Part shown: positions 1 to 63,630 of the stretch, one piece after another | Numbering within the stretch: position 1 is the first letter of the stretch | Layout: every line of letters starts with the position of its first letter | Assembly: GCA_014804965.1 (NCBI GenBank) | Contig: JAAUYU010000025.1 | Coordinates: 17,747-81,376 of the forward strand | Direction of reading: 5' to 3' | Length of the DNA: 63,630 nt | Source: Desulfovibrio sp. | GTDB lineage: Bacteria > Desulfobacterota > Desulfovibrionia > Desulfovibrionales > Desulfovibrionaceae | The notes under the pieces: model-generated | The model's input: only the letters and a program-made list of their open reading frames with translations | What the model was told of the DNA's origin: nothing | Database searches by the model: none | Translations under genes and position numbers: made by a program

Positions 1-143
1 AAAATACAACTGTTTCCGTGTTTGTGCTTTTTTTCACTAGCACGCTGTTGCGTCCACCGTCCGGGGGGAGCCCCTTCCCCGAAAATCCCGCCGGACCGCC
101 CTTGACAGCTCTTGTGCTCAATGCCACAAAGAACACACTGGAT

Positions 144-169
144 AATGTCAACATTTGACGATTGACATT
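144..169. promoter_or_regulatory. Inverted repeat AATGTCAA-N10-TTGACATT upstream of the transporter gene; candidate operator or promoter element
   Basis: Read directly: aatgtcaa (144-151) and ttgacatt (162-169) are reverse complements, and an extra TTTGAC lies between the arms. The repeat is about 90 nt upstream of ATG 255. Confidence 0.3.
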
Positions 170-254
170 ATGCGGACGCGGATGACGGCCACGGCCCCAG
201 GCGGCCACCAACCTTTCCCCGGGCCTCGCCCGGAAGGTGTAAAAAGGAGGGTTT

Positions 255-1487
255 ATGAGTGAGAAAAAACGCATGAGCCTGCCCGTGCAGATGGGCATCG
301 GCATGGTGCTGGGCGTCCTCGCGGGTGCCGTGGCCCCGGCCATCGGCTTTGACGCCCAGTGGTTCCGGCCCTTCGGGCAGCTCTTCATCAACCTCGTGCG
401 CATGGTGGTCGTGCCGCTCGTCTTTGCCACGCTCGTGGCGGGCGCGGCCAGCGTGGGCGACGTGGGTCGCCTCGGCCGCGTTGCCATCAAGACGCTCATC
501 TACTATTTCGCCACCACGGCCATCGCCATCATCATCGGCCTCATCCTCGCCAACCTCTTCCAGCCGGGGCTCGGGCTCGACCTCTCCACGGCCAATCTCC
601 AGGCCAAGGAGGCCACGCCGCCGCCGCTCGTGCAGGTTCTGCTCAACATCGTGCCCATCAATCCCATGGAGAGCCTCGCCAAGGGCACCATGCTCCAGAT
701 CATCTTCTTCGCCGTTCTGCTCGGCTTCTCCCTGAGCATCTGCGGCGAGCGCGTCAAGGTGGTCACGGACTTCTTCAACGGCATGGGCGAGGTCATGATC
801 CGCCTCACCACCATCGTCATGCTTTACGCGCCCATCGGCGTGTTCGCCCTCATGGCCTTCACCGTGGCCTCGCACGGGCTTGCGGTGCTCTTGCCGCTCA
901 TCAAGCTCGTCATCATCATGTATGTGGCCTGCCTCTGCCAGATACTCATCGTGTATCTCCCCTGCGTGCGCTTCAGCGGGCTTAAGTCCGGGCAGTTCCT
1001 CAAGGGCATCAGCGAGCCGCTCCTCATCGCCTTCACCACCTGTTCCAGCGCGGCGGCGCTCTCCTCCAACCTCATCAGCGTGGAAAAGCTCGGCGCCTCG
1101 CGCAGCGTGTCCAGCTTCTCCATCCCGCTCGGCAACACCATCAACATGGACGGCGCGGCCATCTACATGGGCATCGTGGCCCTGTTCGCGGCCGAGGTGT
1201 ACGGCATCCCCATGACCCTCGACAAGCAGCTCGTCATCCTGCTCATGGCGCTTCTGGCCTCCATCGGCTCCATGGGCGTGCCGGGGGCGGCGCTCATCAT
1301 GAGCACCATGGTGTTCACCCAGGTTGGCATCCCGCTGGAGGCCATCGCGCTTGTGGCGGGCGTTGACCGCATCATGGACATGGCCCGCACCACCATCAAC
1401 GTCATGGGCGACGCCACGGGCGCCATCTTCGTCTCCAAGCTGGAGAACGACATGGACCCGGCGCGCGGCGCGGCCATGAAGGTCTAG
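255..1487 (+). CDS. Dicarboxylate/amino acid:cation symporter (DAACS, GltP/DctA family)
   Basis: 410-aa polytopic ORF with RBS aaaaggaggg just upstream. Family-typical motifs are TCSSAAALSSN and GNTINMDGAAIYMG. Confidence 0.85.
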   Translation: MSEKKRMSLPVQMGIGMVLGVLAGAVAPAIGFDAQWFRPFGQLFINLVRMVVVPLVFATLVAGAASVGDVGRLGRVAIKTLIYYFATTAIAIIIGLILANLFQPGLGLDLSTANLQAKEATPPPLVQVLLNIVPINPMESLAKGTMLQIIFFAVLLGFSLSICGERVKVVTDFFNGMGEVMIRLTTIVMLYAPIGVFALMAFTVASHGLAVLLPLIKLVIIMYVACLCQILIVYLPCVRFSGLKSGQFLKGISEPLLIAFTTCSSAAALSSNLISVEKLGASRSVSSFSIPLGNTINMDGAAIYMGIVALFAAEVYGIPMTLDKQLVILLMALLASIGSMGVPGAALIMSTMVFTQVGIPLEAIALVAGVDRIMDMARTTINVMGDATGAIFVSKLENDMDPARGAAMKV

Positions 1488-1501
1488 CGCGGGAGTGTGA
1501 C

Positions 1502-2224
1502 ATGCGTACCTGCGGCATCCTCGGCGGCATGGGGCCGGAGGCCACCATCGACCTCATGCGGCGCGTGGTGGCCCACACCAGGGCCAGTGACGACGCCGAC
1601 CATGTGCACCTCATCGTGGACAACAATCCCCAGGTGCCCTCGCGCATCAAGGTGTTGCTGGAGGGCGGCGACGTCTCCCCGGGGCCGTGCCTTGCGGGCA
1701 TGGCCCGCGGCCTTGAGGCCCAGGGGGCGGACTTCCTCTGCATCGCCTGCAATACCGCCCACAACTGGCGCGGGGAGGTGGCCGGGGCCGTGCACATCCC
1801 AGTGCTCGACATGGTGGCGCTGGCAACCGCCGAGGCGGCGAAGCTTGCCCCAGGGGGCCGCGTGGGCATCCTCGCGTCGCCAGCGGTGCGGCTCACCGGG
1901 CTCTATGAAGGGCCGGCCCGCGAACAGGGCGTGACGGCCGTCTATGCCGACGAAGCGGAGGAGGCGCGCCTGCTCTCGGTCATCCGCGCCGTCAAGGCCG
2001 GGGACACCGGCCCCGGAGTGCGGGCCGACCTCGCGTCCGTGGTGCGGCATATGGCCGAAAAGGGAGCGGATGTGCTCGTGGCCGCCTGTACGGAGCTCGG
2101 CGTGCTCGGCGTGGAGGCCCCGGTGCCGGTGGTGGACGCCGCGGACGCCCTCGCCCGCGCCATCGTGCGCGAGGGGGCGGGCCCGGACGCCGTGAAGGAG
2201 CCGGTCCCCGCTTCCCACAACTAG
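1502..2224 (+). CDS. Aspartate/glutamate racemase family protein
   Basis: N-terminal GILGGMGPEAT. Two catalytic-Cys motifs, CIACNTAH and AACTELG. Starts 14 nt after the transporter stop. Confidence 0.85.
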   Translation: MRTCGILGGMGPEATIDLMRRVVAHTRASDDADHVHLIVDNNPQVPSRIKVLLEGGDVSPGPCLAGMARGLEAQGADFLCIACNTAHNWRGEVAGAVHIPVLDMVALATAEAAKLAPGGRVGILASPAVRLTGLYEGPAREQGVTAVYADEAEEARLLSVIRAVKAGDTGPGVRADLASVVRHMAEKGADVLVAACTELGVLGVEAPVPVVDAADALARAIVREGAGPDAVKEPVPASHN

Positions 2225-2291
2225 CCAACCAACGCGCGGGCCATGGGCCAGGCCCGTGGCCCGCGCAAGACTCCCCAAGGAGGAGCAGAAG

Positions 2292-3299
2292 ATGAATCTG
2301 GCTCGTTTTCCCCGTCGCGGCTATGTGAAGGAACCCACGCCGCTGGAATTCCTTCCCGCGTTCAGCAAGGCGCTGGGCGACAAGATCCGGCTCTGGATCA
2401 AGCGCGACGATCTGCTGCCCGGCGCGGGCGGCGGCAACAAGACCCGCAAGCTCGACTTCACCATCGCCGACGCCCTTACCAAGGGCGCGGACACCATCAT
2501 CACCTGCGGGGCCGTCCAGTCCAATCACTGCCGCCTCACCCTGGCCTGGGCCGTGCATGAGGGCCTTGACTGCCACCTCGTGCTCGAGGAACGCGTGCCC
2601 AAGAGCTACAAGCCCGAGGCTTCGGGCAACAACTTCCTCTACCAGCTGCTCGGCGTGAAGAGCATCACGGTGGTGCCCGGCGGCAGCAACATGATGGAGG
2701 AGATGGAAAAGGTGGCGGCCAAGCTCCGCGCCGAGGGCAAAAAGCCCTACATCGTGCCGGGCGGGGCCTCCAACGCGGTGGGCGCGCTCGGCTATGTGGC
2801 CTGCGCGCAGGAGCTCATGGAGCAGATGTTCGCGAAGCAGCTCAACTTTGACCACATCGTGGTGCCCAGCGGCAGCGCGGGCACCCATGCGGGCTTCCTC
2901 TTCGGGATGCTCGGCTGCAACATGAACATCCCGGTGACGGGCATCGGCGTGAACCGCAAGAAGTCCGTGCAGGAGGACGCTGTGTATTCGCTCATGGAAA
3001 AGATCGGCGACTACACGGGCGCGCATTTCGATATGCCGCGCGACGCGGTGAAGGTCTTCGACGACTATGTGGGCCCCGGCTACTCGCTGCCCACCGACGC
3101 CATGGTGGAGGCCGTGACCATGCTCGCCCGCACGGAGAGCATCCTCCTTGACCCCGTGTATTCGGGCAAGGCCATGTCCGGCCTCATGGACCTCACGCGC
3201 AAGGGCTACTTCCCCGAAGGGGCGAATGTGCTCTTCCTGCACACGGGCGGCTCGCCCGCGCTCTTCGCCTACGAGGACACCTTCCGCAAGGCCTGGTAA
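2292..3299 (+). CDS. PLP-dependent D-cysteine desulfhydrase / ACC deaminase / cysteate sulfo-lyase family enzyme
   Basis: GGGNKTRKLDF PLP-lysine motif. ATG at 2292 is preferred over the ORF-track start 2256 because AAGGAGG lies 6-12 nt upstream of 2292. Confidence 0.85.
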   Translation: MNLARFPRRGYVKEPTPLEFLPAFSKALGDKIRLWIKRDDLLPGAGGGNKTRKLDFTIADALTKGADTIITCGAVQSNHCRLTLAWAVHEGLDCHLVLEERVPKSYKPEASGNNFLYQLLGVKSITVVPGGSNMMEEMEKVAAKLRAEGKKPYIVPGGASNAVGALGYVACAQELMEQMFAKQLNFDHIVVPSGSAGTHAGFLFGMLGCNMNIPVTGIGVNRKKSVQEDAVYSLMEKIGDYTGAHFDMPRDAVKVFDDYVGPGYSLPTDAMVEAVTMLARTESILLDPVYSGKAMSGLMDLTRKGYFPEGANVLFLHTGGSPALFAYEDTFRKAW

Positions 3300-3308
3300 G
3301 CGCAGCAA

Positions 3309-3339
3309 GGCCCGGGGCGCACAGGCCCCGGGCCTTTTT
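3309..3339 (+). terminator. Rho-independent terminator
   Basis: GGCCCGGGG (3309-3317) pairs perfectly with CCCCGGGCC (3326-3334), followed by TTTTT (3335-3339). It lies 10 nt after stop 3299. Confidence 0.7.
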
Positions 3340-3361
3340 CGTCCATCCAAAGGAGCCCTTC

Positions 3362-4765
3362 ATGCAAGAAGAAAAAAGCTTACAGATGTATGGCGGCATC
3401 CTCGGCGGTCTGGTGCCGCTGCTCGTGCTCATCATCGGCCTGGTGTGGCTTTCGGTGGAACAGCGCGGCGGCACCAAGCCCTTCTGGGCCTGCGCGTGGC
3501 TGGCCCTTGCCGTGGGCCTTTTCTTCGCCCGCGACAAGACCGAATACTGCAAGGCCGCCATGCGCGGCATCGGCGACAAGACGGGCATCGTCATCGTGAC
3601 GGCGTGGCTCTTCGCCGGGGTTTTCGGCAAGCTCATGGCCGCAGGCGGCCTCGTCAACGGGCTCCTGTGGCTCGGCATGACCACGGGCGCGCAGGGGGCG
3701 TTCTTCGTGCTGCTCGTGTTTTTCATGGCCATGCTCTTCGCCCTCGGCACTGGCACGAGCACCGGCACCTGCATCGCTCTGACGCCGGTGCTCTACCCCG
3801 CGGGCTACTATCTCGGCGCGGACCCGGCCATGCTGGGCCTCGCCATCCTCTCGGGCGCGGCCTTCGGCGACAACCTGGCCCCGGTGTCCGACACCACCAT
3901 CGTATCGGCCTACACCCAGGGCGCGAGCATGAAGGCCGTGGTGCGCAGCCGCTTTCCGCTGGCCATCAGCGCAGCCATCCTTTCGGCCATTGTCTTCATT
4001 ATCTGTGGCGGGGGCGGCGAGGCGCAGATGCTCCCCGAGATCCAGGCCAACCTCAACCCTGCGGGCGCGTTCATGCTGCTCGCGCTGGTGGTGGTCGTGG
4101 TGGCGGCCCTGCTCGGGCGGCACATCATCGAGTCCCTCATTTACGGCAACGTGGCCGCTGCCATCATCGGCATCTCAATCGGCACGCTCAGCCCCGGCGC
4201 CATCTTCAGTGTGCCCGCCAAGGCGGGCGGCTCCACGGGCCTCATCCAGGCGGGCATCGACGGCGTGGTCGGGGCCATCATCTTCGCCATCCTCATCCTC
4301 GCGGTGACGCAGATCCTCGTGGAATGCGGCATCATGGGCAAGATCCTCGACTTCGCCCACAAGAGCGTGGTCGCCACGGTGCGCCAGGCGGAGCTCTTCA
4401 TCGTGGGCGTGACCATCCTCGCGTCCATCCCCATTTCGGCCAATGCCCCGGCAGAACTTCTCGTGGGGCCATCGCTGGTGCGGCCCATGGGCGAGAAGTT
4501 CGGCCTCTCGGCGGCGCGCCGCGCCAACCTCATGGACTGCGCGGTCTGCACCATCTTCTTCATCCTGCCGTGGCATATCGCGGTGGTGGCCTGGTACAGC
4601 GCCCTGCAGAGCGCGGCCCAGAGCTACGGCATCCAGGCCCCGCCCATCAGCGCGGCGCTCTATAACCCCTATTCCTGGGCGCTCCTCGCCGTGCTGCTCG
4701 TATCGGTCATCACGGGCTGGAACCGCCGCTTCGCGAGCCAGGACGATGCGGCCGAAACCGCCTGA
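3362..4765 (+). CDS. NhaC-family Na+/H+ antiporter-like membrane transporter
   Basis: 467-aa polytopic ORF with AAGGAG RBS. Overall resemblance to the NhaC C-terminal family. Substrate unknown. Confidence 0.65.
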   Translation: MQEEKSLQMYGGILGGLVPLLVLIIGLVWLSVEQRGGTKPFWACAWLALAVGLFFARDKTEYCKAAMRGIGDKTGIVIVTAWLFAGVFGKLMAAGGLVNGLLWLGMTTGAQGAFFVLLVFFMAMLFALGTGTSTGTCIALTPVLYPAGYYLGADPAMLGLAILSGAAFGDNLAPVSDTTIVSAYTQGASMKAVVRSRFPLAISAAILSAIVFIICGGGGEAQMLPEIQANLNPAGAFMLLALVVVVVAALLGRHIIESLIYGNVAAAIIGISIGTLSPGAIFSVPAKAGGSTGLIQAGIDGVVGAIIFAILILAVTQILVECGIMGKILDFAHKSVVATVRQAELFIVGVTILASIPISANAPAELLVGPSLVRPMGEKFGLSAARRANLMDCAVCTIFFILPWHIAVVAWYSALQSAAQSYGIQAPPISAALYNPYSWALLAVLLVSVITGWNRRFASQDDAAETA

Positions 4766-4839
4766 CCGGAACGCCGGGAAGGATTGACACAACCGGGGGG
4801 CGGCGCTACCTCATTGCTTTCACAGGAGGAGCGCCGCCC

Positions 4840-5499
4840 TTGTCCCAAGTCAAGACCTATGCCGAGCAGGCCACGGCCTATATCAAGCAATGCCTGCTGG
4901 ACGGCACCCTCAGCCCCGGCGACCCCCTCCGCGAAACAGAGATCGCCCGGCATCTCGGCATCAGCCGCGGGCCCGTGCGCGAGGCCCTGCAAAGCCTGCT
5001 TTTGCAGGGGCTCGTCACCGGGGAGCCGCAAAAGACGCGCTGCATCCGCCACCTCACCCTGCAGGAGATCGAGGACAGCTACTGCCTCGGCGGCACGCTG
5101 GAGGGAGCCTGCATCGTCCAGTCGCTGGAGCGCTGGGACGACGCGGTGCTCGCCACCGTGAAGGACATCCTTGCGGAAATGGAGCGCCAGAGCAAAACCG
5201 CCCCCGGCCTCGCCGCCATGAGCCAGATCGACGACGCCTTCCACGACGCCCTGCTGGCCCCGTGCCGCAATCGCCTCATGGTGGACATCGCGCGCAATTC
5301 CTGCGCGCACATTTCCAAGTTCCTCTATTACAGGTGCTGGGACACCCTGTTCTCCCCCGGCGAGTTTTACCAGCGCCACGCCGTGCTCTACGAGGCCGTG
5401 GCGAGCCGCGAGCCCGCCACCATCGAGCGCGCCCTGCTGGACCACTACGCCGAATCGGGGCGCCGCCTGGGCCTTGTCTGCGGCAGGCAGGAAGGCTAG
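4840..5499 (+). CDS. GntR-family (FadR/FCD-type) transcriptional regulator
   Basis: wHTH segment EIARHLGISRGPVREALQSL followed by an all-helical FCD-like C-terminus. TTG start with AGGAGG about 10 nt upstream. Confidence 0.8.
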   Translation: MSQVKTYAEQATAYIKQCLLDGTLSPGDPLRETEIARHLGISRGPVREALQSLLLQGLVTGEPQKTRCIRHLTLQEIEDSYCLGGTLEGACIVQSLERWDDAVLATVKDILAEMERQSKTAPGLAAMSQIDDAFHDALLAPCRNRLMVDIARNSCAHISKFLYYRCWDTLFSPGEFYQRHAVLYEAVASREPATIERALLDHYAESGRRLGLVCGRQEG

Positions 5500-5507
5500 G
5501 GCCGGCC

Positions 5508-6407
5508 ATGCCGGCGACCTTGCCACAGGGCGGCCGCTTCCGGGGCTATGTGTTCGCGGCCCTGGCCGCGGCCTTTTACGGCACCAACCCGCTTTTCGCT
5601 GTGCCGCTTTACGGCGGCATGGACGCGGTCTCGGTGCTCGTTTTCCGCTATCTGCTCGGCATCCCGCTCCTGGCGGCCATCATCATCGGCCGTTCCCGGA
5701 GGCTCCTGCCCATGCCGGGCGAGGCGCTCCCGCTCGCCGTTTCCGGAGTCATCATGGGGCTTTCCTCGCTGGCGCTCTACGAGGCTTACCGCTTCATGAG
5801 CGCTGGCCTCGCCTCCACCCTGCTCTTCATGTACCCGGTTTTGACCTCCCTGCTCATGACCCTGTTTTTCCATGAGAAGTTCCGGCCCCTCACCGGCGTG
5901 TGCCTCGGGCTCGCGGGCGCGGGCCTCGTGTTGCTCATGCAGCCCGCCGAGGGCGCGCGCCTCAACGTGACGGGCTTTGTGCTCATCTTTCTCTCCTCCC
6001 TCACCTATGCGGTCTATCTCGTCATGGTGAAGGTCTCGCGGGCGCTGGCGCTCATCCCGCCCGTGCGCTCGCTGCTCTGGCAGCTCCTCTTCGGGGGCCT
6101 CGTGTTCGTCGCCATCCTGCCGTGGAACGGCGGCCTCACCCTGCCGGGCAGCTTCTTCGCCTGGGCCAATGTGGCCTCGCTGGCACTCTTCCCCACCGTG
6201 CTCTCGCTCATTTTCACGCTCAGGGCCATTGCCGCCATCGGCCCCACGCCCACGGCCATTTTCGGCGCGCTGGAACCCGTCACAGCCGTAAGCCTCAGCC
6301 TCGTCTTTCTCGGCGAGAGCATCACCGGGCGGGAAATCCTCGGTGGCTGCCTCATCGTGGCGGCGACCCTGCTGGTGGTGGCAGGTGGCCGCGAAAACGC
6401 GCGCTGA
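5508..6407 (+). CDS. EamA/DMT-family transporter
   Basis: About 300-aa, 10-TM protein with a duplicated EamA-like architecture. ATG 5508 lies inside the longer track ORF 4890..6407, whose upstream part overlaps the GntR gene in another frame. Confidence 0.8.
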   Translation: MPATLPQGGRFRGYVFAALAAAFYGTNPLFAVPLYGGMDAVSVLVFRYLLGIPLLAAIIIGRSRRLLPMPGEALPLAVSGVIMGLSSLALYEAYRFMSAGLASTLLFMYPVLTSLLMTLFFHEKFRPLTGVCLGLAGAGLVLLMQPAEGARLNVTGFVLIFLSSLTYAVYLVMVKVSRALALIPPVRSLLWQLLFGGLVFVAILPWNGGLTLPGSFFAWANVASLALFPTVLSLIFTLRAIAAIGPTPTAIFGALEPVTAVSLSLVFLGESITGREILGGCLIVAATLLVVAGGRENAR

Positions 6408-6443
6408 GGCGCAAAAGCGCAGTACCTTTCAAGGAGGCCGCAC

Positions 6444-7232
6444 ATGGACACCCGCCTGCTGTCATTGAACTACGGCCTTGTGAAGGAGCTTTTCGCACAA
6501 AGGCGCATCTCCTATTTCCGGCGCGGCGCCCCGGCGGACGATGCGGCCGCCGTGCTGGAACTGCCGCTCAGTGTGCGCATCGAGCCCTATACCCTGTTCA
6601 TCACGGCCGGGGGCCTCTGGTCCATGGGGGCTTTTTCCTATTCGCAGTCGAGCCTGCCCCCGGAAACGGAGACCGGCCGCTATTGCTCCATTTCCAACGC
6701 GGTCACGGCCTTCAATTCGGAGCATCCGGTCAAGTGGGTCTCGGTTTCGCCCTTTTCCTATGACCCGGACGCGGCCCCCATTTTCCGGCAGGCCATCGAG
6801 GATTCCCCGCTGGGGGCGCGCTACAGGCCCAGGCCCTATGATGACCACGGGCGCGCGCCCATCCGCATGGGCCACGATGTCTGGATCGGCCAGCATGTGC
6901 AGCTGAAAAAGGGTATCAGCCTCGGCAACGGCGCGGTCATCGCCGCGGGCGCGGTGGTGACGAAGGATGTGGAACCTTACGCCATCATGGGCGGCGTGCC
7001 CGCGCGGCGCATACGGATGCGCTTTGACGAGGCCACGGTGGAGCGCCTCGAGCGGGTGCGCTGGTGGGACTACAATTTCACGGAATTTTACGGCCTGGAC
7101 CCGGCGCAGCCGGAGCGCTTCCTCGACGGCCTCGAGGAGAGGATCGCCGCCGGCAGGCTGCGCCCCTACCGCCCGGAGCCCGTGACCCTGCGCACCATCA
7201 GGGACTGGCTCGAAGGGTCCCGGCAGGCCTGA
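6444..7232 (+). CDS. Left-handed beta-helix (hexapeptide) acetyltransferase, XAT/CatB-like
   Basis: C-terminal HDVWIGQHVQLKKGISLGNGAVIAAGAVVTKDVEPYAIMGGVPARRI hexapeptide repeats. AAGGAGG RBS. Confidence 0.7.
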   Translation: MDTRLLSLNYGLVKELFAQRRISYFRRGAPADDAAAVLELPLSVRIEPYTLFITAGGLWSMGAFSYSQSSLPPETETGRYCSISNAVTAFNSEHPVKWVSVSPFSYDPDAAPIFRQAIEDSPLGARYRPRPYDDHGRAPIRMGHDVWIGQHVQLKKGISLGNGAVIAAGAVVTKDVEPYAIMGGVPARRIRMRFDEATVERLERVRWWDYNFTEFYGLDPAQPERFLDGLEERIAAGRLRPYRPEPVTLRTIRDWLEGSRQA

Positions 7233-7241
7233 GGGCCGGCC

Positions 7242-7997
7242 TCACAGCGAGGCCATGAAACCGCCGTCCACAAAGAGGATCTGCCCGGTGACGAAGTCGG
7301 CCGCGCTGGAGGCCAGAAAGGCCGCGACATTCCCCACCTCGTCCACGGTGCCCCAGCGTTTCGCGGGTGTGTGGCGCATGATGTAGCCGTTGAGCGCAGC
7401 GTCGGCCATGAGCGGCTTGTTCATGTCCGTGGCGATGAAGCCGGGCGCTACGCCGTTGACCTGGATGCCGTACTGCGCCCATTCCGTGGCCAGCGCGCGC
7501 GTGAGCTGGCGCACCGCCCCCTTGGCCGCGGCATAGGGCGCGATGCCGGGCCGCGCAATCTCGCTCATGAGCGAACAGAGATTGATGACCTTGCCGCCGT
7601 GGCCCTTGAGCAGGGGCAGCGCCGCGCGGCACACGCGAAAAACGCCCGTCACGTCCGTATCGAGCATTTGCTGCCAGAGTTCGTCAGGCATGTCCTCCAC
7701 GGGCGCGCGCAAATTGATGCCCGCATTGTTGACGAGGATATGGAGGCCGCCCAGGCTTTCGATGGCCCGCATGGCCGCGTCCACGCTTTCCTGACTGGTC
7801 ACGTCGCAGGGGATGCCCTCGATGCGCCGCTCCGGGAAGTTGCGGCGGAGTTCCGCCACGGCGGCGTCCAGCCCCTCGCGGTGGACGGCCGAGAGCCTGA
7901 GGTCCGCGCCCTGCCGGGCCAGGGCACGGGCGATGCCGAGGCCGATGCCGCGGCTCGAACCGGTGATGAAGGCGATCTTGCCGTTCAGCGAAAACAT
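7242..7997 (-). CDS. Short-chain dehydrogenase/reductase (gluconate 5-dehydrogenase-like)
   Basis: TGSSRGIGLGIA cofactor motif and YAAAKGA (YxxxK). ATG 7997 is preceded by AAAAGGAGG. The track ORF extension to 8216 is Arg/Trp-rich junk. Confidence 0.85.
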   Translation of the reverse strand: MFSLNGKIAFITGSSRGIGLGIARALARQGADLRLSAVHREGLDAAVAELRRNFPERRIEGIPCDVTSQESVDAAMRAIESLGGLHILVNNAGINLRAPVEDMPDELWQQMLDTDVTGVFRVCRAALPLLKGHGGKVINLCSLMSEIARPGIAPYAAAKGAVRQLTRALATEWAQYGIQVNGVAPGFIATDMNKPLMADAALNGYIMRHTPAKRWGTVDEVGNVAAFLASSAADFVTGQILFVDGGFMASL

Positions 7998-8010
7998 GCG
8001 GCCTCCTTTT

Positions 8011-8841
8011 TTATTCCCCCCGCAGCGCCGGGCGCGACAGCAGGGCACGCAGCGTGGCGAGCCCGGCCCGCGCCTCCGCCTCCGGGTCCTTGCCCGGAAC
8101 GGCCTCCATGCCGAGAAAGCCGTCATAGCCCACAGCGCCCAGGCACTGCGCCAGCGCCCCCAGCGCCAGGCAGCCCAGCCCCGGCACGGCGCGCGTATTG
8201 TCCACAAAATGCACATGGCCGATTTGCTTCCCGGCGAGGGCGACGGCCGCTGCGAGGGACGATTCCTCGATGTTCATGTGAAACACGTCCGGCAGGATGG
8301 CGAGGTTCGCGGGCGCGCCCGCGGCAGCGCGCAGGCTGAGCGCCTCGGCCACGGTATGGATGGAATCCATCTCGTACCTGTTGATGGGCTCGAGGAGCAC
8401 GCCCACGCCGAAGCTCCCGGCAAGGGCACAATAGGCGCCGAGGCCTTCGGCCATGCACTTCAGGCTTTCTTCCCTGCCCCCCGCGACGTCCTTGTGCTGC
8501 CCGCGGAAAAAACCCACGATGCTCCGCGCCCCGAGCTCCGCGCACATGGCGAGATGCCTGCGCGAGGCCTCCAGCAGGCGCGGAAGCACGCCGGGCCGGT
8601 TGAGATAGAGCCCTTCGGCCATGAGGTCGCCCTGGGCGGAAAGCATGGCCGCCGCAAGGCCGCTTTCGTCAAGCGCCCTGCGCGCCGCCGCCACGTCGGC
8701 CGCGGGCGGATCGGGAAAAAAGAGGTCGATGCCGTCATAGCCCAGTGCCGCGAGCTTCGCGCAGATGGGGCCGAGCGGCCCTGCGAACATGATTTGCGGC
8801 ATCCTGCCCGACCTGTCGGCCACGGAAATGCTGGCCTTCAT
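8011..8841 (-). CDS. Sugar phosphate isomerase/epimerase (xylose isomerase-like TIM barrel)
   Basis: 276-aa family-typical sequence. ATG 8841 has GGAGGAG upstream and overlaps the upstream stop (ATGA). Confidence 0.8.
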   Translation of the reverse strand: MKASISVADRSGRMPQIMFAGPLGPICAKLAALGYDGIDLFFPDPPAADVAAARRALDESGLAAAMLSAQGDLMAEGLYLNRPGVLPRLLEASRRHLAMCAELGARSIVGFFRGQHKDVAGGREESLKCMAEGLGAYCALAGSFGVGVLLEPINRYEMDSIHTVAEALSLRAAAGAPANLAILPDVFHMNIEESSLAAAVALAGKQIGHVHFVDNTRAVPGLGCLALGALAQCLGAVGYDGFLGMEAVPGKDPEAEARAGLATLRALLSRPALRGE

Positions 8842-9611
8842 TCCTGCTCCTCCCGGCGCATGCGCCTTTGCGGGGCTGCCGCGCCCTTCTTCGCCGTCCG
8901 GCCTCCGGCGGCCTTTTTCTTCTGCGGCCGCGCCGGGTCGCAGTAGTCCGCGCCGCCCGCGCCCCCGGCCAGCGCCCAGAGGTAGAGGCTCGCCGCCGAG
9001 GCGCAGGGCGAATAGCGCTTGCGCACCCGCGCGAGGAAGGCGGGCGTGAGCTCGCGCTTCCCGTAGAGCATCCTGAGGCCCTTGCGGATGCCGAAATCCC
9101 CCAGGCTCAGCACATCCCGGCGGCCGAGGGAGAAAATCATCAGCATTTCCGCCGTCCACCGCCCCACCCCCGGCAGCTCGCAGAGCGCGGCGCAGAGCGC
9201 GGCGTCGTCCAGCGCCGCAAGGCCCGCAAGGTCCAGCTCGCCGCAAAGGGCGCGCCGGGCGATCTCGCGGATATGGCCGGCCTTGCGCAGCGAGAGCCCG
9301 CAGGCGCGCAAGTCCTCGGGCGTTGCGGCGGCGAGGGTTTCCGGCGTGAAATCCGGGAAGGCCCCGAGCAGCCTGCGCCACACCGAGGCGTGCGCGGCCC
9401 CGGAAATCTGCTGCCCGGCAATGGCGTGGACAAGGGCCATGAAGGGATCGGGCAGGCGCTCGCGCCTGAGCGGGCCCACCGCTTCCATGAGCCTGGCGAG
9501 GGCCGCATCCCGGCCGGCGAGGTGCGCGATCTCGGCTTCCGTGGCCTCGATATGGCACGGCTCCGCGGCTACTCCGGGGGGCGCCCCGTCGGGCGCGGCG
9601 CGGCCGCTCAT
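8838..9611 (-). CDS. DNA-3-methyladenine glycosylase II (AlkA-like, HhH-GPD superfamily)
   Basis: HhH-GPD core LPGVGRWTAEMLMIFSLGRRDVLSLGD. Lys/Arg-rich C-terminal tail. ATGA overlap with the upstream gene. Confidence 0.8.
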   Translation of the reverse strand: MSGRAAPDGAPPGVAAEPCHIEATEAEIAHLAGRDAALARLMEAVGPLRRERLPDPFMALVHAIAGQQISGAAHASVWRRLLGAFPDFTPETLAAATPEDLRACGLSLRKAGHIREIARRALCGELDLAGLAALDDAALCAALCELPGVGRWTAEMLMIFSLGRRDVLSLGDFGIRKGLRMLYGKRELTPAFLARVRKRYSPCASAASLYLWALAGGAGGADYCDPARPQKKKAAGGRTAKKGAAAPQRRMRREEQE

Positions 9612-10663
9612 GCCTGCGCCTGGCCCGCGGCCCCGGCTGCCGACATGGTGGCTGGCAGAGGAATGGGCGCGTGGCAGCGCGGGCGCACCTTGCGGGTCAT
9701 GAGCCGGTTGAGGACGAATTCCGCGGGCTTCATGCCCTCGGGCACCGCGGCGAGGGGAAATTCCGCCCGGCCCATGTTGCGGTGGCCTCCCGCCGTGCCC
9801 ACGTCATGGAAGCAGGCGTCGGCGAAGCGGCCGATGTCCCGGCTGCCGTCACCGCGGAAGATGACGATGATGGTCTTGCCCACGATGCCGCTCACGGCGA
9901 TCCACTTGAGGCCGTGGACGCGGGTGAAGAAATCCGCCACGGAGACGAGCAGGTCCGCGCTCTTGATGTCGCCGAGCGCCGCATAGGCGCCGCCGCCGCG
10001 GCAGTCCGTGAGGCTGCGGAAGGCGCGGGAAAAGAAGGGCAGCCACGCGCGCAAATATTCGCTCCTGCTGATGCGCCGGAGCAGGTTGGCGTCCGCATGG
10101 TGGGAGAGCCACTGATAGGCCCTGAGGTCCTCCTCGCCGCCGGAGCGCTCGAAGGCCCCGGTATCCGTACGGATGCCGTAGAGGAGCGCCGTCGCCAACA
10201 GCGGCCCCGGCGTGAGGCGCAGCGCCTGGAGCAGGCGGGTCATCATGCTGCTGGTGGCGCCCACATCCGGATTGATGTAGCAGAAGGCGTCGGGCTCGAG
10301 CAGGTCCGTCAGGTCGGTGAGCGGGTGATGGTCGATGATGAGGCTGTAGACAAGGCCCGCGAAGGCCGGATGGTGCGCGGGCTGGGAATCCACCATGGCG
10401 AAGTGGTCATAGGAGCCGGCGCGCTCCGGCTCCCAGGGCTTCACCGGGATGCGCAGGTAGCGCACCATGGCGAGATTGTCGGGCCGCGTCACTTCATTGA
10501 TGCGCCGGATGTCCACCGAGCGCGTGCGCGGGTGCATCATGCGCTTGAGCGCCAGCGCCGAGGCCAGGGCGTCCGGGTCGGCATTGATGAGGATGCACCA
10601 GCGCTCGTCCTTCACCAGGGCCTGCCGCCACTGCCTGAAGGCAAGGATCTGTTCCTGATTCAC
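9608..10663 (-). CDS. DHH-family phosphoesterase (NrnA-like)
   Basis: IIDHHP (DHH motif), with DHH plus DHHA1-like length. GTG start overlapping the upstream stop (GTGA). Confidence 0.75.
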   Translation of the reverse strand: MNQEQILAFRQWRQALVKDERWCILINADPDALASALALKRMMHPRTRSVDIRRINEVTRPDNLAMVRYLRIPVKPWEPERAGSYDHFAMVDSQPAHHPAFAGLVYSLIIDHHPLTDLTDLLEPDAFCYINPDVGATSSMMTRLLQALRLTPGPLLATALLYGIRTDTGAFERSGGEEDLRAYQWLSHHADANLLRRISRSEYLRAWLPFFSRAFRSLTDCRGGGAYAALGDIKSADLLVSVADFFTRVHGLKWIAVSGIVGKTIIVIFRGDGSRDIGRFADACFHDVGTAGGHRNMGRAEFPLAAVPEGMKPAEFVLNRLMTRKVRPRCHAPIPLPATMSAAGAAGQAQA

Positions 10664-11427
10664 GCCACGCCTCCTCTCAAGCGGGCCGCGCCGCCCAGGC
10701 GCGCTTCGGCCGCCGCCTCCCCGAGCCAGCGCCGCGAGGCCTTCACCCCCGGCCAGTCAAAGATCTCCAGAAGGTGCACGGCCTCCGGCGAAATGCGCCG
10801 CAAGAGCCCTCGCGCCACGGCCCGCTGGCCCGCGGTGAGCGCCGGGAGCGGCAGGTGACGGTCCTTGCCGGGCTGGGGGCCCGGCGCGCTCCAGTGGATG
10901 AGGCGCGCCCGCTCCGGCAGTTCCGACGCCAGAAGTTCAGCCTGAGCATAGCCCAGGAGATGCCCAACGTCCAGACACACGCCCAGGCCCTCCCCTTCAA
11001 GGAAGGCCAAGCCGAGCCCGGTCAACTGGCAGCCGCGGATATTTTCGAGGAGGAGCGGGGGCGCGCCCCCGGCCCGCCAGCGCCGGGCGAAGGCGGCGAG
11101 CGCCTTGCGGGCGGCGTCCCGAGGCAAATCCGCGGGCGGATGCAGCACGGCGAGATGCGGCGAGAGATACGCGACGCGCCCGAAAACCGCGAGCGCCGCC
11201 CCGGCCGCGGCCTCGCCGCCATCCCCCCAGGGAAGGTCAACAGGCAGATGCACATGCCAGCGGAGGGGGAGTTCCGCCAGTTCCGGCGGCAGGTCGGCCG
11301 CCGTATAGGCGAGGCAGCCGGCCGTCTCAAAGCAGCACAGGCCCACCTCCTCCACGCGGCCCGCGAGAAAGCGCGCGTTTTCCGCCACCGTGCCGGGGAG
11401 CACGAAGGAGGGTGCGGCCACACGCAT
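10660..11427 (-). CDS. Xylose isomerase-like TIM-barrel (AP endonuclease 2 family) protein, tentatively a CbiR-like cobamide-remodelling phosphodiesterase
   Basis: The N-terminal pattern PSFVLPGTVAENARFLAGRVEEVGLCCFE resembles CbiR-type proteins from memory. The functional label is tentative. Confidence 0.5.
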   Translation of the reverse strand: MRVAAPSFVLPGTVAENARFLAGRVEEVGLCCFETAGCLAYTAADLPPELAELPLRWHVHLPVDLPWGDGGEAAAGAALAVFGRVAYLSPHLAVLHPPADLPRDAARKALAAFARRWRAGGAPPLLLENIRGCQLTGLGLAFLEGEGLGVCLDVGHLLGYAQAELLASELPERARLIHWSAPGPQPGKDRHLPLPALTAGQRAVARGLLRRISPEAVHLLEIFDWPGVKASRRWLGEAAAEARLGGAARLRGGVA

Positions 11428-11447
11428 GGGACCGGAAACTCCCGGAC

Positions 11448-14375
11448 CTACAGAACCGCGCGCTTCGCCCAGCCGGCCGCTTCGGCGGCGGCCTCCGCCT
11501 TCTGGCCGCCGAGCACGCTGATCTCCCCGCTTTCCGCCGCCTTTTCCAGCGTGTCGGCGAAGCGCACGAAGTCCTCCGCCGTGGTGGCGAGCATCTCCTC
11601 GCGCGTGCGCTGGCGCAGTTCCTCGGTGTTGCCGGAAAGCCAGGTGCCGAGGGCGCGGGCGCCGCGCGCATCGGGGAGGAGATAGGCGTCGAGGTCGCCC
11701 ACGGCCCCCACGATGGCCTGGGTGAGCCGCACCCGGTCCGGCGGCACACTGCGCAGGTAGGCGGCAAGCCCGTCATAGGCGGCGAGGGTGCGCTCCACAT
11801 TGGGGTCGCGGTAGGAGGCGCAGACGAGCGTCCCGCCCACGCGGTCGAGCGTGCAGAAAACGCCGTAGGCCCCGCCGCGCACGCGCACCTCGTCCCAGAG
11901 GCGGCCCATGCGCAAGTAACGGAGGATGACGCTGGCCGAGCCGTGCCACGCATAGCCGAGGTCGTAGAGGTTGGCGCCCTTGCCCACATAGTTGACCTGC
12001 GCGGGTGTGATGAGCGCCTCGGCCCGCGGAAGCCCGGTCAGGGGCGAAAGCGTGGCGATGTCGAGCCCGTCTGTGGCGCCGGGCCCCTGTGGCAGCCGCG
12101 CGAGCAGCGCCGCGGCGTGGCGCTCGGCCAAGGAAAGGCCCGCGGCCTCGGCCGTGCAGTCGAAGATGACGCCGCTCTGGACGATGCGCCGGCGCAGTTC
12201 CTCGAGGTCGGCGAGCACGCTTTCCGGCTCCGCCTCAAGGCGCGCGAGCAGGCCGCGCACCGACTCCAGATAGCTCAATCCGGCAAGCTGTTCGGCCAGC
12301 GCCCCCTCCCCGGTGTAGCGGGCGCGCAGGCGCGCGCTCACCGTGGCGTGCCCGGCCGCCTGGATGCCGTATTCGAGCCGGGCCTTTTCCTCGAGGAGCA
12401 TCTGGCCCAGGCGCTCGGCCAGCATGTCCTTGTCCTGCGCGGGCTCGAGCAGGACTTCCTCCATGATGGCGAAGAGGTCCGGAATCTTGTCATAGACGGC
12501 CTTGCCGGAGAGCGCCACATGGCAGAAGGTCTCGCGGCTCCCGAGCTTCAGGCCCGTGAGCGGGGTCGCGCCCACGCCGCCCGTCTTGGCGGCCATGTGC
12601 GCGCCGAGGGCCGCCATGTCGCGCCGGGCCGTGCCCGTCTCGGTGAGGGCCCGACAAAAGAGCGGCAAAAGCGGCAAAAGCCGCTCCGGGAGCTTCGTCA
12701 CGGGCAAGAGCAGGCTCGCGTAGGCGATGCCCGCGGTGGGAAGCTCGTGCGCGAGCGCCGTCTGCGGGATCTGCCGCTCGGAAAGCGGCAGGGGCTTGTT
12801 GCGCGGCGGAAGGTCCGCAAGGCCCAGGGCCGGGATGGTGGCCAGCGCCTCGGGGCTGTCGGGCGCGGCCTGCGCTTCCTCCAGGTGGCGCGTCTCCTCC
12901 ACGAGGAGGTCTCGTTCCTCCGGCGAGGCGGCGGCCCGCACAGCCTCCAGCCGCGCGGCCTCGGCGGCGAGGCGTGCCTCGCCGAGCTTCGCGTCCGGCA
13001 AAAGCACCACATGGGCGCGGTGCGGATTGTCGAGGAAATTGCGGCGGAGCGCCTCCTCAAAGACCGGCTCCCCGGCGGCGATGCGGGCCTTGATGGCTTC
13101 AAGCGGCGCCTCCCAGGCGAGCGGCGCCAGCGGGTCGCCGTCATAGAGCCAGGTGGAGAGGGCCTGGATCATGGCGGCCAGCCCGCGCGGGAAGCGGCCG
13201 GAATTGTTCTCCCGGTAGGCGAATTCCACGCTGTTGACCGCGGCCTCCACGGCTTCCCGCGGGATGCTGTTTTCGGCGAGGCCGCGCAGGGTGTCGAGGA
13301 TGAGGGCCTCGGCGCGGGGCACATCCTCCAGCGCCACGCCCTTGAGACCCGTGGAATAGTACATCTGGCGCAGGTCCGTCTCGAGGCCGCAGCCCGTGGT
13401 GTCCTCGCCGAGGCCGGAGCTGATGAGCGCGAGCCTGAGCGGCGAGCCGGGCAGGCCCTCGAGGATATGCTCCAGCATTTCCATGAGCAGGGCCTCGTGG
13501 ATGTCGCCGCGCTCGCCCAGAAGCCAGTTGATGGTGAAGAGCGCGCGCGTCTCGCCGGGCGCGGCCGCATAGGGCACTTCCACCCGGCGCGGCGCAGAGA
13601 GGCGCTTCTGCAGGGGCACGGCCTCGTCCGCGGGCTCGGGCTTGCGGCTTGCAAGGCGCTTGAGCTCCGCGTCGATGCGCGCAAGGCGCTCGTCCTCCGG
13701 GTCGTCCCCCCAGAAGAAAAAGCGCGCGTTGCCCGGCTGGTAGTGACGGCGGTGAAATTCCTTAAAGGCGGCGTAGGCAAGGTCCGGGATGCGCTCCGGG
13801 TCGCCCCCGGAATCGAGGCTGTAGAGCGTGTCCGGGAAAACGGCCTGCTGGCTCTTTTCGGCGAGCACCGAATCGGGCGAGGAATAGGCGCCCTTCATCT
13901 CGTTGTAGACCACGCCCTTGTAGGTCCAGGGCGCGTCGCCCGCCGGGGCCTCCACATGCCAGCCCTCCTGGCGGAAGATGTCCTCGCTGATGCGGGGGTG
14001 GAACACCGCGTCGAGGTAGACGTCGATGAGATTGTAAAAATCCTGCAAATTGGCGCTGGCAACCGGGTAGCAGGTCTTGTCCGGGAAGGTGAAGGCGTTG
14101 AGGAAGGTCTGGAGCGAGCCCTTGAGCAGTTCCACGAAGGGCTCCTTCACCGGGTAGCGCTCGGAGCCGCAGAGCACGGAATGCTCGAGGATATGGGCCA
14201 CGCCCGTGGAATCGGCGGGCGGCGTGCGGAAGCTGACGCCGAAGCACTTGTTCTCGTCCTGATTGACGATGGAGAGCAGTTGCGCCCCCGTGGCGTCATG
14301 CCGCCAGAGCCGCGCCGTGCCGCCCACTTCGGGCAGTTGCCGTTCTTCCGCCAGGGTGAATCCGTGCCGGGCCAT
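11448..14375 (-). CDS. M16C insulinase-family metallopeptidase (PreP-like)
   Basis: HILEH zinc motif near the N-terminus, about 975 aa, typical PreP length. ATG 14375 chosen; the upstream 159 codons of the track ORF are low-complexity. Confidence 0.85.
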   Translation of the reverse strand: MARHGFTLAEERQLPEVGGTARLWRHDATGAQLLSIVNQDENKCFGVSFRTPPADSTGVAHILEHSVLCGSERYPVKEPFVELLKGSLQTFLNAFTFPDKTCYPVASANLQDFYNLIDVYLDAVFHPRISEDIFRQEGWHVEAPAGDAPWTYKGVVYNEMKGAYSSPDSVLAEKSQQAVFPDTLYSLDSGGDPERIPDLAYAAFKEFHRRHYQPGNARFFFWGDDPEDERLARIDAELKRLASRKPEPADEAVPLQKRLSAPRRVEVPYAAAPGETRALFTINWLLGERGDIHEALLMEMLEHILEGLPGSPLRLALISSGLGEDTTGCGLETDLRQMYYSTGLKGVALEDVPRAEALILDTLRGLAENSIPREAVEAAVNSVEFAYRENNSGRFPRGLAAMIQALSTWLYDGDPLAPLAWEAPLEAIKARIAAGEPVFEEALRRNFLDNPHRAHVVLLPDAKLGEARLAAEAARLEAVRAAASPEERDLLVEETRHLEEAQAAPDSPEALATIPALGLADLPPRNKPLPLSERQIPQTALAHELPTAGIAYASLLLPVTKLPERLLPLLPLFCRALTETGTARRDMAALGAHMAAKTGGVGATPLTGLKLGSRETFCHVALSGKAVYDKIPDLFAIMEEVLLEPAQDKDMLAERLGQMLLEEKARLEYGIQAAGHATVSARLRARYTGEGALAEQLAGLSYLESVRGLLARLEAEPESVLADLEELRRRIVQSGVIFDCTAEAAGLSLAERHAAALLARLPQGPGATDGLDIATLSPLTGLPRAEALITPAQVNYVGKGANLYDLGYAWHGSASVILRYLRMGRLWDEVRVRGGAYGVFCTLDRVGGTLVCASYRDPNVERTLAAYDGLAAYLRSVPPDRVRLTQAIVGAVGDLDAYLLPDARGARALGTWLSGNTEELRQRTREEMLATTAEDFVRFADTLEKAAESGEISVLGGQKAEAAAEAAGWAKRAVL

Positions 14376-14526
14376 GCGCCCCCCTCCCGCTTGTGGTGCG
14401 CCGCCGGCAAGCCCCGGCGGCAAGGGCAGACTATAGGCATCGGGCGGCCTTTTGCAAGTGCGCCCCGCCTGGGCGCGGGCGTGGCGCGGGCCGCAGCGTG
14501 TCGGGGCGCCTTGCCAGGCCTGCGGC

Positions 14527-14555
14527 TTGTCAGGGCGGCGGCCCTCCCCTATACT
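14527..14555 (+). promoter_or_regulatory. Candidate sigma70-type promoter of aroC
   Basis: TTGTCA (14527-14532), 17-nt spacer, TATACT (14550-14555). It lies 55 nt upstream of ATG 14611. Confidence 0.4.
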
Positions 14556-14610
14556 TCCGATGCCGTCGGCTTTTCCCACGGCGCCCCATCCTCCAGACAG
14601 GACTTGCAAC

Positions 14611-15726
14611 ATGGCGGGCAATACCTTCGGGCGCGTCCTGCGCCTGACCACCTTCGGCGAATCCCACGGCCCCGGGCTCGGCGGCGTGCTCGACGGCTGC
14701 CCGGCGGGGCTGCCCCTTGACGAAGCCGACCTCCAGGCCGAGCTCGACCTCAGGCGCCCTGGCCAGGGTCCAGCATCCACAAAAAGGAAGGAGCCGGACA
14801 GGGTGCGCCTGCTCTCCGGCGTGTTCGAGGGCCTGACCACGGGCACGCCCATTGCCTTCTACATCGCCAACGAGGACCAGCGCTCGCGCGATTACGGCAA
14901 CCTCGCGACGCTGTTCCGGCCCGGCCATGCGGATTGGGGCTATCACCAGAAATTCGGCGGCTTCCGCGATTACCGGGGCGGCGGCCGCTCCTCCGCCCGG
15001 GAGACCGCGGCCCGCGTGGCGGGCGGGGCCATTGCCCGCAAGCTCCTCACCGTGGAATGCGGCACGGTCATCCGCGCGGCCTGCGTGGAGCTCGGCGGTA
15101 TCGCCGTGCCCGAGGCGGACATCGAGCTGAAGGACGCCGTGGCGCGGCCCTATTTCGCCGCCTCCGAGGCAGCCCCGCCCCTCTGGGACGCGGCCGTGGC
15201 CGAGGCGCGCGCGGCGGGCGACACCTTGGGCGGCATCGTGCGCATCGTGGCAGAGCAGGTCCCCGCGGGCCTCGGCGAGCCGGTATTCGACCGCCTGGAC
15301 GCCACGCTGGCCCATGCGCTCATGAGCGTGGGCGCGGTCAAGGGCGTGGAGGTGGGGGACGGCTTCGCGGCCGCGCGGAGTCGCGGCTCGGCCAACAATG
15401 ACCCCCTCTTCCCCGCCGAAGGACGCGAGGGCTGCGGCCACAAGCCCCGCGCCCGCTTCGGCAGCAACCATGCGGGCGGCATCCTGGGCGGCATTTCCAG
15501 CGGGCAGGACATCGTACTGCAGGTGGCCGTCAAGCCCATTGCCTCCATCGCGCAGGAGCAGGCCACGGTGGACATCGATGGCCGGGCCACAACTGTCACC
15601 GTGGGCGGCCGCCACGACCTCGCCGCCATCCCGCGCATCGTGCCCGTGCTTTCCGCCATGACGGCGCTGGCGCTGGCCGACGCCCTGCTCATCCAGCGGC
15701 GCATGGCCGCCGGGGAATACCTGTGA
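14611..15726 (+). CDS. aroC: Chorismate synthase
   Basis: MAGNTFGRVLRLTTFGESHGPGLGGVLDGCPAG is the canonical AroC N-terminus; 371 aa. Confidence 0.95.
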   Translation: MAGNTFGRVLRLTTFGESHGPGLGGVLDGCPAGLPLDEADLQAELDLRRPGQGPASTKRKEPDRVRLLSGVFEGLTTGTPIAFYIANEDQRSRDYGNLATLFRPGHADWGYHQKFGGFRDYRGGGRSSARETAARVAGGAIARKLLTVECGTVIRAACVELGGIAVPEADIELKDAVARPYFAASEAAPPLWDAAVAEARAAGDTLGGIVRIVAEQVPAGLGEPVFDRLDATLAHALMSVGAVKGVEVGDGFAAARSRGSANNDPLFPAEGREGCGHKPRARFGSNHAGGILGGISSGQDIVLQVAVKPIASIAQEQATVDIDGRATTVTVGGRHDLAAIPRIVPVLSAMTALALADALLIQRRMAAGEYL

Positions 15727-15754
15727 GGCCGGGCGCGGCCCCGGAGCGCGCCTG

Positions 15755-18103
15755 ATGGCCCGCCAGCCGGACCTGCCCCTCCTGCGGGACGCCGACGCCG
15801 TGGAGCTCACGGGCACGGTGGAGCGCATCGTCTTTCATAATGAGGACAACGGCTTCACGGTGCTGCGCCTCCTGCCGGACGGGGACGCGGCGGCGGAAAG
15901 CCCGCGCGGCAAGGGTGCGGCCGCCCGGCCAGTGCCGCGCAGCCAGCGGGACCCGGTGGCCCTTGTGGGCCACATGACCCAGCCCAAGGCCGGGGCGCGC
16001 CTGCGCGTGCGCGGCCGCTGGACCACCAACCCGCGCTTCGGGCGGCAGGTGGAATTTTCCGAGGCAGAGGAGCTGCTCCCTGCCACGGCCGAAGGCATCC
16101 GCCTCTATCTCTCCTCCGGGCTCATCCGGGGCGTGGGCGAGGAGATGGCCGCCCGCATCGTGGACACCTTCGGCACGGACGCCCTGCGCGTGCTCGACGA
16201 GGATCCGGAGCGCCTGCTCGCCGTGCGCGGGCTCGGCCCTAAGAGCCTTGAGCGCATCCGCGAATCCTGGGCGCGGCACCGGGGCGTGCGCGACCTTCTC
16301 CTTTTTCTCCAGCCGCACGGCATCACCCCGGCGCTGGGGGTGCGCATCCACCGCGCCTATGGCGAGCACGCCCTGGAAATAGTGCGCGAAAATCCCTACC
16401 GCCTCGCCATGGACATACGGGGCATCGGCTTCCTCACGGCGGACGCCATCGCGGCCAAGCTGGGCTTCGCGCCTGACAGCCCCCTGCGCGTGCAGGCCGC
16501 GGCGCTCTACAGCCTGCAAAAGGCCACGGAAGAGGGCAATGTCTATTTGCCGGAGGCGCGCCTCGTGGAGGAGGTGGGCAACCAGGTGGGCGCGCCGCCC
16601 GAGGCCGTGCTGGACGCCCTGGACGCGCTGGAGCGCGACGAGCGCCTCGTGCGCGAGGATTTTTCCGAGGAGGAACCGCCCGCGGGGGTGGGCGGCGCCC
16701 CGGACGGTGCGGACGAGGCGGATGAAGCGGAGGCGCCTGACGGCGGCAGCATCGGCGTCTATCTCGGCCGCTACCACCATTGCGAGGCGAAAACCGCCTA
16801 CTATCTCCAGCGCCTGCTCCATTCGCCCAAGGCCGTGCGCCTCCCCGAGCCCGAGGCGCTGGCCCGGCAGGTGGCCGCGCAGCTTCCCATCGAGCTCGCG
16901 CCGGAGCAGCTCGCCGCGGTCACCGCCGCGGCCAAGAGCAAGGTGCTCGTCATCACCGGCGGTCCGGGCACGGGCAAGACCACCATCATCAACGCCATCA
17001 TCAGGCTCTTCGAGACCGCGCGGGCGCGCATCCTCCTCGCCGCTCCCACGGGCCGTGCAGCCAAGCGCATGGCCGAGACCTCGGGGCGGGAGGCGAAAAC
17101 CATCCACCGCCTGCTGGAATACAGCCCGCGTGAGGACGGCTTCGCCCGCAACGAGGACAATCCGCTCGCCTGCGGGCTGCTTGTGGTGGACGAGGCCTCC
17201 ATGATGGACTGCCTGCTCTTCTACCACCTGCTCAAGGCCGTGCCCCTCGGGGCCACGCTCGTGCTGGTGGGCGACGTGCATCAGCTCCCTTCCGTGGGGC
17301 CGGGCAATGTGCTCGGGGACGTCATCGCCTCGCGAGCCGCGCCCGTGGTGGAGCTCACCGAAATCTTCCGCCAGTCCGCGGAGAGCGAGATCATCTGCAA
17401 CGCGCACAGCATCAACCGCGGCGAGGTGCCCCTTTTGGAATCGAGCCGGGAGCGGCTTTCGGATTTCTACTTCATCCGCCAGGACGACCCGGAGCGCGCG
17501 GCCGCCCTCATGGTGGAGCTCGTCACGCGGCACATCCCGCGCCGCTTCGGGCTCGACCCGGTGGACGACGTGCAGGTGCTCACGCCCATGCACAAGGGCG
17601 CCGTGGGCGCGGGGCACATGAACGCCCTGCTGCAGGACGCGCTCAACCCGGGCGGGCTCGAGGTGCGCCGCGGCGAGCGCGCCTTCCGCCTGCAGGACAA
17701 GGTCATGCAGGTGCGGAACAATTACGAAAAGGACGTGTTCAACGGCGACATGGGCCGCATCACCCACATGGATACGCGCGAGCGCACCCTGAGCGTCACC
17801 TTCGACGGCCGCGTGGTGCCCTATGACTTCGATGAACTGGACGAGCTGGCCCCGGCCTACGCCATCTCCATCCACAAGTCGCAGGGCTCGGAATACCCGG
17901 CCGTGGTCATCCCGCTCATGATGCAGCACTATGTGCTTTTGCAGCGCAACCTCGTCTATACGGGCGTCACGCGCGGCAAGCGCCTTGTCATCCTCGTGGG
18001 CGAGCCGCGCGCCCTGCACCTCGCCGTCAAGAACAACAAGACGCACCGGCGCTTCACGCGCCTCGCCCAGCGCCTCGCCGGGGCCGACGGCCCCGCGCAT
18101 TGA
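15755..18103 (+). CDS. recD2: RecD2-type SF1B ATP-dependent DNA helicase (RecD/TraA family)
   Basis: 782 aa. Walker A GGPGTGKTT, Walker B VDEASMMD, C-terminal SIHKSQGSEY motif, and an N-terminal RecD2-type OB/HhH region. Confidence 0.9.
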   Translation: MARQPDLPLLRDADAVELTGTVERIVFHNEDNGFTVLRLLPDGDAAAESPRGKGAAARPVPRSQRDPVALVGHMTQPKAGARLRVRGRWTTNPRFGRQVEFSEAEELLPATAEGIRLYLSSGLIRGVGEEMAARIVDTFGTDALRVLDEDPERLLAVRGLGPKSLERIRESWARHRGVRDLLLFLQPHGITPALGVRIHRAYGEHALEIVRENPYRLAMDIRGIGFLTADAIAAKLGFAPDSPLRVQAAALYSLQKATEEGNVYLPEARLVEEVGNQVGAPPEAVLDALDALERDERLVREDFSEEEPPAGVGGAPDGADEADEAEAPDGGSIGVYLGRYHHCEAKTAYYLQRLLHSPKAVRLPEPEALARQVAAQLPIELAPEQLAAVTAAAKSKVLVITGGPGTGKTTIINAIIRLFETARARILLAAPTGRAAKRMAETSGREAKTIHRLLEYSPREDGFARNEDNPLACGLLVVDEASMMDCLLFYHLLKAVPLGATLVLVGDVHQLPSVGPGNVLGDVIASRAAPVVELTEIFRQSAESEIICNAHSINRGEVPLLESSRERLSDFYFIRQDDPERAAALMVELVTRHIPRRFGLDPVDDVQVLTPMHKGAVGAGHMNALLQDALNPGGLEVRRGERAFRLQDKVMQVRNNYEKDVFNGDMGRITHMDTRERTLSVTFDGRVVPYDFDELDELAPAYAISIHKSQGSEYPAVVIPLMMQHYVLLQRNLVYTGVTRGKRLVILVGEPRALHLAVKNNKTHRRFTRLAQRLAGADGPAH

Positions 18104-18185
18104 CAGGGGTGCAGTTCGCCGCTTAGGCTGCACTCTTCCCGAAAGCGCCGCCACGCCCCGGCACGGCGGCACGCCGCACGATTGC

Positions 18186-18261
18186 GGGCAGTTAGCTCAG
18201 CTGGCAGAGCATCGCCCTTACAAGGCGAGGGCCACAGGTTCAAATCCTGTACTGCCCACCA
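18186..18261 (+). tRNA. tRNA-Val(TAC): tRNA-Val, anticodon TAC, CCA encoded
   Basis: Hand-folded 76-nt cloverleaf: acceptor GGGCAGT/ACTGCCC, D arm GCTC-AGCTGGCA-GAGC, anticodon arm TCGCC-CTTACAA-GGCGA, T arm ACAGG-TTCAAAT-CCTGT. Confidence 0.93.
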
Positions 18262-19329
18262 TGAATTTAGGAATAGGTCGTGAGTCTAGCTTGCAACCAC
18301 CTTTTTTCCCAACACCATTCTCACCCACAGCCCACGAATACACTACTCCCCCTTTCTTTTCTTGAACGGCTGCTACTCGTCATGCTTGCAGCATCACTTT
18401 TCAGCATCAGCAATCGTGTCGGGTGACCTGAAAGATTATGCTGCTTGAGGCTCGCCCCCTGACATTCACCGGGTATCAGCTCTGTTTTGGCATAAGTGCC
18501 GCAGGGCTTTTCCTGAGGAGGACAGGAGGCCTGGGAATATTCTTTGTCCTTGGGCGTACTTTTTCAAATACGTAAAAAACTCACGCGCCATTTCACGTGC
18601 CGGGTCATTCCGGCGGGTAGCCTCACGAACTTCTCCATGGTCCGGATCTCCAACGTATACCACGTGCGTACTCCCCATGCCGTTCTGACGGTAGGAGAAG
18701 CGCGAACAACTGCTTCCTGCGGTATGTATTGTGGCTTATTGCATCGGGGGATTTTGGGAGCGTATTGTCGCGAAGCACCTCTGCTGCACGCATAATAGAT
18801 GCCCTATACATAACACATTCTGACAGCATCATCAATTTGCAGGTTGTCGATCCATGTCATCAATACTCAATCAGCATCCGTTTACCCCCTCCGGCCGCGA
18901 TACTTCTGATTTTTCCCCATACCCTTCACAGTAAAGGCTTCGTGGCCTGACTCTGATCGGAGTGATTTGCCCTTCTCGCACCTCGGCGTGCTCCAGGGCA
19001 AAAGCCAGTCGAGCTCCCCGCGGCAAACACAGTCCTCAGGCTGCGCGCGGGCCTGATTGTGCCCCCCTCCATGTACGCTTGCCAGAAGAAAATCAGCCCG
19101 AAGGACCTCTTTCGCGCAAGCCGCTACAGCTGCCCTGCGGTAAAAGGGTCTACCGGCGCCCACAATGCAAGAACCACCCGAAAAGTGTCGAGGCTTGCAG
19201 CTCGTGGCATACGAATTGAGGTAGCCATAAAAAAAGTAAATCAGCTGATAAAAGAAAAAAATTTCACAATCTCCTCCCAAGCACGTAGGAATAAGCTCAT
19301 CCAAGACTTTTAACCCCGCGAGTGAAGCC

Positions 19330-20328
19330 ATGACCAAAAAAATCTTTGCAGGATTGTGTGCGGTTTTTCTTGGCATTTTCTATGCGCTCAACGCTCTGGC
19401 GGCCATTGAGATTAAATGCGCAGCTCCTGGCAATGAGCAGCATCCATTTACAAAAGCCTTTAAAAAAATGGGCGAATATGTGGAAAAGGAGAGCAACGGC
19501 AAATACAAGGTCAGCGTTTATGGCGATTACAAGCTGGGGAATACCGACACGCTGGGCCTTGGGCTCCAGATGGGCACCATCCATTTTCTGCTGGACAGTT
19601 CGGGCAATCTGAGCACCTTCACGCCTGAACTCAGCGTTTTTGACCTCCCTTATGTGCTGCCCACCCAGGACGCGGCCAACCACATTCTCCACGGCAAAAC
19701 CGGAGAGGAGATCTGCAAGCGGCTGTCCACAAAAAATCTCACCTATCTTGCGATGGCGGACTCGGCCTACCGTAACATGACCACATCCAAGCCGGTCAAC
19801 AGCCTGGATGACATCCGCAAACAAAAAATACGGGTCACGCTTTCTCCCTCACATCAAAAGGCTCTCAACGCCATGGGCATCCAGGCGACCCCGATGCCCG
19901 CTTCTGAAGTCTATACCGGCATCCAGCAGGGCGTGGTCGATGGCGTTGACATCGACTATCCGTGGGGCGTGAATCTCAACTATTATGAAGTGACCCCGTA
20001 TGTCTTTGAGTCCGGTCATATCTACAGCCCGCAAATGCTCCTGACTGGCACAAAGTGGTGGAACAGCCTTTCGCCGGAAGACAAAAAGATGTTTGAGCAG
20101 GCCATTCAGGTCTGGCTGGACGAGGCGACCTCCGCGCACGCCGCCCTGGTTGAGGAGAGCAAGCAAAAGTATCTGGATAAAGGCGCTAAAATCGTAGTAC
20201 CCGATGAGCAGGAACGCGCCCGCTGGATCGAGGCCGCCAAGGCCACAAGGCAAAATCTTACCAAGCCCCAGCAGACGATGCTGGAGATCATCGACACCGA
20301 ACTCAAGACCGCGGGCCTGGCCAAATAG
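19330..20328 (+). CDS. dctP: TRAP transporter substrate-binding protein (DctP family)
   Basis: Signal peptide, about 330 aa, DctP-like. Followed by Q and M subunits. Confidence 0.9.
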   Translation: MTKKIFAGLCAVFLGIFYALNALAAIEIKCAAPGNEQHPFTKAFKKMGEYVEKESNGKYKVSVYGDYKLGNTDTLGLGLQMGTIHFLLDSSGNLSTFTPELSVFDLPYVLPTQDAANHILHGKTGEEICKRLSTKNLTYLAMADSAYRNMTTSKPVNSLDDIRKQKIRVTLSPSHQKALNAMGIQATPMPASEVYTGIQQGVVDGVDIDYPWGVNLNYYEVTPYVFESGHIYSPQMLLTGTKWWNSLSPEDKKMFEQAIQVWLDEATSAHAALVEESKQKYLDKGAKIVVPDEQERARWIEAAKATRQNLTKPQQTMLEIIDTELKTAGLAK

Positions 20329-20330
20329 CG

Positions 20331-20846
20331 ATGATCAAAATCCTGAACATCCTAAGAAAGATAAACACCATCAGCGCCCTGGCAGGTGCCTCGCTCTATG
20401 CACTGATGACCGGCGTCTGCTTTCTGCAGGTGGTGATGCGGTACTTTTTTGAATCCGCACTCCAGTGGCCGGAGGAGTGCGCGCGATTCGCCTTCATCTG
20501 GCTTGCCTATCTGGCCTTCGCCATTTCCATGTTCACCAAGGCCCATTTGAGGGTGGACGCGCTGGTTATCCGCTTCCCGCTGCTGGCGCAGAGGATCATT
20601 GAAGCCATCAACATGCTCATAAGCGCGGTATTCTGCTTTTATATCGCGTGGCTTGCGCTGGAGATGATAGAGGTCGTGCGTGAATCCGAAATAACAGCCA
20701 TGACCATGCCCATTCCCCTGGCGCTTGTCTGGCTGTCGATTCCCGTGGGATTCACGCTGTCGGGGATATATGCCCTCTTTTATTCCGTCTGCCTTTTCTC
20801 CGGGCGCCTCACAGTGGAAGACAAGAATGAGGAAGTTCTCATATGA
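20331..20846 (+). CDS. dctQ: TRAP transporter small permease (DctQ family)
   Basis: 171-aa, 4-TM protein. Its stop overlaps the dctM start (ATGA at 20843). Confidence 0.85.
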   Translation: MIKILNILRKINTISALAGASLYALMTGVCFLQVVMRYFFESALQWPEECARFAFIWLAYLAFAISMFTKAHLRVDALVIRFPLLAQRIIEAINMLISAVFCFYIAWLALEMIEVVRESEITAMTMPIPLALVWLSIPVGFTLSGIYALFYSVCLFSGRLTVEDKNEEVLI

Positions 20847-22114
20847 GCAGCGTACTCGGTGTCTTGTTCCTCTCCCTGATCTGCCTGCTCCTGATGGGAG
20901 CGCCGGTGGCCATTGCTCTGGGCCTTTCCGCGCTTCTGGGCATGTATTTTGGCGAAATGTCGTTTATGCTGCTGATTCAGCGGCTCTACAACACCTTCGA
21001 TGCCTTCCCCCTGCTCGCGGTGCCTTTCTTTGTGCTGGCGGGCGACATAATGCAAAAAGGCACCATCGCCAATTCCCTGCTGGGCCTCTGCCGTACCCTT
21101 ATCGGACATGTGCGCGGCGGGCTGGGGCTCATCTCGGTCACCACATGCCTGTTTTATGGCGCCCTTTCCGGTTCCGCGCCGGCCACCACGGCGGCGGTGG
21201 GTGGCATAATGATCCCGGCCATGGACAAGGACGGGTATCCGCGCCTGTACGCCACGGCCCTGAATACCGCCGGGGGCTGCCTTGGCGTCATGATCCCACC
21301 AAGCGTGCCCCTGATCCTTTATGGTTCGACCGTTGGCTGCTCGATCTCGGATCTTTTCATTGCCGGCATAGTGCCAGGCATCCTCGTGGGCATATGTTTT
21401 ATGGTCATGGCCTATGTTTCCGCGTGCAGAAACCATTGGGGCACACGGCAGGCCAGGGCCAGCCTGTGGCAAAAACTCAAGGCGACCTGGGACGCGCGCT
21501 GGGCCCTGATGGTGCCTGTAATCGTCCTGGGCGGCATTTATGGCGGCATCCTCACGCCAACCGAAGCCGGTTGCGTGGCAGTGGTGTATTCGCTGTTCGT
21601 GGAGGCTTTCATAACCCGTTCCCTCACCTGGAAAAAGCTCTATGACATCTTTTTCGCCTCCATGCGCACAACCGGTGCCATATTTGCGATCATTGCCACA
21701 GCAAACGCCCTGAGCATAGTACTCGTCTACTACAATACCCAGGAAATTCTCTACAACATGATCATGGGGATCAGCTCGAGCCCCATCATCATTTTGCTGG
21801 TCATTTCCGCAATACTGCTGTTTTTGGGCACTTTTGTGGAAACTGCGGTCATTATCCTGGTCATGGCACCCATGCTTTTGCCCATCGCCACGGCAATAGA
21901 CATTACGCCCGTGCAATTTGGCATTTTCATGCTCGTCCTGCTGGCCACCGGATTTCTTACCCCGCCGGTCGGGGTCAATCTGTTTGTGGGTGCCAGTGTA
22001 GGTAATGTTTCGTTTTCAAAACTGAGCGCCCAATGCCTGCCGTTTTGTGGCGTAATGATCCTGGTGGGCCTGGCAATAGGGTTTTTCCCCAAAATGGTAA
22101 CCTTTCTTCTGTAA
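20843..22114 (+). CDS. dctM: TRAP transporter large permease (DctM family)
   Basis: 423-aa polytopic protein with the typical DctM N-terminus. Confidence 0.9.
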   Translation: MSSVLGVLFLSLICLLLMGAPVAIALGLSALLGMYFGEMSFMLLIQRLYNTFDAFPLLAVPFFVLAGDIMQKGTIANSLLGLCRTLIGHVRGGLGLISVTTCLFYGALSGSAPATTAAVGGIMIPAMDKDGYPRLYATALNTAGGCLGVMIPPSVPLILYGSTVGCSISDLFIAGIVPGILVGICFMVMAYVSACRNHWGTRQARASLWQKLKATWDARWALMVPVIVLGGIYGGILTPTEAGCVAVVYSLFVEAFITRSLTWKKLYDIFFASMRTTGAIFAIIATANALSIVLVYYNTQEILYNMIMGISSSPIIILLVISAILLFLGTFVETAVIILVMAPMLLPIATAIDITPVQFGIFMLVLLATGFLTPPVGVNLFVGASVGNVSFSKLSAQCLPFCGVMILVGLAIGFFPKMVTFLL

Positions 22115-22148
22115 TTAAGCAGGAGAGAAAAAAAGGAGTATCTGCCTT

Positions 22149-23021
22149 ATGATGGTCATTGATTTCCGCATCCGCCCCCCCTACAAATCCTTCATGAGCA
22201 TGGGAATTGCCGGTGCCGGGCTGCCCAAGCTGGATTTCAAGAATGACGCATTCCCGGCCTGGCATGGACGCAAGCGCGTGGCTTCCTCCATGCCCGATGG
22301 CAGCATGGATAAATTCATGCTTGAGATGGATGTGGCAGGCATCGAGGTGGGCGTCCTGATGGGCCGCCGCACCGGCCATCCGGTCAATGGCGATGTGGAC
22401 AACAAGGACATCCAGGAGCTGATCAAAAAATACCCTGGCCGCTTTGTGGGTTTTGGCGGTATCAACCCGCATGAAAAAGACGCCGTGGACAGAGTCAAGG
22501 AATGCGCGGATCTGGGATTCAAAGGCATCGGCATTGATGCCGGCTGGTGCAATCCGGAAGTCTATGTGGACGACCCTAAATTGATGCCCGTGTATGAACA
22601 GGCCGCCAAACTCGGGCTTATTTCCTCCATTACCATGAGCGCGTTTTTGGGCAGCAATATCAATTTTTCCGATCCCACACGGCTGCAAAAAGTCGCCCAG
22701 GCCTTCCCCGAAATGCCCATTGTCGTGCCGCACGGCTGCTGGCCCTATGTCACCCAGGCTTTCGGCGTTGCCCTGATGTGCAATAATGTGCATCTCATGC
22801 CCGATACCTATCTGTATGTGCCCAACTTCCCGAATCGTAATGACTGGGTGGACGCGGCCAACTCGGGCTTCCTGCGCCACAAGCTCATTTTCTGCAGCTC
22901 GTATCCCATCCGCGACCTTTCCGAGTGCGTTGAAAACTGGCGTTCACTGCCGTTTGAGCGCGCGCCTCTGTATGACTCCCTCTATTACAATGCCGCCCGC
23001 CTTCTCAAGCTGACGGATTAA
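22149..23021 (+). CDS. Amidohydrolase_2-family metal-dependent hydrolase/decarboxylase (ACMSD/LigW/LigI-like)
   Basis: 290 aa. The N-terminal VIDFRIRPP strand and overall TIM-barrel amidohydrolase pattern. Substrate unknown. Confidence 0.7.
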   Translation: MMVIDFRIRPPYKSFMSMGIAGAGLPKLDFKNDAFPAWHGRKRVASSMPDGSMDKFMLEMDVAGIEVGVLMGRRTGHPVNGDVDNKDIQELIKKYPGRFVGFGGINPHEKDAVDRVKECADLGFKGIGIDAGWCNPEVYVDDPKLMPVYEQAAKLGLISSITMSAFLGSNINFSDPTRLQKVAQAFPEMPIVVPHGCWPYVTQAFGVALMCNNVHLMPDTYLYVPNFPNRNDWVDAANSGFLRHKLIFCSSYPIRDLSECVENWRSLPFERAPLYDSLYYNAARLLKLTD

Positions 23022-23164
23022 GCGCACCTTGCCGCCTCGTACCTATAACTGGCACGGGGCGGCTCTCCCCACAACTGGCGCATGTTTCCCCGCTCCCATT
23101 CCCGCCCGGCAATGTGAACATCACATTGCCATTTTCCTTCCATTAACCTGCACAGGACAAAACA

Positions 23165-25087
23165 ATGTTCGAGCATATTTTCAAGCCTTTGACCATCCGG
23201 GGCAAGACCATAAAAAATCGCCTTGTGGTCCCGCCCATGGTTACTGATTTCTGTGATGCCGACGGCAAAGCCACCGAAAAATTCCTGGCCTACCATGAAG
23301 CGCGGGCCAAAGGCGGCTGGGGTCTGATCATTACCGAAGATTACGCCGTTGACCCCAGGGGCCGTGGCTTCAGCCATGTGGCCGGTTTATGGGACGACGG
23401 CCAGATCGAAAGCCACAGCGAATTGCCCAGGCGCGTCCATAAACACGGCGCGACCATTCTGGCGCAGATCTATCACTGCGGGCGCCAGACAAATCGTGCC
23501 GTTATCGGCGGAGTGCCGGTTGCGCCCACGGCCATTGCCTGCCCCTTTGGCACTGATGTGCCGCATGAGCTGACCGGCGCGGAAATCAGGCATCTTATCC
23601 AACAATATGCCGAAACCGCGGCGAGAGCCAAAAAATGCGGTTTTGACGGCGTGCAGATCCATGGGGCGCACGGCTATCTCATCTGCGAATTTCTCTCTCC
23701 GTATACCAATAAGCGCACGGATGAGTATGGCGGCAGTTTTATAAACCGGGCCCGCTTCGCGACGGATATCATTAAAGCCATTCGCGAAAAGTGTGGCGAC
23801 GATTTTATTATTGATATGCGGCTTTCCGGCAGCGAACGGGTGGAGGGCGGCCTGGAGCTGGAAGACATCAAGGCCCTTATGCCCTTGCTCGAAGATGCCG
23901 GTCTTGACATGGTCCACATCTCCGTGGGCAATTATCTTTCCGTGGACGACAATGTGGCCCCCGCCGAAGTGCCCCATGCCTGGATCACGGACTGGGCACA
24001 GGAAGTGAAAAAGGTCTGCAACATACCCGTGACCACTGTCTCCAGGATCAACGACCCTTTCATGGCGGAAAATATCTTACGGCAGAATAAGGCCGATTTT
24101 GTCGCCATGGGCAGACAATCCCTGGCCGACCCGGATACCCCGGAGAAAACACGCCAGGGAAATCTCAACGATATCCGCCACTGCATAGCCTGCAACGACG
24201 GGTGCATCGGCACTCTCTTCGGGGACCATGCCATCCGGTGTGTCATCAATCCCCAGCTGGGGCGTGAATACGAAGGCGGGCCGCAAAAAGCGGGAAAGCG
24301 GAAAAAAGTTGTGGTCATCGGGGCCGGCCCCGCTGGCCTTACGGCCGCTCTCACCGCTGCACAAAAGGGACACGACGTTACTGTTTACGAAAAAAGTTCC
24401 AGGCCGGGGGGCCAGTTCTATGTGGCGGCCATCCCGCCATGCAAGGGTGAGATTGCGGACTTTATAGGCTGGCAGGTCGCACAATGTAAAAATATGAACA
24501 TCCCCATTCATTACGATACAGAAGCTGACGCCAAAATGATCGGGGCGCTGAAGCCCGATATCGTCATCCTCGCGAGTGGAGGCGTCCCCGCTGTCCCTCC
24601 CATAGAGGGCATGGACACTCCCGGTGTCTGCACAGTGCCTGAGATCCTGCTGGGCAATATCATGCCCGGCAAAAATTGTGTTGTCATCGGCGGCGGCCAG
24701 GCCGGCATTGAAACTGCGCATTTCTTGGCGCAGATGATGCGCAATGTGACTGTCCTGGAATTTTTGGACACTATCGCTCCCGAGGAAGCCATCGGCCCCA
24801 GGATGAAAAGGCTGAAAATGCTTGCGGATCGGAACGTTAAGTTGTTTACTGGAATGAAGGTAACAAAGATAACAGCTGACTCGGTCATCGCCGTCGACAA
24901 GAAGGGGCAGGAGCACGCCTTCCCGGCCGACACGGTCGTGATCGCGACCGGCACCAAATCCTTTAACGGTCTTGAAAAAGACTTGAAAGACGCGGGTCTT
25001 GATGTGCGCACGATAGGCGATGCGCGGCGCGTAGGCAAAGTTCTCGATGCCACTACCCAGGGGTACGAAACCGCCGCAGCCATCTAA
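23165..25087 (+). CDS. OYE-type FMN oxidoreductase fused to an FAD/NAD(P)-binding domain (2,4-dienoyl-CoA reductase / 2-enoate reductase family)
   Basis: 640 aa. OYE N-terminus, Cys cluster HCIACNDGC, and Rossmann motifs VVVIGAGPAGL and VVIGGGQAGIE. Confidence 0.85.
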   Translation: MFEHIFKPLTIRGKTIKNRLVVPPMVTDFCDADGKATEKFLAYHEARAKGGWGLIITEDYAVDPRGRGFSHVAGLWDDGQIESHSELPRRVHKHGATILAQIYHCGRQTNRAVIGGVPVAPTAIACPFGTDVPHELTGAEIRHLIQQYAETAARAKKCGFDGVQIHGAHGYLICEFLSPYTNKRTDEYGGSFINRARFATDIIKAIREKCGDDFIIDMRLSGSERVEGGLELEDIKALMPLLEDAGLDMVHISVGNYLSVDDNVAPAEVPHAWITDWAQEVKKVCNIPVTTVSRINDPFMAENILRQNKADFVAMGRQSLADPDTPEKTRQGNLNDIRHCIACNDGCIGTLFGDHAIRCVINPQLGREYEGGPQKAGKRKKVVVIGAGPAGLTAALTAAQKGHDVTVYEKSSRPGGQFYVAAIPPCKGEIADFIGWQVAQCKNMNIPIHYDTEADAKMIGALKPDIVILASGGVPAVPPIEGMDTPGVCTVPEILLGNIMPGKNCVVIGGGQAGIETAHFLAQMMRNVTVLEFLDTIAPEEAIGPRMKRLKMLADRNVKLFTGMKVTKITADSVIAVDKKGQEHAFPADTVVIATGTKSFNGLEKDLKDAGLDVRTIGDARRVGKVLDATTQGYETAAAI

Positions 25088-25118
25088 CCTATCCTCGCGC
25101 CTAGGCCCGCAGGCCTCC

Positions 25119-25170
25119 CATGCCCTGATCTGAGAATGGATTTTCGCGCTTATTTTCAGATCAGGGCATG
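25119..25170. repeat. Perfect 15-bp inverted repeat (stem-loop; terminator or operator candidate)
   Basis: catgccctgatctga (25119-25133) and tcagatcagggcatg (25156-25170), with a 22-nt loop. It lies between the flavoenzyme stop and the LysR start. Confidence 0.5.
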
Positions 25171-25260
25171 GCGTTTGGTTTCTCCGAAAATCAGGAGGGT
25201 TCGCCACAAGTACACAGCCCGTAAAACACTGCTGCCTTTTTTGTTACAGGAGGGTTAATA

Positions 25261-26202
25261 ATGGATTACCGATTATTAGATTCCTTTCTGGTGCTTGCCG
25301 ATTTGCTTCATTTTGGACAAGCTGCAAAAAAGCTTAATATGTCTCAGCCTTGTCTGAGCAATCAAATCGCCCGACTTGAATCTGATTTGGGAGGAGCCCT
25401 CTTTGACCGGACAAAGACAAGAGTCCGTCTTACTGAGGCCGGCAGAATGCTTCAAGCGGAGGCAAAAAAACTGCGTGCTGATTCAGAGCGGCTGCGCTTT
25501 CGCCTGCAAAGCTTTTTTAAAAACGAAGAAGGAGTTCTCTCCCTAGGATATGGAGATGTGACAGAATTGAAAAGACTTTCGCGGGCAATCCTGAAAATGC
25601 ATGAACTTTACCCACGCATACGATTTCATCTTTGCGAGCTTGACCCGGGGGAAACTGTAGAACGCGTTCAAAACGGTTCCTTGGACGCCTCGGTCGTGAC
25701 CGGAACACCGAATGAAACTTTTCCTCCCGATCTGCAGCCAATCAAAATCATGGAAGGACGCCTGCGGGCCGCGCTGCCAGCCAATCATCCTCTGGCAAAG
25801 CAGGAAAAGCTCACTCTGGAAGACCTGCAGTCAGAGAAAATAATTGCCTGCACGCCTCGCCAGTCTGACGAAATGCAGGATATGGAACAGGTAAAATCGA
25901 GCTGGGTGCAGGAAAACCTCCTGAGCTCCTCGGACGTGATTCTCGACGTCAGGCGGCGCACAACTGCCTACTGGATGGTAAGTACCGGCCTTGGAGTAGC
26001 AATACTGCCGAACTGCTATGAGCTCATTCCCAGTGTGGACCCATCTCTTTCCTCTGCGGTAACAAATGTTGTGTTCAAGGACGTGGAAGGCCTTGATATA
26101 GCAAGCTGGACATGGTTTGTAACGCTGAAAAACCGCTCTGACTCTCTGATTTCGCGCCTGACAGAGTGTGTGCGCGACACTTTTGATCCCCATGAATTCT
26201 AA
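25261..26202 (+). CDS. LysR-family transcriptional regulator
   Basis: N-terminal HTH LLHFGQAAKKLNMSQPCLSNQIARLE plus a substrate-binding domain. GGAGGG RBS. Confidence 0.9.
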   Translation: MDYRLLDSFLVLADLLHFGQAAKKLNMSQPCLSNQIARLESDLGGALFDRTKTRVRLTEAGRMLQAEAKKLRADSERLRFRLQSFFKNEEGVLSLGYGDVTELKRLSRAILKMHELYPRIRFHLCELDPGETVERVQNGSLDASVVTGTPNETFPPDLQPIKIMEGRLRAALPANHPLAKQEKLTLEDLQSEKIIACTPRQSDEMQDMEQVKSSWVQENLLSSSDVILDVRRRTTAYWMVSTGLGVAILPNCYELIPSVDPSLSSAVTNVVFKDVEGLDIASWTWFVTLKNRSDSLISRLTECVRDTFDPHEF

Positions 26203-26685
26203 TGTCTGCAAGTAGAAATTTTCTAAATTATGCCGTAGAGTTACTAAAAACGAGCTTCATCAAATACCATCGCGCGCCCCAACACGTACCACACCTGAGA
26301 CAGTAAGATCAGGAAACCATCATCAGCAAATGTTCCCGAGGGAAGCCCCATTTATGCTTTTCAATTCTTTCTGATGAAGATATGTGTTGATGATTGTCCA
26401 AAAGGCGTTGCGAACGCGTGTCGGCGAGCGTTGCGGCCTGCATAGAGCTGGAGCCCCCTAAAAAGAAGTTTCCCACGTCTCTGGCGCGCAGGTCGGCCCT
26501 GGGCAAAAGCAGCGGATCTCTTTTCCGGGGAATCGGAAAAGCCGTATCACACTTCTGCCCCCATCGAGGAATAAAATTCAAAATAGGTGAATATCCTTTT
26601 TTGATTTTACGAGTAATTTGCCATTGCCTTTCTGAGCCATTACGGCGTACCCCCTAGGGAGAGATTTTTCTCCAAGGAGAGCCCT

Positions 26686-27207
26686 ATGCAAGAAATCCGC
26701 ATTGACGTGACACGCCAGACAGAGGAAGAGCTCGCGCTTGCGAGGCGCCACGCGCAGCTGGTGTTCCGGTTCAATCACACCATGCCGGAAACACCGGAAT
26801 ACACTACCCTGATGCGTGAGATTTTTCCCACCATGGGCGAAGGGAGCGTGGTCTTTGCGCCGCTCACGGCCATCAGGCCGCACATGGTGCAGATCGGGAA
26901 GAATGTCGTGGTCATGAACGGCTGCCTGATGATGGCGGCCGGTGGCATCTTCATCGGCGACAACGCCATGCTGGCGGCCAATGTGCAGCTGTTAAGCAAC
27001 AATCATGACCTTGTGGAGCGGCAGGTCATCACCTGCAAGCCCGTCCATATCGGGGCGCGGGCCTGGATCGGCGCGGGAGCCACCCTTCTCGCGGGGGTCA
27101 CCATCGGGGAAAATGCGGTCGTGGGCGCGGCCAGCGTGGTCACGCATGATGTGGAGCCGGACACCATTGTGGCCGGAAACCCCGCGCGTTTTATTCGCAA
27201 GGTGTAG
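26686..27207 (+). CDS. Sugar O-acetyltransferase (maltose/galactoside acetyltransferase family)
   Basis: Mac-like N-terminus followed by hexapeptide repeats IGARAWIGAGATLLAGVTIGENAVVGAASVV and GNPARFIRK. Confidence 0.8.
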   Translation: MQEIRIDVTRQTEEELALARRHAQLVFRFNHTMPETPEYTTLMREIFPTMGEGSVVFAPLTAIRPHMVQIGKNVVVMNGCLMMAAGGIFIGDNAMLAANVQLLSNNHDLVERQVITCKPVHIGARAWIGAGATLLAGVTIGENAVVGAASVVTHDVEPDTIVAGNPARFIRKV

Positions 27208-27242
27208 CGGAAAGCCCGGCGCCGTGCGGCGGGACGTGCCCG

Positions 27243-28148
27243 TCAGCTCGGCTCCGGCGCGGCATCCCTGGCATAATCCTCGTTCAGCAATTCCATCATC
27301 TTCCGTGCCGGACGGGAGAGCCAGATGTCCTTCAGGGTCACAATGGCGGGGGTGAGCGGGTCGGCCAGTTCAAAAATGTATCTCTGCGCGAGCCGCCTTT
27401 TCCTTTCCGTCTCGCATTGGGGGATGATGGCAACCGCTGCCAGGCTTTCCAGCATTTCCAGCAGCACGAAGGAATCCTGGCTGAAGCAGATTATCCGCGG
27501 CTCCAGGCCATGCAGTTGCAGGGCATGGCTGATGATGTTGTAAATGCCGCCGCCGTTCCACCGGCGCGGGATCATGAGCGGCCAGCGGCACACCTCGGCC
27601 AGGTGCATCTCGCTTTCGGCCGGGGGCGGCAAAAGCGGCGAGAACACAGCCTCGAGCCGCTGGGGCTGGAGTGGCGTGATGTTGAATTCCTTGCCGGCCA
27701 GCGGCAGATACAGCACGGCGAGCTCAATCAGCCGCTGCCGGACGAGCCATGCAAGCCGCTCGCTGTCGGCAAAGAGGGCCTGACAGGCCACATGGGGAAA
27801 CTCCGCGGCGACCTTGGGCAGGAGCCGCTGAAACATGGCGACGCAACTGGTGGAAAAGCCGATGCGCACATTCCCCTTTATCTCGTCGTCACGCTCCACG
27901 ATCCTGTGCGCAAGGCCCTTCATCTTGGCGAGGATGGCCCGGCCTTCCTCATAAAGCCTTGTGCCCGCCTCGGTGACTATCCAGTTTTTGCCCTGGCGAA
28001 AAATCAGCGTGCAGCCCAGGTCATTCTCAAGCTCTTTCAGGGCCATGGACAGCGGTGGCTGCGAAAGGCCCAGCCTGCGGGCGGCCTTGTGGATGCCGCC
28101 CTCCTCGACCATGGCGCAAAAATACTGGATTTTCTGAAGACTTATCAT
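27243..28148 (-). CDS. LysR-family transcriptional regulator
   Basis: HTH IQYFCAMVEEGGIHKAARRLGLSQPPLSMALKELE. ATG 28148 is preferred; the track ORF starts 12 codons earlier at 28184. Divergent from the TRAP operon. Confidence 0.85.
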   Translation of the reverse strand: MISLQKIQYFCAMVEEGGIHKAARRLGLSQPPLSMALKELENDLGCTLIFRQGKNWIVTEAGTRLYEEGRAILAKMKGLAHRIVERDDEIKGNVRIGFSTSCVAMFQRLLPKVAAEFPHVACQALFADSERLAWLVRQRLIELAVLYLPLAGKEFNITPLQPQRLEAVFSPLLPPPAESEMHLAEVCRWPLMIPRRWNGGGIYNIISHALQLHGLEPRIICFSQDSFVLLEMLESLAAVAIIPQCETERKRRLAQRYIFELADPLTPAIVTLKDIWLSRPARKMMELLNEDYARDAAPEPS

Positions 28149-28510
28149 ACGCGGCCCAATCCCGTTTGAAAGCAAGGGTATCATGCCCGGGCGGTCCGGT
28201 AAACCGGGTTATGGGCGTGCCCTCGGCTGCTGCGCCACCGCGCCCGGCACGGCCGCCACACGCTTCTGCTCCGTCGCCGCGCGGGGCCCCGCGATGCGCT
28301 CGTCCTCGGCCAATCTTGATATGATTGACCTATGGAGCCGATATAAATTTCGTGAACGGTTGTCTGGACCATTTTTTTCTTGTAGGGTAGCGGTTAATTT
28401 CATCCATCCGAAACTGAGAGCCGGGTGCCGATGATTTTGTGGGGGGCCTGATTTTGTCCTGTGCAACCACCTGCCTCTGGTTGTTCACCTTTTAAACAGA
28501 GAGGGGACCC

Positions 28511-29503
28511 ATGCTTTCCAAAAAACTTTTCCGCACGCTGGCCCTGGGGGCCATCCTTTCGGGCTTTGTGCTGGCTCCGGCGGCGGGCCAGGCCGAGACC
28601 GTGCTCAAGCTCGGGCACACCGGCGCGCCTGACCATCACTACCAGATCGCCTCGCAGATGTTCGCGGACAATGTGAAAAACCGCACCAACGGGGAGATCG
28701 TCATCCAGATCTTCCCCTCGGATACGCTCGGCAAGCAGAAGCAGCTCGTCTCCCAGGCGCAGCTCGGCCAGACCGACATGGTGCTGACCTCCGACGCCGT
28801 GATTTCCTCCTTCGTGCCGATTTTCGGCGTGCTGAACCTGCCCTTCATCTTTGAGGACATCGACCATGTGGGCAACGCCATGGACGGCGAAGTGGGCGCC
28901 ATCCTCACGCAGGAAGCGGGCAAGAAGGGCCTGGAAGTGCTCGGCTACTGGGAAAACGGCTTCCGCCACATCACCAACAACAAGCGCCCCATCAACAAGC
29001 CCGACGACCTGAAGGGTGTCAAGCTGCGCACCCCCGAATCCAAGCTGGTCATGGATTCCTTCAAGGCGCTCGGCGCCTCCCCCACGCCCATGAGCTTCGG
29101 CGACATCTATTCCGCCCTTCAGCTCGGCACGGTGGACGGCCAGGAGAACCCCATCGCCCACCTCATGAAGCAGAAGTGGTACGAAGTGCAGAAGTACCTC
29201 TCGCTCACCGGCCACCAGCACTATGTGGAGCCCCTGCTCATGAGCAAGGAGAAGTTCGACGCCCTGACGCCTGAGCAGCAGAAGATCCTCAAGGAAGAGG
29301 CCCAGAAGATCGCCGTCGAGATCCGCAAGCTCGCCACCCAGGACGAGGCCAGCCAGCTTGAGGAAGTGAAGAAGTACATGGAAGTGAACGACGTGAAGGA
29401 CAAGAAGCCCTTCATGGACGCTGTGCAGCCCGTGTACGAAAGCACCAAGAAGCAGTTCGGCAACGAAATCTTCGACAAGATCGACGCTGCCCGCAAGAAG
29501 TAA
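28511..29503 (+). CDS. dctP: TRAP transporter substrate-binding protein (DctP family)
   Basis: Signal peptide ending AAGQA-E; 330-aa DctP-like protein. Confidence 0.9.
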   Translation: MLSKKLFRTLALGAILSGFVLAPAAGQAETVLKLGHTGAPDHHYQIASQMFADNVKNRTNGEIVIQIFPSDTLGKQKQLVSQAQLGQTDMVLTSDAVISSFVPIFGVLNLPFIFEDIDHVGNAMDGEVGAILTQEAGKKGLEVLGYWENGFRHITNNKRPINKPDDLKGVKLRTPESKLVMDSFKALGASPTPMSFGDIYSALQLGTVDGQENPIAHLMKQKWYEVQKYLSLTGHQHYVEPLLMSKEKFDALTPEQQKILKEEAQKIAVEIRKLATQDEASQLEEVKKYMEVNDVKDKKPFMDAVQPVYESTKKQFGNEIFDKIDAARKK

Positions 29504-29632
29504 GCAAAGCGCCGGTGCCCCAATCGTGAACGGATCGCCCGGAGAGGTGTCCCCCACCTTTCCGGGCGGTCCACGGGGCGCGGAAACAGGACAAAGGCCA
29601 GGATTCAGCGGTCCCGGACCAAAGGGAAGCCC

Positions 29633-30154
29633 ATGGAACTGCTACGAAAGTTCAATTCAGGAATCAATCGCGTCCTCTGCGTGGGGATGGTCGTCTGCTT
29701 CATTTGCATGGTCATCCTCATCTTTCTCCAGGTCATTTGCAGGTATGCGCTCGATGACGCCCTGTCCTGGTCGGAGGAGCTCGCGAGCTACTTCTTCCAC
29801 TGGGCGACCTTCCTCGGCGCCAGCGTCGCCTTTTATGAAAACACCCATATTTCCGTGACCTATTTCGTCGACCGTGTGCCGTCGGTCCGGCTGCGGGCCT
29901 TCCTGCTGCTCATCGCGGACTGCTGCTGCCTGTGGTTTTTGGGCATGTATATCGTGGACGGCTTCAACGTGTGCCGCCTGGTCTTCAAGTTCGGTGAGAC
30001 AGCGGCTTCCATGACCTGGCTGCCCATGGGCTTTGTGCAGCTTGCCATTCCGCTGGCGAGCGTTTTCATGGCCCTGAATGTGCTGGCGTATCTCATCGGG
30101 CACGTCCGTTGCCTGGTCACCGGCGAAACTGGCGAAGCCGTCGCCGCAGTATAA
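29633..30154 (+). CDS. dctQ: TRAP transporter small permease (DctQ family)
   Basis: 173-aa, 4-TM protein lying between the P and M subunits. Confidence 0.85.
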   Translation: MELLRKFNSGINRVLCVGMVVCFICMVILIFLQVICRYALDDALSWSEELASYFFHWATFLGASVAFYENTHISVTYFVDRVPSVRLRAFLLLIADCCCLWFLGMYIVDGFNVCRLVFKFGETAASMTWLPMGFVQLAIPLASVFMALNVLAYLIGHVRCLVTGETGEAVAAV

Positions 30155-30166
30155 GGGGTTTCGGAG

Positions 30167-31438
30167 ATGCTGGCCTTTGTCCTTTTCGGCGTATTCTTTG
30201 TCCTGCTGCTCCTCAGCGTTCCCATTTCCATTGCGCTCGGCTTTTCGTCCATGGTCGCCATCATGTTCTGCACCACGGATTCCGTGGGCGTGCTCATCCA
30301 GAACTCCTTTGCCAACGGCTTTTCCCTGATGGCGATCCCCTTCTTCATTCTGGCCGGCAACATCATGGCGCGGGGCGGCGTTTCCCAGCGACTCGTCAAC
30401 CTCGCCAACTGCGGTTTCGGCCGTTACCTGGGCGGCCTCGCCCATGTGGCAACGGCGGCCTGCACCTTTTTCGGCGCCATTTCCGGCTCCGCCCCGGCCA
30501 CCACGGCGGCCATCGGCGGCGTCATGGTGGAGCCGATGACGGAAAAAGGCTACTCCAAGGCCTTTTCCGGCGCCTGCGTGGCGGCCTCGGGAATGATCGG
30601 CCTGCTTATCCCGCCGAGCATCATCATGATCATCTATGGCGTGCTCACGGGGACGTCCGTCGCCAAGCTCTTTATCGGCGGCGTCATCCCCGGCCTGCTC
30701 ACCGCAGCCGCCTACATGGTGTGCAACCATTTCATCGCCAAGAAGCTGAAATGCCCGCGCGGCGACAGGCCCGCCCCCGGCGAGACCTGGAAATGCACCA
30801 AGGAGGCCATCTGGGCCATCCTCATGCCGCTCATCATCCTCGGCGGCATTTACGGCGGCATCTTCACCCCCACGGAAAGCGCGGTGGTGGCCGTGGTCTA
30901 CGGCATCATCGTGGGCTTCTGGATACACCGCTCGCTCACGGTGAAGGACCTCTACAACGTATTTCTCGCCACCGCCAAAAGCTCGGCCATCATCCTCTTC
31001 CTCATCGCCACGGCCCATTGCTTCAGCTTTGTGCTCGCGAGCGGCCATATCCCGCAGACGCTCGCCATCGCCATCCGTTCCATTTCCCAGAACCCCACCT
31101 TGGTGCTCTTCCTCATCTGCTTCTGCCTGCTCATCGTGGGGACCTTCCTGGACAATGCCGTGGCCGTGGTGCTGATGACGCCCATTTTCTTCCCCGTGGT
31201 GCAGAGCCTCGGCATCGACCCCATCTTCTTCGGCGTGCTCACGGTGTTCACGCTGGCCATCGGGCAAATCACCCCGCCCGTGGGCCTGTGCCTGTTCGTG
31301 GCCTGCAACCTCGCCAAGCTCAAGCTGGAAGAGATCGTGGTTTATTGCGTGCCCTACATTATCGCGGCGCTGGTGCTCATGTGCCTCTTCGTCTTTTTCC
31401 CGCAGATCATTCTCGTGCTGCCGGACATGATGAACTAG
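30167..31438 (+). CDS. dctM: TRAP transporter large permease (DctM family)
   Basis: 423-aa polytopic protein, clearly paralogous to 20843..22114. Confidence 0.9.
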   Translation: MLAFVLFGVFFVLLLLSVPISIALGFSSMVAIMFCTTDSVGVLIQNSFANGFSLMAIPFFILAGNIMARGGVSQRLVNLANCGFGRYLGGLAHVATAACTFFGAISGSAPATTAAIGGVMVEPMTEKGYSKAFSGACVAASGMIGLLIPPSIIMIIYGVLTGTSVAKLFIGGVIPGLLTAAAYMVCNHFIAKKLKCPRGDRPAPGETWKCTKEAIWAILMPLIILGGIYGGIFTPTESAVVAVVYGIIVGFWIHRSLTVKDLYNVFLATAKSSAIILFLIATAHCFSFVLASGHIPQTLAIAIRSISQNPTLVLFLICFCLLIVGTFLDNAVAVVLMTPIFFPVVQSLGIDPIFFGVLTVFTLAIGQITPPVGLCLFVACNLAKLKLEEIVVYCVPYIIAALVLMCLFVFFPQIILVLPDMMN

Positions 31439-31480
31439 AGGCCGCTGCTGCCCTTTTTGCGACGGCCCACCAATGCAACA

Positions 31481-31508
31481 GACCCGCTCACATGGAGCGG
31501 GTCTTTTG
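31481..31508 (+). terminator. Rho-independent terminator after dctM
   Basis: GACCCGCTC (31481-31489), loop ACATG, GAGCGGGTC (31495-31503), then TTTTG. Confidence 0.65.
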
Positions 31509-31566
31509 CATTTCTGAAGCCGGAACTCCCCGGCGGGAAGGCTATCCCTTCACCAGCCGCAAGTGC

Positions 31567-32823
31567 CTATTTCCGCACCGGCAGGGTCAGGGAGCCCTGC
31601 GGCAGGATGGCGACGCTGGCGCTGGGCCCGTATACTTTCAGGGCCTCGTCAAAGGCTTCCTGCACATTTTCCGCCTTGGAGCAAAAGAGCAGCTCGGTCG
31701 TCGGGCGCGACAGGGAGGAAATCAGGCGCACCTTGCGGCTTGAGGCCACTTTTGCAATGGCATAGGCCTTGTGGCCGCCCAGTTCAAAATTCCCCTTGAA
31801 TTGGCGCATCAGTTCCTCGGGGGCCAGCTTTTTGTCCAGCCACTTCTCAAACACCTTTTCCCCGAGGCCGTCCCTGCACTCGCCGATCCAGATGATGGTG
31901 CCCCCCGGCCGCGTGATGGCCTCGGCGTGGTCCAGCGCCTTCTGGGCCTGGTACACGTTCACATCTCTGGGATAGCCGCTGGCCGCAGCGATGCAGATGT
32001 CCACCTGCTCCTCAAAGGGAATCTCGTACATTTTCGCCGACACGTCCACGGCGGCGTACCAGGCCTGCACCAGGTCGCCCGCGCCCACGAATACGATTTG
32101 GCGCTGTTCATTGGTGACGGTGTTGATGATAAAGTCCACGCCCACCTTTTGCGCCACTTCGATCATTTCGAGGCTGATGGGATTTTGCCGGATGGGCGGC
32201 AGCGCGTCCAGAAGCTCGACCATGCGCGCATGGTTGCTGCGCACGGTGTCATGGGCCGCGAGACCGGGCAGGATGGATTTGCGGCCGCCCGAAAAGCCCG
32301 CGAAATAATGCGGCATCACCACGCCGATGGTGATGAGGAAATCACAATCCACGGCCAGCCTGTTGATCTTACAGTCATAGCCGCTGCTGGTCCTGCCGAG
32401 GTCCACGCAGGAGGCCGCGTCGGTAGACACATGATTGATGAAACGGAAGCGCCGGGTCATTTCGGGGCCATAAAGGCGGCTGTTCAGCTCCTCCGACTGG
32501 GGCTCGTGGATGCCCGTTGCAATCACGAATGTCACCTGCTCATCCCTGATGCCTGCTTCCTCAAACACCTTGAGCAGCGGCGGAAAGATGGCCTCATATG
32601 GCGTTGGCCTGGTCTCGTCATTGACGACCACGGTGACGCTGCGCGGCTTTTTTTCGCGCAGCCGCGAAAGCAGGGAGGCGCTCCCGATGGGCTTTTCCAG
32701 CGCCCCGGCCACGGCCGCCACCGGGTCCGCGAGGCCGGGCATGTCCCGTGGCAGCAGGGTCACGGCGCGCATCCCCTCCGGGAGCGTGAACGGAACGGTG
32801 CCGGTGCCGTACGCAAATTCCAT
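31567..32823 (-). CDS. LarA-family (nickel-pincer dependent) alpha-hydroxy-acid racemase/epimerase homolog
   Basis: PHYFAGFSGGRKSILPG motif (cofactor-tethering Lys region) and a DUF2088-type N-terminus. Start is ambiguous among ATG 32823, 32835 and 32847. The longer track ORF to 32970 runs into AT-rich promoter-like DNA. Confidence 0.8.
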   Translation of the reverse strand: MEFAYGTGTVPFTLPEGMRAVTLLPRDMPGLADPVAAVAGALEKPIGSASLLSRLREKKPRSVTVVVNDETRPTPYEAIFPPLLKVFEEAGIRDEQVTFVIATGIHEPQSEELNSRLYGPEMTRRFRFINHVSTDAASCVDLGRTSSGYDCKINRLAVDCDFLITIGVVMPHYFAGFSGGRKSILPGLAAHDTVRSNHARMVELLDALPPIRQNPISLEMIEVAQKVGVDFIINTVTNEQRQIVFVGAGDLVQAWYAAVDVSAKMYEIPFEEQVDICIAAASGYPRDVNVYQAQKALDHAEAITRPGGTIIWIGECRDGLGEKVFEKWLDKKLAPEELMRQFKGNFELGGHKAYAIAKVASSRKVRLISSLSRPTTELLFCSKAENVQEAFDEALKVYGPSASVAILPQGSLTLPVRK

Positions 32824-33184
32824 GGTTCTCCCCATTTCTTCCTCCATTGTCCTGCCCCGGATTTTTCGTCGCAAGGGGCGCACTGCATAAAGAAGGACAA
32901 ATAAACCTGCTATAAAAATTATATTATTTACAGAGAATAAACTCAGGCGTAGCGTTGCAAGGTAAAACATCTTCAGGTGGCCGGGGTGTCGGGGCTGGAG
33001 TCAAAGAGCCCACGGTGGCGCGGATTTCCTCGCCTTGTTCCCGACCCTGGCACACACCTTTTCAACACAACATACAGCCCGAAAGACGTTAAACTATCCG
33101 GGCGCCTTTGGCAAATGAGCGGCAGATGCTTCAGGAACGGCATCGCGCATCACCTGTTCACGAACCCTTCAGAGGAGATGGAAG

Positions 33185-34381
33185 ATGGCCAGCAAAGGAC
33201 TTCTTGACGGCATCCGCGTCCTGGACCTCAGCCGCGTGCTCGCGGGCCCCTACTGCGGCATGATGCTGGGCGACATGGGCGCGGACGTGATAAAGATCGA
33301 GGTGCCCGGCAAGGGTGACGACGCCCGCATCAATTATCCCATCATCAACGGCGAAAGCGCCTATTTCATGAATCTCAACCGCAACAAGCGGGGCATCACG
33401 CTCAATCTCAAGTCCGAAAAGGGCAAGGAGATCTTCAAGAAGCTGGTGGCGAAAAGCGACATCGTGCTCGAAAATTACCGCCCCGGCGTCATGGAAAAGC
33501 TCGGCCTCGGCTATGAGGACCTGAAAAAGATCAATCCGGCCATCATTTACGGCTCGGTTTCCGGTTTCGGCCACTTCGGCCCCTACAGCCAGCGGCCGGG
33601 CTATGACATCATCGGCCAGGCCATGAGCGGCCTCATGAGCACCACAGGCTGGCCGGGCGGCCAGCCCACCCGCGTGGGCACGGCCATTTCCGATGTCATG
33701 GGCGGCATCAGCTGCTGCGTGGGCATCCTCGCCGCCTACATCAACCGCCTCAAGACCGGCAAGGGAGAAAAGGTGGACGTGGCCCTGGTGGACAGCATGG
33801 TCTCCTCGCTGGAAATCATCAATACGCTCTATCTGGTTTCCGGAAAGATACCGCAACGCATCGGCAACCGCTACGAGGCCATTTACCCGTATGACTCCTT
33901 CCAGGCCAAGGACGGGATGCTCGTCATCGGCGCCGGGAACCAGAAACTCTTTACCATCCTCTGCGATGTGATGGGGAAAAAGGAGCTTCTGGACGATCCG
34001 TTGTTCAAGGACAACAATCTCCGCGTCATCAACCACGAAAAGCTCAAGCCCTACATCGAGGACTGGCTCAAGGACAAGACCATCGACGAAACGGTGGACA
34101 TCCTGCTGGCGGCCGGGGTGCCCGCCGCGCCCATCAACACCATCGACCGCGTTGCCAAGGACCCGCATATCGCCGGGGCGCGCGAAATGTTTGTGGAAAT
34201 CGAGCACCCCGTGGCCGGGAAATTCAAAATCACCGGCAACCAGATCAAGCTCACCGAGCACAAGATCGACACCTTCTCCCCGGCGCCCCTGCTCGGCCAG
34301 CACAACCATGAGGTGCTGAAAGAGCTGGCGGACCTGAGCGATGAGGATATCGACCGTCTGCAGGAGGAAAAGGTCCTCTAG
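33185..34381 (+). CDS. Family III CoA-transferase (CaiB/BaiF/Frc family)
   Basis: N-terminal GIRVLDLSRVLAGPYCGMMLGDMGADVIKIE is canonical for the family. GAGGAG RBS. Confidence 0.9.
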   Translation: MASKGLLDGIRVLDLSRVLAGPYCGMMLGDMGADVIKIEVPGKGDDARINYPIINGESAYFMNLNRNKRGITLNLKSEKGKEIFKKLVAKSDIVLENYRPGVMEKLGLGYEDLKKINPAIIYGSVSGFGHFGPYSQRPGYDIIGQAMSGLMSTTGWPGGQPTRVGTAISDVMGGISCCVGILAAYINRLKTGKGEKVDVALVDSMVSSLEIINTLYLVSGKIPQRIGNRYEAIYPYDSFQAKDGMLVIGAGNQKLFTILCDVMGKKELLDDPLFKDNNLRVINHEKLKPYIEDWLKDKTIDETVDILLAAGVPAAPINTIDRVAKDPHIAGAREMFVEIEHPVAGKFKITGNQIKLTEHKIDTFSPAPLLGQHNHEVLKELADLSDEDIDRLQEEKVL

Positions 34382-34502
34382 CGCCCGCGCGCACCGGCTC
34401 CCTGTGGCGGAGCCGGCGCGCCGCGAAAGGAGGCCCGCGAGGACGCGCAGGCGCGCTGCCCCAGGCAAAGTTCACAGAATTTCGCAAACCGTGGAGCACA
34501 CC

Positions 34503-35393
34503 ATGGGCCGAAAAATCGAAATAGTGGAAGTGGGACCCAGAGACGGCTTTCAAAACCTCTGCGACTACATTCCCGCAGAGGAAAAGCTGCGTTTTATTGA
34601 CGGGCTTGCCGATGCGGGCATCACGCACATCCAGGTCACGTCCTTTGTCAGCCCCAAGGCCATCCCCCAGATGAAGGACGCCACGGAAGTGGCGAAGGAG
34701 GCGCTGGCCCGCCACCCCGGCCTGGATTTTTTCGCCCTCGTGCCCAATCTCAGGGGCGCGCAGGCCGCAAAAGACGCGGGGCTCAAGAAAGTGAGCAACG
34801 TCATTTCCCTTTCCGAGTCCCACAACAAGGCCAATATCCGCAAGACCCACGAGGAATCTTTTGCGGAGCTGGACAAGATACTGGAGACGCTGCCCGAGCT
34901 CGAGGTCAGCATCGACGTGGCGACGGCCTTCGGCTGCCCCTTTGAAGGCAAGTTCCCCACGGAAAAGCTGCTCTCCTTCCTCGACGTGCTGTATAAAAAG
35001 GGCATCCGCGAGTTCACCCTGTGTGACACCACGGGCATGGCCAACCCCGCGCAGGTGCGGGAGGTGGTCACAAAAGTGAAGGAAGCCTTCCCGGACGCCG
35101 TTTTTGAAGCCCATATCCACGACACCCGCAACATGGGCATGGTCAATACGCTGGCGGCCATCGAGGCAGGCATCGACAAGGTGCAGTCCACCCTGGGCGG
35201 CCTCGGCGGTTGCCCTTTCGCCCCCGGCGCCTCAGGCAACACCTCCACGGAAGACCTCGTGAACATGCTCAATGAAATGGGCTATGAAACCGGGGTGGAT
35301 GTGGAAAAACTCGTCTCCCTGGCGCGGGAGGAAAAAGCGAAGATCCCGGGCATCTACAGCGGGCACCTGCTCAATATGCCCGTTACCGTGTAG
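34503..35393 (+). CDS. HMG-CoA lyase-like (HMGL-family) acyl-CoA lyase
   Basis: IEIVEVGPRDGFQN motif. DRE-TIM fold family. ATG 34503 lies inside track ORF 34341..35393. Confidence 0.85.
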   Translation: MGRKIEIVEVGPRDGFQNLCDYIPAEEKLRFIDGLADAGITHIQVTSFVSPKAIPQMKDATEVAKEALARHPGLDFFALVPNLRGAQAAKDAGLKKVSNVISLSESHNKANIRKTHEESFAELDKILETLPELEVSIDVATAFGCPFEGKFPTEKLLSFLDVLYKKGIREFTLCDTTGMANPAQVREVVTKVKEAFPDAVFEAHIHDTRNMGMVNTLAAIEAGIDKVQSTLGGLGGCPFAPGASGNTSTEDLVNMLNEMGYETGVDVEKLVSLAREEKAKIPGIYSGHLLNMPVTV

Positions 35394-35545
35394 GCGGGGA
35401 GGAGCGGCCGGACGCCCCCGGCGGCACTTATACGCGTCCCATGCTCCCGACTGGTCCTGCCCCTGTTCCGTCACGGGCAGGACCAGTTTTTTCCCGTCAC
35501 GGCACACCCAGGCCTTGACCGGACCACAAACAAGGAAGCGGCGAA

Positions 35546-36391
35546 ATGGCTTGCGGCAAAACCTGGCTCATCACCGGCACATCCTCCGGCCTCGGCAAAT
35601 GGCTGGCCACAGAGGCCCTGCGGCAGGGGGAGAACGTCATCCTCACTGCACGGAACCCCGCCGATATTGCGGCCCTGGCAGCCCTCTATCCCCAAACGGC
35701 GCTGGCCGCACGGCTGGATGTGACGGATGAGGCCGGCATAGCGGCCGCGGTCGCGGCTGGGCTCGCGAAATTCGGCCGCATCGACGTGCTGGTGAACAAT
35801 GCCGGCTATGCCCTGCGTGGCGCAGCCGAGGAGTGTTCCCTCGAGGAGGTCAGGCGGGAATTCGATGTGGACTTCTTCGGCCCGGTGCGCTGCATCCAGG
35901 CCGTGCTCCCGCATATGCGTGAGTTCCGGAGCGGCCTTATCATCAATTATTCCTCCATTGCGGCGCTCTCCTACACGGCGGGCTCGCCCTTTTATTCGGC
36001 GGCCAAAAGCGCCCTTGAGGCCTTTTCGGATTCCATGCGGCTGGAGGTGGAACCGCTGGGCATAAAGGTGATGGTGGTGGAGCCGGGCCCCTTCCATACC
36101 AATTTTCACGACCGCTCCATCAGCATCACGCCCACAAATATCGCCGACTACGCCCCGACGGCGCACAAGCGCAAGGTGCGCCTCGCCAATCCCGAGAGCG
36201 CCGGAACCGGCTTCGGAGACCCGCAAAAGGCGGCTCTCGTCGTCCTCAAGGCCGCATCCGAGGCCACACCGCCCCGGCATCTGGTGCTGGGCTCCCATGC
36301 CTGGCAGCGGGCCGAAGCCGCCCTGAAACAGCGCCTCAAGGAGCTGGAGGACTGGAAAAGGCTGAGCGTGCAAAGCGACAAGGAGGGATAA
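35546..36391 (+). CDS. SDR-family oxidoreductase
   Basis: ITGTSSGLG cofactor motif and YSAAKSA (YxxxK). Confidence 0.85.
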   Translation: MACGKTWLITGTSSGLGKWLATEALRQGENVILTARNPADIAALAALYPQTALAARLDVTDEAGIAAAVAAGLAKFGRIDVLVNNAGYALRGAAEECSLEEVRREFDVDFFGPVRCIQAVLPHMREFRSGLIINYSSIAALSYTAGSPFYSAAKSALEAFSDSMRLEVEPLGIKVMVVEPGPFHTNFHDRSISITPTNIADYAPTAHKRKVRLANPESAGTGFGDPQKAALVVLKAASEATPPRHLVLGSHAWQRAEAALKQRLKELEDWKRLSVQSDKEG

Positions 36392-36513
36392 AGGTCCGGG
36401 GAGCCCGGCATCCGCCCCCTGCCGTCAGCCCCGGCGCCCGCCCGGCCCGATCACGGCCCCGGCCCGTGGCGCACAGCCGCACGGCCACGGCTGGCCAGGT
36501 GCGCCCCCGCAAA

Positions 36514-36526
36514 GTTTTTGAAAAAC
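36514..36526. promoter_or_regulatory. Short palindrome GTTTTT-G-AAAAAC upstream of the ZIP transporter gene (candidate operator)
   Basis: Read directly. It is the only AT-rich patch in an otherwise GC-rich 270-bp intergenic region, about 135 nt upstream of ATG 36661. Confidence 0.2.
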
Positions 36527-36660
36527 ACCTCAGTGCTGGTCAAAAGCTCCCAAAACCCTTAACCTTTCCCGTGGGCACGACAGGGCGGGACAGGCCGGGC
36601 TTTTGCCCCGGCAGCGGCGAAAAGCTCCCCATCCCCCGCGCCAGCCCATGAGGAAGCACC

Positions 36661-37464
36661 ATGCTCGACTTCATTCACCAGTCCCCGGCGCTCGCCGGGC
36701 TCTGCGCCGGGCTCGTCACCTGGCTCTTCACCACCCTGGGCGCGGCGGCCATTTTCCTCAACCGGGAATTTTCCCGCCGGACGCTGGACATCCTCCTCGG
36801 TTTCGCAGGCGGCGTGATGCTGGCGGCGAGCATGTGGTCGCTGCTCGCCCCGGCGCTTGAACTGGCGCAGGCCGCCTGGGGCACATGGAAGTTCGTGCCC
36901 CCGGCGGCCGGGTTGCTGCTGGGCGCGCTCATCTTGCGGCTGCTCGACTTCGCGACGCCCCATTTCCACCTGATGCTCGGGCGCCCCGACGGCCCCGAAA
37001 GCCGGCTCCCGCGCAGCTTCCTCCTCGTCTTTGCCATCACGCTGCACAATATTCCCGAGGCGCTGGCCGTGGGCGTGGCCTTCGGCGCGGCGGCCATCGA
37101 CCCGGCCCTGGGCGTGGCCGGGGCCTTCACCCTCATGTTCGGCATCGGGATGCAGAACATCCCCGAGGGCATGGCCGTTTCTCTGCCGCTTTTGCGCGAG
37201 GGCATGGACCGCCGCAAGGCCTTCTTGATCGGCCAGCTTTCCGGCGCGGTGGAGCCCGTGGCCGCCCTCGCCGGGGCGCTGCTCACCTCGCTCGCCCTGC
37301 CGCTGCTTCCCTGGGCGCTCGGTTTCGCGGCCGGGGCCATGATCTTCGTCACCGTGGAGGAGGTCATCCCCGAGGCCCACGCCTCGGGCAATGGCGACGC
37401 CGCCACCATGGGGCTCATCGTGGGCTTTGTGGCCATGATGTGCCTGGATGTGCTCTTCAGCTGA
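36661..37464 (+). CDS. ZIP-family divalent metal transporter (ZupT/GufA-like)
   Basis: 267-aa, about 8-TM protein. HNIPEALAVG and QNIPEGMAVS signature helices. Confidence 0.85.
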   Translation: MLDFIHQSPALAGLCAGLVTWLFTTLGAAAIFLNREFSRRTLDILLGFAGGVMLAASMWSLLAPALELAQAAWGTWKFVPPAAGLLLGALILRLLDFATPHFHLMLGRPDGPESRLPRSFLLVFAITLHNIPEALAVGVAFGAAAIDPALGVAGAFTLMFGIGMQNIPEGMAVSLPLLREGMDRRKAFLIGQLSGAVEPVAALAGALLTSLALPLLPWALGFAAGAMIFVTVEEVIPEAHASGNGDAATMGLIVGFVAMMCLDVLFS

Positions 37465-37481
37465 AGCACGGCCCCATTCCC

Positions 37482-38495
37482 TCAGCGCGGCTCCTCCAGC
37501 AGGTAGCCGTAGCCTTCCTTTTCCATGTCCTTCAGGGGGATAAAACGCAGGGCCGCGTCATTGATGCAGTAGCGCAGGCCCGCGGGGCCGTCCGGGAAGA
37601 TGTGCCCGAGGTGCGAATCCCCCTGTGCGGAGCGCGCCTCGATGCGCCTCATGCCGTGGCTCTCGTCGAGGCGCCCGGTGACATGGCCCTTGCCGATGGG
37701 CCGGGTGAAGCTGGCCCAGCCCGTGCCGGAATCGAACTTGGCGGAGGACGCGAAAAGCGGCTCCCCGGTGACCACATCCACATAGATGCCCGGCTCATGC
37801 CGGTTCCAGTGCTCGCCCGAGAAGGCGGGCTCGGTGACGCCCTCTTGCGTGACCGAGTACTGCATGGGCGTGAGCTTCTCGCGCAGGGCCGCATCCGCGG
37901 GCTTCGGCCAGGCATGGGCGTCGGGCGCCACGGGCAGCGGCGGCTTCCTGTTCAAATCGATATGGCAATAGCCGCCGGGATTCTTTTTCAGGTAGTCCTG
38001 ATGATAGTCCTCGGCCGGGTAAAAGTTGCGCAGCGGCGCAAGCTCCACGGCCAGCGGCTCCCCGGCGAGGCCCTGCATGAGGCCGAGGAGCTTTTTCAGC
38101 TGCGCCGCCTCCTCCTCGCTGTCATAATAGATGCCCGTCCGGTACTGCGTGCCCACGTCATTGCCCTGGCGGTTGACGGAAAAGGGATCGATGATGCTGA
38201 AGAGGCAGTCCACCAGATAGTCGAGCGTGACTTTTTCCGAATCATAGACCACTTCCACGGCTTCCACGGCCCCGGTATCGCCGCTGCACACGGTTTTGTA
38301 GTCCGGGTGCGGGATACAGGAATTGGCATAACCCGTTTTTGTGGCGAGAACGCCCGGCACGCGCGAGAAATACTCCTGCACGCCCCAGAAACAGCCGCCG
38401 CCGAACCAGATCTTCTTTTCCATACATGCCCCCATGCCTGTACCGGCAAGGAAAATGACCAAGGCGCCCAGCGCCGCCAAAAGCCCTTTTTTCAC
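37482..38495 (-). CDS. msrAB: Bifunctional peptide-methionine sulfoxide reductase MsrA-MsrB, probably exported or lipid-anchored
   Basis: GCFWG (MsrA) followed by the RYCIN region (MsrB). GTG 38495 with GGGAGGGG upstream gives the signal-like N-terminus [24 protein letters not shown]. Confidence 0.85.
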
Positions 38496-39030
38496 GTTCC
38501 TGCCCCTCCCGTGGGCGCCCGGCTGCGGAAAAAGCCCGCTGTCCGCGCCCTGCGCGACCGCCTGACCCAAAGTTAAGAAGCGCCCCCGAAACCGCAAGCC
38601 CTGGCGGCCCGCACCACTGTGCGCCTGGTATCACCGGGCAGGTGCTCGCCCGGCTGCCCGACGTGCCCCGCGCACCGCTCCCCCCGTGGCCTGCTGTTGT
38701 TTTTTGCAAACGAAAAAAAACGCACGAATTGCCGCATATGCGCCATTCCTCGCAGCTTGCGCCCGCTACTGTGCCAATCGGGAAGCAAGAAAAAGGACCA
38801 TGAAAAATTTGCACCCTGCGCCCGTGACAAGACACGAGACCGGAAGTCATATCCACGGAACGGCGCCGCCCATGAGGCCCGAGCCGCACAGCCTGCCCGT
38901 GCCGGGCACGGCGCGCAAGGCCGCCGAGGGCAACAGGGAGCCCTCCATCCCCTAAGGGGCGCGAAGGGCCGCCCGCACCCGAAGCGCGGACCGCATTTGC
39001 CGCTGCTTCCGGCCCCCCCGGAAGTGGGCA

Positions 39031-39069
39031 AACAAAAAGGGAACCGTCCCGGCGGTTCCCTTCTTTTTT
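39031..39069 (-). terminator. Bidirectional rho-independent terminator downstream of the cupin gene
   Basis: GGGAACCG (39039-39046) pairs with CGGTTCCC (39053-39060), flanked by an A-tract on one side and a T-tract on the other. Confidence 0.65.
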
Positions 39070-39087
39070 GGCGTGTCGCCCGCTCCG

Positions 39088-39549
39088 TCAGTTTTTCTTT
39101 TCCGGGAACACCACCACGAGCAGCATCTTGAAGTCATCGAGCGCGCTCACCGCGTGGGGATGGCCCGCGGGCATGACGATGCTCTGGCCCTTGGCGAGCT
39201 CGAAGCTCTTGTCGTCGATGGTAATTTTGCCGCGGCCCTCCAGCGCGGTGACAAAGGCGTCCCCCGTGGACTTGTGGGCGCTGATGCCCTCCCCCTTCGA
39301 CATGGCGAAGAGGGTGACACCCACCCACGGGTTCTGCACGAGCGTCTTGCTCGTCACCTGCCCCGGGGCGTAGTCCAGCTGCCCGGCGAGGTCCACGGGC
39401 TTTGCGTAGTCGATATTCTTGAGCTGCTTCGGCCCCTGCGGCAGCAGAAGCTCCCCGGCGGGCTCCTGCTGGAGCAGGATGGGCGTGGGCGGAACGGTCT
39501 GGGCCGGATCGTTTTTCACTGCCTGCGGGATGTCATCGGGTTTTGCCAT
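39088..39549 (-). CDS. Cupin-domain protein
   Basis: 153 aa. C-terminal cupin barrel with GISAHKSTGDAFV...MPAGHPHAV. AAGGAG RBS. Confidence 0.7.
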   Translation of the reverse strand: MAKPDDIPQAVKNDPAQTVPPTPILLQQEPAGELLLPQGPKQLKNIDYAKPVDLAGQLDYAPGQVTSKTLVQNPWVGVTLFAMSKGEGISAHKSTGDAFVTALEGRGKITIDDKSFELAKGQSIVMPAGHPHAVSALDDFKMLLVVVFPEKKN

Positions 39550-39588
39550 GGTCTCGCTCCTTGGTGCTGATGGTGCCGCGCGCCCGCG

Positions 39589-42500
39589 CTAGAACTCATA
39601 GCGCAGCACGCCAAACAGGCCCTGGTTGGCGGTGTGCTCGCCGAACTGGGCGATATAGTTGATGCCGCCGGAGAAATTGCCCGCCCTGAACTCCACGCCC
39701 GCGCGGCCGCCATACGTGATGTTGTCCATGACCTGGCTCTCGAAGTCCTGCTCCGCATGCGCGCCCGCATAACGCACCTTGGTCGTGGCGTAGGTGTCGC
39801 TGAGGGTCGGGATGGCCTTGAGGTTGATGAGCGGCGTGATTTCCCAGCCGCTCTCCAGCCGGAAAGGCTTGGTCAGCACGAGGCCGAAGGGCATGGTCCA
39901 GACATTCTGGTGTGTGCGCAGGCCGTGCAGCACCTCCTCGCCATTGAGGGTGGCGTCAAAGGGCTCGGTGACCATGTGCAGGTAGCGCACCCCGAGGTGC
40001 GGGCGCAGGTTCACATATTCGGTGTCGATCTCGTACTCGGCGCGGAGGCTCATGCCCAGCGACCAGGCCGGGATGTCGGCCTTGAGCTCGCTGCCGTCCA
40101 CCTCGCCGGGCAGGTCCTGCCGGACCTTGTTGTAAACCGAGGTATAGTCGATCTCGGCGTCGAGGCTGAAGGCTCCCGGCTTCCACACTCCATAGGCCCC
40201 GATACCCCAGAAATTGGCGTTGTTCCGGGTGGTGGCCATGTCGCCCGTGCTTTTCACATAGCCCGCACCAAGATTGAGGCTCAGGCCCGCGCGCAGGGTA
40301 TTGCCCCAGGTGTAGTCGCCGCCGATGGCGAGGCCGCCGATGCCGCCGCGGAAGCCGTAGCTCGCCGTGCCTCCGTCGAGCCCGGAATGGTCGATGGATT
40401 CATAGAGCGGGATGGCCCAGAGCGCGAAACTGTGCCGGTAGAGGTCCTCCTGCCCCAGCTTGATGCGCGAGTAGATGGCCGACTCCATGGACTCGCTGGC
40501 CGCGCGGGAGAGCCTGGGCACGCCGCTGGCCACGCCCACGCTCTTGGTGTGCGGGGCCTTTTCCGTCACCGAGAACTGCCCTTCCTTGCCGTCGCCGAGG
40601 CGTGTGAGGCCCAGCAAGGGATTGCTGGAAATGAGGTTGGCCCCGTTCCAGGCCGTGTCATCGGCATAGCTGGTGGTGATGTTGCGGCCGAGCGCCACAT
40701 AGGTGTGACCCGGCGTCACATGGTCGATATAAATTTTCGCGCCACCCGGCACCGTGGTGGCCGTGGGGGAGGCGGCGCTGATGGCCCCCGGCACGGAGGC
40801 GGGGAGCGCCCGCGTGGCCACCGCGGGATTGGGGTAGTTGACCCCGGCCTTCGCGCCGTCAATGGCGAGCAGGGAATTGGAGGAAAAACTCAGGGAAGGC
40901 GCTCCTGCCCTCGCCTGCGGAGCGGCCCGGCTCATGGCGCGCGTGGCCGCGCCCACCGAGGCCGTGTGATCCACGCTGAGCTGCGCGCCCAGCGTGAGCG
41001 GCGAAAACACGCCGAGCACCGCGGCGGAGGGGCCCATGCCTGCCCGGGCCGTGATGGCCCTGAGGGTCCCCGTATCGCGCGTGCCCGTGGCGAGACGGCC
41101 GTTGTGGCCCACGGTGATGTCGCCGTCCGTGAGGCTGCCCTGGCCGCTTGCGGTGACGAAGTTCTGCACCGCGCCGAAAGCCTGACCCGCGCCGGCGCCC
41201 ACGCTGAGCGCATGGCCGTTCAGCCGGAGGTTCCCGATCTTCACGTCCGTGACTGCGGCCGTGTCCGCGGCCGCGCCGACCTGCATGTCGCCCCCGGTGA
41301 CGGCGACGGAATTGACGCTGGCGTCGATGCCGTTGTGCAGGGTGACGGACTGGGCGCTGAGCGTGTCACCGCTGAGGGCGCCCCCGCCGATGCGGGCGGA
41401 ACCGGCCACGCCCATGGTGGTGAAGCGGCTAGCGCCATTATTGTTCACATCCATCCTGCCGCCCACCCAGGCGGCCTCATTGTGCGCGACGAGGGCGCCG
41501 CCCGCGCCGTATTCCGCATTCCCCACCGCCTCTGTGCCCGTGATGCTGAAGGAGCCGTTGTGCAGGGTGAAGTCGCCGGAGCTTCCGCCGTCGATGTCGC
41601 TCTTGACCACCATCAGGCGCCCGGTCTCAATGCGCGAGGGGGTGGAGACGCCCGCGAAGTCTGTCACCTCGCCAGCCGCGATGAGGGACGCCTTGACGTT
41701 GGTCCCGGTAAGCGTCTTGGCCGGGGTGATGGAAAAGGGGCCACCCACGCTTATCTGGCCGCTGGTGCGGTCAACGCCGGCCACGATGCTGCCCCCGGCG
41801 CTGATACTGTCGGCCGTGAGGTTGCGGACGCCGATGCTGCCCCCGGCCTCGATGGTCAGATGCCCGCTCCCCTGCAAGACATTGTAGGCGCGATATGCCG
41901 AGCTGTAGGTGCCGATGTCTCCCCCGGCGCGGATGGTGCCCGAGGCATTCTGGATGCCGCCATCCCCGAGTTGATGCGGATCCAGGAAATAGATGTTGCC
42001 TCTCGACTCCAGCAGCGACCCCGCCTGCATACGGTTGGCCGTGCTCCCGAGGACCCCGTTGATGTGGACATCCAGGTTGGAGGTCACCTTGCCCCCGTTC
42101 TGGATGTCGAGATCACGGATGGTAAGCCTCGCCTGGGAAAAGACCTCCATGCCGCTGGCAACGCGCACGGTTGTCACCATGTGCTGCCCGCCCCCGATGA
42201 GGCGGATATTGCCGTTCTGCGCGTACATTTCATTGAAAGGCGCGTTGCCTGACCCTACGGCGCCATTGACGACAAGGTTCGCGCCGTTGGTGACAACGCG
42301 CGAAGCGCTGCCGGATATACTCCCGATGTTGCCGTCGATGGTCACAGTGGGGCGATTGGATGTGGCTCCGGTCCCGACGATGACGGTGCTCTGGCCGGTG
42401 CCTCCAAGCGAAAGAGTACCGGAAAAGGTGCCCTTCTGGAGCACAAGAGTGGCGTTGCCGCTGTCCGATGAAAGGGAGAAGCGCGGCGTGCGGCTGGTAC

Positions 42501-42762
42501 TGCCGGTACTGGTGAACAGCACACCGCCATTGTTGCCTGTGAGGGTGAGGGTGCCATTGCTGTATATGAAAGCGCCTGACCGGTTCGTGACAGTTATCTG
42601 CGCATAGGTATTGTCGCCGGAGAGTGACGTGCCGCTGTACGTGCTGTTGGGATCATTTGTCGCGCCAGCCGGGGACGGCGCAAGGCAGAAGCCGAACAGC
42701 ACCGCGGTGAGCGCGGGAAGCAGACCCTTGAGAAAAGAAGTTTCATGCGGAAAAGCAGTCAT
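39589..42762 (-). CDS. Autotransporter (type Va) outer-membrane protein with a large Gly/Thr/Asn-rich passenger
   Basis: Signal peptide ending PAGA-T. About 750-aa repetitive beta-helix-like passenger. C-terminal about 280-aa amphipathic beta-barrel ending LRYEF. ATG 42762 with AGAGG RBS is preferred over the TTG at 42783. Confidence 0.85.
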   Translation of the reverse strand: MTAFPHETSFLKGLLPALTAVLFGFCLAPSPAGATNDPNSTYSGTSLSGDNTYAQITVTNRSGAFIYSNGTLTLTGNNGGVLFTSTGSTSRTPRFSLSSDSGNATLVLQKGTFSGTLSLGGTGQSTVIVGTGATSNRPTVTIDGNIGSISGSASRVVTNGANLVVNGAVGSGNAPFNEMYAQNGNIRLIGGGQHMVTTVRVASGMEVFSQARLTIRDLDIQNGGKVTSNLDVHINGVLGSTANRMQAGSLLESRGNIYFLDPHQLGDGGIQNASGTIRAGGDIGTYSSAYRAYNVLQGSGHLTIEAGGSIGVRNLTADSISAGGSIVAGVDRTSGQISVGGPFSITPAKTLTGTNVKASLIAAGEVTDFAGVSTPSRIETGRLMVVKSDIDGGSSGDFTLHNGSFSITGTEAVGNAEYGAGGALVAHNEAAWVGGRMDVNNNGASRFTTMGVAGSARIGGGALSGDTLSAQSVTLHNGIDASVNSVAVTGGDMQVGAAADTAAVTDVKIGNLRLNGHALSVGAGAGQAFGAVQNFVTASGQGSLTDGDITVGHNGRLATGTRDTGTLRAITARAGMGPSAAVLGVFSPLTLGAQLSVDHTASVGAATRAMSRAAPQARAGAPSLSFSSNSLLAIDGAKAGVNYPNPAVATRALPASVPGAISAASPTATTVPGGAKIYIDHVTPGHTYVALGRNITTSYADDTAWNGANLISSNPLLGLTRLGDGKEGQFSVTEKAPHTKSVGVASGVPRLSRAASESMESAIYSRIKLGQEDLYRHSFALWAIPLYESIDHSGLDGGTASYGFRGGIGGLAIGGDYTWGNTLRAGLSLNLGAGYVKSTGDMATTRNNANFWGIGAYGVWKPGAFSLDAEIDYTSVYNKVRQDLPGEVDGSELKADIPAWSLGMSLRAEYEIDTEYVNLRPHLGVRYLHMVTEPFDATLNGEEVLHGLRTHQNVWTMPFGLVLTKPFRLESGWEITPLINLKAIPTLSDTYATTKVRYAGAHAEQDFESQVMDNITYGGRAGVEFRAGNFSGGINYIAQFGEHTANQGLFGVLRYEF

Positions 42763-42968
42763 CACACACCTCTGCTTGGGCAAGGGTCATGGGTGGAGGC
42801 GGCGCGGGCTCCCTGCCGTCGCGCCAGTGAGCACGCGGCGGGGTTCGCAGCGCCCGCAGCCGGGCGGCGCTGCGAAACAGTCGAAAAGCCTCCGGCTTCA
42901 GTCTGCCCGTGCCGTGGCCACCATTTTGTCGATCCTGCTATTGCATATTCCCAAACTGCGCAAATGTC

Positions 42969-43030
42969 CATTTTACTGTACGGCACTGTGGCATTTTCTG
43001 TAGTGGAAATGGAAAATACTGTAAATACAG
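42969..43030. promoter_or_regulatory. Cluster of CATTTT(A)CTGTA direct repeats plus a CTGTA-N2-TACAG palindrome upstream of the autotransporter gene
   Basis: cattttactgta (42969-42980), actgt (42985-42989), cattttctgta (42992-43002), actgtaaatacag (43018-43030). AT-rich patch about 200-270 nt upstream of the start. Confidence 0.3.
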
Positions 43031-43356
43031 AGATTTGCCGACACATGGGCGCGCTTTTGCGGGGCAGCGGGGGATTTCAGGAGGAGCGTATAAAGGTGAG
43101 ATACGTCGGGGACTCTTTGTGGAACGCGTAAGTACCCGAGACGCGATGGGGCACCCCGTCCCCCCGATACGTCCGGGAGCGGAGCACGCGCACGGTGGCG
43201 ACAGCGCGCCTGATGAGGCGGTTGGGAAGCACCCCGGATTTAGCGAGGATTCTCCGTGATCTGGGCATCGGGCGCCCTCTCAGCATGAACGGGCTTCATG
43301 TATGGGCCGGATGCAGGCTCCAGGAGATCCGCCATCACGGCGGCGCGCCACGAGAC

Positions 43357-46296
43357 TCACTGTAACTTTATCCAGCTTTCCTTGTTGTAGATCGGTCCCT
43401 GGATATTATACACATGTAGGAAGTTAAAGGTGTTTTTCTTGTGTGCTGCCCTTCGCCAATTGCCGAACACATGCAAGCGCTGCCTGGCCTGGTCCTGCCA
43501 GGGAAATTGTTTTTCCTCGGCACCTGCAGCCAGACTATTCCGGATTATGGTCACCACATCCCAGTTGGCCATGAGTGATTTTCTGTCTATTCTTAACTCG
43601 CCATGGGCTCCGAATTCCTTGACCAAGAGGAGCCCGTGCAGAAACAGGGGAGGTTCCGGCGCGGACGCCCAAATTTTCCGTATCTCTAAGCTATCACCAT
43701 GATGATCATGATCAGAAACAAGAATAATCTCTGTATTATTATATACATTATTTTTTTTCATCCAATCAAACCATGCAATTAATTTTTTCAATGTAAAATA
43801 TTCTGCTCGTATATGATCATCAGAAAAACCCTGTGCCAATTCTTTTGGGTCATATTTCCAGGCTTCTTTCTTTTCTGGCATACCATTTTCATCTAAAATC
43901 CATGGGAAATGTGGTAGCAAATTCATAATATATATAAAACAATTTTCATCGGTATCCGAAATTTTCGATGCATATAGCGGAAGCTCTAGACCTGCTAGCT
44001 GGGCTGTTGTAAATCTGATATCATAGCTGGCTTTGCTTATTGTTTTATTCCACCTCCCATTATCATATAATTTATTTTTATATGTTAACGGTGAGATATT
44101 GTAAAAGCCAAGAATATTGAAAAAACCGCTGAAACTCTGACTCGTATTCATATTAAAGTTATGCATTTTTTTCCACTTGCTCAGGGCACCCTCCCACAAC
44201 AGCCAGGGGGCATTCACAAAATTCGTATTTTCTGTTGTTTTTAAGTATGGATAAACTAATTCCGGATGAAAAAAATCGTTGTCGAATACGGAAAGCCTGA
44301 AATTCCTCTCTTGTAATTCGCTGAAAAACTTTCCAAAAGTGGCGGCAAATTTTTCCTCAAGACTCTTGCTGGCATCCTTATTCAAGTTAAAGGGATGTGC
44401 CGCTTCACCGCCCAGGATAGGCGCCTTTCCAAAAATTGTGGCATTCCCCGCTGTCACTACATCCTCATACCAGATGAAGCCGTCAAGTTCGGTTTTCAGC
44501 TCAGGGTGACGCTCCAGGAGTTGGTTCATGTTCCCACCGGTAAACATGTCCAGCATGACGACAACAATATTTTTCCCATGCCTGCTGAAGGTAAAAAATT
44601 TTTCTACGTGCTCAGGAACTTTAGTATCATCGCTAATTTCACCTTTGGACTTCTCAATGCCGGCGATAGTTGCCTGAGCTGTTGAGAAGTGGACACCTAC
44701 CATGACAAAGAGCAGGGCAAGCGCACTGTAGATCAAGTTTGAAAATATTTTCAGCTTCCTGAACCAGATGAGCGCGAGAAAAAGGAAAAAAACCCCCATG
44801 AAGATAAGAGCGTCCACATCCCTGTTATACCATTGGTCAAGGGCTTCGGGTTTTTGCAGGATAAAGGCGTCCATCACCCCCACATCGGGAGCGACGATGA
44901 AGCAAAAGGCAAGGGCGGCAAGCGCGCACATGCTGAACAGGGCGCCGAACAGCCAGCGCACCGGCCGCAGCAGCACCCCCGCCACGGCAATGCAGATGAG
45001 GATGGCCAGAAAGACCCCAAACCTGTTGGAGGCGAAATCCTCCAGGCCCATATCGAACACCAGGGGATCGGAACTGAAGACCATGAACGGAAGATACACA
45101 AAAACCAGGAATGCAAGGAGTGTCACGGCTGGCAGGAAGAGCGCGCCAAGCTCTTTTTTCTGCGCACGCGCGTCGGCAAATATCCTTGGCGCGAACTTTT
45201 CACAAAAGAGGACGCCGGCCAGCGCGAGGCCCAGGAGGAGCAGGCGCACGACAACCTTGATGAAGCTGCCCTGCCAGACCCCATATTTGGCAACGATAAA
45301 GACAAATCCGGCTGCCCCGGCGAGCGCCACCAGAAGCTGGAGGAGAGAGAAGCGCCTGAGCCACGCCACCTTTTTATAGGCAAGGATGCCGATACCGATG
45401 AGCAGCAGGAGGGCCGCCAGCAGCGGGACCGCCACCGTCAGCGAAAGCCGCAGCCGCCCCCAGGCCGCGCCGAGCAGGAACAGGGCAGCCGCGCCCATGA
45501 GGATGCGCGGGCCCGAAAGCTGCACCCGCCAGGCAGCCAGCCTCGGCGCAAGGGCCTCCGCGGCGGCGCCCGCGCTTTCGTACCGCGCCTCAAGCCAGTG
45601 CATGGCCTCAGTCCAGCCCGGGCGCTTCATCCAGTCCTTCTGGACGATGTTCTTGCAGAGGGAATAGATGTTGTTAAGCGTCCAGTAAAAGGTGAGACCT
45701 GCCGGAGAATTGTAGAGAAGCACCAGGAAGATGCCGGCCATGCCGTAGAGCTGTATCTTGTCCCGCCTCGACAGGCCGTGGGTGTAGAAAAAGGCGGAGA
45801 ACAGGTTGACGGCGGTCATGAGGATAGGCAGCACATTGATGTGCACCCCGCCGATAGACAAAAGGCCGTCCGGCGCGCCGAGATTGCGGATGGGCCCGAA
45901 GCTCACGCCGTCGAGCACGGCCATGTTGGAAAGCAAAAGATAGGCGGCGAGAAAGAAGGGAATCTGGAGGAGGAGGCCGATGCTGGCGCGCAGGGTCATG
46001 AGCGGGCTGAAGCCGCACTGCTTATACAGGGTGGAGAGCATGGCAAAGCGCTCCTGCCCCCTGAAGCAGCGACGGATCATTTTTTCCTTGGGCTCCATGC
46101 GCTTTTTGAGCGCCCTCTCCTCCTCCTGCCATCCCTCAGCCTTGTTGTAGATGGGGAGCACCGCCGTATTGACCACCAGGCTCACGCCGATGAGCGCCAG
46201 CCCATACGAATGGGTCAGCGCATAGCCGCCTTCAAATACGGCCTTCATGCAAAATTCAATGGGCGCGATAAAGATGAGCCAGAGAAAGTCAAGCAT
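43357..46296 (-). CDS. Fusion protein: N-terminal YidC/Oxa1-like insertase domain, polytopic membrane block, C-terminal sulfatase/LtaS/OpgB-like (alkaline-phosphatase superfamily) domain
   Basis: aa 28-216 align by eye to the YidC/SpoIIIJ core (GLALIGVSLVVNTAVLPI..., LQIPFFLAAY, SPAGLTFYWTLNN). aa 250-540 contain about 8-10 TM segments. aa 574-900 carry NIVVVMLDMFTGG and ILVSDHDHHGD, typical metal and active-site motifs of LtaS/EptA-type enzymes. Confidence 0.75.
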   Translation of the reverse strand: MLDFLWLIFIAPIEFCMKAVFEGGYALTHSYGLALIGVSLVVNTAVLPIYNKAEGWQEEERALKKRMEPKEKMIRRCFRGQERFAMLSTLYKQCGFSPLMTLRASIGLLLQIPFFLAAYLLLSNMAVLDGVSFGPIRNLGAPDGLLSIGGVHINVLPILMTAVNLFSAFFYTHGLSRRDKIQLYGMAGIFLVLLYNSPAGLTFYWTLNNIYSLCKNIVQKDWMKRPGWTEAMHWLEARYESAGAAAEALAPRLAAWRVQLSGPRILMGAAALFLLGAAWGRLRLSLTVAVPLLAALLLLIGIGILAYKKVAWLRRFSLLQLLVALAGAAGFVFIVAKYGVWQGSFIKVVVRLLLLGLALAGVLFCEKFAPRIFADARAQKKELGALFLPAVTLLAFLVFVYLPFMVFSSDPLVFDMGLEDFASNRFGVFLAILICIAVAGVLLRPVRWLFGALFSMCALAALAFCFIVAPDVGVMDAFILQKPEALDQWYNRDVDALIFMGVFFLFLALIWFRKLKIFSNLIYSALALLFVMVGVHFSTAQATIAGIEKSKGEISDDTKVPEHVEKFFTFSRHGKNIVVVMLDMFTGGNMNQLLERHPELKTELDGFIWYEDVVTAGNATIFGKAPILGGEAAHPFNLNKDASKSLEEKFAATFGKFFSELQERNFRLSVFDNDFFHPELVYPYLKTTENTNFVNAPWLLWEGALSKWKKMHNFNMNTSQSFSGFFNILGFYNISPLTYKNKLYDNGRWNKTISKASYDIRFTTAQLAGLELPLYASKISDTDENCFIYIMNLLPHFPWILDENGMPEKKEAWKYDPKELAQGFSDDHIRAEYFTLKKLIAWFDWMKKNNVYNNTEIILVSDHDHHGDSLEIRKIWASAPEPPLFLHGLLLVKEFGAHGELRIDRKSLMANWDVVTIIRNSLAAGAEEKQFPWQDQARQRLHVFGNWRRAAHKKNTFNFLHVYNIQGPIYNKESWIKLQ

Positions 46297-47688
46297 CTAC
46301 TTGCCCTCTTTTGCAGTCAGGTCAAGGATGGCGTCCACCACGGGCCCGGCGGCGCAGCCGAAATTGGCGACATTGGCGTCGCGCACCTTGCGGATGCGCT
46401 CCGGCCAGTCTGTTTCTGCGGCCAGCCTTCGCACGAGGGCGGGGAGCCGCTCAAGGTCGGGCGTGGTCAGGGGGATGCCGATATCCGAAAGGACAGCCGC
46501 ATTCCAGCGCGTGTAGTGGAGATCAAATGCCTCAAAGCCCCCGGGGTCCTGGTTTGGCTCATAGAGCGTGATAACGGGCCGGAAGAACACAAAGGCAAGG
46601 TCAAAAATGACGGTGGAAGTGTCCGATACCATCACCGCGGCGCGCCGGAGCGAGTCAAAGCCGTCGGGGTTCCTGTCCCAGGTGATGTTCTTGTAGCCTG
46701 AGAGCTCACTTTCCATCCGCTCCATGAGCTTGACATCGGAAATGTAGCTTTGCGGATGCGGCCGCAGAATGACGTTGAAGCCGGCATCAGCGAGGATGCG
46801 GGGCACCGCCGAGCCAAAACGGTTGAACATGCCGATCTTGCCCCAGGTGGGAGCTATCAGCACGCAGTTGGGATCCGGCGTGTTCTCGCCAAGGGCCTCC
46901 CGGCGCGCCACCAGCCCGTCAAGATAGGGGACGCCTGCGATGGGGAGTTCCTTGGGCTTTGTCCCCCGCAATGCTTCCAAAGTCCGCAGGGATTTTATCT
47001 GATAGTCACCGTTGCAGATGACCGCATCGTAATAATCAAAGGCGAATAACTTGTAATAGTGGATGTCGCCCACCGAATGCAGCACATGGATATACTTGCC
47101 CACACCCTTGGACCGCCGGATCTGGAGTACCCCCACCCCGGGCGTGGTCAGCACCAGGGCATCGGCTTCGAGAAAGTTCAGGGCCGTGTACGCCGCGTTG
47201 CCTTTGCCGATGTAGCGGCATGTGATGCATGCGGGAAGATCGGCCGTGAAACAGGGATCATCTTCAGTGGAAGTCAGGTACTCCACCGCTTCGCCGCGAC
47301 GACCAAACTCTTCCAACAAAGGGCGGAATGTGCCCCAATAGTTGGCGGATTCACCATAGATGACGAGATGCTTGTGCTTCAGCAGCCTGTCCTTGCCAGT
47401 GACCTTGAACAGGAATGTTCTCGTTAGAGAGGGAACCTTGCGCGCCATGAACCACGCGCCGGAAAGCACACCGATACATACGGAAAGCAGCATGCTACCC
47501 GTTCCAGGGTCCAGGTACGCATGTGAGGTACATGGTGTACCTAAGAGGAGGGCTCCTGTTATAAAAAAAACATTCAAGACTGTGGTTGCTTTTTTCAAAA
47601 TCGTAGTCTTCCTTTCTTGGTAACATTCCATAATGCGTTCGGGTTCTTGTCCGCTGTAAGCAAAGAAATATATAGTTTCGGACCCCAA
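46297..47688 (-). CDS. CDP-glycerol glycerophosphotransferase (TagB/TagF) family protein with an N-terminal membrane anchor
   Basis: C-terminal half carries VLIAPTWG..., ILRPHPQSY and MVSDTSTVIFDLAF, as in TagF-type enzymes. Two N-terminal hydrophobic segments. Start uncertain (TTG 47688 or ATG 47631). The stop TAG abuts the next ATG. Confidence 0.7.
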   Translation of the reverse strand: MGSETIYFFAYSGQEPERIMECYQERKTTILKKATTVLNVFFITGALLLGTPCTSHAYLDPGTGSMLLSVCIGVLSGAWFMARKVPSLTRTFLFKVTGKDRLLKHKHLVIYGESANYWGTFRPLLEEFGRRGEAVEYLTSTEDDPCFTADLPACITCRYIGKGNAAYTALNFLEADALVLTTPGVGVLQIRRSKGVGKYIHVLHSVGDIHYYKLFAFDYYDAVICNGDYQIKSLRTLEALRGTKPKELPIAGVPYLDGLVARREALGENTPDPNCVLIAPTWGKIGMFNRFGSAVPRILADAGFNVILRPHPQSYISDVKLMERMESELSGYKNITWDRNPDGFDSLRRAAVMVSDTSTVIFDLAFVFFRPVITLYEPNQDPGGFEAFDLHYTRWNAAVLSDIGIPLTTPDLERLPALVRRLAAETDWPERIRKVRDANVANFGCAAGPVVDAILDLTAKEGK

Positions 47689-47820
47689 GAAAAAATCACA
47701 TGCGACTAATCCTAAAAAGGGATTTATATATTCATCTACAGATTATAAGCTTATTCTCCAAATGCAATCGATAGTGATCATTAGCTCGAGAGAATGCATA
47801 TCTATATAAGATAGTGTAAA

Positions 47821-49404
47821 TTACCGTACTTGTGTATAGGGAATAACCCAAAGGATTAGAAAAATTGCGGTAAACAACGCACCCATCCCTATCGAAGCAA
47901 AAACAATTCTCTTTGTAACTCTAATCTGCGTGGGGTTCTTTTCGCTTTCGGGCATCACAAACAGGGCCTGTCGTTCACGCGTTTCCTCTGGGGTTACTTT
48001 TGTTAGCGAACTCGCAATAACTATGCCGAGGATATTGAGCACAAGACCAACAAAGAACGGATCCAAATAAAGTGGTGGTTTAATACCAGCAATTGACGTA
48101 TATATCTTAGCAGCCCCGCAGCCTACAAAGCCAAGTAACATGCCAGTGAAAGCACCCGCTTTTGTGATCCTGCGGCTCCAGATACTTGCCACGCACACAG
48201 GTAACCAGGAACACGCAATTACTGTCGCGCCGAGAAACATAATCCAGAATACCTGTGGCGGATTCCACGCTGCAAGCAGCATTACTGCCGTCGCAGACAT
48301 GATGATTGCGATGCGGCCGGCCATGAGTTTTTTTCTGCCATCACGTATACGCACCAGGTCATTTGCCACTGCGGAACCGATGATTGAAAGAAATGTGGTC
48401 GCAGACGAGATGCCGGCGGCCAGAACACCTGTAAGCATGATTACACCCAGGGACAGTGGTACAAGGTGTGTGGCGGCCCAAACAATGATATGAGATGGAC
48501 TTTCCAAGGGGGGTTCAAAATAATTGAGCAGGACTGCTCCTGTAATCACGAAAAATTCAATTAAGAAAACAAAAAAAGCGGCGATTATGGAAGAGCGAAT
48601 AACTGCATGCTCATCCTTGGCCATCAGGTAACGGGTGGCTTGCCAGGGACCGACCATGCAGACGGACATCCAGACAATGCCATAGCAGAGCATCCAAAGA
48701 AAGTTTTGTGCAGCCGTCGGGTAGAGATAGCTCGGATCTCCTCCTGCCGCCAGTTTACTGGGGAATTTCTGGGCGAGTGTTTCCACTACATGAAACCAGC
48801 CTCCACCACCGTTTATCATGGCGAGGATGACGATAATGGTGATGATCGTAAAAAAACCGAACATTATAGTGTCAGTAATCAGAACACCTTTGGACCCAGA
48901 GGCAGCGGTTAAAATGGTGAAGGTTACCAAGGCGAGCAGAATGCAGAGGGTGTAATCGATGTCTGTGACAAGTGTCATCAGAGTGCCGATACCCTGCATC
49001 GTTGCAAGTAGATACACACTAATGCTGATTAATTCCGTTATCGCAGCCAATTTTTGAACCTTTAGAGAATTAAAGCGTTTGCCGAGAAACTCAGGAATCG
49101 TCACACACTCACTGCGCCTAATATACCGGCCAAAAAAAACACCACCAAGAATATATCCTGCTACCTGTAAGGTATCGACACCCATCAGAGGTGCAAATAA
49201 TCCGGCAAAGGATTCGCCGGCATCCCCAAAATAAAGTCCTGTACTAGCGTAGGAGGCGACAAGGGAGCCGACTAAAAGAAAAACCGGTGCATTCCGCCCG
49301 GCTACAAAAAAATCATTGGCATTCCTAACCTTGCTGCTTATCAGCACGCCAATAAAGATATAGGCGAGCATGGAAAGCAACATTCCAAACAAAAAAGGGT
49401 TCAT
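47821..49404 (-). CDS. Sodium:solute symporter (SSS/SLC5) family transporter
   Basis: 527 aa, about 13-14 TM. N-terminal DFFVAGRN motif typical of SSS proteins. Confidence 0.85.
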   Translation of the reverse strand: MNPFLFGMLLSMLAYIFIGVLISSKVRNANDFFVAGRNAPVFLLVGSLVASYASTGLYFGDAGESFAGLFAPLMGVDTLQVAGYILGGVFFGRYIRRSECVTIPEFLGKRFNSLKVQKLAAITELISISVYLLATMQGIGTLMTLVTDIDYTLCILLALVTFTILTAASGSKGVLITDTIMFGFFTIITIIVILAMINGGGGWFHVVETLAQKFPSKLAAGGDPSYLYPTAAQNFLWMLCYGIVWMSVCMVGPWQATRYLMAKDEHAVIRSSIIAAFFVFLIEFFVITGAVLLNYFEPPLESPSHIIVWAATHLVPLSLGVIMLTGVLAAGISSATTFLSIIGSAVANDLVRIRDGRKKLMAGRIAIIMSATAVMLLAAWNPPQVFWIMFLGATVIACSWLPVCVASIWSRRITKAGAFTGMLLGFVGCGAAKIYTSIAGIKPPLYLDPFFVGLVLNILGIVIASSLTKVTPEETRERQALFVMPESEKNPTQIRVTKRIVFASIGMGALFTAIFLILWVIPYTQVR

Positions 49405-49523
49405 CGGGCACCCCTTTTATTTTTGCTTGCATCTTCATAGTCTTTCTTAACGCGTATCCATGCCGCAAAAGCAGCACCGGAAACCCAGATGCCAAAAAAA
49501 ATCACGAGGAGATATTCCATCAT
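49401..49523 (-). CDS. 40-aa single-TM peptide (MMEYLLVIFFGIWVSGAAFAAWIRVKKDYEDASKNKRGAR), candidate symporter small accessory subunit
   Basis: Not in the ORF track because it is under 60 aa. Hand-translated. GAGAGG lies 9 nt upstream. Its TGA overlaps the symporter ATG (ATGA at 49401-49404). It starts 6 nt after the upstream stop. Confidence 0.45.
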   Translation of the reverse strand: MMEYLLVIFFGIWVSGAAFAAWIRVKKDYEDASKNKRGAR

Positions 49524-49529
49524 AAGCAA

Positions 49530-51305
49530 TCACCTCTCACTTCTATCTGGTTGTTCTAATACCATCTTTCTATAATTTGCCATTTTTTCGTACCATACTG
49601 GTACATTTTTCATCTCAACATGATTTAGCGCACTTTTATATAGACCCCAAACAAACCAATAGTAATAACAAACCGCGCTGCAAGCGAACAAGTGTTTTTT
49701 TTCTTCAATCGTAGTCATACGACCGTAATAGGGAAATAGCAATTTGTCAATGTCTTCCAATGGCACGTCGGACATACTAAAAAGTTTACAAATATCAAAA
49801 CCAATATCCGAGTCACCTCCGTATTCCCAATCAATCAGCTCAAGCCTGTCATTTTCAATCAGAATATTGTCTGCATAGATGTCATTATGGCAGAGGCATA
49901 TTTGCCATTTGTCGTTATCAAGAAATTCAAATACAGGAAGCATGAATTCCGTTTCGTGCACAGCAATTTTGTATTTTTCATAATCAAGTTTTTTCAACAA
50001 TCCCAGAATTCTGTCACTTTCCTTTTTGTAATCATATTCGAAACCAGAACAAATATTGTTATCATGCAATATTTTAAGCTTTTGGACAAGCAGCCCGATA
50101 TGGCGTGACTCACTAGGTTTAAATGTTTCGGTTTCATTGATAAATTTTGATATCATCCACCCTTCTTCCGCATCCATATAAATAAGGGAATGCGACAGTC
50201 CATTTTTTTTGGTTTCCTGTAACACTGCCCATTCTCTTTTCCTGTCGATTAACAATTTAGAGTTAATACTCGAATGCCTGTAAATATAGGACTCACCATT
50301 CAGTCTAAATTTGAATTTATGATTGGTGAGTCCTTTATTTATTGGTTCTATTTGTTGGATGTCTTCAATCTTGCAATTCAGCACGTTACATATATTTTTA
50401 AAAATATTAACCTTGTTATTGTTGAGGAAGCATGGATCAAAAGCATTAAGTTCTGCCATACTGTCAAACTCTAGAATATCAGCTGGGTCACATGGAAGCG
50501 CCCACAATCGTAAAAGATCGATATCCTTGGCCCAGATTGTTTCCCAATACATATCTTCGACGCCGGGCTGATTCCAAAATTTTGTCATAAATGGAATAAA
50601 TTTGCTCGCGAAGGGATGATCCAAATACGCGTGTCCGTACATTACCCACTGATCGCAGGACGGTTTGTCGGTTGAAATAATCCTTTGTTCCGCATCCAGA
50701 ACAAGTCCTCTTTCAGTTTCGTGGGTTCCCGGTTTGAAGATGGAGCAGTAAAATGCCCGGTATTCATATTGATGAAACATATTACGTGGATAATAATTAT
50801 CGGAACATATAATGTAAGAGTTCCCGAGATACTCTTTTGCGTAGTAAACACTACTATGGGTGTTCTTTATAGAATATTCATTGTTTATCACAAATTTTAC
50901 ATTATATTTTTCGCGTAAGTAGAGAAATTTTTCTATCATTGCTCCTACAACAACAATAATTTCTCTTATTCCTGCATCTCGCAACTGTTCAATCAATCTT
51001 TCTATAAGAATATCCCCTTTGACACTGAGGAGGCCTTTTGGCCGTTCCCAGGAGACCGGCATAAAGCGCTTGCCCAACCCTGCCGAGAGAATAATGGCAT
51101 TTTTTACCCTGTACGGTTCAAGGCTCTCAAGGCCTTCGGGGGCAATTCCGCCTGCTTCATTGAGCTTACCTCGTTGCTTCAGTGTCTCAATCAGCTGGGC
51201 AACATGAGACAAGGGCGTCTTTGTGTATTCGGCTATCTGTGTTGGCGTGGGTAAGCCACCAAGCTCGCTGATATACCGTAAAATAGTGAATTCTTCTTTG
51301 TCCAT
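49530..51305 (-). CDS. Tri-domain protein: winged-helix domain, LicC-like CTP:phosphocholine cytidylyltransferase, LicA-like choline/ethanolamine kinase
   Basis: aa 67-170 (AIILSAGLGKRF...PKGLL...IIVVVG...GNSYIICSDNYY) closely follow the LicC pattern. aa 470-510 (LCHNDIYADNILI, IDWEYGGDSDIGFDICKLF) are Brenner/choline-kinase motifs. GGAGAA RBS. Confidence 0.8.
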   Translation of the reverse strand: MDKEEFTILRYISELGGLPTPTQIAEYTKTPLSHVAQLIETLKQRGKLNEAGGIAPEGLESLEPYRVKNAIILSAGLGKRFMPVSWERPKGLLSVKGDILIERLIEQLRDAGIREIIVVVGAMIEKFLYLREKYNVKFVINNEYSIKNTHSSVYYAKEYLGNSYIICSDNYYPRNMFHQYEYRAFYCSIFKPGTHETERGLVLDAEQRIISTDKPSCDQWVMYGHAYLDHPFASKFIPFMTKFWNQPGVEDMYWETIWAKDIDLLRLWALPCDPADILEFDSMAELNAFDPCFLNNNKVNIFKNICNVLNCKIEDIQQIEPINKGLTNHKFKFRLNGESYIYRHSSINSKLLIDRKREWAVLQETKKNGLSHSLIYMDAEEGWMISKFINETETFKPSESRHIGLLVQKLKILHDNNICSGFEYDYKKESDRILGLLKKLDYEKYKIAVHETEFMLPVFEFLDNDKWQICLCHNDIYADNILIENDRLELIDWEYGGDSDIGFDICKLFSMSDVPLEDIDKLLFPYYGRMTTIEEKKHLFACSAVCYYYWFVWGLYKSALNHVEMKNVPVWYEKMANYRKMVLEQPDRSER

Positions 51306-51337
51306 TTTACTTCTCCAATTAACATAAAAACGTTTAA

Positions 51338-51372
51338 CAAAAAAGGGGACACATTTTTTACAGTTCCCCCTT
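51338..51372 (-). promoter_or_regulatory. Terminator-like hairpin plus U-tract inside the 5' leader of the island operon (candidate attenuator)
   Basis: The minus strand reads GGGGGAACUGUAAAAAAUGUGUCCCCUUUUUUG. That gives about 7 bp with one bulge, then U6, ending about 30 nt before the start codon and upstream of the SD. Confidence 0.3.
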
Positions 51373-51465
51373 GAAATTCATGAGGTTGGAACGAGAACAG
51401 AACTCCCAACCCTTTGAGTGCCATTCAGGATTCCGGATAGCCCCCTGTTTGTCCTTATTTTTATC

Positions 51466-51494
51466 CTTATATTTCAATGAGTTTTGAGCATCAA
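51466..51494 (-). promoter_or_regulatory. Candidate sigma70-type promoter of the island operon
   Basis: The minus strand reads TTGATG (51494-51489), 17-nt spacer, TATAAG (51471-51466). It lies about 160 nt upstream of ATG 51305. Confidence 0.3.
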
Positions 51495-52412
51495 GCTTGC
51501 TGCCCTTCCCGATCGTAGTATTTTCCTATCTGACTGATGGTAGAAATGCGCTTGAAAATCGGGTGTCTCGTGTCAGCCACGAAACTCCTCACTCCTAGCT
51601 GCGATGGAATTTTCTATCACGAAGATAGACGTTTATCAAGGACGGGAATTTTGGCGTCGTCTTTTGTCGTCCAGCTTATGCCAAATTACCCATGTGGAAA
51701 GCTTTGCCGGCAATGACATAATAAAAATAATCAGATTACTGCTTCCATTCTCTGTTGCACGCCAGCTCGCTTCGTGATTCGTGTGCATCTTGTAAGGATA
51801 GTTTTTTTGAGATTATTTCTTGCCAGCCTTATACCTCAAATTTTACCTTAGAGTGTACACTGCTATTTACTATCAGCAGTCCTAAAATATGCTCATACAT
51901 ATAAAATGATGAAGTCCTTTCCGAAATTTCCTGTCATTATGCGCGAATAATGCATGCCTGCTATTGCACCAGCCCAGAAGAAGTCCTTATGATACTTTCA
52001 CACACGAGATAAAAAGTTCGTACCGGGCATAGCCCATTCTCTTGCAGGCGTGGTCCGAGAGTTTTTCTTCGCTCGCAAGTGAAATATGGCTGGCAAATTT
52101 CGCGCAAGTGTCAGGCTTTGTTCCCAAAACGTACTCCGCTTTCTCAGGTGGTGACACTACCATGCCTCCGGCGCGCATACAGCCGATAATTACCAAAAGT
52201 CCGCGGCAGACGCCCTCGAGTATCGCAATGGCTGGCGCTGTTTTTTGGGGATGGCTTTTGCCTGTTCTCCGCATTTTCACTCGTCCTTTTGCTCGCCGGC
52301 TCCGTTGCCAAGTGAGCCTCTTGCGCCGCAGAGTAGGGGCGCCGTACCCCAGACCCCTTAAACGCCAGTTCCGCCAAGCGCCCGAAGCCCTTGGCGGAAC
52401 CGGAAAAATTCC

Positions 52413-52488
52413 TGGTGGAGAAGAAGGGATTTGAACCCTCGACCCCCGCCTTGCGAAGGCGATGCTCTCCCAGCTGAGCTACTTCCCC
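52413..52488 (-). tRNA. tRNA-Ala(CGC): tRNA-Ala, anticodon CGC, CCA encoded
   Basis: Hand-folded 76-nt cloverleaf: acceptor GGGGAAG/CTTCTCC with the G3:U70 Ala identity pair, anticodon loop TTCGCAA, T loop TTCAAAT. Confidence 0.93.
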
Positions 52489-52950
52489 ACAGGTGGAGCT
52501 GTTTTGTAGTCCGGGCCGGGGAAGATGTCAAGGCTTGTATGCGGGGACGGGGGAGTGGGTCGCATCAGGCGGGCGTGGGCAGCGCTCGGTGGGGGAGTCC
52601 CGCTGCGAGTGGGTACAGTCCATGCAGTCCGGCCAAAACAGGCAAGGCCACGTCTGCCGCCACAGGAAGGCGTGCGGTCGTGCAAGCCCCGCAAACGCGG
52701 ATGCGGCCACGCGAGTCCACCAAGAGTCGCAGCAACCGCTCTTCCTTCGCACGCGTCCACCCACCCCCGCCATTGCCATCGGGCCGCGGATGGTCTATAC
52801 TGCTGTCAAAACATAGCATTTGACTAGGTGGGCCCTTGCCCGGCGTGCCGCATACGCCGGGGCAGGGCTGTCCTCGTGCCCGGTTTGCCGCGATGCCTTT
52901 TCGCGCGGGAGCCCAGCGGCCGGACGTCTGCACTGCGGGCGCGGCCGCCC

Positions 52951-53090
52951 GGGCGTGTGCGCGTTGCCGTTTCGCGAGCCCGGTGCCGCCGGGCCACGGG
53001 AAGGGCCGGGCGAAAGACAGGGCCAGCGCTTGTCCGGAGCGGGCTTCTGGGCTTGAGCTTCTGGGCGCGGGCGTGTGCGCGTTGGCGTTT
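52951..53090. repeat. Two copies of a 22-nt direct repeat, GGGCGTGTGCGCGTTG(C/G)CGTTT
   Basis: Copy 1 is 52951-52972 and copy 2 is 53069-53090, with 21/22 identical. They lie in a GC-rich 0.7-kb non-coding stretch upstream of the kinase gene. Confidence 0.6.
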
Positions 53091-53205
53091 GCCTGTTTTC
53101 GCGCGCGCCCCACAAGGCAGCCCCTTGGCGAATGGCAGCCGGCCCGGCATATATCGGTGCGCCGCTTCGTGTCCTTGTGCCTTGGAATTTTAAGGGAGCA
53201 GTCCC

Positions 53206-55539
53206 ATGCGCAGGCGAGACAAGATTTTCTACAGCAAGCTGCTCCTGCTCTTCCTCGGCATCGTTTCGCTGCTGATCTTCTTTTACACCATCAAGCTGCA
53301 CGAGGTCATCGAGCGCAACATCCTCTTCAGCGTCAACGAGGTGGCCGAGCACGACAAGCGCGCCCTGCGCACCTGCCTCGAGCTTTTCCTGGACGAGCTT
53401 TCCGGCGTGGAGAAGCGCCTCGCCGTGCAGGGCACGTCGTCGCTCCGCGAGCTGGAGGGCCAGCTCAACCTCGAGGCCGCCACCACCGCCTTCACGCGCC
53501 TCTTCATGCTGGCCGAGGACGGCCGCATCTTCACCGACAACTACCTTATCTATACTCGCGACCAGGAAAGCCTCGGCGGCCGCTTCGACTTTCTCCCCCT
53601 GTTCGAGGCCCGCGACAGCAGGGTGCTCGTGCTGCGCTTCGACGACAACGCTGAATTTGCGGGTATCTCGCGCGAGTCCATCCTCTACGCCATGAAGCTC
53701 GACGACTTCAGCGTGGACGGCATCCGCATGACCACCCTCCTCGGCTGCACGGACATCAGCTTCCTGCAGGAGCACCTCATCATCGAGGGCTTCGTCAAGA
53801 ACGGCAAGTCCTACGGCGTGAGCGCCGTCATCGACATGAACGGGGCCTATGTGGTGGGCGAAAAGCGCGACATCTACCTGCGCAACGACACCAACTTCTT
53901 CACCCGGCTCGCCGCCGGGAAATGCAGCCTCACCAAGCGCGACATCGTGGCCCGCATGGCGAAGCGCGAGGACTTCAGCTTCTACCTCGAGGACGGCGAC
54001 GGCAAGAAGCTCGTCTATTGCTCGCCCTTCGCGGAGCGGGAGGACCCGAAGCTCGACTGGTACCTCGTCATGGTGGTCAGCAATGACTTCCTCGAGGAGC
54101 GCCAGGCCACCTTCTCGGTCATGGGGCTTTCGCTGCTCGGGCTCGTGGTGCTGGCGCTGGCCCTGCTCATGCTTTACGGCATCTCGAGCCGCAAGAAGCT
54201 CCACGAGGCCCACGAATCCGTGCGCGTGCGCAGCGAGTTCCTCTCCAGCATGAGCCACGAGATACGCACGCCGCTCAACGGCATCATCGGCCTCAACCAC
54301 CTCATTTCCTCCCATGTGGAGAACCCGGCGCGGCTTCCGCAGGTGCGCGACTGGCTCAACAAATCGCGCAGCCTCGCGGACTACCTCATCGCGCTGCTCA
54401 ACGACGTGCTCGACATGACAAGGCTCCAGGCGCGCAAGGTGCATATCGCCCACGAGCGCTATTCCATCACCGCCATGATCGCGGACGTCATCTTCATGCA
54501 GGCCTCGCACGCGGAAAAGGCGGGGCTGCGCCTCACGCTGGAGGAAGCCGTGCCCGACCCCTGGGTCATGGGCGACGAGACGCGCGTGAAGCAGGTGCTC
54601 ATCAATATCATCGGCAATGCCATCAAGTTCACGCCGGGCGGGGGCTCGGTCACGGTGTCCGTGCGGCAGGAGCGCATGGACCGCCGCCATGTGCGCACCT
54701 ATTACCGCTGCCGGGACACGGGACCTGGCATGAGCAGGGCCTTCCTGCAGACGCTCTTCGACCCCTTCACCCAGGACCCCTCCGTCCAGAAGAACACGGC
54801 CCTCAAAGGCTCGGGCCTGGGGATGCCCATCGCCCGCGAGCTCGTGCTGGCCATGGGCGGCACCATCGAGGTGGACAGCGAGGAAGGCGCGGGCAGCACC
54901 TTCACCGTCACCATTCCTTCCGAAATCGCGGGCAAGCGCCGCCGGGACGAAGCGGACGAGGCCCCGCGCGAGACGGCCGCGCCCACGCCCAAGGCGCGCC
55001 CGGCCCCGGCCCCCCCCGAGGCTTCGCCTGCCGCCACCGGGGGCGCCACCACGCCCGGCACCGCTCCGGCCACGGCTGCGGCTTCGACTCCCGCTCCGGC
55101 CGCGCCCGCCCCGCCGGAGCCGCCGCGCAAGGGCCGCATCCTCCTCGCCGAGGATGCGGAGTTCAACGCCGAATTTCTCATGGAGCTGCTCACGGACGAG
55201 GGCTTCTCCGTGGTGCACGCCAAAAACGGCAAGGAGGCGCTGGAAATTTTCGCGGCCTCCGGCGAGGACGAATTCGCCGCCATCCTCATGGACATGCAGA
55301 TGCCCGTCATGGACGGCTGCGAGGCCACGGCCGCCATCCGCGCGCTGAAAAGGCCCGACGCCGAGACCGTGACCATCTATGCCTGCACGGCCAACAGCTT
55401 CAAGGAGGACATGGACAAGGCCATGGCGAGCGGCATGGACGACTTCCTCATCAAGCCCATCGACATCAAGGTGTTTTTGCAAAAAATGGCGGCCATCAAC
55501 TGCGCGCCCGCAGGGGGCGCAGGCAGGGGAAAGCCATGA
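53206..55539 (+). CDS. Hybrid sensor histidine kinase / response regulator with a periplasmic (Cache-like) sensor domain
   Basis: N-terminal TM, about 270-aa extracytoplasmic region, second TM, HisKA SHEIRTPLNGIIG, HATPase GSGLGMPIAREL, a Pro/Ala-rich linker (nt about 54937-55131) and a REC domain ILMDMQMPVMDG. Confidence 0.9.
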   Translation: MRRRDKIFYSKLLLLFLGIVSLLIFFYTIKLHEVIERNILFSVNEVAEHDKRALRTCLELFLDELSGVEKRLAVQGTSSLRELEGQLNLEAATTAFTRLFMLAEDGRIFTDNYLIYTRDQESLGGRFDFLPLFEARDSRVLVLRFDDNAEFAGISRESILYAMKLDDFSVDGIRMTTLLGCTDISFLQEHLIIEGFVKNGKSYGVSAVIDMNGAYVVGEKRDIYLRNDTNFFTRLAAGKCSLTKRDIVARMAKREDFSFYLEDGDGKKLVYCSPFAEREDPKLDWYLVMVVSNDFLEERQATFSVMGLSLLGLVVLALALLMLYGISSRKKLHEAHESVRVRSEFLSSMSHEIRTPLNGIIGLNHLISSHVENPARLPQVRDWLNKSRSLADYLIALLNDVLDMTRLQARKVHIAHERYSITAMIADVIFMQASHAEKAGLRLTLEEAVPDPWVMGDETRVKQVLINIIGNAIKFTPGGGSVTVSVRQERMDRRHVRTYYRCRDTGPGMSRAFLQTLFDPFTQDPSVQKNTALKGSGLGMPIARELVLAMGGTIEVDSEEGAGSTFTVTIPSEIAGKRRRDEADEAPRETAAPTPKARPAPAPPEASPAATGGATTPGTAPATAAASTPAPAAPAPPEPPRKGRILLAEDAEFNAEFLMELLTDEGFSVVHAKNGKEALEIFAASGEDEFAAILMDMQMPVMDGCEATAAIRALKRPDAETVTIYACTANSFKEDMDKAMASGMDDFLIKPIDIKVFLQKMAAINCAPAGGAGRGKP

Positions 55540-56870
55540 AAAAAAGACGTTTTTCCCGCGCCCTTGCCGCGGCCCTGCTGGCCCTGCTCTTCGCCGCGCT
55601 GCTCGGTGGCTGCGAAAACGAGCCGCCGAAACCCGTGCGCCTCGTCATCCAGACGCCCCTGCAGGAGATGAACAGCGTCAGCAACCCGCATATCCGGGAC
55701 GCCACGGCCTTCCTCAAGCAGGCTTCGGCGGCCTTTGCGGCGCAGTACAAAAAGGCCCCGGTGCTCCCGGAGGTCATGACCTTCAACCGGGTGGACGAGG
55801 TGAAGGCGGTCCCCGGCAGCTTCGGCACGGAAACCTCGCCGGACATCCTTTTCGGGGCTTTCTTCAACCTTGCGGGCTATGTGGACATGGGCCGCGTGGT
55901 GCCGCTGGACGACTTCGTCTCCCCACTGCTCAAGCCGGACCTCGACCCGCAAAGCCTGGACGCGGGCTCGCGCAAAGGGCAGGTCTATCTTCTGCCCTTC
56001 CTCAACGTGCAGAACATCCTCATCTACAACAAGGAGCTTTTCCGGCGCTGCGGCCTTGAAAACTACATCGGCCACGGCCGCGAAATCCAGGACTGGACCC
56101 TCCCCGAGTGGCAGCACATCCTCGACACGCTCGCCGCCAGGTTGCCGCACGGCATCTATCCCCTCGCCGTCTATGCCGGGAGCAACGAGGGCGACACCCA
56201 TATCCTCACCTTCCTGCGCGCCTTCGGCGGCAAGATCTTCGACAGCGAGGGCCGCTTCGACTTCCAGAACCCGGCCACGGTGAAGGCGCTGGTATGGCTG
56301 CAGGAGGGCGTGCGCCGCGGCTGGTTTCCGCCGCATCCCGAAAACCTGGAACTGAAGGATTGCAGTGAGCTCTTCGCCAACGGGCAGCTCGCCATCTCCC
56401 CGTTCAACAACAGCAACAGCGTCCTTGCGGGGCAACTCGACGAGTACGGCTTCGTCAACTTTCCGGGCACGGTGGCGACGACCTTTTACCGGGGCTTCGC
56501 GGTGCTTGACAACGGCGACCCGGCCAGGGTGCAGGCCGCCAAGGACTTTCTCGCCTATCTCTATGCCCATGACGAATGGCGCGACCTTTCCGCTGGCAAT
56601 ATCCCGGCCAGCCGGCGCACCCTCAGGAAGTACCGCGACCGCATCCCCATGCTCGACGAATTCGAGCACAATGCGGTCAACGTGGTCAACTTCACCAACA
56701 AGAGCCCCAACTGGCAAGGCCGGGAGGACTCGTTCCGCAGCGTGTTCTGGCCCAATATCAACAAACTGCTGGCGCTCAAGATTACGCCGGAACAGTGCGC
56801 CGCGGACCTTGACCGCGCCTGCAACGCCGCGCTGGAACAGGGGCGGAAACTGCAAAAACTGCATCCGTAA
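55536..56870 (+). CDS. Extracellular solute-binding protein (ABC family 1 type), lipoprotein
   Basis: Lipobox LLGGC after a basic N-terminus. 444 aa. The start overlaps the kinase stop (ATGA). No ABC permease or ATPase genes are nearby. Confidence 0.8.
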   Translation: MKKRRFSRALAAALLALLFAALLGGCENEPPKPVRLVIQTPLQEMNSVSNPHIRDATAFLKQASAAFAAQYKKAPVLPEVMTFNRVDEVKAVPGSFGTETSPDILFGAFFNLAGYVDMGRVVPLDDFVSPLLKPDLDPQSLDAGSRKGQVYLLPFLNVQNILIYNKELFRRCGLENYIGHGREIQDWTLPEWQHILDTLAARLPHGIYPLAVYAGSNEGDTHILTFLRAFGGKIFDSEGRFDFQNPATVKALVWLQEGVRRGWFPPHPENLELKDCSELFANGQLAISPFNNSNSVLAGQLDEYGFVNFPGTVATTFYRGFAVLDNGDPARVQAAKDFLAYLYAHDEWRDLSAGNIPASRRTLRKYRDRIPMLDEFEHNAVNVVNFTNKSPNWQGREDSFRSVFWPNINKLLALKITPEQCAADLDRACNAALEQGRKLQKLHP

Positions 56871-56899
56871 AGGGCGCCAAAGCTGCCCGGGGAGGAAAG

Positions 56900-57394
56900 A
56901 TGCGGGGAGGATTCCTGCCTGCGCTCGTGGCGGCCGCGCTGTTGTGCTGTTTTCCCGCGGGCCTTCATGCCGCGGAGGCCTACACCGTTATCTAAAACGG
57001 CGAAATTCCCTCCCATGCGGGCAAGGGCGACACCTTCACGGGTACCGTGCGGCGCGAGCATTTTTTCGCGCCCACCGCGGACGCGCCCTACGGCGTCTCC
57101 CTCGTGACCTTTGACCCCGGTGCGCGCACCTACTGGCACACGCATCCCCTGGGCCAGCGGCTCAGCGTCACCGAGGGCTCGGGCCTCACGGGCACGGCGG
57201 ACGGCAAGGTGTGGGAAATCAAGGCCGGGGATGTGGTCTGGTGCCCGCCGGGGGTGAAGCACTGGCACGGGGCCTCACCCACCACGGCCATGCAGCATCT
57301 TGCCATCCACGGCATGAAGGACGGCAAGATGGTGGACAAGATGGTGGACTGGATGGAAGAGGTCACGGATGAGCAGTATGCGGGGAAAAAGTAG
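56900..57394 (+). pseudogene. Secreted cupin-domain protein gene interrupted by an in-frame TAA
   Basis: ATG 56900 (GGAGGAAAG RBS) encodes the signal peptide MRGGFLPALVAAALLCCFPAGLHAAEAYTVI. TAA follows at 56993-56995. The same frame continues NGEIPSHAGKGDTFTGTVRREHFF... into track ORF 57047..57394 (cupin motif WHTHPLGQ...GVKHWHGA). Confidence 0.7.
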
Positions 57395-57409
57395 TCGGGG
57401 GCCACGCCT

Positions 57410-58117
57410 ATGAAAAACTTCGTTCTTTCCCTTGTCACCGTTGCGCTGCTCCTCGCCCTCGCGGGCGTTCCCTCCGCGGCGGAGCGGCTCGACAGGCGCG
57501 GGGCGGCCATCGTTCCCATTGCCGCACTTACGGCGCTGGGCGACCAGGCGGCGCTCGCCAGGGCGCTGGAAGCCGGGCTCGACAGCGGCCTTACCATCAA
57601 CGACATCAAGGAAGTCCTCATCCAGCTCTACGCTTATTGCGGCTTTCCGCGCAGTCTGGACGGCCTCAACACCTTCATGGGCGTGGTGGAAAAGCGGAAA
57701 CAGGCCGGGAAAATCGATGCCGGGGGCGAGCAGCCCCGGCAGCTTCCCGACGGCGCGGACCGCTGGGCCATCGGCACGGCCACGCAGACGGCGCTTCTGG
57801 GGCGCCCGGCCAATGCCCCGGTCTATGCCTTCGCGCCGGGCATCGACCAGTTCCTCAAGGAGCACCTCTTCTGCGACATCTTCAGCCGCGGCGTGCTCAC
57901 AGAGCAGGAGCGCGAGCTCGCCACCATCGCCGCGCTGGCGGCGCTGCCCGCGGGGAGCCAGCTACAGGCGCACCTCGGCTTTTCCCTGAACACGGGCCTC
58001 ACGCCGGAACAGCTTGACGAGGCCGTGGTCATCCTCACGGAAAAGGCGGGCGAGGCGCCGGGAATGCTCGCCCGAGCGGCGCTCGAGAAGGTGCTGGCCG
58101 GGCGGCAGGGAAAATGA
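57410..58117 (+). CDS. Carboxymuconolactone decarboxylase (CMD/AhpD-like) family protein with signal peptide
   Basis: Signal peptide ending PSAA-E. Two CMD-like repeats (IKEVLIQLYAYCGFPRSL; ELATIAALAAL). Confidence 0.75.
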   Translation: MKNFVLSLVTVALLLALAGVPSAAERLDRRGAAIVPIAALTALGDQAALARALEAGLDSGLTINDIKEVLIQLYAYCGFPRSLDGLNTFMGVVEKRKQAGKIDAGGEQPRQLPDGADRWAIGTATQTALLGRPANAPVYAFAPGIDQFLKEHLFCDIFSRGVLTEQERELATIAALAALPAGSQLQAHLGFSLNTGLTPEQLDEAVVILTEKAGEAPGMLARAALEKVLAGRQGK

Positions 58118-58249
58118 GTGCGGGCGACCGCTGCCGGCTCATGCGGTGACGGGGGACATGGGCGCGGATGAGCGCGGGCGCGCGTGAAAATATCCGCCTG
58201 CGTGCCGGAACCGGAGTGAAGCCGCGCCGTTTTTGGCGCCGGGAATCCC

Positions 58250-61200
58250 TCAGCCCCGGGCCAGCAGGCGCTCCAGCGTCGCAAAGAGCAGCTTGAAGTC
58301 GATGGGCTTGGCGATGTGGCCGTTCATGCCGCGGCGCAAGGCCTCCTGCCTGTCCTCCTCGAAGGAGTTGGCGGTCAGCGCGATGATGGGCACCGTGGCG
58401 AGGCGCGGGTCCTCCAGGGAGCGGATGGCCTGCGTGGCCCCGTAGCCGTCCAGCACGGGCATCTGCACGTCCATGAGCACCACGTCATAGGTAAGCGGCG
58501 GCGCTGCCGAGAGCATCTCCACGGCTTCGCGGCCGTTGACGGCCACATCCACCTCATAGCCCGCCCCGGTGAGGAACTCCACGGCGATTTCCTGGTTCAT
58601 GGCATTGTCCTCGGCGAGGAGGATGCGCCCCGGGTTCTCCGCGTGCGGTACGGCATGGGCCTCGCCCGCGGCATGCGCCTCGCGCCCGGCCTCCAGCAGG
58701 GCGGCCACATCCGCCCAGAACACGGGCCTGCCGATCCAGGCGTCCACCCCGGCCGCCTCCGGCGCGCCTGCGGCACCCGGCGCCCCCACGGGCGCGTGGG
58801 CCGTGGTCCAGTTGTCGCACACCAGCGCCACAAAGGGCCGCTTTTCCGGAGCGCCCGCTGCGGCCTCGGCACAGAACGCCGCGCCGCCCGGGAAGTGGCT
58901 GCCCACCAGGCAGAGGCTGTAGCCACCCTCCCCGGCGGCTTCGAGCAGCTTCCGCGCATCCGCCTCGCTCACCGCGAGGTCCGCGGGCATCCCGTGTGCG
59001 GCGAGAAGGCGCATAAGTCGCCCGCCCGCGTCCGCGTCGGCCTCAGCCACGAGCACCCTGCGCCCTGCCGCCCTGGCATCTTCCCCTGCCGCCTTTTCGG
59101 GCAGGCGGAACATGAGGCGCAGCACGAATTCCGTGCCCACGCCGGGCTCGCTTGTGACCTCGATGTCGCCCTGCATCATGTCCACAAGATTCTTGGTGAT
59201 GGCCATGCCGAGGCCCGTGCCCTCGGTGCCGGCCACGGTGGAGGTCTGCGCGCGCTCAAAGGGCTCGAAGATGCGGGCGAGAAAATCCGCGCTCATGCCG
59301 ATGCCGTTGTCCCGGATGCGGAACTCGTAGGCCGCGCGCCCGGGCGCCGCGCAGTCGCACTGGCGTACGAGCATGTGGATGGCCCCGCCGCGGCCCGTGT
59401 ACTTGACCGAATTGCTGAGCAGGTTGAGCAGCACCTGGGAGAGACGCAGCTTGTCGCAGAGCACGCGCTCGTCGCGCATGTCCTCCACCTCGAGGCTCAG
59501 GGCCTGCTCACGCGCGCTGGCCGCGGGCTGGACGATGTTCCATATCTCGCGGAGGATGACGGGAAGCTCCTGCGGCTTTTCCTCCAGCTCGATCTTGCCG
59601 CTCTCGATATAGCTCATGTCGAGAATGTCATTGATGAGGCTGATGAGGTGGTTGCCGGAGGAAAGGATCTTCTGCAGGTAGCCCTCCACCTGGGCCGGGC
59701 GGTCCAGCTGGGTGAGCGCGAGCGACGTGTAGCCCACCACCGCGTTCATGGGCGTGCGGATGTCGTGGGACATGTTGGAAAGGAAGAGGCTCTTGGCGCG
59801 GCTCGCGCGCTTGGCCTGCTTGAGGGCCTCGGCGAGCTGGCTTTTCTGCTTCATTTCCTGCCGGGTGCGCGCGTCCACGCTTTGCAGGCCGACCACGATG
59901 CCGAAGGGCTCGTCCGGCGCGCCCACGCGCACGGCCTTGAGCTGGAAATAGAGGATGTCGGCCCCATGAAGAGCGCGGTAGTTGAAATAGACCGTCTCGC
60001 GCTGCCTGAGCGTGGCCCGGAGCGCCGCGGGCGAGCAGCTCCTCTGCAGGGCCTCGCGGTCATCGGGGTGCACGCAGCTGCGCACATAGGTCTCCACCTT
60101 TTCCATAAAGGGCGCGTCCGCGGCGAAGATCTCGGCGAGCCGCCTGTCCGGCGCATCCCCGAGCTGGAGCACGCGGCCGTCGTCCGAGCCCGCGTCCAGC
60201 ACGCACACGAGCTGGTAATCCACGCTCAGGGCGCGCACGAGATTGCGCTGGCGGCGGTCCTTCTCGTGCTGCTCACGTTCCTCGGCGAGTTTTTGCGCCG
60301 TGCAGTCGAGGAGGAAGCGCTGGCAGACCACTTCCCCGTCCATTTCCACAAGACGGGCGCTGCCCATGATGTGCACGGTCCTGCCGTCGCGGTGCAGCAC
60401 GCGGTACTCGTAATTGGCGCTGTCGCCCACGTTTTTCAGCTGGCCGATGGCCGCGCGCAGCTTGTCCTTGTCCTCGTCGGCCACGGTGCTCGCCACCATC
60501 TGGAAGCCCTGGGATTGCAGGTCCTCGCGCGAGGCGAAGTCCAGAAGCTCCAGCGCGGCCGGATTGATGCTGATGACCCGCGCCCCGTCCAGCGAATGGC
60601 AGAGGATGCCGCAATCCATGCTGCTGAAAAGCGCCTCCAGCGCGGCATTGTCCTGGAGGATGCGCTCGCGGTAGCGGCGCTCCTGGGTCACGTCCACGGC
60701 GATACCCATGGTCCCCGCCATGGCGCCGTCCGGCCCGCGCAAGGGCGACTTGTAGACGATGAGCTGGCGCTCGCCCGCGCCGGTGGTGATGACCTCCTCG
60801 GAGGCGTGGGTCTCGCCGCTTTCCATGACCACCCGCTCGGACTCGATGCAGGCCGGGTCGTCCTCGGGCACGTCCCAGATATAGGCATGGCCGCGGCCCT
60901 GCACCTCTTCGCGCGTCTTGCCCACGGCGCGGCAGAAGGCGGCGTTCACAAGGTCGTGGCTCCCCGTCTTGCTCTTGAACCAGATCATGTTGGGGCTGGT
61001 CTCGAGCACGGCCTCGAGGAAGTGCCGCGCCTGCCAGAGCTCCCTATCCTCGCGGACCTGCTCGAGAAGGCGCGTGAAGTGGAAGCGCAGCTCATTGTCG
61101 GGCATGGGCAGCCGCCAGATGTCCCGCGCGGCAGCGAGCAGGCCTTCCGGCACCTCCTCCCCCGCCTCGGGCAGGAGCACCAGCAGGGCGCGGGGCGCCT

Positions 61201-61381
61201 CCCTTTCCAGCGCGGCGAGGGCGGAGGCGCCTGCCCCCGGCCCCGCGAGGACGACATCCGCCCCGGCCGGGGCGTCCACGACCTCATGCCGGAAGCCGGG
61301 GAGCGGCGCTACGGCCCTGAGCACTTCGACCACATGCTCCGGGCAGCCGATGAACGAGAACCGGATGGTACGGTCATACAT
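58250..61381 (-). CDS. Cytoplasmic multi-PAS hybrid sensor histidine kinase / response regulator
   Basis: 1043 aa with no TM segments. Several PAS-like blocks, HisKA SHDIRTPMNAVVG, HATPase GTGLGMAITKNL, an internal receiver-like region and a C-terminal REC VLMDVQMPVLDG. Confidence 0.9.
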   Translation of the reverse strand: MYDRTIRFSFIGCPEHVVEVLRAVAPLPGFRHEVVDAPAGADVVLAGPGAGASALAALEREAPRALLVLLPEAGEEVPEGLLAAARDIWRLPMPDNELRFHFTRLLEQVREDRELWQARHFLEAVLETSPNMIWFKSKTGSHDLVNAAFCRAVGKTREEVQGRGHAYIWDVPEDDPACIESERVVMESGETHASEEVITTGAGERQLIVYKSPLRGPDGAMAGTMGIAVDVTQERRYRERILQDNAALEALFSSMDCGILCHSLDGARVISINPAALELLDFASREDLQSQGFQMVASTVADEDKDKLRAAIGQLKNVGDSANYEYRVLHRDGRTVHIMGSARLVEMDGEVVCQRFLLDCTAQKLAEEREQHEKDRRQRNLVRALSVDYQLVCVLDAGSDDGRVLQLGDAPDRRLAEIFAADAPFMEKVETYVRSCVHPDDREALQRSCSPAALRATLRQRETVYFNYRALHGADILYFQLKAVRVGAPDEPFGIVVGLQSVDARTRQEMKQKSQLAEALKQAKRASRAKSLFLSNMSHDIRTPMNAVVGYTSLALTQLDRPAQVEGYLQKILSSGNHLISLINDILDMSYIESGKIELEEKPQELPVILREIWNIVQPAASAREQALSLEVEDMRDERVLCDKLRLSQVLLNLLSNSVKYTGRGGAIHMLVRQCDCAAPGRAAYEFRIRDNGIGMSADFLARIFEPFERAQTSTVAGTEGTGLGMAITKNLVDMMQGDIEVTSEPGVGTEFVLRLMFRLPEKAAGEDARAAGRRVLVAEADADAGGRLMRLLAAHGMPADLAVSEADARKLLEAAGEGGYSLCLVGSHFPGGAAFCAEAAAGAPEKRPFVALVCDNWTTAHAPVGAPGAAGAPEAAGVDAWIGRPVFWADVAALLEAGREAHAAGEAHAVPHAENPGRILLAEDNAMNQEIAVEFLTGAGYEVDVAVNGREAVEMLSAAPPLTYDVVLMDVQMPVLDGYGATQAIRSLEDPRLATVPIIALTANSFEEDRQEALRRGMNGHIAKPIDFKLLFATLERLLARG

Positions 61382-61586
61382 GGAGGCGCTTCCTTGGCTC
61401 CGCTGCGGGGAAGGAAAAGGGCAAAAACGCAGATGCTGTGCGGAAAAAGCTCTTCTGGCTATACGGGCATTTTACGGCTTTTACAAGCCCGGCGCCCTTG
61501 GCTGCACGAAAAAACCGCCCCCTCCCCTGCGCTGGTGGGGAGAGGGCGGCCGGGGCCCGAGGGAGGGTTGGGCCCGATCTTGAAAT

Positions 61587-62129
61587 TTATCTGGAATCCG
61601 GCGGCGGGGCCTGCGCCCGGCCTTCCCCTCTGGCCTGCACCTCCCCGCACTCCCGCCAGCGGGCCGTGAGCTCACGGGCCAGCGCCGCGGCGCGTTCCGG
61701 GTCGCGCAGGCCATGCACGGCAAAGACCGCCCAGGGCAAGGTGGCGCACTCGCGCGCGGCGGCCGCGAAAATCCCGGCAAAGGCGGCGTCGCGCCCGGCC
61801 TCGTCCTGGGCCTGCACGGCGGCGGCGCAGGCGGCGTCGAGGCGCCCCTGGGCCACGGCTTCGGCGGCCACGGCACGGAGGCGCTCCGTCTTGACCTCCG
61901 GGGCCACGAAGCCGCTGGCCGCGCTCACGATGCGCTCCTTCCAGGAGCGTCCTTCCGGCGTGTCGAGGTCGATGGCGAGCGCGCGGGCCTTCGCCGTCAG
62001 CGCTTCGGGCAATTCCGGGGGCGGCGGGGGCGGCCTGCGCCACAGCGCGCCCAGCCCCACCAGGATGAGGATGGCCCCGCAAAAGAGCAGGGGCACCTTC
62101 CAGCCCGTCGCCTTTTGCCTTGCGCGCAT
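61587..62129 (-). CDS. Hypothetical membrane-anchored Ala-rich protein
   Basis: ATG 62129 with GGAG upstream. One N-terminal TM (VPLLFCGAILILVGLGAL), a poly-Pro stretch, then a helical Ala-rich domain. No family recognised. Confidence 0.45.
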   Translation of the reverse strand: MRARQKATGWKVPLLFCGAILILVGLGALWRRPPPPPPELPEALTAKARALAIDLDTPEGRSWKERIVSAASGFVAPEVKTERLRAVAAEAVAQGRLDAACAAAVQAQDEAGRDAAFAGIFAAAARECATLPWAVFAVHGLRDPERAAALARELTARWRECGEVQARGEGRAQAPPPDSR

Positions 62130-62327
62130 GGGCAATCTCCGGGTTCCGCTTCGTGCATACGCGAGCCTTGCGGCCCTGGGCAAGAAAAAGCCCCCGGCCG
62201 CGCCAAGATTTTTATTGAAAAATCATTGAAAATTTTAGAGGGGCCTTACGCCCCGTCCATCGGCAAGGGGCGCGTCACGCCGCAGCCGCCGCCGGCCTCT
62301 GCCGGGCGCCCGCGCATCCCGCCACCC

Positions 62328-63425
62328 TTATTTCACCCCGAGGAGCTTGAGGATACATTTCGCCATTTCCGGAGTTTCGGCCATATGCCCGTCAGGATGG
62401 GAATATACCCAGGCGGTGAGGCCCGAATCCGTCACCCGGTGGATGCCCTCCGGGAGTTCCTGCACGGGCCTGCCGGACACTGCGCTGTAAAATGGCAAAA
62501 AATGCTCCCGGTAGTGATGGCTGTCCTGAAGATTTTGGACCATGAAGAGCGTATTGCCGGAAAAATTTTTGCTGTCGGCCACGAGGTTCAGCCGGCTTGC
62601 GAAATTCCTGTTGATCTCTTCCGCTGCAAGGCCGGGAAATTCCAGCTGATAAAAGAGCGCGTTGTCCTCATAGCGGGAAATGTCTGTTTGCGCGTTGACG
62701 GCCACCGCCGTCGACCCCGGAAAATACCTGGCGAGCTGCATGGCGATAAAGCCGCCTGTGGAAGAACCCCAAAAACACAGGTTCCGGTCATCGATCTGCA
62801 AGGTTTTACAAAAAATTTCCAATACTTTGCTGAAATAGAGGGTGGCGTCCTCCTCCCTTGTTCCAAAAAACCAGCCCTTGCCAAGGCGCGGGTCAAGATG
62901 AAAGGTCGGGTCCGACACCACGAGTACATTCCCGGGGAACAGCCCCTGCGCGGCCCAGGCCCAGCGATAAAAGTGCGGCACCGGACTCTTGCCCGGCGTG
63001 ATGGCGCTGGGGCAGAGCACAAACAGGTTCTTGCTCCGCGCGGGGAAAAAAACAAAATCAAAGAGCTGGTTTTTGATTTTTCCCTGAAACGCCGTTATGG
63101 CCGACTGCGCGGAGGCGGCGCGCACCTTTTGCGTAAAAGCCTGAATATCCTGCGGATGCTCAAAGAAATAACAGTTTTCGGGCGCGAAATACCGATAGGC
63201 ATAGGTGGAGACGACCGTCTCGCCATTTTCCTCGGCATAGGTCTTCACCTGATAGATGCCGGGTTCTGTAACTTCGTAGGTGATTTGCGTATTTTTTACA
63301 AAATCCTGGACGATTACCCTGCCGAAATGGCTCACGGTATAGAGCACCTGGGCATCGGGGCGGTATTGCCCTGCAAGATCATAGGTGAGGATATTTTTCA
63401 TGGTGCGCCACGTGCGCAAAGGCAT
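62328..63425 (-). CDS. Alpha/beta-hydrolase-like protein of unknown function
   Basis: GSSTGG nucleophile-elbow (GxSxG) in the C-terminal half. The N-terminal about 90 aa look like a beta-sandwich. Lower GC than the neighbours. Start is either ATG 63425 or ATG 63401. Confidence 0.5.
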   Translation of the reverse strand: MPLRTWRTMKNILTYDLAGQYRPDAQVLYTVSHFGRVIVQDFVKNTQITYEVTEPGIYQVKTYAEENGETVVSTYAYRYFAPENCYFFEHPQDIQAFTQKVRAASAQSAITAFQGKIKNQLFDFVFFPARSKNLFVLCPSAITPGKSPVPHFYRWAWAAQGLFPGNVLVVSDPTFHLDPRLGKGWFFGTREEDATLYFSKVLEIFCKTLQIDDRNLCFWGSSTGGFIAMQLARYFPGSTAVAVNAQTDISRYEDNALFYQLEFPGLAAEEINRNFASRLNLVADSKNFSGNTLFMVQNLQDSHHYREHFLPFYSAVSGRPVQELPEGIHRVTDSGLTAWVYSHPDGHMAETPEMAKCILKLLGVK

Positions 63426-63444
63426 TTTGCGGGCAAGCCCGGCC

Positions 63445-63630
63445 TCACGCCCGCGGCGCGCCCGTGGAGGCGCGGGGCACGAGCTCGGGCCGGATATTGG
63501 GGCGCGCGGCCACTTCCGTGGCGTCCGTCTCCCCCGCCATCTTGCGGTAGAGGAGGCGGAAGGCCTCCTGCGCGTTGCGCGCCATGCTGTGCTCCACGCT
63601 CGTCAGGCTCACGCCCCCGAGGTCGGAGGG
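63445..63630 (-). CDS. C-terminal fragment of a LacI/PurR-type regulator (partial; runs off the window)
   Basis: Hand translation: ...GVSLTSVEHSMARNAQEAFRLLYRKMAGE...IRPELVPRASTGAPRA*. It matches the typical LacI-family C-terminus (xPxLVxRxST). Confidence 0.45.
   Translation of the reverse strand, partial: PSDLGGVSLTSVEHSMARNAQEAFRLLYRKMAGETDATEVAARPNIRPELVPRASTGAPRA

Follow-up and report, generated by a model that had tools for sequence, protein, structure and literature searches.

A gene module that unites a TRAP importer, a LarA homolog, a family III CoA-transferase and an HMGL-like acyl-CoA lyase is co-inherited among gut Desulfovibrionaceae and is likely to constitute a single, as yet undescribed, route for a malate-like acid. 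The module lies at positions 27243-36391 of a 63,630-nt stretch of DNA from Desulfovibrio sp. (GCA_014804965.1 JAAUYU010000025.1:17747-81376), hereafter the window. We tentatively favor a single LysR-controlled route for a malate-type 2-hydroxy-dicarboxylate, the parts of which would act on one substrate pool. In this scheme, the TRAP system would import the acid; the nickel-pincer LarA homolog would interconvert its (S) and (R) forms at C2; the CoA-transferase would thioesterify the (R) form; and the lyase, in which Gln replaces a conserved Glu, would perform a retro-Claisen cleavage that yields glyoxylate and acetyl-CoA (or another acyl-CoA). Variable downstream reductase or exporter genes would then dispose of the glyoxylate. 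We infer that the substrate is D/L-malate or a 3-substituted malate, that the CoA branch prefers the (R) form, that the steps follow in this order and that glyoxylate is the product.

Gene content and transcription units

Eight genes were confirmed in the module. All of those named in the original prediction are present, with corrections to the strand of larA, the start of the lyase gene and the operon structure. The genes and associated elements are as follows:

27243..28184, minus strand: LysR-family regulator, divergent from dctP (Pfam HTH_1 and LysR_substrate)
28315..28362, no strand: candidate LysR operator and dctP promoter in the lysR-dctP spacer, putative function (CTTGATAT ... GATATAAATTT ... 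TGAA ... TTG)
28511..29503, plus strand: TRAP solute-binding protein, DctP family (Pfam DctP, 296.6 bits; TIGR00787)
29633..30154, plus strand: TRAP small permease DctQ (Pfam DctQ)
30167..31438, plus strand: TRAP large permease DctM (Pfam DctM, 375.9 bits; TIGR00786)
31480..31504, no strand: terminator-like hairpin between the convergent genes dctM and larA (10-pair stem with 7 GC pairs, then a T-rich tail)
31567..32823, minus strand: LarA homolog of predicted malate-racemase (MAR, LarAH6-like) type, 418 aa (Lar_N and LarA_C)
32886..32932, plus strand: promoter-like element 5' of caiB in the larA-caiB divergent spacer (CATAAAGA(T/A)(T/G)GACAAATAA-N6-TATAAAA(A/T)TTATATTATTTACA)
33185..34381, plus strand: family III (CaiB/BaiF) CoA-transferase (Pfam CoA_transf_3, 440 bits)
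34503..35393, plus strand: HMGL-like acyl-CoA lyase, Gln replacing the DRE-TIM Glu (PRK05692, 290 bits against a cut-off of 246)
35546..36391, plus strand: classical SDR of PRK06180 type, optional accessory (Pfam adh_short; NF004824, 299 bits)

The cluster is not a single operon: larA lies on the minus strand, so that it converges with dctM and diverges from caiB, and at least four transcription units are present. The most likely start of larA is the ATG at 32823, with GGAG 5 nt upstream, within a full ORF of 467 aa (31567-32970); profile matches start at residue 50. For the lyase, the start at 34503 (MGRKIEIVEVGPRDG; 296 aa) is most likely, rather than that at 34341. DctP, DctQ and DctM are encoded consecutively, as in a TRAP transporter. 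The AF2 model of DctP has a pLDDT of 87; the best solved relative is 4PDD (41% identity, Z 41.7), and identity to canonical C4-dicarboxylate DctPs is only 24-26%.

Two spacer elements recur beyond the window. The lysR-dctP element is common to five loci (the window and contigs L132, L133, L134 and L137), the rest of the spacers having diverged. The caiB-upstream promoter-like element, which was missed by a strict sigma-70 scan, is likewise common to five loci and still travels with caiB in L134, where the genes are rearranged. When the spacers were compared, no motif common to the two elements was found.

LarA homolog, CoA-transferase and Gln-type lyase

Judged from its residues, the LarA homolog is a predicted malate-type (dicarboxylate) racemase, and its earlier assignment to the LarA family holds. 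Its domains match PF09861 (201.5 bits) and PF21113 (69.2 bits), and the best NCBIfam model is the LarAH6 equivalog NF052593, at 493.6 bits, 6.4 under the curated cut-off of 500; the Desulfovibrionaceae orthologs tested all score below this cut-off (476-494 bits), and an Acetomicrobium relative reaches 576. Residues H106, H172, K182, R72 and H198, invariant in 16 orthologs, align with those of LarA (H108, H174, K184, R75 and H200) and of Mar2 (6D6Z), the best solved relative, so that the two catalytic His, the NPN-tethering Lys and the NPN-binding Arg and His are all kept. Q294-K295 and H351-K352 are kept as well; the latter pair, within GGHKAY, is invariant in the ortholog alignment and agrees with the rule that malate racemases carry H or Q, then K, where LarA has W358/T359 (PMC11770544). 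The genome encodes this single LarA together with the NPN cofactor genes, larB and larC being adjacent on contig 9 and larE lying on contig 39, all above cut-off (LarB 245, LarC 125 and LarE 177 bits).

The protein shares its fold, domains, catalytic His pair, NPN-tethering Lys, helix 11 Q-K and malate-racemase H-K with Mar2/LarAH6 of Thermoanaerobacterium thermosaccharolyticum (6D6Z; Desguin et al., 2020, PMC7583248; Urdiain-Arraiza et al., 2024, PMC11770544), but differs in a loop that follows the second of the catalytic His residues and reads Y-K in Mar2 and Y-F here. For LarA group 6, the neighbor on record in the literature is malic enzyme (15%) and never a CoA-transferase, and the published context table connects none of the LarA groups with COG1804, whereas the LarA of the window neighbors caiB.

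In CaiB, the CoA_transf_3 domain spans residues 7-374, i.e., the whole length. No NCBIfam equivalog cut-off was reached, the best scores being 348/750 for succinate-glutarate, 343/522 for YfdE and 334/700 for mesaconate. Among solved structures, human SUGCT (9BR6) is the best relative, and CaiB is 88-99% identical across the other module copies.

The lyase has the HMGL-like TIM barrel with the Arg-Asp pair, the H-x-H and Asn metal ligands and the catalytic Cys loop: R13/D14, H204/H206, N246 and C237 align with R41/D42, H233/H235, N275 and C266 of human HMGCL. The D-R-E triad lacks its Glu; Q44 (IQVTSF) occupies the human E72 position, although Glu is found in the three nearest solved structures, all HMG-CoA lyases (2CW6 IETTSF, 1YDO IEITSF, 6NDS IEAGSF). 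The module orthologs share Gln at this position, as do 26 of the 150 closest cluster representatives. We regard it as highly improbable that CaiB and the lyase are a succinyl-CoA:3-hydroxy-3-methylglutarate CoA-transferase and an HMG-CoA lyase for free HMG, with LarA irrelevant to them, even though SUGCT and these HMG-CoA lyases are the best solved relatives and the lyase exceeds the NCBIfam HMG-CoA lyase subfamily cut-off. Known systems of this kind (human HMGCL, 2CW6/3MP3; B. subtilis YngG, 1YDO; with SUGCT, 9BR6) share the R-D, H-x-H, Cys-loop and Asn features but retain the invariant Glu72, and the module has no leucine-catabolic context or leucine-pathway neighbors. Acetoacetate would be a dead end, as the genome, which is 93% complete, gave no match to a thiolase (PF00108) or an acetoacetate/family I CoA-transferase (PF01144). 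On account of Gln for Glu and these missing enzymes, HMG is an unlikely substrate of the lyase.

LarA acts by hydride abstraction and requires an alpha-hydrogen; thus, citramalate, citrate and HMG are not possible LarA substrates, and for any substrate common to LarA and the lyase, cleavage must yield glyoxylate. Chloroflexus aurantiacus reportedly possesses a succinyl-CoA:(R)-citramalate CoA-transferase and an (R)-citramalyl-CoA lyase (EC 2.8.3.20 and 4.1.3.46). This transferase also accepts D-malate. As in the window, a family III transferase adjoins an HMGL-fold lyase for an (R)-2-hydroxy-dicarboxylyl-CoA, a likeness at the family level. However, the Chloroflexus system is part of an autotrophic cycle without a racemase or importer, and the analogy drawn in the original prediction breaks down at LarA, since citramalate has no alpha-hydrogen to abstract. 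The logic of CoA transfer to malate followed by cleavage to glyoxylate and acetyl-CoA is shared with succinyl-CoA:(S)-malate CoA-transferase (SmtAB) and L-malyl-CoA/beta-methylmalyl-CoA lyase (Mcl); Mcl, in contrast to the HMGL-fold lyase of the window, has an HpcH/CitE-like fold, acts on the (S) form and needs no racemase.

Distribution and proposed mobility of the module

The set LysR-TRAP-LarA-CaiB-HMGL recurs in five metagenome contigs in which LarA is 69-89% identical to that of the window (L132, 89%; L295, 80%; L133, 79%; L134, 75%; L136, 69%); L295 stops within caiB and L136 just past larA. LysR, for which a profile search reached no NCBIfam equivalog, has orthologs of 70-84% identity in L132, L133, L134 and L295. 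The copies span at least four chromosomal contexts, flanked by IleRS/LspA, by sigma-70/DnaG and UvrC/PanC, by Lon/PrmC or by ThrE/glycosyltransferases, and gene order is altered in one (L134). The ranking by identity is concordant for LarA, CaiB, HMGL, DctM and LysR, as expected if they were transferred as one unit. Because the same set is found again in other contigs, its co-occurrence goes beyond chance; the co-conservation that the original prediction had proposed to check is borne out for the unit within a narrow clade of gut Desulfovibrionaceae, across contexts and one rearrangement.

In this gut Desulfovibrio, the module is horizontally acquired and, we propose, mobile. The GC content of the block that carries it is about 0.61, whereas its flanks have 0.67-0.69, and the block starts at a tRNA-Val (18186-18261); the module itself lies 6-8 points under the flanks in the window and L132 and equals them in lower-GC hosts. 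The SDR, formerly counted as a pathway member, proved unconserved and optional. It is found in the window and L132 only, two of the four loci extending past the lyase, and its place is taken by an MFS gene in L133, a ThrE-family gene in L136 and nothing in L134.

Neither CaiB nor HMGL was found near LarA in approximately 190 loci of more distant homologs (80 genome, 80 metagenome and about 30 family loci; LarA at most 62% identical), which makes the link a recent, narrow invention; both are also missing from two contigs with LarA at 68-71% identity. LarA+TRAP and CaiB-HMGL+TRAP units each also occur separately, so neither enzyme set requires the other. A sister module (G205, same genus; contigs L137 and L297) keeps the same TRAP (DctP 86% and DctM 87% identity), LysR and LarA (66-67%), with a PEP-mutase/ICL-family (isocitrate-lyase) gene in place of CaiB-HMGL and a HIBADH-type dehydrogenase and AEC transporter at the divergent position. 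This swap identifies a C-C lyase family as a recurring partner of LarA/TRAP. In genome G028, distant paralogs of LarA (35%), CaiB (36%) and HMGL (41%) form an independent trio within 5.6 kb. LeuCD-like two-subunit hydro-lyase genes lie beside LarA in 23 of the 80 metagenome loci and in several genomes.

One route or several

The original idea of a single pathway gains from the co-inheritance, the malate-type LarA and the disfavoring of an HMG-only reading. Its order of racemization, activation and cleavage is not demonstrated, since either unit, LarA+TRAP or CaiB-HMGL+TRAP, can be found by itself and parallel wiring fits about equally. It is conceivable, if unlikely, that the Gln-type enzyme is an (R)-malyl-CoA lyase and that, with the transferase and the nickel-pincer malate racemase, it connects L-malate, in strict anaerobes, with glyoxylate plus acetyl-CoA through a CoA-dependent link not yet described, operating in either direction; the literature searched makes no mention of (R)- or D-malyl-CoA. 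If true, malate racemases would gain a defined physiological role, and Gln for the DRE-TIM Glu would mark lyases of acyl-CoAs with a carboxylate on the carbinol carbon. Against a sequential route, the genome encodes malic enzyme, by which L-malate is already served. A further point on that side is that CoA-transferase and lyase together conserve no net thioester.

Parallel branches behind a shared importer and regulator are a rather unlikely alternative, in which LarA would convert D-malate to L-malate for malic enzyme and CaiB with the lyase would act on another acid, e.g., (R)-citramalate (giving pyruvate and acetyl-CoA) or citrate (giving oxaloacetate and acetyl-CoA). The separate units agree with this arrangement, and the Chloroflexus (R)-citramalate pair comes from the two families of which CaiB and the lyase are members. 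The closest CaiB/HMGL orthologs (75% and 60-62%) neighbor LeuCD-like, PrpD and PrpF genes, in clusters typical of citramalate/aconitate-type acids; this context is a hint of substrates that are tertiary alcohols, e.g., citramalate or citrate, and thus inaccessible to LarA. These clusters run Crp-CaiB-LeuC/D-like-HMGL-PrpD-PrpD-DcuC-PrpF. Other Gln-type lyases are located behind enoyl-CoA hydratases and PrpD genes. Pyruvate and oxaloacetate, moreover, would be energy-yielding in this genome, while glyoxylate has no found sink: neither malate synthase nor glyoxylate carboligase, the two sinks searched for, appeared above cut-off. However, parallel branches leave unexplained why LarA is retained with the lyase genes through transfers and rearrangement, why the sister module swaps to another C-C lyase beside the same LarA/TRAP and why an independent trio exists in G028, and one solute-binding protein would have to accept two acids.

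Running the favored single route backward, for glyoxylate assimilation, is improbable in our estimation. The lyase would join glyoxylate and acetyl-CoA to (R)-malyl-CoA, the transferase would move CoA to acetate or succinate and free D-malate, and LarA would deliver L-malate, malic enzyme and pyruvate oxidation then yielding energy. LarA would become indispensable for an (R)-specific lyase, and with malic enzyme present and the two enzymes above not found, this could be the sole glyoxylate route. Maleate hydratase, which forms D-malate, is of the LeuCD-like two-subunit hydro-lyase type, and the reversed route fits the MAR-type LarA genes beside such hydro-lyases. Yet the module has no glycolate- or glyoxylate-forming gene, none of the closest solved relatives of the solute-binding protein is a known binder of 2-oxo acids, the reductase and exporter genes find no explanation and reversal of an HMGL-type lyase is unproven. 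We give equally little credence to two unrelated units (LysR-TRAP-LarA for D-malate and CaiB-HMGL for something else) that were once juxtaposed and then co-inherited or co-transferred. The restriction of the link to one clade (LarA at least 69% identical), the four transcription units with no operator motif in common and the occurrence of each unit alone elsewhere would suit such an accident, but the set has outlasted one internal rearrangement and is kept in four or more chromosomal contexts, the sister module carries another lyase family at the equivalent place and G028 has an independent trio of paralogs.

Gene content of the module and type of its LarA homolog

The module at 27243-36391 holds eight genes, as confirmed by ORF listing and profile scans; thus, the presence of every gene named in the original prediction was borne out. 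The identities assigned there also stood, but the strand of larA, the start of the lyase gene and the number of transcription units had been missed.

Features of the module, in window positions
lysR: minus strand, LysR regulator (profile scan)
dctP, dctQ, dctM: plus strand, TRAP transporter (profile scan)
31480-31504: strong hairpin between the convergent dctM and larA
31567-32970: minus strand, ORF of the LarA homolog, most likely starting at 32823 (418 aa)
caiB: divergent from larA, family III CoA-transferase (profile scan)
34503-35393: HMG-CoA-lyase-like (HMGL) gene hmgL, most likely starting at 34503 and not at 34341
sdr: last gene of the set, after hmgL, classical SDR (profile scan)

Because larA lies on the minus strand, convergent with dctM and divergent from caiB, the module comprises no fewer than four transcription units, namely lysR, dctPQM, larA, and caiB-hmgL(-sdr). 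A strict scan detected no sigma-70 promoter in the region. Comparison of five loci showed that the lysR-dctP and larA-caiB spacers each carry a conserved element of their own; the AT-rich elements at 28315-28362 and 32886-32932 are kept across loci whose spacers otherwise differ and are unlike each other. The latter, which includes a near-palindrome (TATAA-N3-TTATA), travels with caiB. Since each spacer has a distinct element and no k-mer of length 7-9 is common to both spacers in the five loci, the data are as compatible with co-regulation as with its absence. Contigs of the RNA library X20 overlap every module gene at about 90-95% identity, although this library may contain DNA and its contigs carry no expression levels.

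The best NCBIfam model for the LarA homolog is LarAH6, the malate-racemase group of the LarA superfamily (493.6 bits, below the cut-off of 500), and its best solved relative is the LarAH6 member Mar2 (PDB 6D6Z). The catalytic His pair, the Lys tethering the nickel-pincer nucleotide (NPN), and the NPN-binding Arg and His of LarA are present and invariant in 16 orthologs. In malate racemases, the positions of LarA W358/T359 are occupied by His or Gln followed by Lys (PMC11770544), a rule that H351-K352 of the window protein fits. Past the second His, the loop reads Y-K in Mar2 but Y-F in the window, at two positions that have been termed variable (PMC11770544). In the source genome (Desulfovibrionaceae; 2.54 Mb in 39 contigs, 93% complete), no LarA was found besides the module copy, and the cofactor genes, with larB and larC side by side on contig 9 and larE on contig 39, serve this LarA alone. 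The in vivo role of the numerous LarA-type malate racemases has been described as an open question (PMC7583248, Discussion).

Distribution and genomic setting of the gene set

The expected co-conservation of LysR, TRAP, LarA, CaiB, and HMGL held among contigs with LarA 69-89% identical to the window protein and failed in distant LarA loci. The full set occurs on L132 (LarA 89%, SDR included), on L133 (79%, with an MFS gene where the window has the SDR), and on L134 (75%, in the order lysR, larA, dctMQP, caiB, hmgL); L295 (80%) stops within caiB and L136 (69%) just past larA. For every module gene, identity to the window declines in the same order (e.g., 99, 97, 92, 91, and 88% for CaiB), consistent with the set having been inherited or transferred as a whole. 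The genes flanking these copies are unlike one another, with only L133 and L295 sharing a site. Two contigs with LarA at 71% and 68% carry it alone, without CaiB or HMGL. Neither CaiB nor HMGL was found near LarA in any of 80 genome loci (at most 58% identity), 80 metagenome loci (47-62%), or roughly 30 family loci.

Among 40 same-genus genomes, seven encode a malate-racemase-type LarA (55-66% identity) and only one a CaiB ortholog, at another locus; the LarA-CaiB module is found in none of them. Across the family, orthologs of LarA and homologs of HMGL each occur in 11/200 genomes; both occur in seven genomes, which are not mutually independent, and there they lie at separate loci. An independent case, the third beside the window module and a sister module (below), is provided by G028:C13:22000-41900 (L180), where distant LarA, CaiB, and HMGL paralogs lie within 5.6 kb, beside a DASS transporter, two IclR, two aconitase-family and two PrpD-family genes. 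The best model of this LarA is still malate racemase (399 bits), and its HMGL is of the Glu-type. The LarA-CaiB-HMGL link is real but narrow, and the module brings known enzyme families together in a new way within a restricted clade. In a published table of LarA gene contexts, malic enzyme is listed for group 6 and CoA-transferase COG1804 for no LarA group.

Module relatives are present in animal-gut metagenomes, and the nearest named LarA relatives are from Mailhella and Desulfovibrio. In the window, GC content drops from about 0.68-0.69 to 0.52-0.54 directly after a tRNA-Val gene (18186-18261), is 0.61 over the module, and returns to 0.67 past 36.4 kb. Module GC is 6-8 points under the flanks in the window and L132, and equals that of the host in lower-GC hosts. 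The lower-GC block also carries a second cassette.

Second cassette and following gene, in window positions
19330-22114: TRAP transporter DctPQM
22149-23021: amidohydrolase_2
23165-25087: 640-aa OYE/FAD reductase
25261-26202: LysR regulator
26686-27207: hexapeptide-repeat protein, after the cassette

In the empty-site comparison, the nearest same-genus genome (G204) has contig breaks at both flanks, and synteny on the ZupT side is absent in more distant genomes; the insertion borders are therefore drawn solely from GC content and the tRNA. A second ZupT-like sequence, perhaps a copy that is frameshifted or split, lies at G000:C4:108325-109067 and matches window 36661-37464 in two overlapping pieces (75-78% identity).

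The CoA branch and the order of steps

LarA enzymes act by hydride abstraction from C2 (PMC7583248). Their substrates must therefore be secondary alcohols, and citramalate, citrate, and HMG are excluded; the citramalate analogy drawn from Chloroflexus thus falls away on the LarA side. If LarA and the lyase share a carbon skeleton, its C2 carries H, OH, and COOH, so that C2-C3 cleavage must yield glyoxylate. In the sequential reading, the module would import a hydroxy acid through the TRAP system, racemise it with LarA, activate it as a thioester with CaiB, and cleave it to glyoxylate and an acyl-CoA. A functional link of LarA with the CoA branch is supported by the distribution of the set, and this sequential order is put forward tentatively, with somewhat less than an even chance of being correct. 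The two branches might instead run in parallel behind the single importer, in which case the module would be an ordinary catabolic island; we regard this as possible but rather unlikely. That the genes are unrelated neighbours inherited together appears improbable.

The closest solved relatives of the CoA branch are human SUGCT and HMG-CoA lyases, and Gln-type lyase clusters are named "hydroxymethylglutaryl-CoA lyase" or not at all in databases (ten clusters). HMG utilisation is nevertheless very improbable: the lyase has Q44 in place of Glu72 of the human, Bacillus, and Acinetobacter enzymes, which we take to be the invariant Glu of the DRE-TIM triad, and acetoacetate from HMG would lack an onward route, since neither a thiolase nor a family I CoA-transferase was found in the 93% complete source genome. 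The Arg-Asp pair, H-x-H, Asn, and catalytic Cys are kept. Gln at this position is common to the module orthologs (L132-L136) and the nearest family-genome orthologs (e.g., L166 and L167) and was also seen in 26 of the 150 nearest 50%-cluster representatives, whereas Glu is retained in every other Desulfovibrionaceae paralog. The change may define a lyase subfamily with another substrate class.

Gln-type lyases occur in several other genomic contexts. On L166 (G020:C48) and L167 (G016:C4), a Gln-type lyase lies with Crp, CaiB, LeuC-like, LeuD-like, two PrpD, DcuC, and PrpF genes, an arrangement suggestive of an undescribed pathway whose substrate would be a di- or tricarboxylate, either unsaturated or hydroxylated, of the aconitate, itaconate, or citraconate type. 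Another context combines three PrpD genes with CaiB, acyl-CoA dehydrogenase, and enoyl-CoA hydratase; another, an ADP-forming CoA ligase with enoyl-CoA hydratase, tautomerase, and an RraA-like gene; and another, a GntR regulator with a TRAP transporter. These contexts would suit malyl-, citramalyl-, or citryl-CoA-like substrates, with a carboxylate on the carbinol carbon. The nearest solved relative of the TRAP binding protein is 4PDD (41% identity; sequence search, and AF2 model with VIA search). The ligand of 4PDD and 4PDH is presumably D-erythronate and that of 4PAK (R)-pantoate.

Transferase and lyase together gain no net thioester, so that the cleavage of malate itself could supply energy only with glyoxylate as an electron sink or with the route reversed. 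In the source genome, the search for malate synthase was negative, and glyoxylate carboligase had no match above cut-off; malic enzyme is present. A reductase or exporter gene follows the lyase in both module types (SDR, MFS, or ThrE; HIBADH and AEC in the sister type), which might suit reduction of glyoxylate and export as glycolate. A reverse route assimilating glyoxylate would address the same energetic constraint, and it is given little probability. Should the CoA branch act on (R)-malyl-CoA, both the thioester intermediate and the pathway would be absent from the literature searched, where the terms D-malyl-CoA and (R)-malyl-CoA were not found. It would also bear on the use of dietary organic acids by gut sulfate reducers; malic acid is widely added to food and feed in racemic form.

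Other contexts of malate-racemase-type LarA

Three gene contexts are available for testing the role of the racemase: the window module, a sister module, and LeuCD-like neighbours. The idea is that malate racemases may connect L-malate with an acid of D configuration that a neighbouring enzyme produces or consumes. The sister module, found in the same-genus genome G205 (L305, G205:C17:1-16000), L137/L138, and L297, has the same TRAP, LysR, and LarA (identity to the window 86% for DctP, 87% for DctM, and 66-67% for LarA). In this arrangement, dctM is followed by a PEP-mutase/isocitrate-lyase-family gene (289 aa), larA is convergent, and an AEC-family transporter and a HIBADH-type dehydrogenase are divergent from larA. 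The PEP-mutase-family protein scores below both the PrpB and carboxy-PEP mutase cut-offs. Its superfamily includes lyases splitting C2-C3 of (2R)-hydroxy acids (isocitrate, dimethylmalate), as well as mutases and decarboxylases; thus, a member of a family containing C-C lyases replaces CaiB-HMGL beside the same LarA and TRAP. The PEP-mutase-family gene reaches 99-100% identity between contigs that are 77-78% identical in their remaining genes.

LeuCD-like two-subunit hydro-lyases adjoin malate-racemase-type LarA in 23/80 metagenome loci and in several genomes. These neighbours have an established connection to D-malate, since maleate hydratase, which produces it, belongs to this two-subunit type. 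In another instance, human-gut contigs that resemble the 61%-identical Mailhella LarA group (L217 and some 16 others like it, L213-L233) carry DctPQM, an asparaginase-like gene (227 bits, under the type II cut-off), and a malate-racemase-type LarA, all codirectional, which suggests that the imported compound is a malate amide, e.g., 2-hydroxysuccinamate. On L239 (Ga0101944_10000350), a leucine-type operon encloses a malate-racemase-type LarA (55%), set between two LeuCD-like pairs and a bona fide 2-isopropylmalate synthase.

Follow-up and report, generated by a model that had tools for sequence, protein, structure and literature searches.

In the Lic-1 system of Haemophilus and Streptococcus pneumoniae (LicB, LicA, LicC and LicD), a head group is imported, phosphorylated by a kinase and activated with CTP. 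The wall teichoic acid enzymes TagB, TagF and TarF have a GT-B fold and a cytoplasmic, membrane-associated catalytic domain. Enzymes of the LtaS/EptA type (LtaS, GacH, EptA or MCR-1, PptA, BcsG and OpgB) join a TM module to an extracytoplasmic domain with a Thr nucleophile and Asp/His metal ligands; members of this type take GroP, PEtN or ChoP from a lipid donor and pass it on to glycans, lipid A or pilin, and LtaS, EptA and GacH draw on ordinary phospholipids as donors. The case of PptA and ChoP transfer has been described (PMC10434233). In phosphonate tailoring (PntC, CMP-AEP), too, a small zwitterionic head group bound for the surface is activated by LicC-like nucleotidyl transfer; there, Rice et al. 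2019 (PMC6697681) assign the downstream step to LicD-like enzymes or glycosyltransferases, and TagF, sulfatase-fold and YidC proteins go unmentioned.

The locus described here comprises five co-directional ORFs on the minus strand (43357-51305) of a 63.6-kb stretch of Desulfovibrio DNA, the whole of which we call the window. The gene order and domain identities proposed in a preliminary description of this DNA hold (Table 1), as does the tight packing: licCA and the peptide gene are 6 nt apart, the stop of the latter overlaps the SSS start (ATGA), and the TAG of the TagF-like gene directly abuts the ATG of the fusion gene. The gap of 132 nt given upstream of the TagF-like gene is correct if translation starts at the TTG at 47688, but with the ATG at 47631, which we favor because homologs are ~428 aa long, it becomes 189 nt. 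The next gene downstream of the fusion encodes an autotransporter, as had been noted.

Table 1. Features of the locus, in window positions.
Feature	Position	Strand	Length	Basis
wHTH + LicC-like cytidylyltransferase + LicA-like kinase fusion (LicCA)	49530..51305	-	591 aa	
Single-TM peptide	49407..49529	-	40 aa	
SSS (sodium:solute symporter family) transporter	47821..49404	-	527 aa	
Membrane-anchored TagF/TagB-family (GT-B fold) phosphotransferase	46297..47631, or to 47688 with TTG start	-	444-463 aa	
YidC-like/LtaS-like fusion, whole gene	43357..46296	-	979 aa	
Fusion, YidC/Oxa1-like N-terminal domain, aa 1-240	45577..46296	-		PF02096, 3wo6, Foldseek
Fusion, polytopic middle, aa 241-560, ~9 TM helices	44617..45576	-		Hydropathy, AF2, Foldseek
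Fusion, C-terminal periplasmic LtaS/EptA-like (alkaline-phosphatase superfamily) domain, aa 561-979	43357..44616	-		Foldseek, profile, invariant residues
Allele-specific non-coding spacer upstream of licCA	51306..52350	-		blastn against sister alleles, Rfam, promoter scan
tRNA-Ala(cgc) + terminator hairpin	52351..52488 (tRNA 52413-52488)	-		ARAGORN, Rfam

The upstream genes follow Lic-1 logic with different parts. Direct Pfam matches above cutoff bear out the calls for LicC (PF00483, PF12804), LicA (PF01633, PF01636) and SSS (PF00474, E=4e-29; also TIGR00813, E=7e-35), and PF09339 matches LicCA weakly. Against PDB sequences, LicCA matches LicC 1jyk (E=5e-36) and choline kinase 4r77 (E=9e-10); its homologs in Clostridia and Bulleidia are ~590 aa long and give HTH Pfam matches. 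Its predicted product is CDP-choline or a related CDP-alcohol, the nucleotide-activated form of the head group. In contrast to Lic-1, LicA and LicC are fused to each other and to a wHTH, the importer is an SSS protein with a peptide rather than LicB, TagF-like and LtaS-like proteins follow downstream, and, as stated earlier, no LicD-type transferase is encoded in the 63.6-kb window. The head-group pocket of this LicC subfamily has Cys/Arg/Glu in place of D105/W136/D192 of pneumococcal LicC, and choline itself is only a candidate head group.

The SSS protein presumably imports the substrate of the kinase; it shares 66% identity with the LicCA-adjacent SSS of a Clostridia genome (locus L019). 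That locus also has a similar peptide (MEY..IF.G.W.S.A..R.KKD) between its LicCA and SSS genes, and ORFs of 29-33 aa occupy the same position in Firmicutes loci L089-L091; we predict that the 40-aa peptide is a small companion subunit of the transporter. The LicCA-peptide-SSS order recurs in all three Firmicutes loci examined, and the LicCA and SSS genes also occur apart from the TagF-like and fusion genes (L089-L091). By these comparisons the three genes are a portable Firmicutes cassette, found beside LicD elsewhere.

The TagF-like protein had been assigned to PF04464. The direct match falls below cutoff (17.1 versus 22.1 bits, E=0.003), but the fold assignment stands: the AF2 model (pLDDT 82.6) has TagF 3l7i as its top PDB match in Foldseek (E=1.5e-11), and many homologs carry PF04464 and bear the name CDP-glycerol glycerophosphotransferase family. 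At the N-terminus lies a hairpin or signal-like segment in which the motif YLDPGTGSM is invariant; APTWG and RPHPQS are likewise invariant among homologs (alignment A2). Like that of TagB, TagF and TarF, the catalytic domain is predicted to be cytoplasmic and membrane-associated. Unlike those enzymes, this family has the N-terminal hairpin, occurs in diderms and monoderms, has supply genes of the LicCA, AEP or CobD type as partners instead of TagD alone, and would carry out a single transfer, choline and AEP not being polymerizable.

The fusion begins with a five-TM core like that of YidC/Oxa1 insertases. PF02096 is matched at 71.8 bits (cutoff 35), in agreement with the earlier call, and the domain aligns with YidC2 3wo6 (E=5e-7) and, in Foldseek, with 6al2 (rmsd 3.7 over 216 columns). 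Unlike the insertases, it forms the N-terminal domain of a much larger enzyme, falls far short of all NCBIfam YidC equivalog cutoffs, and has lost the groove arginine: R72 of 3wo6 aligns with Asn43, and 109 of 110 homologs have Asn there. Canonical YidC homologs are reported to retain a positive charge in the groove (PMC8920935). In vitro, E. coli YidC scrambles glycerophospholipids (PMC11047089). No other part of the fusion is as well conserved, and between Desulfovibrio alleles the domain is 91-92% identical.

Hydropathy and the positive-inside rule give 5+9 TM helices and place the LtaS-like domain in the periplasm, consistent with the proposal of a sulfatase-fold domain on the outer face. 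Helices are also predicted in the middle region of the AF2 model (pLDDT 81), and Foldseek alignments to full-length MCR-1 and PbgA cover 632-687 columns, exceeding the soluble domain alone. PF00884, proposed for the C-terminal domain, has no match in the 979-aa fusion but is detected in some homologs, and the fold itself is recovered by Foldseek (MCR-1, PbgA, LtaP and sulfatases, E ~1e-7) and by a family profile search of the PDB (LtaS 2w5q, E=9e-6). In the latter alignment H796 corresponds to the NHYPF His and D862/H863 to the GDH Asp-His of S. aureus LtaS. The closest sequence relative is LtaS and the closest fold MCR-1. D583, T620, H796, D862 and H863 are invariant in fusion homologs (alignment A1), and the domain keeps its metal-binding and Thr-nucleophile residues. 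What sets it apart from the LtaS/EptA group is the fused YidC-like domain (~14 TM helices in total), the missing PF00884 match, and genetic coupling to a cytoplasmic CDP-X pathway, where X is the head group; known members use bulk phospholipids. The fusion family comprises ~2,400 clusters at 50% identity.

Across 71 loci from Desulfovibrionaceae, Sutterella, spirochaetes, Clostridia, Eggerthellaceae and Photobacterium, the TagF-like gene adjoins the fusion in 48. In a reverse look-up, both of the TagF-like proteins taken as starting points had the fusion as neighbor and a cytidylyltransferase upstream, and the pair is present in hundreds of gut and rumen species. Judged by this conservation of neighborhood, the real unit is the TagF-like/YidC-LtaS-like pair. 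A diderm host had been regarded as a misfit; since the pair occurs in diderms and monoderms alike, it is no anomaly. In 13 loci a single TagF-like gene accompanies 2-4 tandem fusion paralogs, as expected for one donor serving several acceptors. A nucleotidyltransferase lies within 5 genes in 24 of the 48 paired loci and is absent from that range in the other half. Paired loci often sit inside polysaccharide/LOS clusters with GT2, GT4, GT25, Bac_transf and flippase genes, several encode PntC-like fusions or AEP-type importers, and some (L019, L040-L042) also encode LicD, to which CDP-X could go there. The searchable literature yielded no description of the system or of the fusion family, in keeping with the suggestion that it is undescribed.

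Comparison with sister Desulfovibrio MAGs, with exchanged segments mapped by blastn, reveals a fixed polymorphic site between the tRNA-Ala and the autotransporter. What the alleles conserve is the TagF-like gene and the YidC-like N-domain; their TM and LtaS-like parts diverge (53-59% identity in the middle region). Where the window has LicCA, peptide and SSS, other alleles have a TagD-like cytidylyltransferase with a PhnS2T2U2-like ABC importer, or an NTP-transferase::CobD-like fusion with an octopine-DH-like gene; methyltransferases occur as a further variant. TagF-like proteins of alleles with very different cassettes have diverged only moderately (83% and 73% identity). The LtaS-like domain of the window is 80% identical to one beside a CobD-type cassette, so its identity does not track cassette type.

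The preliminary description had portrayed the locus as a strongly AT-rich, foreign island reached from the 3' end of tRNA-Ala, a picture that we do not retain. Composition is a mosaic, with a mean GC of 47.9% (64.1% in the rest of the window) and 60-nt lines ranging from 23 to 80%; of 150 such lines, only 4 have a GC of 28% or less and 46 one of 55% or more. GC is 57-59% in the TagF-like gene and over the first ~560 fusion codons (YidC-like domain and TM middle), 38.6% in licCA and 41% in the LtaS-like end of the fusion. Sister strains share the site, exchange being confined to the supply cassette and the TM/LtaS-like parts. ARAGORN and Rfam agree on the tRNA-Ala, which is found in other alleles too; the window holds no second copy of its 3' end, and the locus has no att repeat and no integrase. 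We take the tRNA with its hairpin to be where conservation of the left flank ends, and not an integration scar. Similarity to two sister loci (L084 and L086) stops at 52351-52360; the hairpin lies at 52365-52403. The spacer has no DNA similarity to sister alleles by blastn, no Rfam match, and promoter matches at consensus level only; on this comparison it forms the left margin of the exchangeable cassette, and presumably holds the promoter.

On balance, we think it probable, by a modest measure, that we are looking at an allele of a modular system that adds a small phospho-head group to the cell envelope. Choline or a closely related amino alcohol would be imported, phosphorylated and converted to CDP-X. 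More conjecturally, the TagF-like enzyme would transfer a single phospho-X from CDP-X to the hydroxyl of a membrane lipid, either diacylglycerol or a glycolipid; it could not polymerize, since head groups of the choline or AEP type lack a second hydroxyl. Just as conjecturally, the YidC-like domain, with its Arg-to-Asn change, might flip the lipid-linked head group to the outer leaflet. The LtaS-like domain would then hand phospho-X over to an acceptor at the surface, a glycan such as LPS or a polysaccharide being the most likely, and the lipid would return for recharging. We infer how the route works, which acceptor it serves and what the head group is. The general logic had been anticipated as import, kinase, CDP-activation, cytoplasmic transfer and alkaline-phosphatase-fold action outside, and the periplasmic topology agrees. 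By its proposed logic the route would resemble GtrA/GtrB/GtrC, CsbB/YfhO and ArnC/ArnT, with cytoplasmic loading of a lipid carrier, flipping, polytopic transfer outside and one loader for several transferases, but the enzymes belong to entirely different families, and the group moved would be a phospho-alcohol instead of a sugar.

Several observations speak against this pathway. The TagF-like enzyme would need to tolerate the different head groups of the cassettes, LtaS-like identity is independent of cassette type, no nucleotidyltransferase lies within 5 genes in half of the paired loci, some loci encode LicD as well, and the LicCA and SSS genes occur without the pair. Moreover, since LtaS, EptA and GacH use ordinary phospholipids, a dedicated donor may be unnecessary. 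The two enzymes could work in independent steps: the TagF-like enzyme, acting as LicD, TagB or TarF do, would load phospho-X from CDP-X directly onto an undecaprenyl-linked glycan at the cytoplasmic face; the fusion would use PE/PG like EptA, LtaS, GacH or BcsG, and its YidC-like domain would be only a built-in insertase or assembly chaperone for the fusion or its partners. This arrangement matches the usual preference of TagF-family enzymes for lipid-linked glycan acceptors and of LtaS/EptA-type enzymes for bulk phospholipids, the independence of LtaS-like identity from cassette type, and the location of paired loci in polysaccharide/LOS clusters. We nevertheless hold it to be rather unlikely, as it leaves unexplained the consistent adjacency across phyla and the single TagF-like gene per several fusion paralogs, and the near-invariant loss of the groove Arg, in the best conserved domain of the fusion, speaks against a standard insertase.

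Membrane lipid synthesis is an improbable purpose of the locus. In Treponema (T. denticola), a LicCA fusion feeds phosphatidylcholine synthesis; here, CDP-choline from LicCA would similarly allow the TagF-like enzyme to make PC-like or phosphono-lipids as end products, which the fusion would remodel or distribute between leaflets or membranes. That YidC scrambles lipids and that the lipid-related LtaS-fold protein PbgA/YejM is among the top structural matches would fit, but the intact Thr/Asp/His catalytic set is unlike a pure lipid binder, the neighbors are glycan genes, and the tandem paralogs and low-GC hypervariability between strains resemble surface-antigen loci. A chimeric assembly, or five neighbors without shared function, is the least credible account. 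The contig comes from a MEGAHIT metagenome assembly and GC changes sharply inside the fusion gene; against this, a second assembly (Logan) is 100% identical to window positions 45171-54278 (9.1 kb), spanning three of the composition junctions, so the chimera allowed for in the preliminary description can be set aside. The ORF is intact, hundreds of homologs have the identical three-part architecture, and sister alleles show the same gene order with low-GC variable parts.

Taken as an allele of a modular decorating system, this gut Desulfovibrio locus looks like an undescribed route for phospho-head groups onto the cell surface, and the swapping of cassettes between strains would alter a surface epitope.

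The preliminary description had read this region as a tightly packed, AT-rich operon of foreign composition. Three of the junctions between the five minus-strand genes are as it described, namely a 6-nt gap, an ATGA overlap and a TAG abutting an ATG, but the 132-nt gap exists only if the TagF-like gene begins at its TTG codon. Mean GC content is indeed below that of the remaining window (47.9% vs 64.1%), but the segments form a GC mosaic that rules out a uniform foreign AT-rich operon, and lines of 18–28% GC are far from typical, as just 4 of the 150 60-nt lines fall at or below 28%. The window derives from a MEGAHIT metagenome contig (ENA ERZ27267593, k119_89396, 89 kb), held in NCBI as a Desulfovibrio sp. 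MAG. An assembly chimera is rejected on account of an identical second assembly, possibly of the same read set, together with the conserved architecture of the locus.

Features of the locus in window coordinates, with GC content and identity to the two sister alleles compared
Feature	Position	Strand	Length or extent	GC	Identity to sister alleles
tRNA-Ala(cgc)	52413-52488
tRNA-Ala terminator hairpin	52365-52403
Spacer between hairpin and licCA	51306-52350		1.05 kb, allele-specific, non-coding
wHTH-LicC-LicA fusion (LicCA)	49530-51305	-	591 aa	39%
Small peptide	49407-49529	-	40 aa
Sodium:solute symporter (SSS)	47821-49404	-	527 aa	47%
TagF-like	46297-47688	-	463 aa from TTG; ~444 aa from ATG 47631 per homologs	57%	73-83%
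YidC-LtaS-like fusion	43357-46296	-	979 aa
YidC-like N-domain of fusion			aa 1-240	58%	91-92%
TM middle of fusion			aa 241-560	59%	53-59%
LtaS-like end of fusion			aa 561-979	41%	50-60%
Autotransporter, next gene after fusion	39589-42783	-
Flanking proteins					82-95%

The spacer upstream of licCA contains no convincing ORF, and promoter and terminator scans of this leader give results at chance level. A riboswitch or other RNA element was rejected, as Rfam matches nothing in the 1-kb leader and only the tRNA beside it. The spacer may be left over from recombination or have a regulatory role. Elsewhere in the window, a second block of lower GC (18186-27000; 51–57% vs 64–70%) begins just 3′ of tRNA-Val (18186-18261) and could be a metabolic module acquired on its own; its genes encode a TRAP transporter (DctP 19330-20328, DctM 20843-22114), an amidohydrolase, an OYE/Pyr_redox flavoenzyme (23165-25087) and, in addition, a LysR regulator.

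Comparison with sister MAGs shows that the locus occupies a fixed site with variable contents. The flanks are common to the sisters and 83–92% identical at the DNA level, with tRNA-Ala and a hybrid kinase at one end and the autotransporter, cupin, MsrAB and Zip genes at the other. Similarity ends ~60 nt past the tRNA, at the terminator hairpin (window 52351), restarts at 47523, continues as far as 45593 across the TagF-like gene and the YidC-like N-domain, falls to ≤68% or none over the TM and LtaS-like part, and is back at 43064. What stands upstream of the TagF-like gene also differs. This window has LicCA, the 40-aa peptide and the SSS gene; a second version has a TagD-like cytidylyltransferase and an ABC importer that best matches PhnS2/T2/U2, a putative 2-aminoethylphosphonate (AEP) transporter (E=1e-99 to 1e-126, short of the equivalog cutoffs); a third has an NTP-transferase fused to a CobD-like threonine-phosphate decarboxylase, along with an octopine-dehydrogenase-like gene. 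A fourth allele, L093 (982-2978), has two SAM-dependent methyltransferases in this position, and no nucleotidyltransferase is visible on its short contig. GC content across the locus is below flank level in all alleles, and the autotransporter, part of the conserved flank, is the gene immediately after the fusion in each of the Desulfovibrio alleles seen (L084, L086, L092 and L093).

These comparisons do not bear out an island linked to the tRNA. There is no integrase among the called genes, the tRNA 3′ end is single-copy and no direct repeat flanks the locus. Among the sister strains no empty site was found; all are filled with the TagF-like/YidC core, and sub-segments alone differ. A classical tRNA-integrated island is therefore rejected, given the lack of an integrase or att-like repeat and the presence of the same core at the same site in the sisters. 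The segmental exchange, with neither an integrase nor a duplicated tRNA end, thus has the pattern of a surface-antigen locus with exchangeable modules, and not of an integrative element. Covariation of the LtaS-like domain with the cassette was also tested and rejected, since the closest LtaS-like domains (70–80% identity) accompany a different cassette.

The domains assigned to the cassette proteins hold up, with direct Pfam matches above cutoff for PF00474, PF00483/PF12804 and PF01633/PF01636. Within LicCA, a weak IclR-type HTH is detected by Pfam, the LicC domain matches pneumococcal LicC (1jyk) over its whole length (E=5e-36), and the kinase scores 55 bits with PF01633 against a cutoff of 29 and matches LicA 4r77 (E=9e-10), with the DWEY and WxxW motifs conserved. 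The best NCBIfam matches of the kinase, GntI and ThiK, are both below cutoff. The choline pocket of pneumococcal LicC (D105, W136, Y190 and D192) reads C, R, Y and E in the window, with a gap in the alignment near W136, and all 120 of the nearest LicCA homologs (P0241-P0360; LicC domain at window 50400-51100) share these residues, with Cys, Arg and Glu in place of D105, W136 and D192. They thus form a distinct LicC subfamily, possibly with a substrate other than phosphocholine, and choline is a plausible candidate for the head group. Relative to the Lic-1 pathway, counterparts of LicC and LicA are present, the DMT permease LicB is replaced by a transporter of the SSS family, and LicD has no counterpart: as the preliminary description had it, tblastn with two LicD queries finds none in the 63.6-kb window (best E=1.1).

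LicCA fusions with all three domains are frequent among Clostridia and Bulleidia (about 50–55% identity). In all three Firmicutes loci examined (L089, L090 and L091; LicCA at 9001-10770), LicCA is followed by a 29–33-aa ORF and then SSS, within polysaccharide gene clusters; in L091 the cassette stands immediately behind LicD, and the edge of the locus encodes a protein with choline-binding repeats. A Clostridia locus that has the TagF-like and fusion genes (L019) also has LicCA, the conserved small peptide and an SSS 66% identical to that in the window. In view of these Firmicutes and Clostridia loci, LicCA, the peptide and SSS are a portable licABC equivalent that was laterally acquired and plugged into the Desulfovibrio locus.

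Beyond this site, relatives of the fusion occur in at least 569 genomes in a scan of one genome per species, with members in Desulfovibrionaceae, Mailhella, Sutterella, Spirochaetia/Treponema, Lachnospiraceae, Oscillospiraceae, other Clostridia, Eggerthellaceae and a Photobacterium. The fusion profile gives 2,372 matches at E≤1e-30 among 1.84 billion cluster representatives, or about 2,400 clusters at 50% identity. A full-length fusion gene is present in 71 loci; in 48 of these a TagF-like gene lies no more than two genes away, in almost every case as the immediate neighbor, and 13 loci combine two to four tandem fusion paralogs with a single TagF-like gene. The reverse look-up, from two TagF-like proteins on long contigs, finds the fusion as the next gene in both cases, with a small cytidylyltransferase upstream. 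The neighbors of the pair are variable and rich in activation and import genes (LicC-LicA, PntC-like NTP-transferase fusions, TagD-like cytidylyltransferase, IspD/TarI and ABC importers), accompanied by glycan genes such as GT2, GT4, GT25, Bac_transf and sometimes LicD; a nearby nucleotidyltransferase is absent from half of the paired loci. On this comparative evidence the real unit is the pair of TagF-like and YidC-LtaS-like genes.

Several of the loci have layouts of their own. In the Spirochaetia locus L014 (479-14430), four YidC-LtaS-like paralogs stand in tandem ahead of a single TagF-like gene and a LicC-like gene; L057 and L080 have three such paralogs each. In L095 (6598-7951), a truncated gene of the ethanolamine permease family, EutH, adjoins TagD-like cytidylyltransferase, TagF-like and fusion genes, which hints at an ethanolamine-type head group in the organism that carries it.

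At the C-terminal end of the fusion, a sulfatase-type fold had been proposed. PF00884 gives no match for the window protein at E≤0.01, although it is precomputed on several fusion homologs, and structure and profile searches were therefore used instead; these do recover the fold. The AlphaFold2 model of the 979-aa protein has a pLDDT of 81, and the LtaS-like domain is mostly at 84–97 with a few 10-residue blocks at 61–80. The N-terminal domain of the model accounts for its matches to YidC, and the C-terminal domain for those to MCR-1, PbgA, LtaP/LtaS and sulfatases; among the best 50 Foldseek matches, those to MCR-1, PbgA, LtaP and sulfatases have a probability of 1.0 and E-values of 2e-7 to 7e-6. 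The best sequence match of the family profile is S. aureus LtaS (E=9e-6), in an alignment that places H796 and D862/H863 on the LtaS NHYPF His and GDH Asp-His motifs. D583, T620, H796, D862 and H863 are invariant in the alignment of fusion homologs; D583 and T620, assigned by motif position and without residue-level alignment, would be a metal ligand and the Thr nucleophile. In S. aureus LtaS the metal ligands and nucleophile are E255, T300, D475 and H476, plus H416. Hydropathy and the positive-inside rule give five YidC helices and nine further TM helices, and the LtaS-like domain is predicted to be periplasmic.

The YidC assignment is direct at the level of Pfam (PF02096, 71.8 bits against a cutoff of 35, aa 31-218), yet the domain falls below every NCBIfam YidC equivalog and subfamily cutoff. 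Its five-TM core fold with a hydrophilic groove aligns with 6al2 in Foldseek (rmsd 3.7 Å, 216 columns), and 3wo6 aligns to aa 9-215. The groove Arg (R72 in B. halodurans YidC2) aligns with Asn43, so that this canonical YidC trait is absent, and Asn is found there in 109 of 110 fusion homologs; canonical YidC homologs are reported to retain a positive charge at this position without exception (PMC8920935). The YidC-like domain is also the best conserved part of the fusion (45–95% identity across the family vs 23–80% for the LtaS-like domain). By these sequence features it is an atypical YidC-like domain. E. coli YidC is reported to scramble phospholipids in vitro (PMC11047089).

For the TagF-like protein, PF04464 is below cutoff (17.1 bits vs 22.1, E=0.003), but a GT-B fold nearest to that of TagF is recovered by structure: the best PDB match of the model (pLDDT 83) is TagF 3l7i (E=1.5e-11), with other GT-B enzymes within ten-fold of that score in Foldseek. 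Many homologs (50–84% identity, mostly about 428–440 aa) carry PF04464 and are named as CDP-glycerol glycerophosphotransferase family. The neighboring cytidylyltransferases suggest a CDP-alditol-type donor, and the catalytic domain is predicted to be cytoplasmic. The N-terminus (47500-47631, minus strand; family alignment) resembles a signal peptide with AHA at its end, and an invariant YLDPGTGSM motif and a TM helix come next; this N-terminus might be cleaved and exposed outside, or form a hairpin whose conserved loop touches a partner.

The enzyme families, the conservation of the pair, the side of the membrane predicted for each domain and the exchange of cassettes at a fixed site allow a pathway to be sketched, whose functions we infer from sequence, predicted structure and gene context. 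The cassette would make CDP-X, where X is the head group, and the TagF-like enzyme would carry out one phospho-X transfer onto a membrane-bound acceptor; choline-type and AEP-type head groups have no second hydroxyl and could therefore not polymerize. The periplasmic LtaS-like domain would then complete transfer onto an envelope acceptor. Lipids are the head-group donors for known LtaS/EptA-type enzymes, and phospholipid scrambling in vitro has been reported for E. coli YidC. The model that is therefore most economical has a dedicated phospho-X lipid, which would be flipped by the Arg-less YidC-like domain and consumed by the fused LtaS-like domain, a putative transferase of the phospho-head group from a lipid donor. 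A single TagF-like gene serving several fusion paralogs fits one donor with several acceptors.

In the main rival the two proteins act separately: inside, the TagF-like enzyme would act on a lipid-linked glycan, and outside, the fusion would draw on bulk phospholipid. Against the flipped-lipid model stand the independence of TagF-like and LtaS-like identity from cassette type, the half of paired loci with no nucleotidyltransferase nearby, and the presence of LicD in some loci. We consider it possible, though rather doubtful, that the pair defines a new cross-phylum decoration pathway, in which a CDP- or CMP-activated head group (choline-type, AEP-type, aminopropanol-type or others as candidates) would be loaded onto a dedicated membrane lipid, flipped by the YidC-derived domain with its Arg-to-Asn change and transferred to surface glycans by the LtaS-like domain.

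Taken singly, every part falls within a known family or comes close to one (LicC/LicA, SSS, TagF, LtaS/EptA and YidC). In the searchable literature we found no YidC-sulfatase/LtaS fusion and no TagF-like enzyme using CDP-choline or CMP-AEP; Rice et al. 2019 (PMC6697681) mentions neither a YidC-LtaS-type fusion nor a TagF-like enzyme. The combination of this fusion, its strict TagF-like pairing and interchangeable CDP/CMP-head-group cassettes was likewise not found in that literature. Phosphocholine, phosphoethanolamine and aminoethylphosphonate on bacterial surfaces affect recognition by C-reactive protein and natural antibodies, resistance to antimicrobial peptides, and colonization. To our knowledge, the enzymes that install such head groups in gut commensals are largely unknown. 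A preprint (10.1101/2024.06.12.598703) describes a Clostridium that needs licABC, with no mention of licD, for a phosphocholine-bearing exopolysaccharide that alters host metabolism. Because the pair is widespread and lies beside interchangeable head-group cassettes, it is a testable candidate for the missing installing step in gut commensals. Together with swappable cassettes it would explain strain-level switching of surface epitopes, and it provides a natural case in which to ask if a YidC-family domain can specialize in lipid flipping. If the pathway is as proposed, it would be a new, LicD-independent route to zwitterionic surface epitopes in gut commensals, and the fusion would contain the first natural YidC-family domain dedicated to lipid transport, repurposed from protein insertion.

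Follow-up and report, generated by a model that had tools for sequence, protein, structure and literature searches.

A single gene in the genome of a Desulfovibrio sp. joins a YidC-type membrane-insertase fold to a predicted periplasmic phosphotransferase of the LtaS/EptA type, and it is well supported that this gene belongs to a four-part cassette, of which its product would form the membrane and periplasmic part and whose task is probably the decoration of the cell envelope. The gene occupies positions 43357..46296 on the reverse strand of the window (the whole stretch of 63,630 nucleotides that was analyzed, from assembly GCA_014804965.1) and runs from ATG to stop over 979 amino acids; its product is identical to protein HDQ89_08340 of the NCBI MAG Desulfovibrio sp., where it is named 'hypothetical protein'. 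A sequence-only reading had described this frame as an insertase core followed by a multi-TM block and a sulfatase-like domain, and each part of that description holds. The accompanying concern, that the frame might be split, was addressed with independent assemblies: these contain full-length, intact orthologues (975–988 aa, 52–82% identity), and the single fusion ORF is therefore not an assembly artefact.

The fusion architecture is not rare. Some 2,450 clusters (50% identity) match it at E≤1e-30, with representatives in Desulfovibrionaceae, Sutterella, Bacteroidales, Firmicutes and spirochaetes, and individual clusters are large (687 member sequences for Sutterella wadsworthensis, 890 and 1,194 for others). 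Automatic annotation (PGAP) names the family "YidC/Oxa1 family membrane protein insertase". A literature search found no paper describing this family or such a fusion, in agreement with the earlier remark that no such protein had been described; of the novelty then attributed to the architecture, the lack of an annotation with a known function stands, whereas the architecture itself is common and already carries a domain-derived database name.

Domain architecture of the fusion protein

The AlphaFold2 model of the 979-residue protein has a mean pLDDT of 86.4. The YidC/Oxa1-like module (aa 1–222; 45631..46296, reverse strand), delineated by Pfam, PDB sequence matches and Foldseek, comprises an N-terminal helix, TM1, a hairpin and TM2–TM5. 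It is followed by a poorly conserved segment (45163..45630, reverse strand) made up of a cytoplasmic linker (aa 223–261) and a four-TM spacer (aa 262–378), with pLDDT of 43–84 and an identity of 0.14–0.16 among relatives; family members of 830–880 aa do without it and are gapped over roughly aa 226–372. A five-TM block (aa 379–551; 44644..45162, reverse strand), recognized by hydropathy, AlphaFold2 helices and Foldseek, then precedes, as in LtaS, EptA and PbgA, a periplasmic domain of the alkaline-phosphatase (AP) superfamily (aa 552–979; 43357..44643, reverse strand) that was identified by Foldseek, a family-profile match to LtaS and conservation and within which the codons for D583, T620, H796, D862 and H863 were checked. 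Hydropathy and the AlphaFold2 helices give a topology of 5 + 4 + 5 TM helices which, together with a hairpin rich in K/R and expected on the cytoplasmic side, places the ectodomain outside.

Conservation is distributed unevenly over the protein. The mean pairwise identity of the YidC module (0.62) is the highest of any region, against 0.33 for the ectodomain, and GC3 breaks inside the gene, from a host-like 0.815 in the YidC module to 0.444 in the ectodomain. When two syntenic Desulfovibrio genomes are compared, identity reaches 94% in the YidC module and 59% in the ectodomain, and the head-group module is a different one altogether. With a column identity of 58% in the TagF-like protein encoded next to the fusion, the YidC module and this partner form the conserved core, from which the ectodomain diverges.

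The YidC-like module and its groove

The insertase core, placed at about aa 28–216 by eye in the sequence-only reading, was recovered by the Pfam model 60KD_IMP (PF02096), which matches aa 31–218 with 71.8 bits (cutoff 35; profile positions 1–160 of 163) and gives 68–97 bits for relatives, and by Foldseek, which superposes the AlphaFold2 model on E. coli YidC (6AL2) with an rmsd of 3.8 Å over about 209–224 columns at 22% identity. The modelled helices (31–77, 81–93, 98–123, 155–174, 177–194 and 199–222) reproduce the five-TM core with a coiled-coil cytoplasmic hairpin between TM1 and TM2 that is common to the YidC/Oxa1/Alb3 proteins, and the motifs Q-I-P-F (TM2), N-x-L-P-I-L-M (N154–M160, entering TM3) and Y-W-x-x-N-N (TM5) are retained. 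Scores fall short of the NCBI cutoffs for named YidC insertases: TIGR03592, whose cutoff of 84.3 bits is the NCBI threshold for the name 'membrane protein insertase YidC', scores 73.1 bits, and the NCBIfam equivalog models for YidC reach 12–62 bits against cutoffs of 276–1094. Unlike the known insertases, the fusion lacks a P1 domain, a lipoprotein signal and a ribosome-binding tail at the C-terminus, carries 5–9 extra TM helices and an enzyme domain, and in loci with usable flanks always lies within a small-molecule activation operon.

The differences reach into the groove. HMMER aligns the region with B. halodurans YidC2 (3WO6) so that VVNTAVLP stands opposite LIRLALLP, which places Asn43 (codon 46168..46170, reverse strand, checked) opposite the groove arginine, where the earlier alignment by eye had also put it. 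Among 50 relatives this position holds Asn in 47 and Ser in two and is gapped in one, with neither Arg nor Lys in any. A ladder of polar residues accompanies it: S39 is present in 48 of the 50 relatives, and Q111, N154, T161, N164, S167, Y171, Y204, W205, N208 and N209 in all of them. Judged from these residues, the groove would be polar and uncharged, Asn standing where YidC has Arg. Whereas YidC proteins normally vary in their cytoplasmic hairpin, the fusion family conserves it strongly (aa 52–97, identity 0.63), with a near-invariant WQEEER and invariant G80, E82 and R83.

The phosphotransferase ectodomain

The Pfam Sulfatase model (PF00884) remains below threshold on the window protein (14.9 bits, cutoff 25) and passes it in two homologues (32.7 and 25.5 bits), others scoring 17–25; no NCBIfam LtaS or EptA model matches the fusion protein. 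The fusion-family profile, on the other hand, matches S. aureus LtaS, its best relative by sequence in the PDB, with E=2e-5, and the alignment sets H796 on H416 and D862/H863 on D475/H476, in the LtaS numbering of Lu et al. 2009. Structural comparison is in line with this assignment: Foldseek returns full-length MCR-1 (9NWW), PbgA/YejM (6XLP, 6V8Q), LtaP/LtaS and sulfatases at a probability of 1.0, with only 10–14% identity to the matches in the LtaS/EptA/PbgA group, and the alignments extend past the soluble domain (625 columns for MCR-1, 669–691 for PbgA). The arrangement of five TM helices followed by an outward AP-fold domain is that of LtaS, EptA (MCR-1), PbgA (YejM), OpgB and GacH.

The motifs VVVMLDMF (with D583) and SDHDHH (with D862–H863), singled out at the outset as signatures of the LtaS/EptA type, are invariant across 50 relatives, and H796, which aligns with the substrate-binding His of LtaS, is present in 49. 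Residue 620 is Thr or Ser in all 50 and stands at the start of a helix (620–623) after the strand 607–610; the invariant D583 follows the strand 576–582. By position and conservation, T620 may correspond to LtaS T300 and D583 to LtaS E255; the set of LtaS-type residues would include a Thr after strand 2 and an acidic metal ligand after strand 1. The chemistry expected of such a domain is the transfer of a phospho-alcohol from a lipid donor via a Thr-phosphate intermediate. In the known members of the LtaS/EptA/PbgA group the head group comes from resident phospholipids (PG or PE), and neither a CDP-alcohol nor a TagF-like partner nor a YidC-like module is required.

The TagF-like partner and the activation modules

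The operon context, missing from the sequence-only reading, says most about function. Directly upstream of the fusion, at 46297..47688 on the reverse strand, lies a TagF-like CDP-alcohol phosphotransferase gene whose stop abuts the ATG of the fusion (TAG-ATG) and whose true start is probably near 47631. The model of its product (pLDDT 86.9, AlphaFold2) adopts a GT-B-like TagF fold, with S. epidermidis TagF (3L7K/J/I) as the top three PDB matches (E 1e-12 to 3e-12). Pfam Glyphos_transf (PF04464) is weak for the window protein (17.1 bits, cutoff 22.1) and clear in orthologues, one of which (from locus L003) scores 44.8 bits; the match is precomputed for many homologues. The N-terminal region contains the motif YLDPGTGS (47494..47517, reverse strand), recognized by its conservation across loci and followed by one TM helix and RKxPS. 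Apart from L or I at its second position, the motif is identical in 8 loci; it is near-invariant in 36 homologues, is found next to the fusion in 15 further loci besides the window, and has a Bacteroidales variant, YIDPASTS.

The partnership is obligate: a TagF-like gene adjoins the fusion in every one of the 13 distinct contexts whose flanks are usable (window, L001, L003, L006, L009, L011, L013, L015, L017 and L018–L022), usually in stop-start coupling. In L015 and L003 a single TagF-like gene is accompanied by two or three tandem fusion paralogues, which fits one donor serving several acceptors.

The other two parts of the window cassette, also on the reverse strand, are a sodium:solute symporter (SSS; 47821..49404; Pfam SSF, 102 bits), a candidate choline importer, and a fusion of a wHTH domain, a LicC-like cytidylyltransferase and a LicA-like choline kinase (49530..51305), predicted to synthesize CDP-choline. 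The latter matches S. pneumoniae LicC (1JYK, E=4.6e-36), the choline kinases 3DXQ and 4R77, and the Pfam models Choline_kinase and NTP_transferase. A cytidylyltransferase together with either an importer or de novo phosphonate genes is found at nearly every locus with usable flanks. The symporter takes the position held in other cassettes by PhnS2-type ABC or GlpT-like MFS importers: some cassettes combine a TagD-like CTP_transf_like protein with a PhnS2/PhnU2-like ABC importer, and some have a GlpT/PgtP-like MFS transporter. The de novo phosphonate cassettes encode a cytidylyltransferase-PEP mutase fusion, Ppd and an Fe-ADH or aminotransferase, enzymes with roles given in PMC8942020.

Upstream, the variable cassette is bounded by a tRNA-Ala(cgc) gene (52413..52488, reverse strand; ARAGORN), and synteny with the sister genome breaks at window position 52351; such a swap-prone cassette at a tRNA gene fits surface variation. 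Neighbours elsewhere in the family include LPS and polysaccharide genes, namely RgpF with an ABC2 exporter (L013), a heptosyltransferase (L020) and GT8/GT2 glycosyltransferases (L011), which favours a role at the envelope.

A proposed route and its alternatives

We put at even odds the proposal that the window cassette decorates the cell envelope with phosphocholine by way of a lipid-linked intermediate, a YidC-like conduit and transfer by the ectodomain. Choline would be imported by the SSS symporter and converted to CDP-choline by the LicC-LicA fusion. For all steps after CDP-choline synthesis we infer the following course. The coupled TagF-like enzyme, anchored by YLDPGTGS and its TM helix, would put phosphocholine on the hydroxyl of a lipid carrier at the cytoplasmic face; the YidC-like module would dock this partner, and its polar groove might let the polar head of the lipid cross the bilayer; the ectodomain, with D583 and D862/H863 as metal ligands, would take the phospho-head-group onto Thr620 and hand it to an acceptor in the envelope, for instance LPS or some other glycan, or a surface protein. 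The same engine may serve other family members for phosphonates (CMP-HEP or CMP-AEP) or other imported organophosphates.

That the groove might serve a lipid-linked substrate had been suggested before the operon was considered, and the suggestion fits the obligate TagF-like partner, the CDP/CMP modules, the polar, uncharged groove and the finding that E. coli YidC scrambles glycerophospholipids in vitro (PMC11047089); a flippase role itself is something that we infer from this fit. Other considerations speak against the proposed route. TagF-family enzymes usually act on Und-PP-linked glycans, and this activity alone could explain the partnership, with no flipping by the fusion; and, as no LicD-type match was found among the cassette proteins scanned, phosphocholine transfer by a TagF-like enzyme would be new chemistry for that family.

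The leading alternative, which we consider rather unlikely, is that the YidC-like module moves no lipids and is a receptor, or a one-client insertase, for the N-terminal segment of the TagF-like protein, yielding a trans-membrane complex of two enzymes. A single TM helix behind a short acidic stretch (Y-L-D-P-G-T-G-S), with positive residues on the inside, gives the partner's N-terminus the shape of a classical YidC-only substrate; motif and helix are conserved as strongly as the YidC module, the conserved cytoplasmic hairpin suggests a fixed protein partner, and the two genes are translationally coupled. Such a complex would, however, not account for the passage of a cytoplasmically activated head group to the periplasmic domain, so that translocation would still be needed, and three tandem fusions would have to share a single TagF-like partner. 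The groove arginine of B. subtilis-type YidC, which forms a pair with the acidic tails of substrates (PMC8920935), is lost here, which speaks against classical insertion of an Asp-containing tail. Docking can coexist with the preferred route via a lipid-linked intermediate, and for the module we regard two roles as equally open, that of a flippase and that of a site where the N-terminal helix of the partner docks or is inserted.

It is improbable that the module is a working YidC paralogue that inserts or folds its own enzyme or neighbouring envelope proteins, with the LtaS/EptA-type part drawing on a resident phospholipid donor. The YidC fold, the passed Pfam family threshold and the PGAP name would suit such an insertase, but the family-wide replacement of the groove arginine and scores under the TIGR03592 cutoff and far under those of all YidC equivalogs would not; a domain with a mere helper function should not be conserved at twice the level of the catalytic domain, to our knowledge stand-alone LtaS, EptA and PbgA need no YidC-like module, and a resident phospholipid donor would leave the CDP-X and TagF-like genes purposeless. 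Slightly less probable still is a scavenging role, in which the ectodomain would be a hydrolase (phosphodiesterase or phospholipase-like) that frees choline, phosphonate or organophosphate from host or dietary lipids or glycans for import by the adjacent transporter: importers do often neighbour the fusion, and choline sulfatases and phosphonate monoester hydrolases are among the Foldseek matches, but de novo phosphonate cassettes have two or three fusions and no importer, the best PDB relative by sequence, LtaS, is a transferase, and no role would be left for the TagF-like enzyme or the YidC-like module.

Relation to known systems and implications

The preferred route via a lipid-linked intermediate resembles in its logic the three-component lipid-carrier modification systems Gtr (GtrA/GtrB/GtrC), Arn (ArnC/ArnEF/ArnT) and CsbB/GtcA/YfhO, in which loading on a lipid in the cytoplasm is followed by a flip by a small membrane protein and transfer to an envelope polymer by an outward polytopic transferase. 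The cargo there is a sugar on undecaprenyl phosphate, the flippase is of the GtrA or SMR type and the transferase is a GT-C enzyme, whereas the steps proposed here from the genes would involve a phospho- or phosphono-alcohol, a TagF-like loader and a YidC-fold candidate flippase fused to an AP-fold transferase. With the Lic1 pathway (LicA, LicB, LicC and LicD) of S. pneumoniae and H. influenzae the window cassette shares the choline kinase and CTP:phosphocholine cytidylyltransferase domains. It differs in that LicC and LicA are fused behind an N-terminal wHTH and the SSS symporter stands in place of LicB; no LicB- or LicD-type family match was found among the cassette proteins scanned, and the transfer step appears to be replaced by the TagF-like enzyme and the YidC-AP fusion.

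The phosphonyl-tailoring (Pnt) clusters, which serve phosphonoglycans and phosphonolipids (PMC6697681, PMC8942020), have the cytidylyltransferase-Ppm fusion, Ppd and the AEP transaminase or Fe-ADH that are also found beside family members, although the window itself has no phosphonate genes. For phosphonate tailoring the nucleotidyl activation step has been identified and LicD-like transferases have been mentioned, and Selenomonas AEP clusters 'that encode multiple sulfatases' have been noted (PMC8942020 for the latter, both sources for the former); neither paper, searched in full text, mentions YidC, TagF or glycerophosphotransferase. Nucleotide activation of phosphonate head groups takes place in the cytoplasm, and their route to surface glycans and lipids is an acknowledged gap (PMC6697681, PMC8942020), for which the fusion family is a concrete candidate.

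More tentatively than for the window cassette itself, we suggest that an Oxa1-superfamily fold has left protein biogenesis and now serves within an enzyme as its dedicated conduit or flippase for lipid-linked phospho-head-groups, and that with the TagF-like loader docked via its DPGTGS-TM segment it forms an unrecognized, widespread three-step route that brings choline, phosphonates and related groups, once activated as CDP or CMP derivatives, out of the cytoplasm to the surface. The established role of YidC/Oxa1 proteins is the insertion of proteins, and their scrambling of lipids in vitro is a recent finding; if the suggestion is true, this would be the first physiological case of the YidC fold serving small-molecule or lipid traffic. 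The family could then also supply the transfer step that is missing for many phosphonoglycans and phosphonolipids of bacteria. Zwitterionic decorations, phosphocholine and AEP among them, modulate host immunity; members of the family abound in common human gut bacteria, and the route could provide gut bacteria with a LicD-independent phosphocholine pathway.

The fusion and its two modules

The open reading frame at 43357-46296 (minus strand) runs uninterrupted from ATG to stop and encodes a 979-aa protein, identical to the MAG protein Desulfovibrio sp. HDQ89_08340, whose database name is 'hypothetical protein'. Since the frame is clean and full-length orthologues (975-988 aa, 52-82% identity) occur in independent assemblies, a frameshift or assembly chimera is very unlikely, and the single intact ORF proposed in the sequence-only reading stands. 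Another long ORF (622 aa, 44833-46701, plus strand) lies antisense to the gene, one of several on opposite strands that we regard as artefacts of a kind common where coding sequence is GC-rich.

The layout of the protein was derived from hydropathy and an AlphaFold2 model computed with 50 aligned relatives as input (mean pLDDT 86.4, pTM 0.68). It consists of an N-terminal helix (aa 2-28), YidC TM1 (aa 31-51), a K/R-rich cytoplasmic hairpin (aa 52-97), TM2-TM5 (aa 98-222), a low-confidence linker (aa 223-261), a four-TM spacer (aa 262-378), a high-confidence five-TM block (aa 379-551) and an α/β ectodomain with pLDDT mostly above 90 (aa 552-979). The linker and spacer are dispensable, because the shorter members of the family (830-880 aa) do without a stretch corresponding to about aa 226-372.

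The YidC core first recognized by eye is recovered at aa 31-218 by the Pfam 60KD_IMP model, whose score of 71.8 bits clears the cutoff of 35 and whose match covers 160 of 163 profile positions. HMMER aligns the region to Bacillus halodurans YidC2 (3WO6) and to Thermotoga maritima YidC, and by pairing VVNTAVLP of the fusion with LIRLALLP of 3WO6 it puts Asn43 at the position of the groove arginine, as had been supposed. The modelled region superposes on Escherichia coli YidC (6AL2) with an rmsd of 3.8 Å over about 210-224 columns. By sequence and fold, the fusion is a divergent member of the YidC/Oxa1 family. Its score with the NCBIfam model TIGR03592 is 73.1 bits, slightly short of the 84.3 cutoff, and each NCBIfam YidC equivalog model scores it far under its own cutoff. 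As the fusion departs from the family in lacking the conserved arginine and also falls under the NCBI thresholds for YidC naming, it should not be labelled 'YidC insertase'.

Mean pairwise identity among the 50 relatives is 0.62 for the YidC module as a whole, 0.73 for TM2 and 0.63 for the cytoplasmic hairpin, compared with 0.33 for the ectodomain, 0.24 for the five-TM block and 0.16 for the four-TM spacer. An uncharged polar ladder is kept on the groove-facing helices, with S39 in 48 and N43 in 47 of the 50 sequences; Q111, N154, T161, N164, S167, Y171, Y195, Y204, W205, N208, N209 and S212 are invariant, and none of the relatives has a basic residue at position 43.

The C-terminal two-thirds of the protein resemble LtaS/EptA-type enzymes, although no curated model of those families matches. 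The Pfam Sulfatase model gives this part only 14.9 bits; homologues pass the threshold. Foldseek retrieves full-length MCR-1, PbgA/YejM, LtaP, LtaS, choline sulfatases and phosphonate monoester hydrolases with a probability of 1.0, and a profile of the fusion family matches Staphylococcus aureus LtaS with E=2e-5. In that alignment H796 falls on H416 and D862/H863 on D475/H476, where LtaS numbering (chain index + 217) and residue roles are those we take to be given by Lu et al. 2009. D583, D862 and H863 are present in all 50 relatives, H796 in 49, and position 620 is T or S in every one. With these five positions kept, the ectodomain looks catalytically competent by LtaS criteria, T620 and D583 being putative catalytic residues assigned by position. 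Because the YidC core ends in the cytoplasm and nine TM helices come after it, the ectodomain is expected to be periplasmic, a placement that it would share with LtaS and EptA.

A search with aa 1-228 gave no stand-alone YidC-like module that we would claim as genuine. It returned mostly proteins of 200-390 aa, which we read as fragments since most come from 1-3 kb contigs or are labelled partial. The two cases examined on long contigs, in the family loci L018 and L019, were rejected, each being a split or frameshifted gene that adjoins a full fusion. At these loci (L018 6623-10417, L019 8001-10582) the TagF-like gene or the fusion is divided between neighbouring ORFs, such as a YidC-like one of 265 aa and a sulfatase one of 595 aa, with an intact fusion alongside; sequencing frameshifts, pseudogenes or true two-gene versions could each account for them.

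The TagF-like partner and the gene neighbourhood

In the window the fusion follows a wHTH-LicC-LicA fusion (49530-51305, minus strand; Streptococcus pneumoniae LicC 1JYK, E=4.6e-36, with choline kinases also matched) and, in the same operon, an SSS symporter (47821-49404, minus strand) and a TagF-like protein (46297-47688, minus strand), whose TAG stop codon touches the ATG of the fusion. The TagF-like partner was placed by fold search only: a PDB sequence search with it returned no match, whereas the three top PDB structures for its AlphaFold2 model (pLDDT 86.9) are all Staphylococcus epidermidis TagF (E ~1e-12). All partners carry Y-[LI]-D-P-G-T-G-S at the N-terminus, with YIDPASTS as one variant from Bacteroidales, followed by one TM helix and positive residues; in most of them a signal-like hydrophobic stretch ending in AxA precedes the motif. 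The NCBI gene for the partner in the window (HDQ89_08345, 398 aa) begins at Met66 and loses both the signal-like stretch and the motif, here YLDPGTGS at 47494-47517. As the motif is kept across phyla, the true start lies upstream of Met66.

Gene context is the most informative evidence. A single-protein search of genome contigs yielded five fusion loci. Apart from the window, 12 distinct gene contexts have usable flanks, and in each of them a TagF-like gene adjoins the fusion; a cytidylyltransferase is close by wherever the contig reaches far enough. The supply module takes the form of a PhnS2/PhnU2-like ABC importer in some loci, a GlpT/PgtP-like MFS transporter in Mailhella, and de novo phosphonate genes in L019 (a CyTase-PEP mutase fusion, a TPP decarboxylase and an aminotransferase) and in the Bacteroidales locus L003 (a CyTase-PEP mutase fusion, Ppd and Fe-ADH), the latter combination being the 2-hydroxyethylphosphonate route (PMC8942020). 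Tandem fusion paralogues accompany a single TagF-like gene in L003 (three, 9986-19412) and in the Mailhella locus L015 (two, 10001-15473), an arrangement that fits one donor serving several acceptors.

In some loci LPS or polysaccharide genes neighbour the cassette. An adhesin gene follows it in two unrelated phyla, encoding a 1,064-aa classical autotransporter in the window (39589-42783, minus strand) and a YadA-head-repeat protein in the Bacteroidales MAG (L003 19692-22199); these adhesins could be a coincidence or candidate acceptors. Together with the LPS and polysaccharide neighbours, they point to envelope acceptors.

Replacement around a conserved core

Locus L001, from a sister Desulfovibrio, is syntenic with the window, with 88-92% DNA identity in the flanks and 92% protein identity for the downstream autotransporter. 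Next to tRNA-Ala, in the interval that reaches to the TagF-like gene, the two loci (window 47523-52351, L001 4365-8774) carry wholly different head-group supply genes: the LicC-LicA fusion and SSS symporter in the window, and an ornithine-cyclodeaminase-like gene, an NTP_transferase-aminotransferase fusion and an octopine-DH-like gene in L001. The TagF-like gene and YidC module retain 85% DNA identity, and the YidC module 94% protein identity; beyond it, the spacer is unalignable, and the five-TM block and ectodomain share 59% protein identity. GC3 in the fusion gene is 0.815 in the YidC module with the linker and four-TM part, 0.694 in the five-TM block and 0.444 in the ectodomain, values to be compared with 0.40 in the LicC-LicA gene, 0.49 in the symporter and 0.846 in the flanking autotransporter. 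This sharp compositional break within the gene (45631-46296 versus 43357-44643) recurs in L001, where GC is 0.61, then 0.49, then 0.40, and suggests that the 3' part was replaced through recombination. On the sequence comparison with L001 and the GC3 break, the TagF-like enzyme and YidC-like module are the conserved engine around which ectodomain and supply genes have been swapped.

Upstream, the low-GC cassette is bordered by a tRNA-Ala(cgc) gene at 52413-52488; a search for att-like direct repeats of the end of this gene gave nothing convincing, and scans for promoters and terminators did no better than chance. A tRNA-Val(tac) gene (18186-18261) marks the exact point at which GC drops, from ~0.69 to 0.54. 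Considered as a possible source of the acceptor, the second low-GC block, at 18-36 kb, is by gene content an unrelated catabolic island: 18000-36000 holds two TRAP transporter sets, two LysR regulators, an OYE-type flavin oxidoreductase, an amidohydrolase, a LarA-like protein and a family III CoA-transferase.

A possible route of head-group transfer

Three predictions are well supported: that the cassette produces CDP-choline, that the ectodomain is an outward-facing LtaS/EptA-type phosphotransferase, and that its partner, a TagF-like CDP-alcohol phosphotransferase, is anchored in the membrane and faces the cytoplasm. As activation is cytoplasmic and the alkaline phosphatase-like (AP) domain periplasmic, we infer that the head group crosses the membrane on some carrier. 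By the simplest route, the TagF-like enzyme would attach phosphocholine to a lipid alcohol, whose polar head the YidC-like groove would pass across the bilayer, and the ectodomain would move phosphocholine via Thr620 to a candidate envelope acceptor. LtaS and EptA carry out this kind of transfer with PG and PE. The cassette as a whole resembles the Lic1 pathway in the first two steps of that pathway, from which it differs in lacking LicD, and its logic is like that of three-component lipid-carrier modification systems.

That the fold is capable of head-group passage follows from the scrambling of glycerophospholipids by E. coli YidC and further Oxa1-family proteins, both in vitro and in simulations (PMC11047089). 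Physical docking of the two proteins is suggested by the strong conservation of the hairpin and by the DPGTGS-TM segment that is conserved in the partner; docking could be the sole role of the YidC-like module, as a rival model has it, or else part of the same mechanism.

Distribution and novelty of the family

When a profile of the family was run against 1.84 billion cluster representatives, 2,453 clusters matched at E≤1e-30. The best 150 of these (E<1e-178) are all large proteins (462-1,247 aa, at least 829 aa in 147) that align end to end or across both modules. The family has named members in Desulfovibrio, Mailhella, Sutterella wadsworthensis, Duodenibacillus, Bacteroidales, Lachnospiraceae, Clostridiales, Peptococcaceae, Treponema and Sphaerochaeta, and their sole database name, 'YidC/Oxa1 family membrane protein insertase', derives from the domain. 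The architecture is common. In keeping with the earlier statement that no described protein of this kind is known, a full-text literature search combining YidC with sulfatase, LtaS, TagF, phosphocholine or scramblase, and covering phosphonate pathways, turned up no paper on the fusion. Databases already contain the sequences, and the individual parts are of known kinds; the domain combination, and the role in head-group transfer that it implies for an insertase fold, appear undescribed, and may, as a possibility that we hold only tentatively, put the Oxa1 fold to a use that is new in kind.
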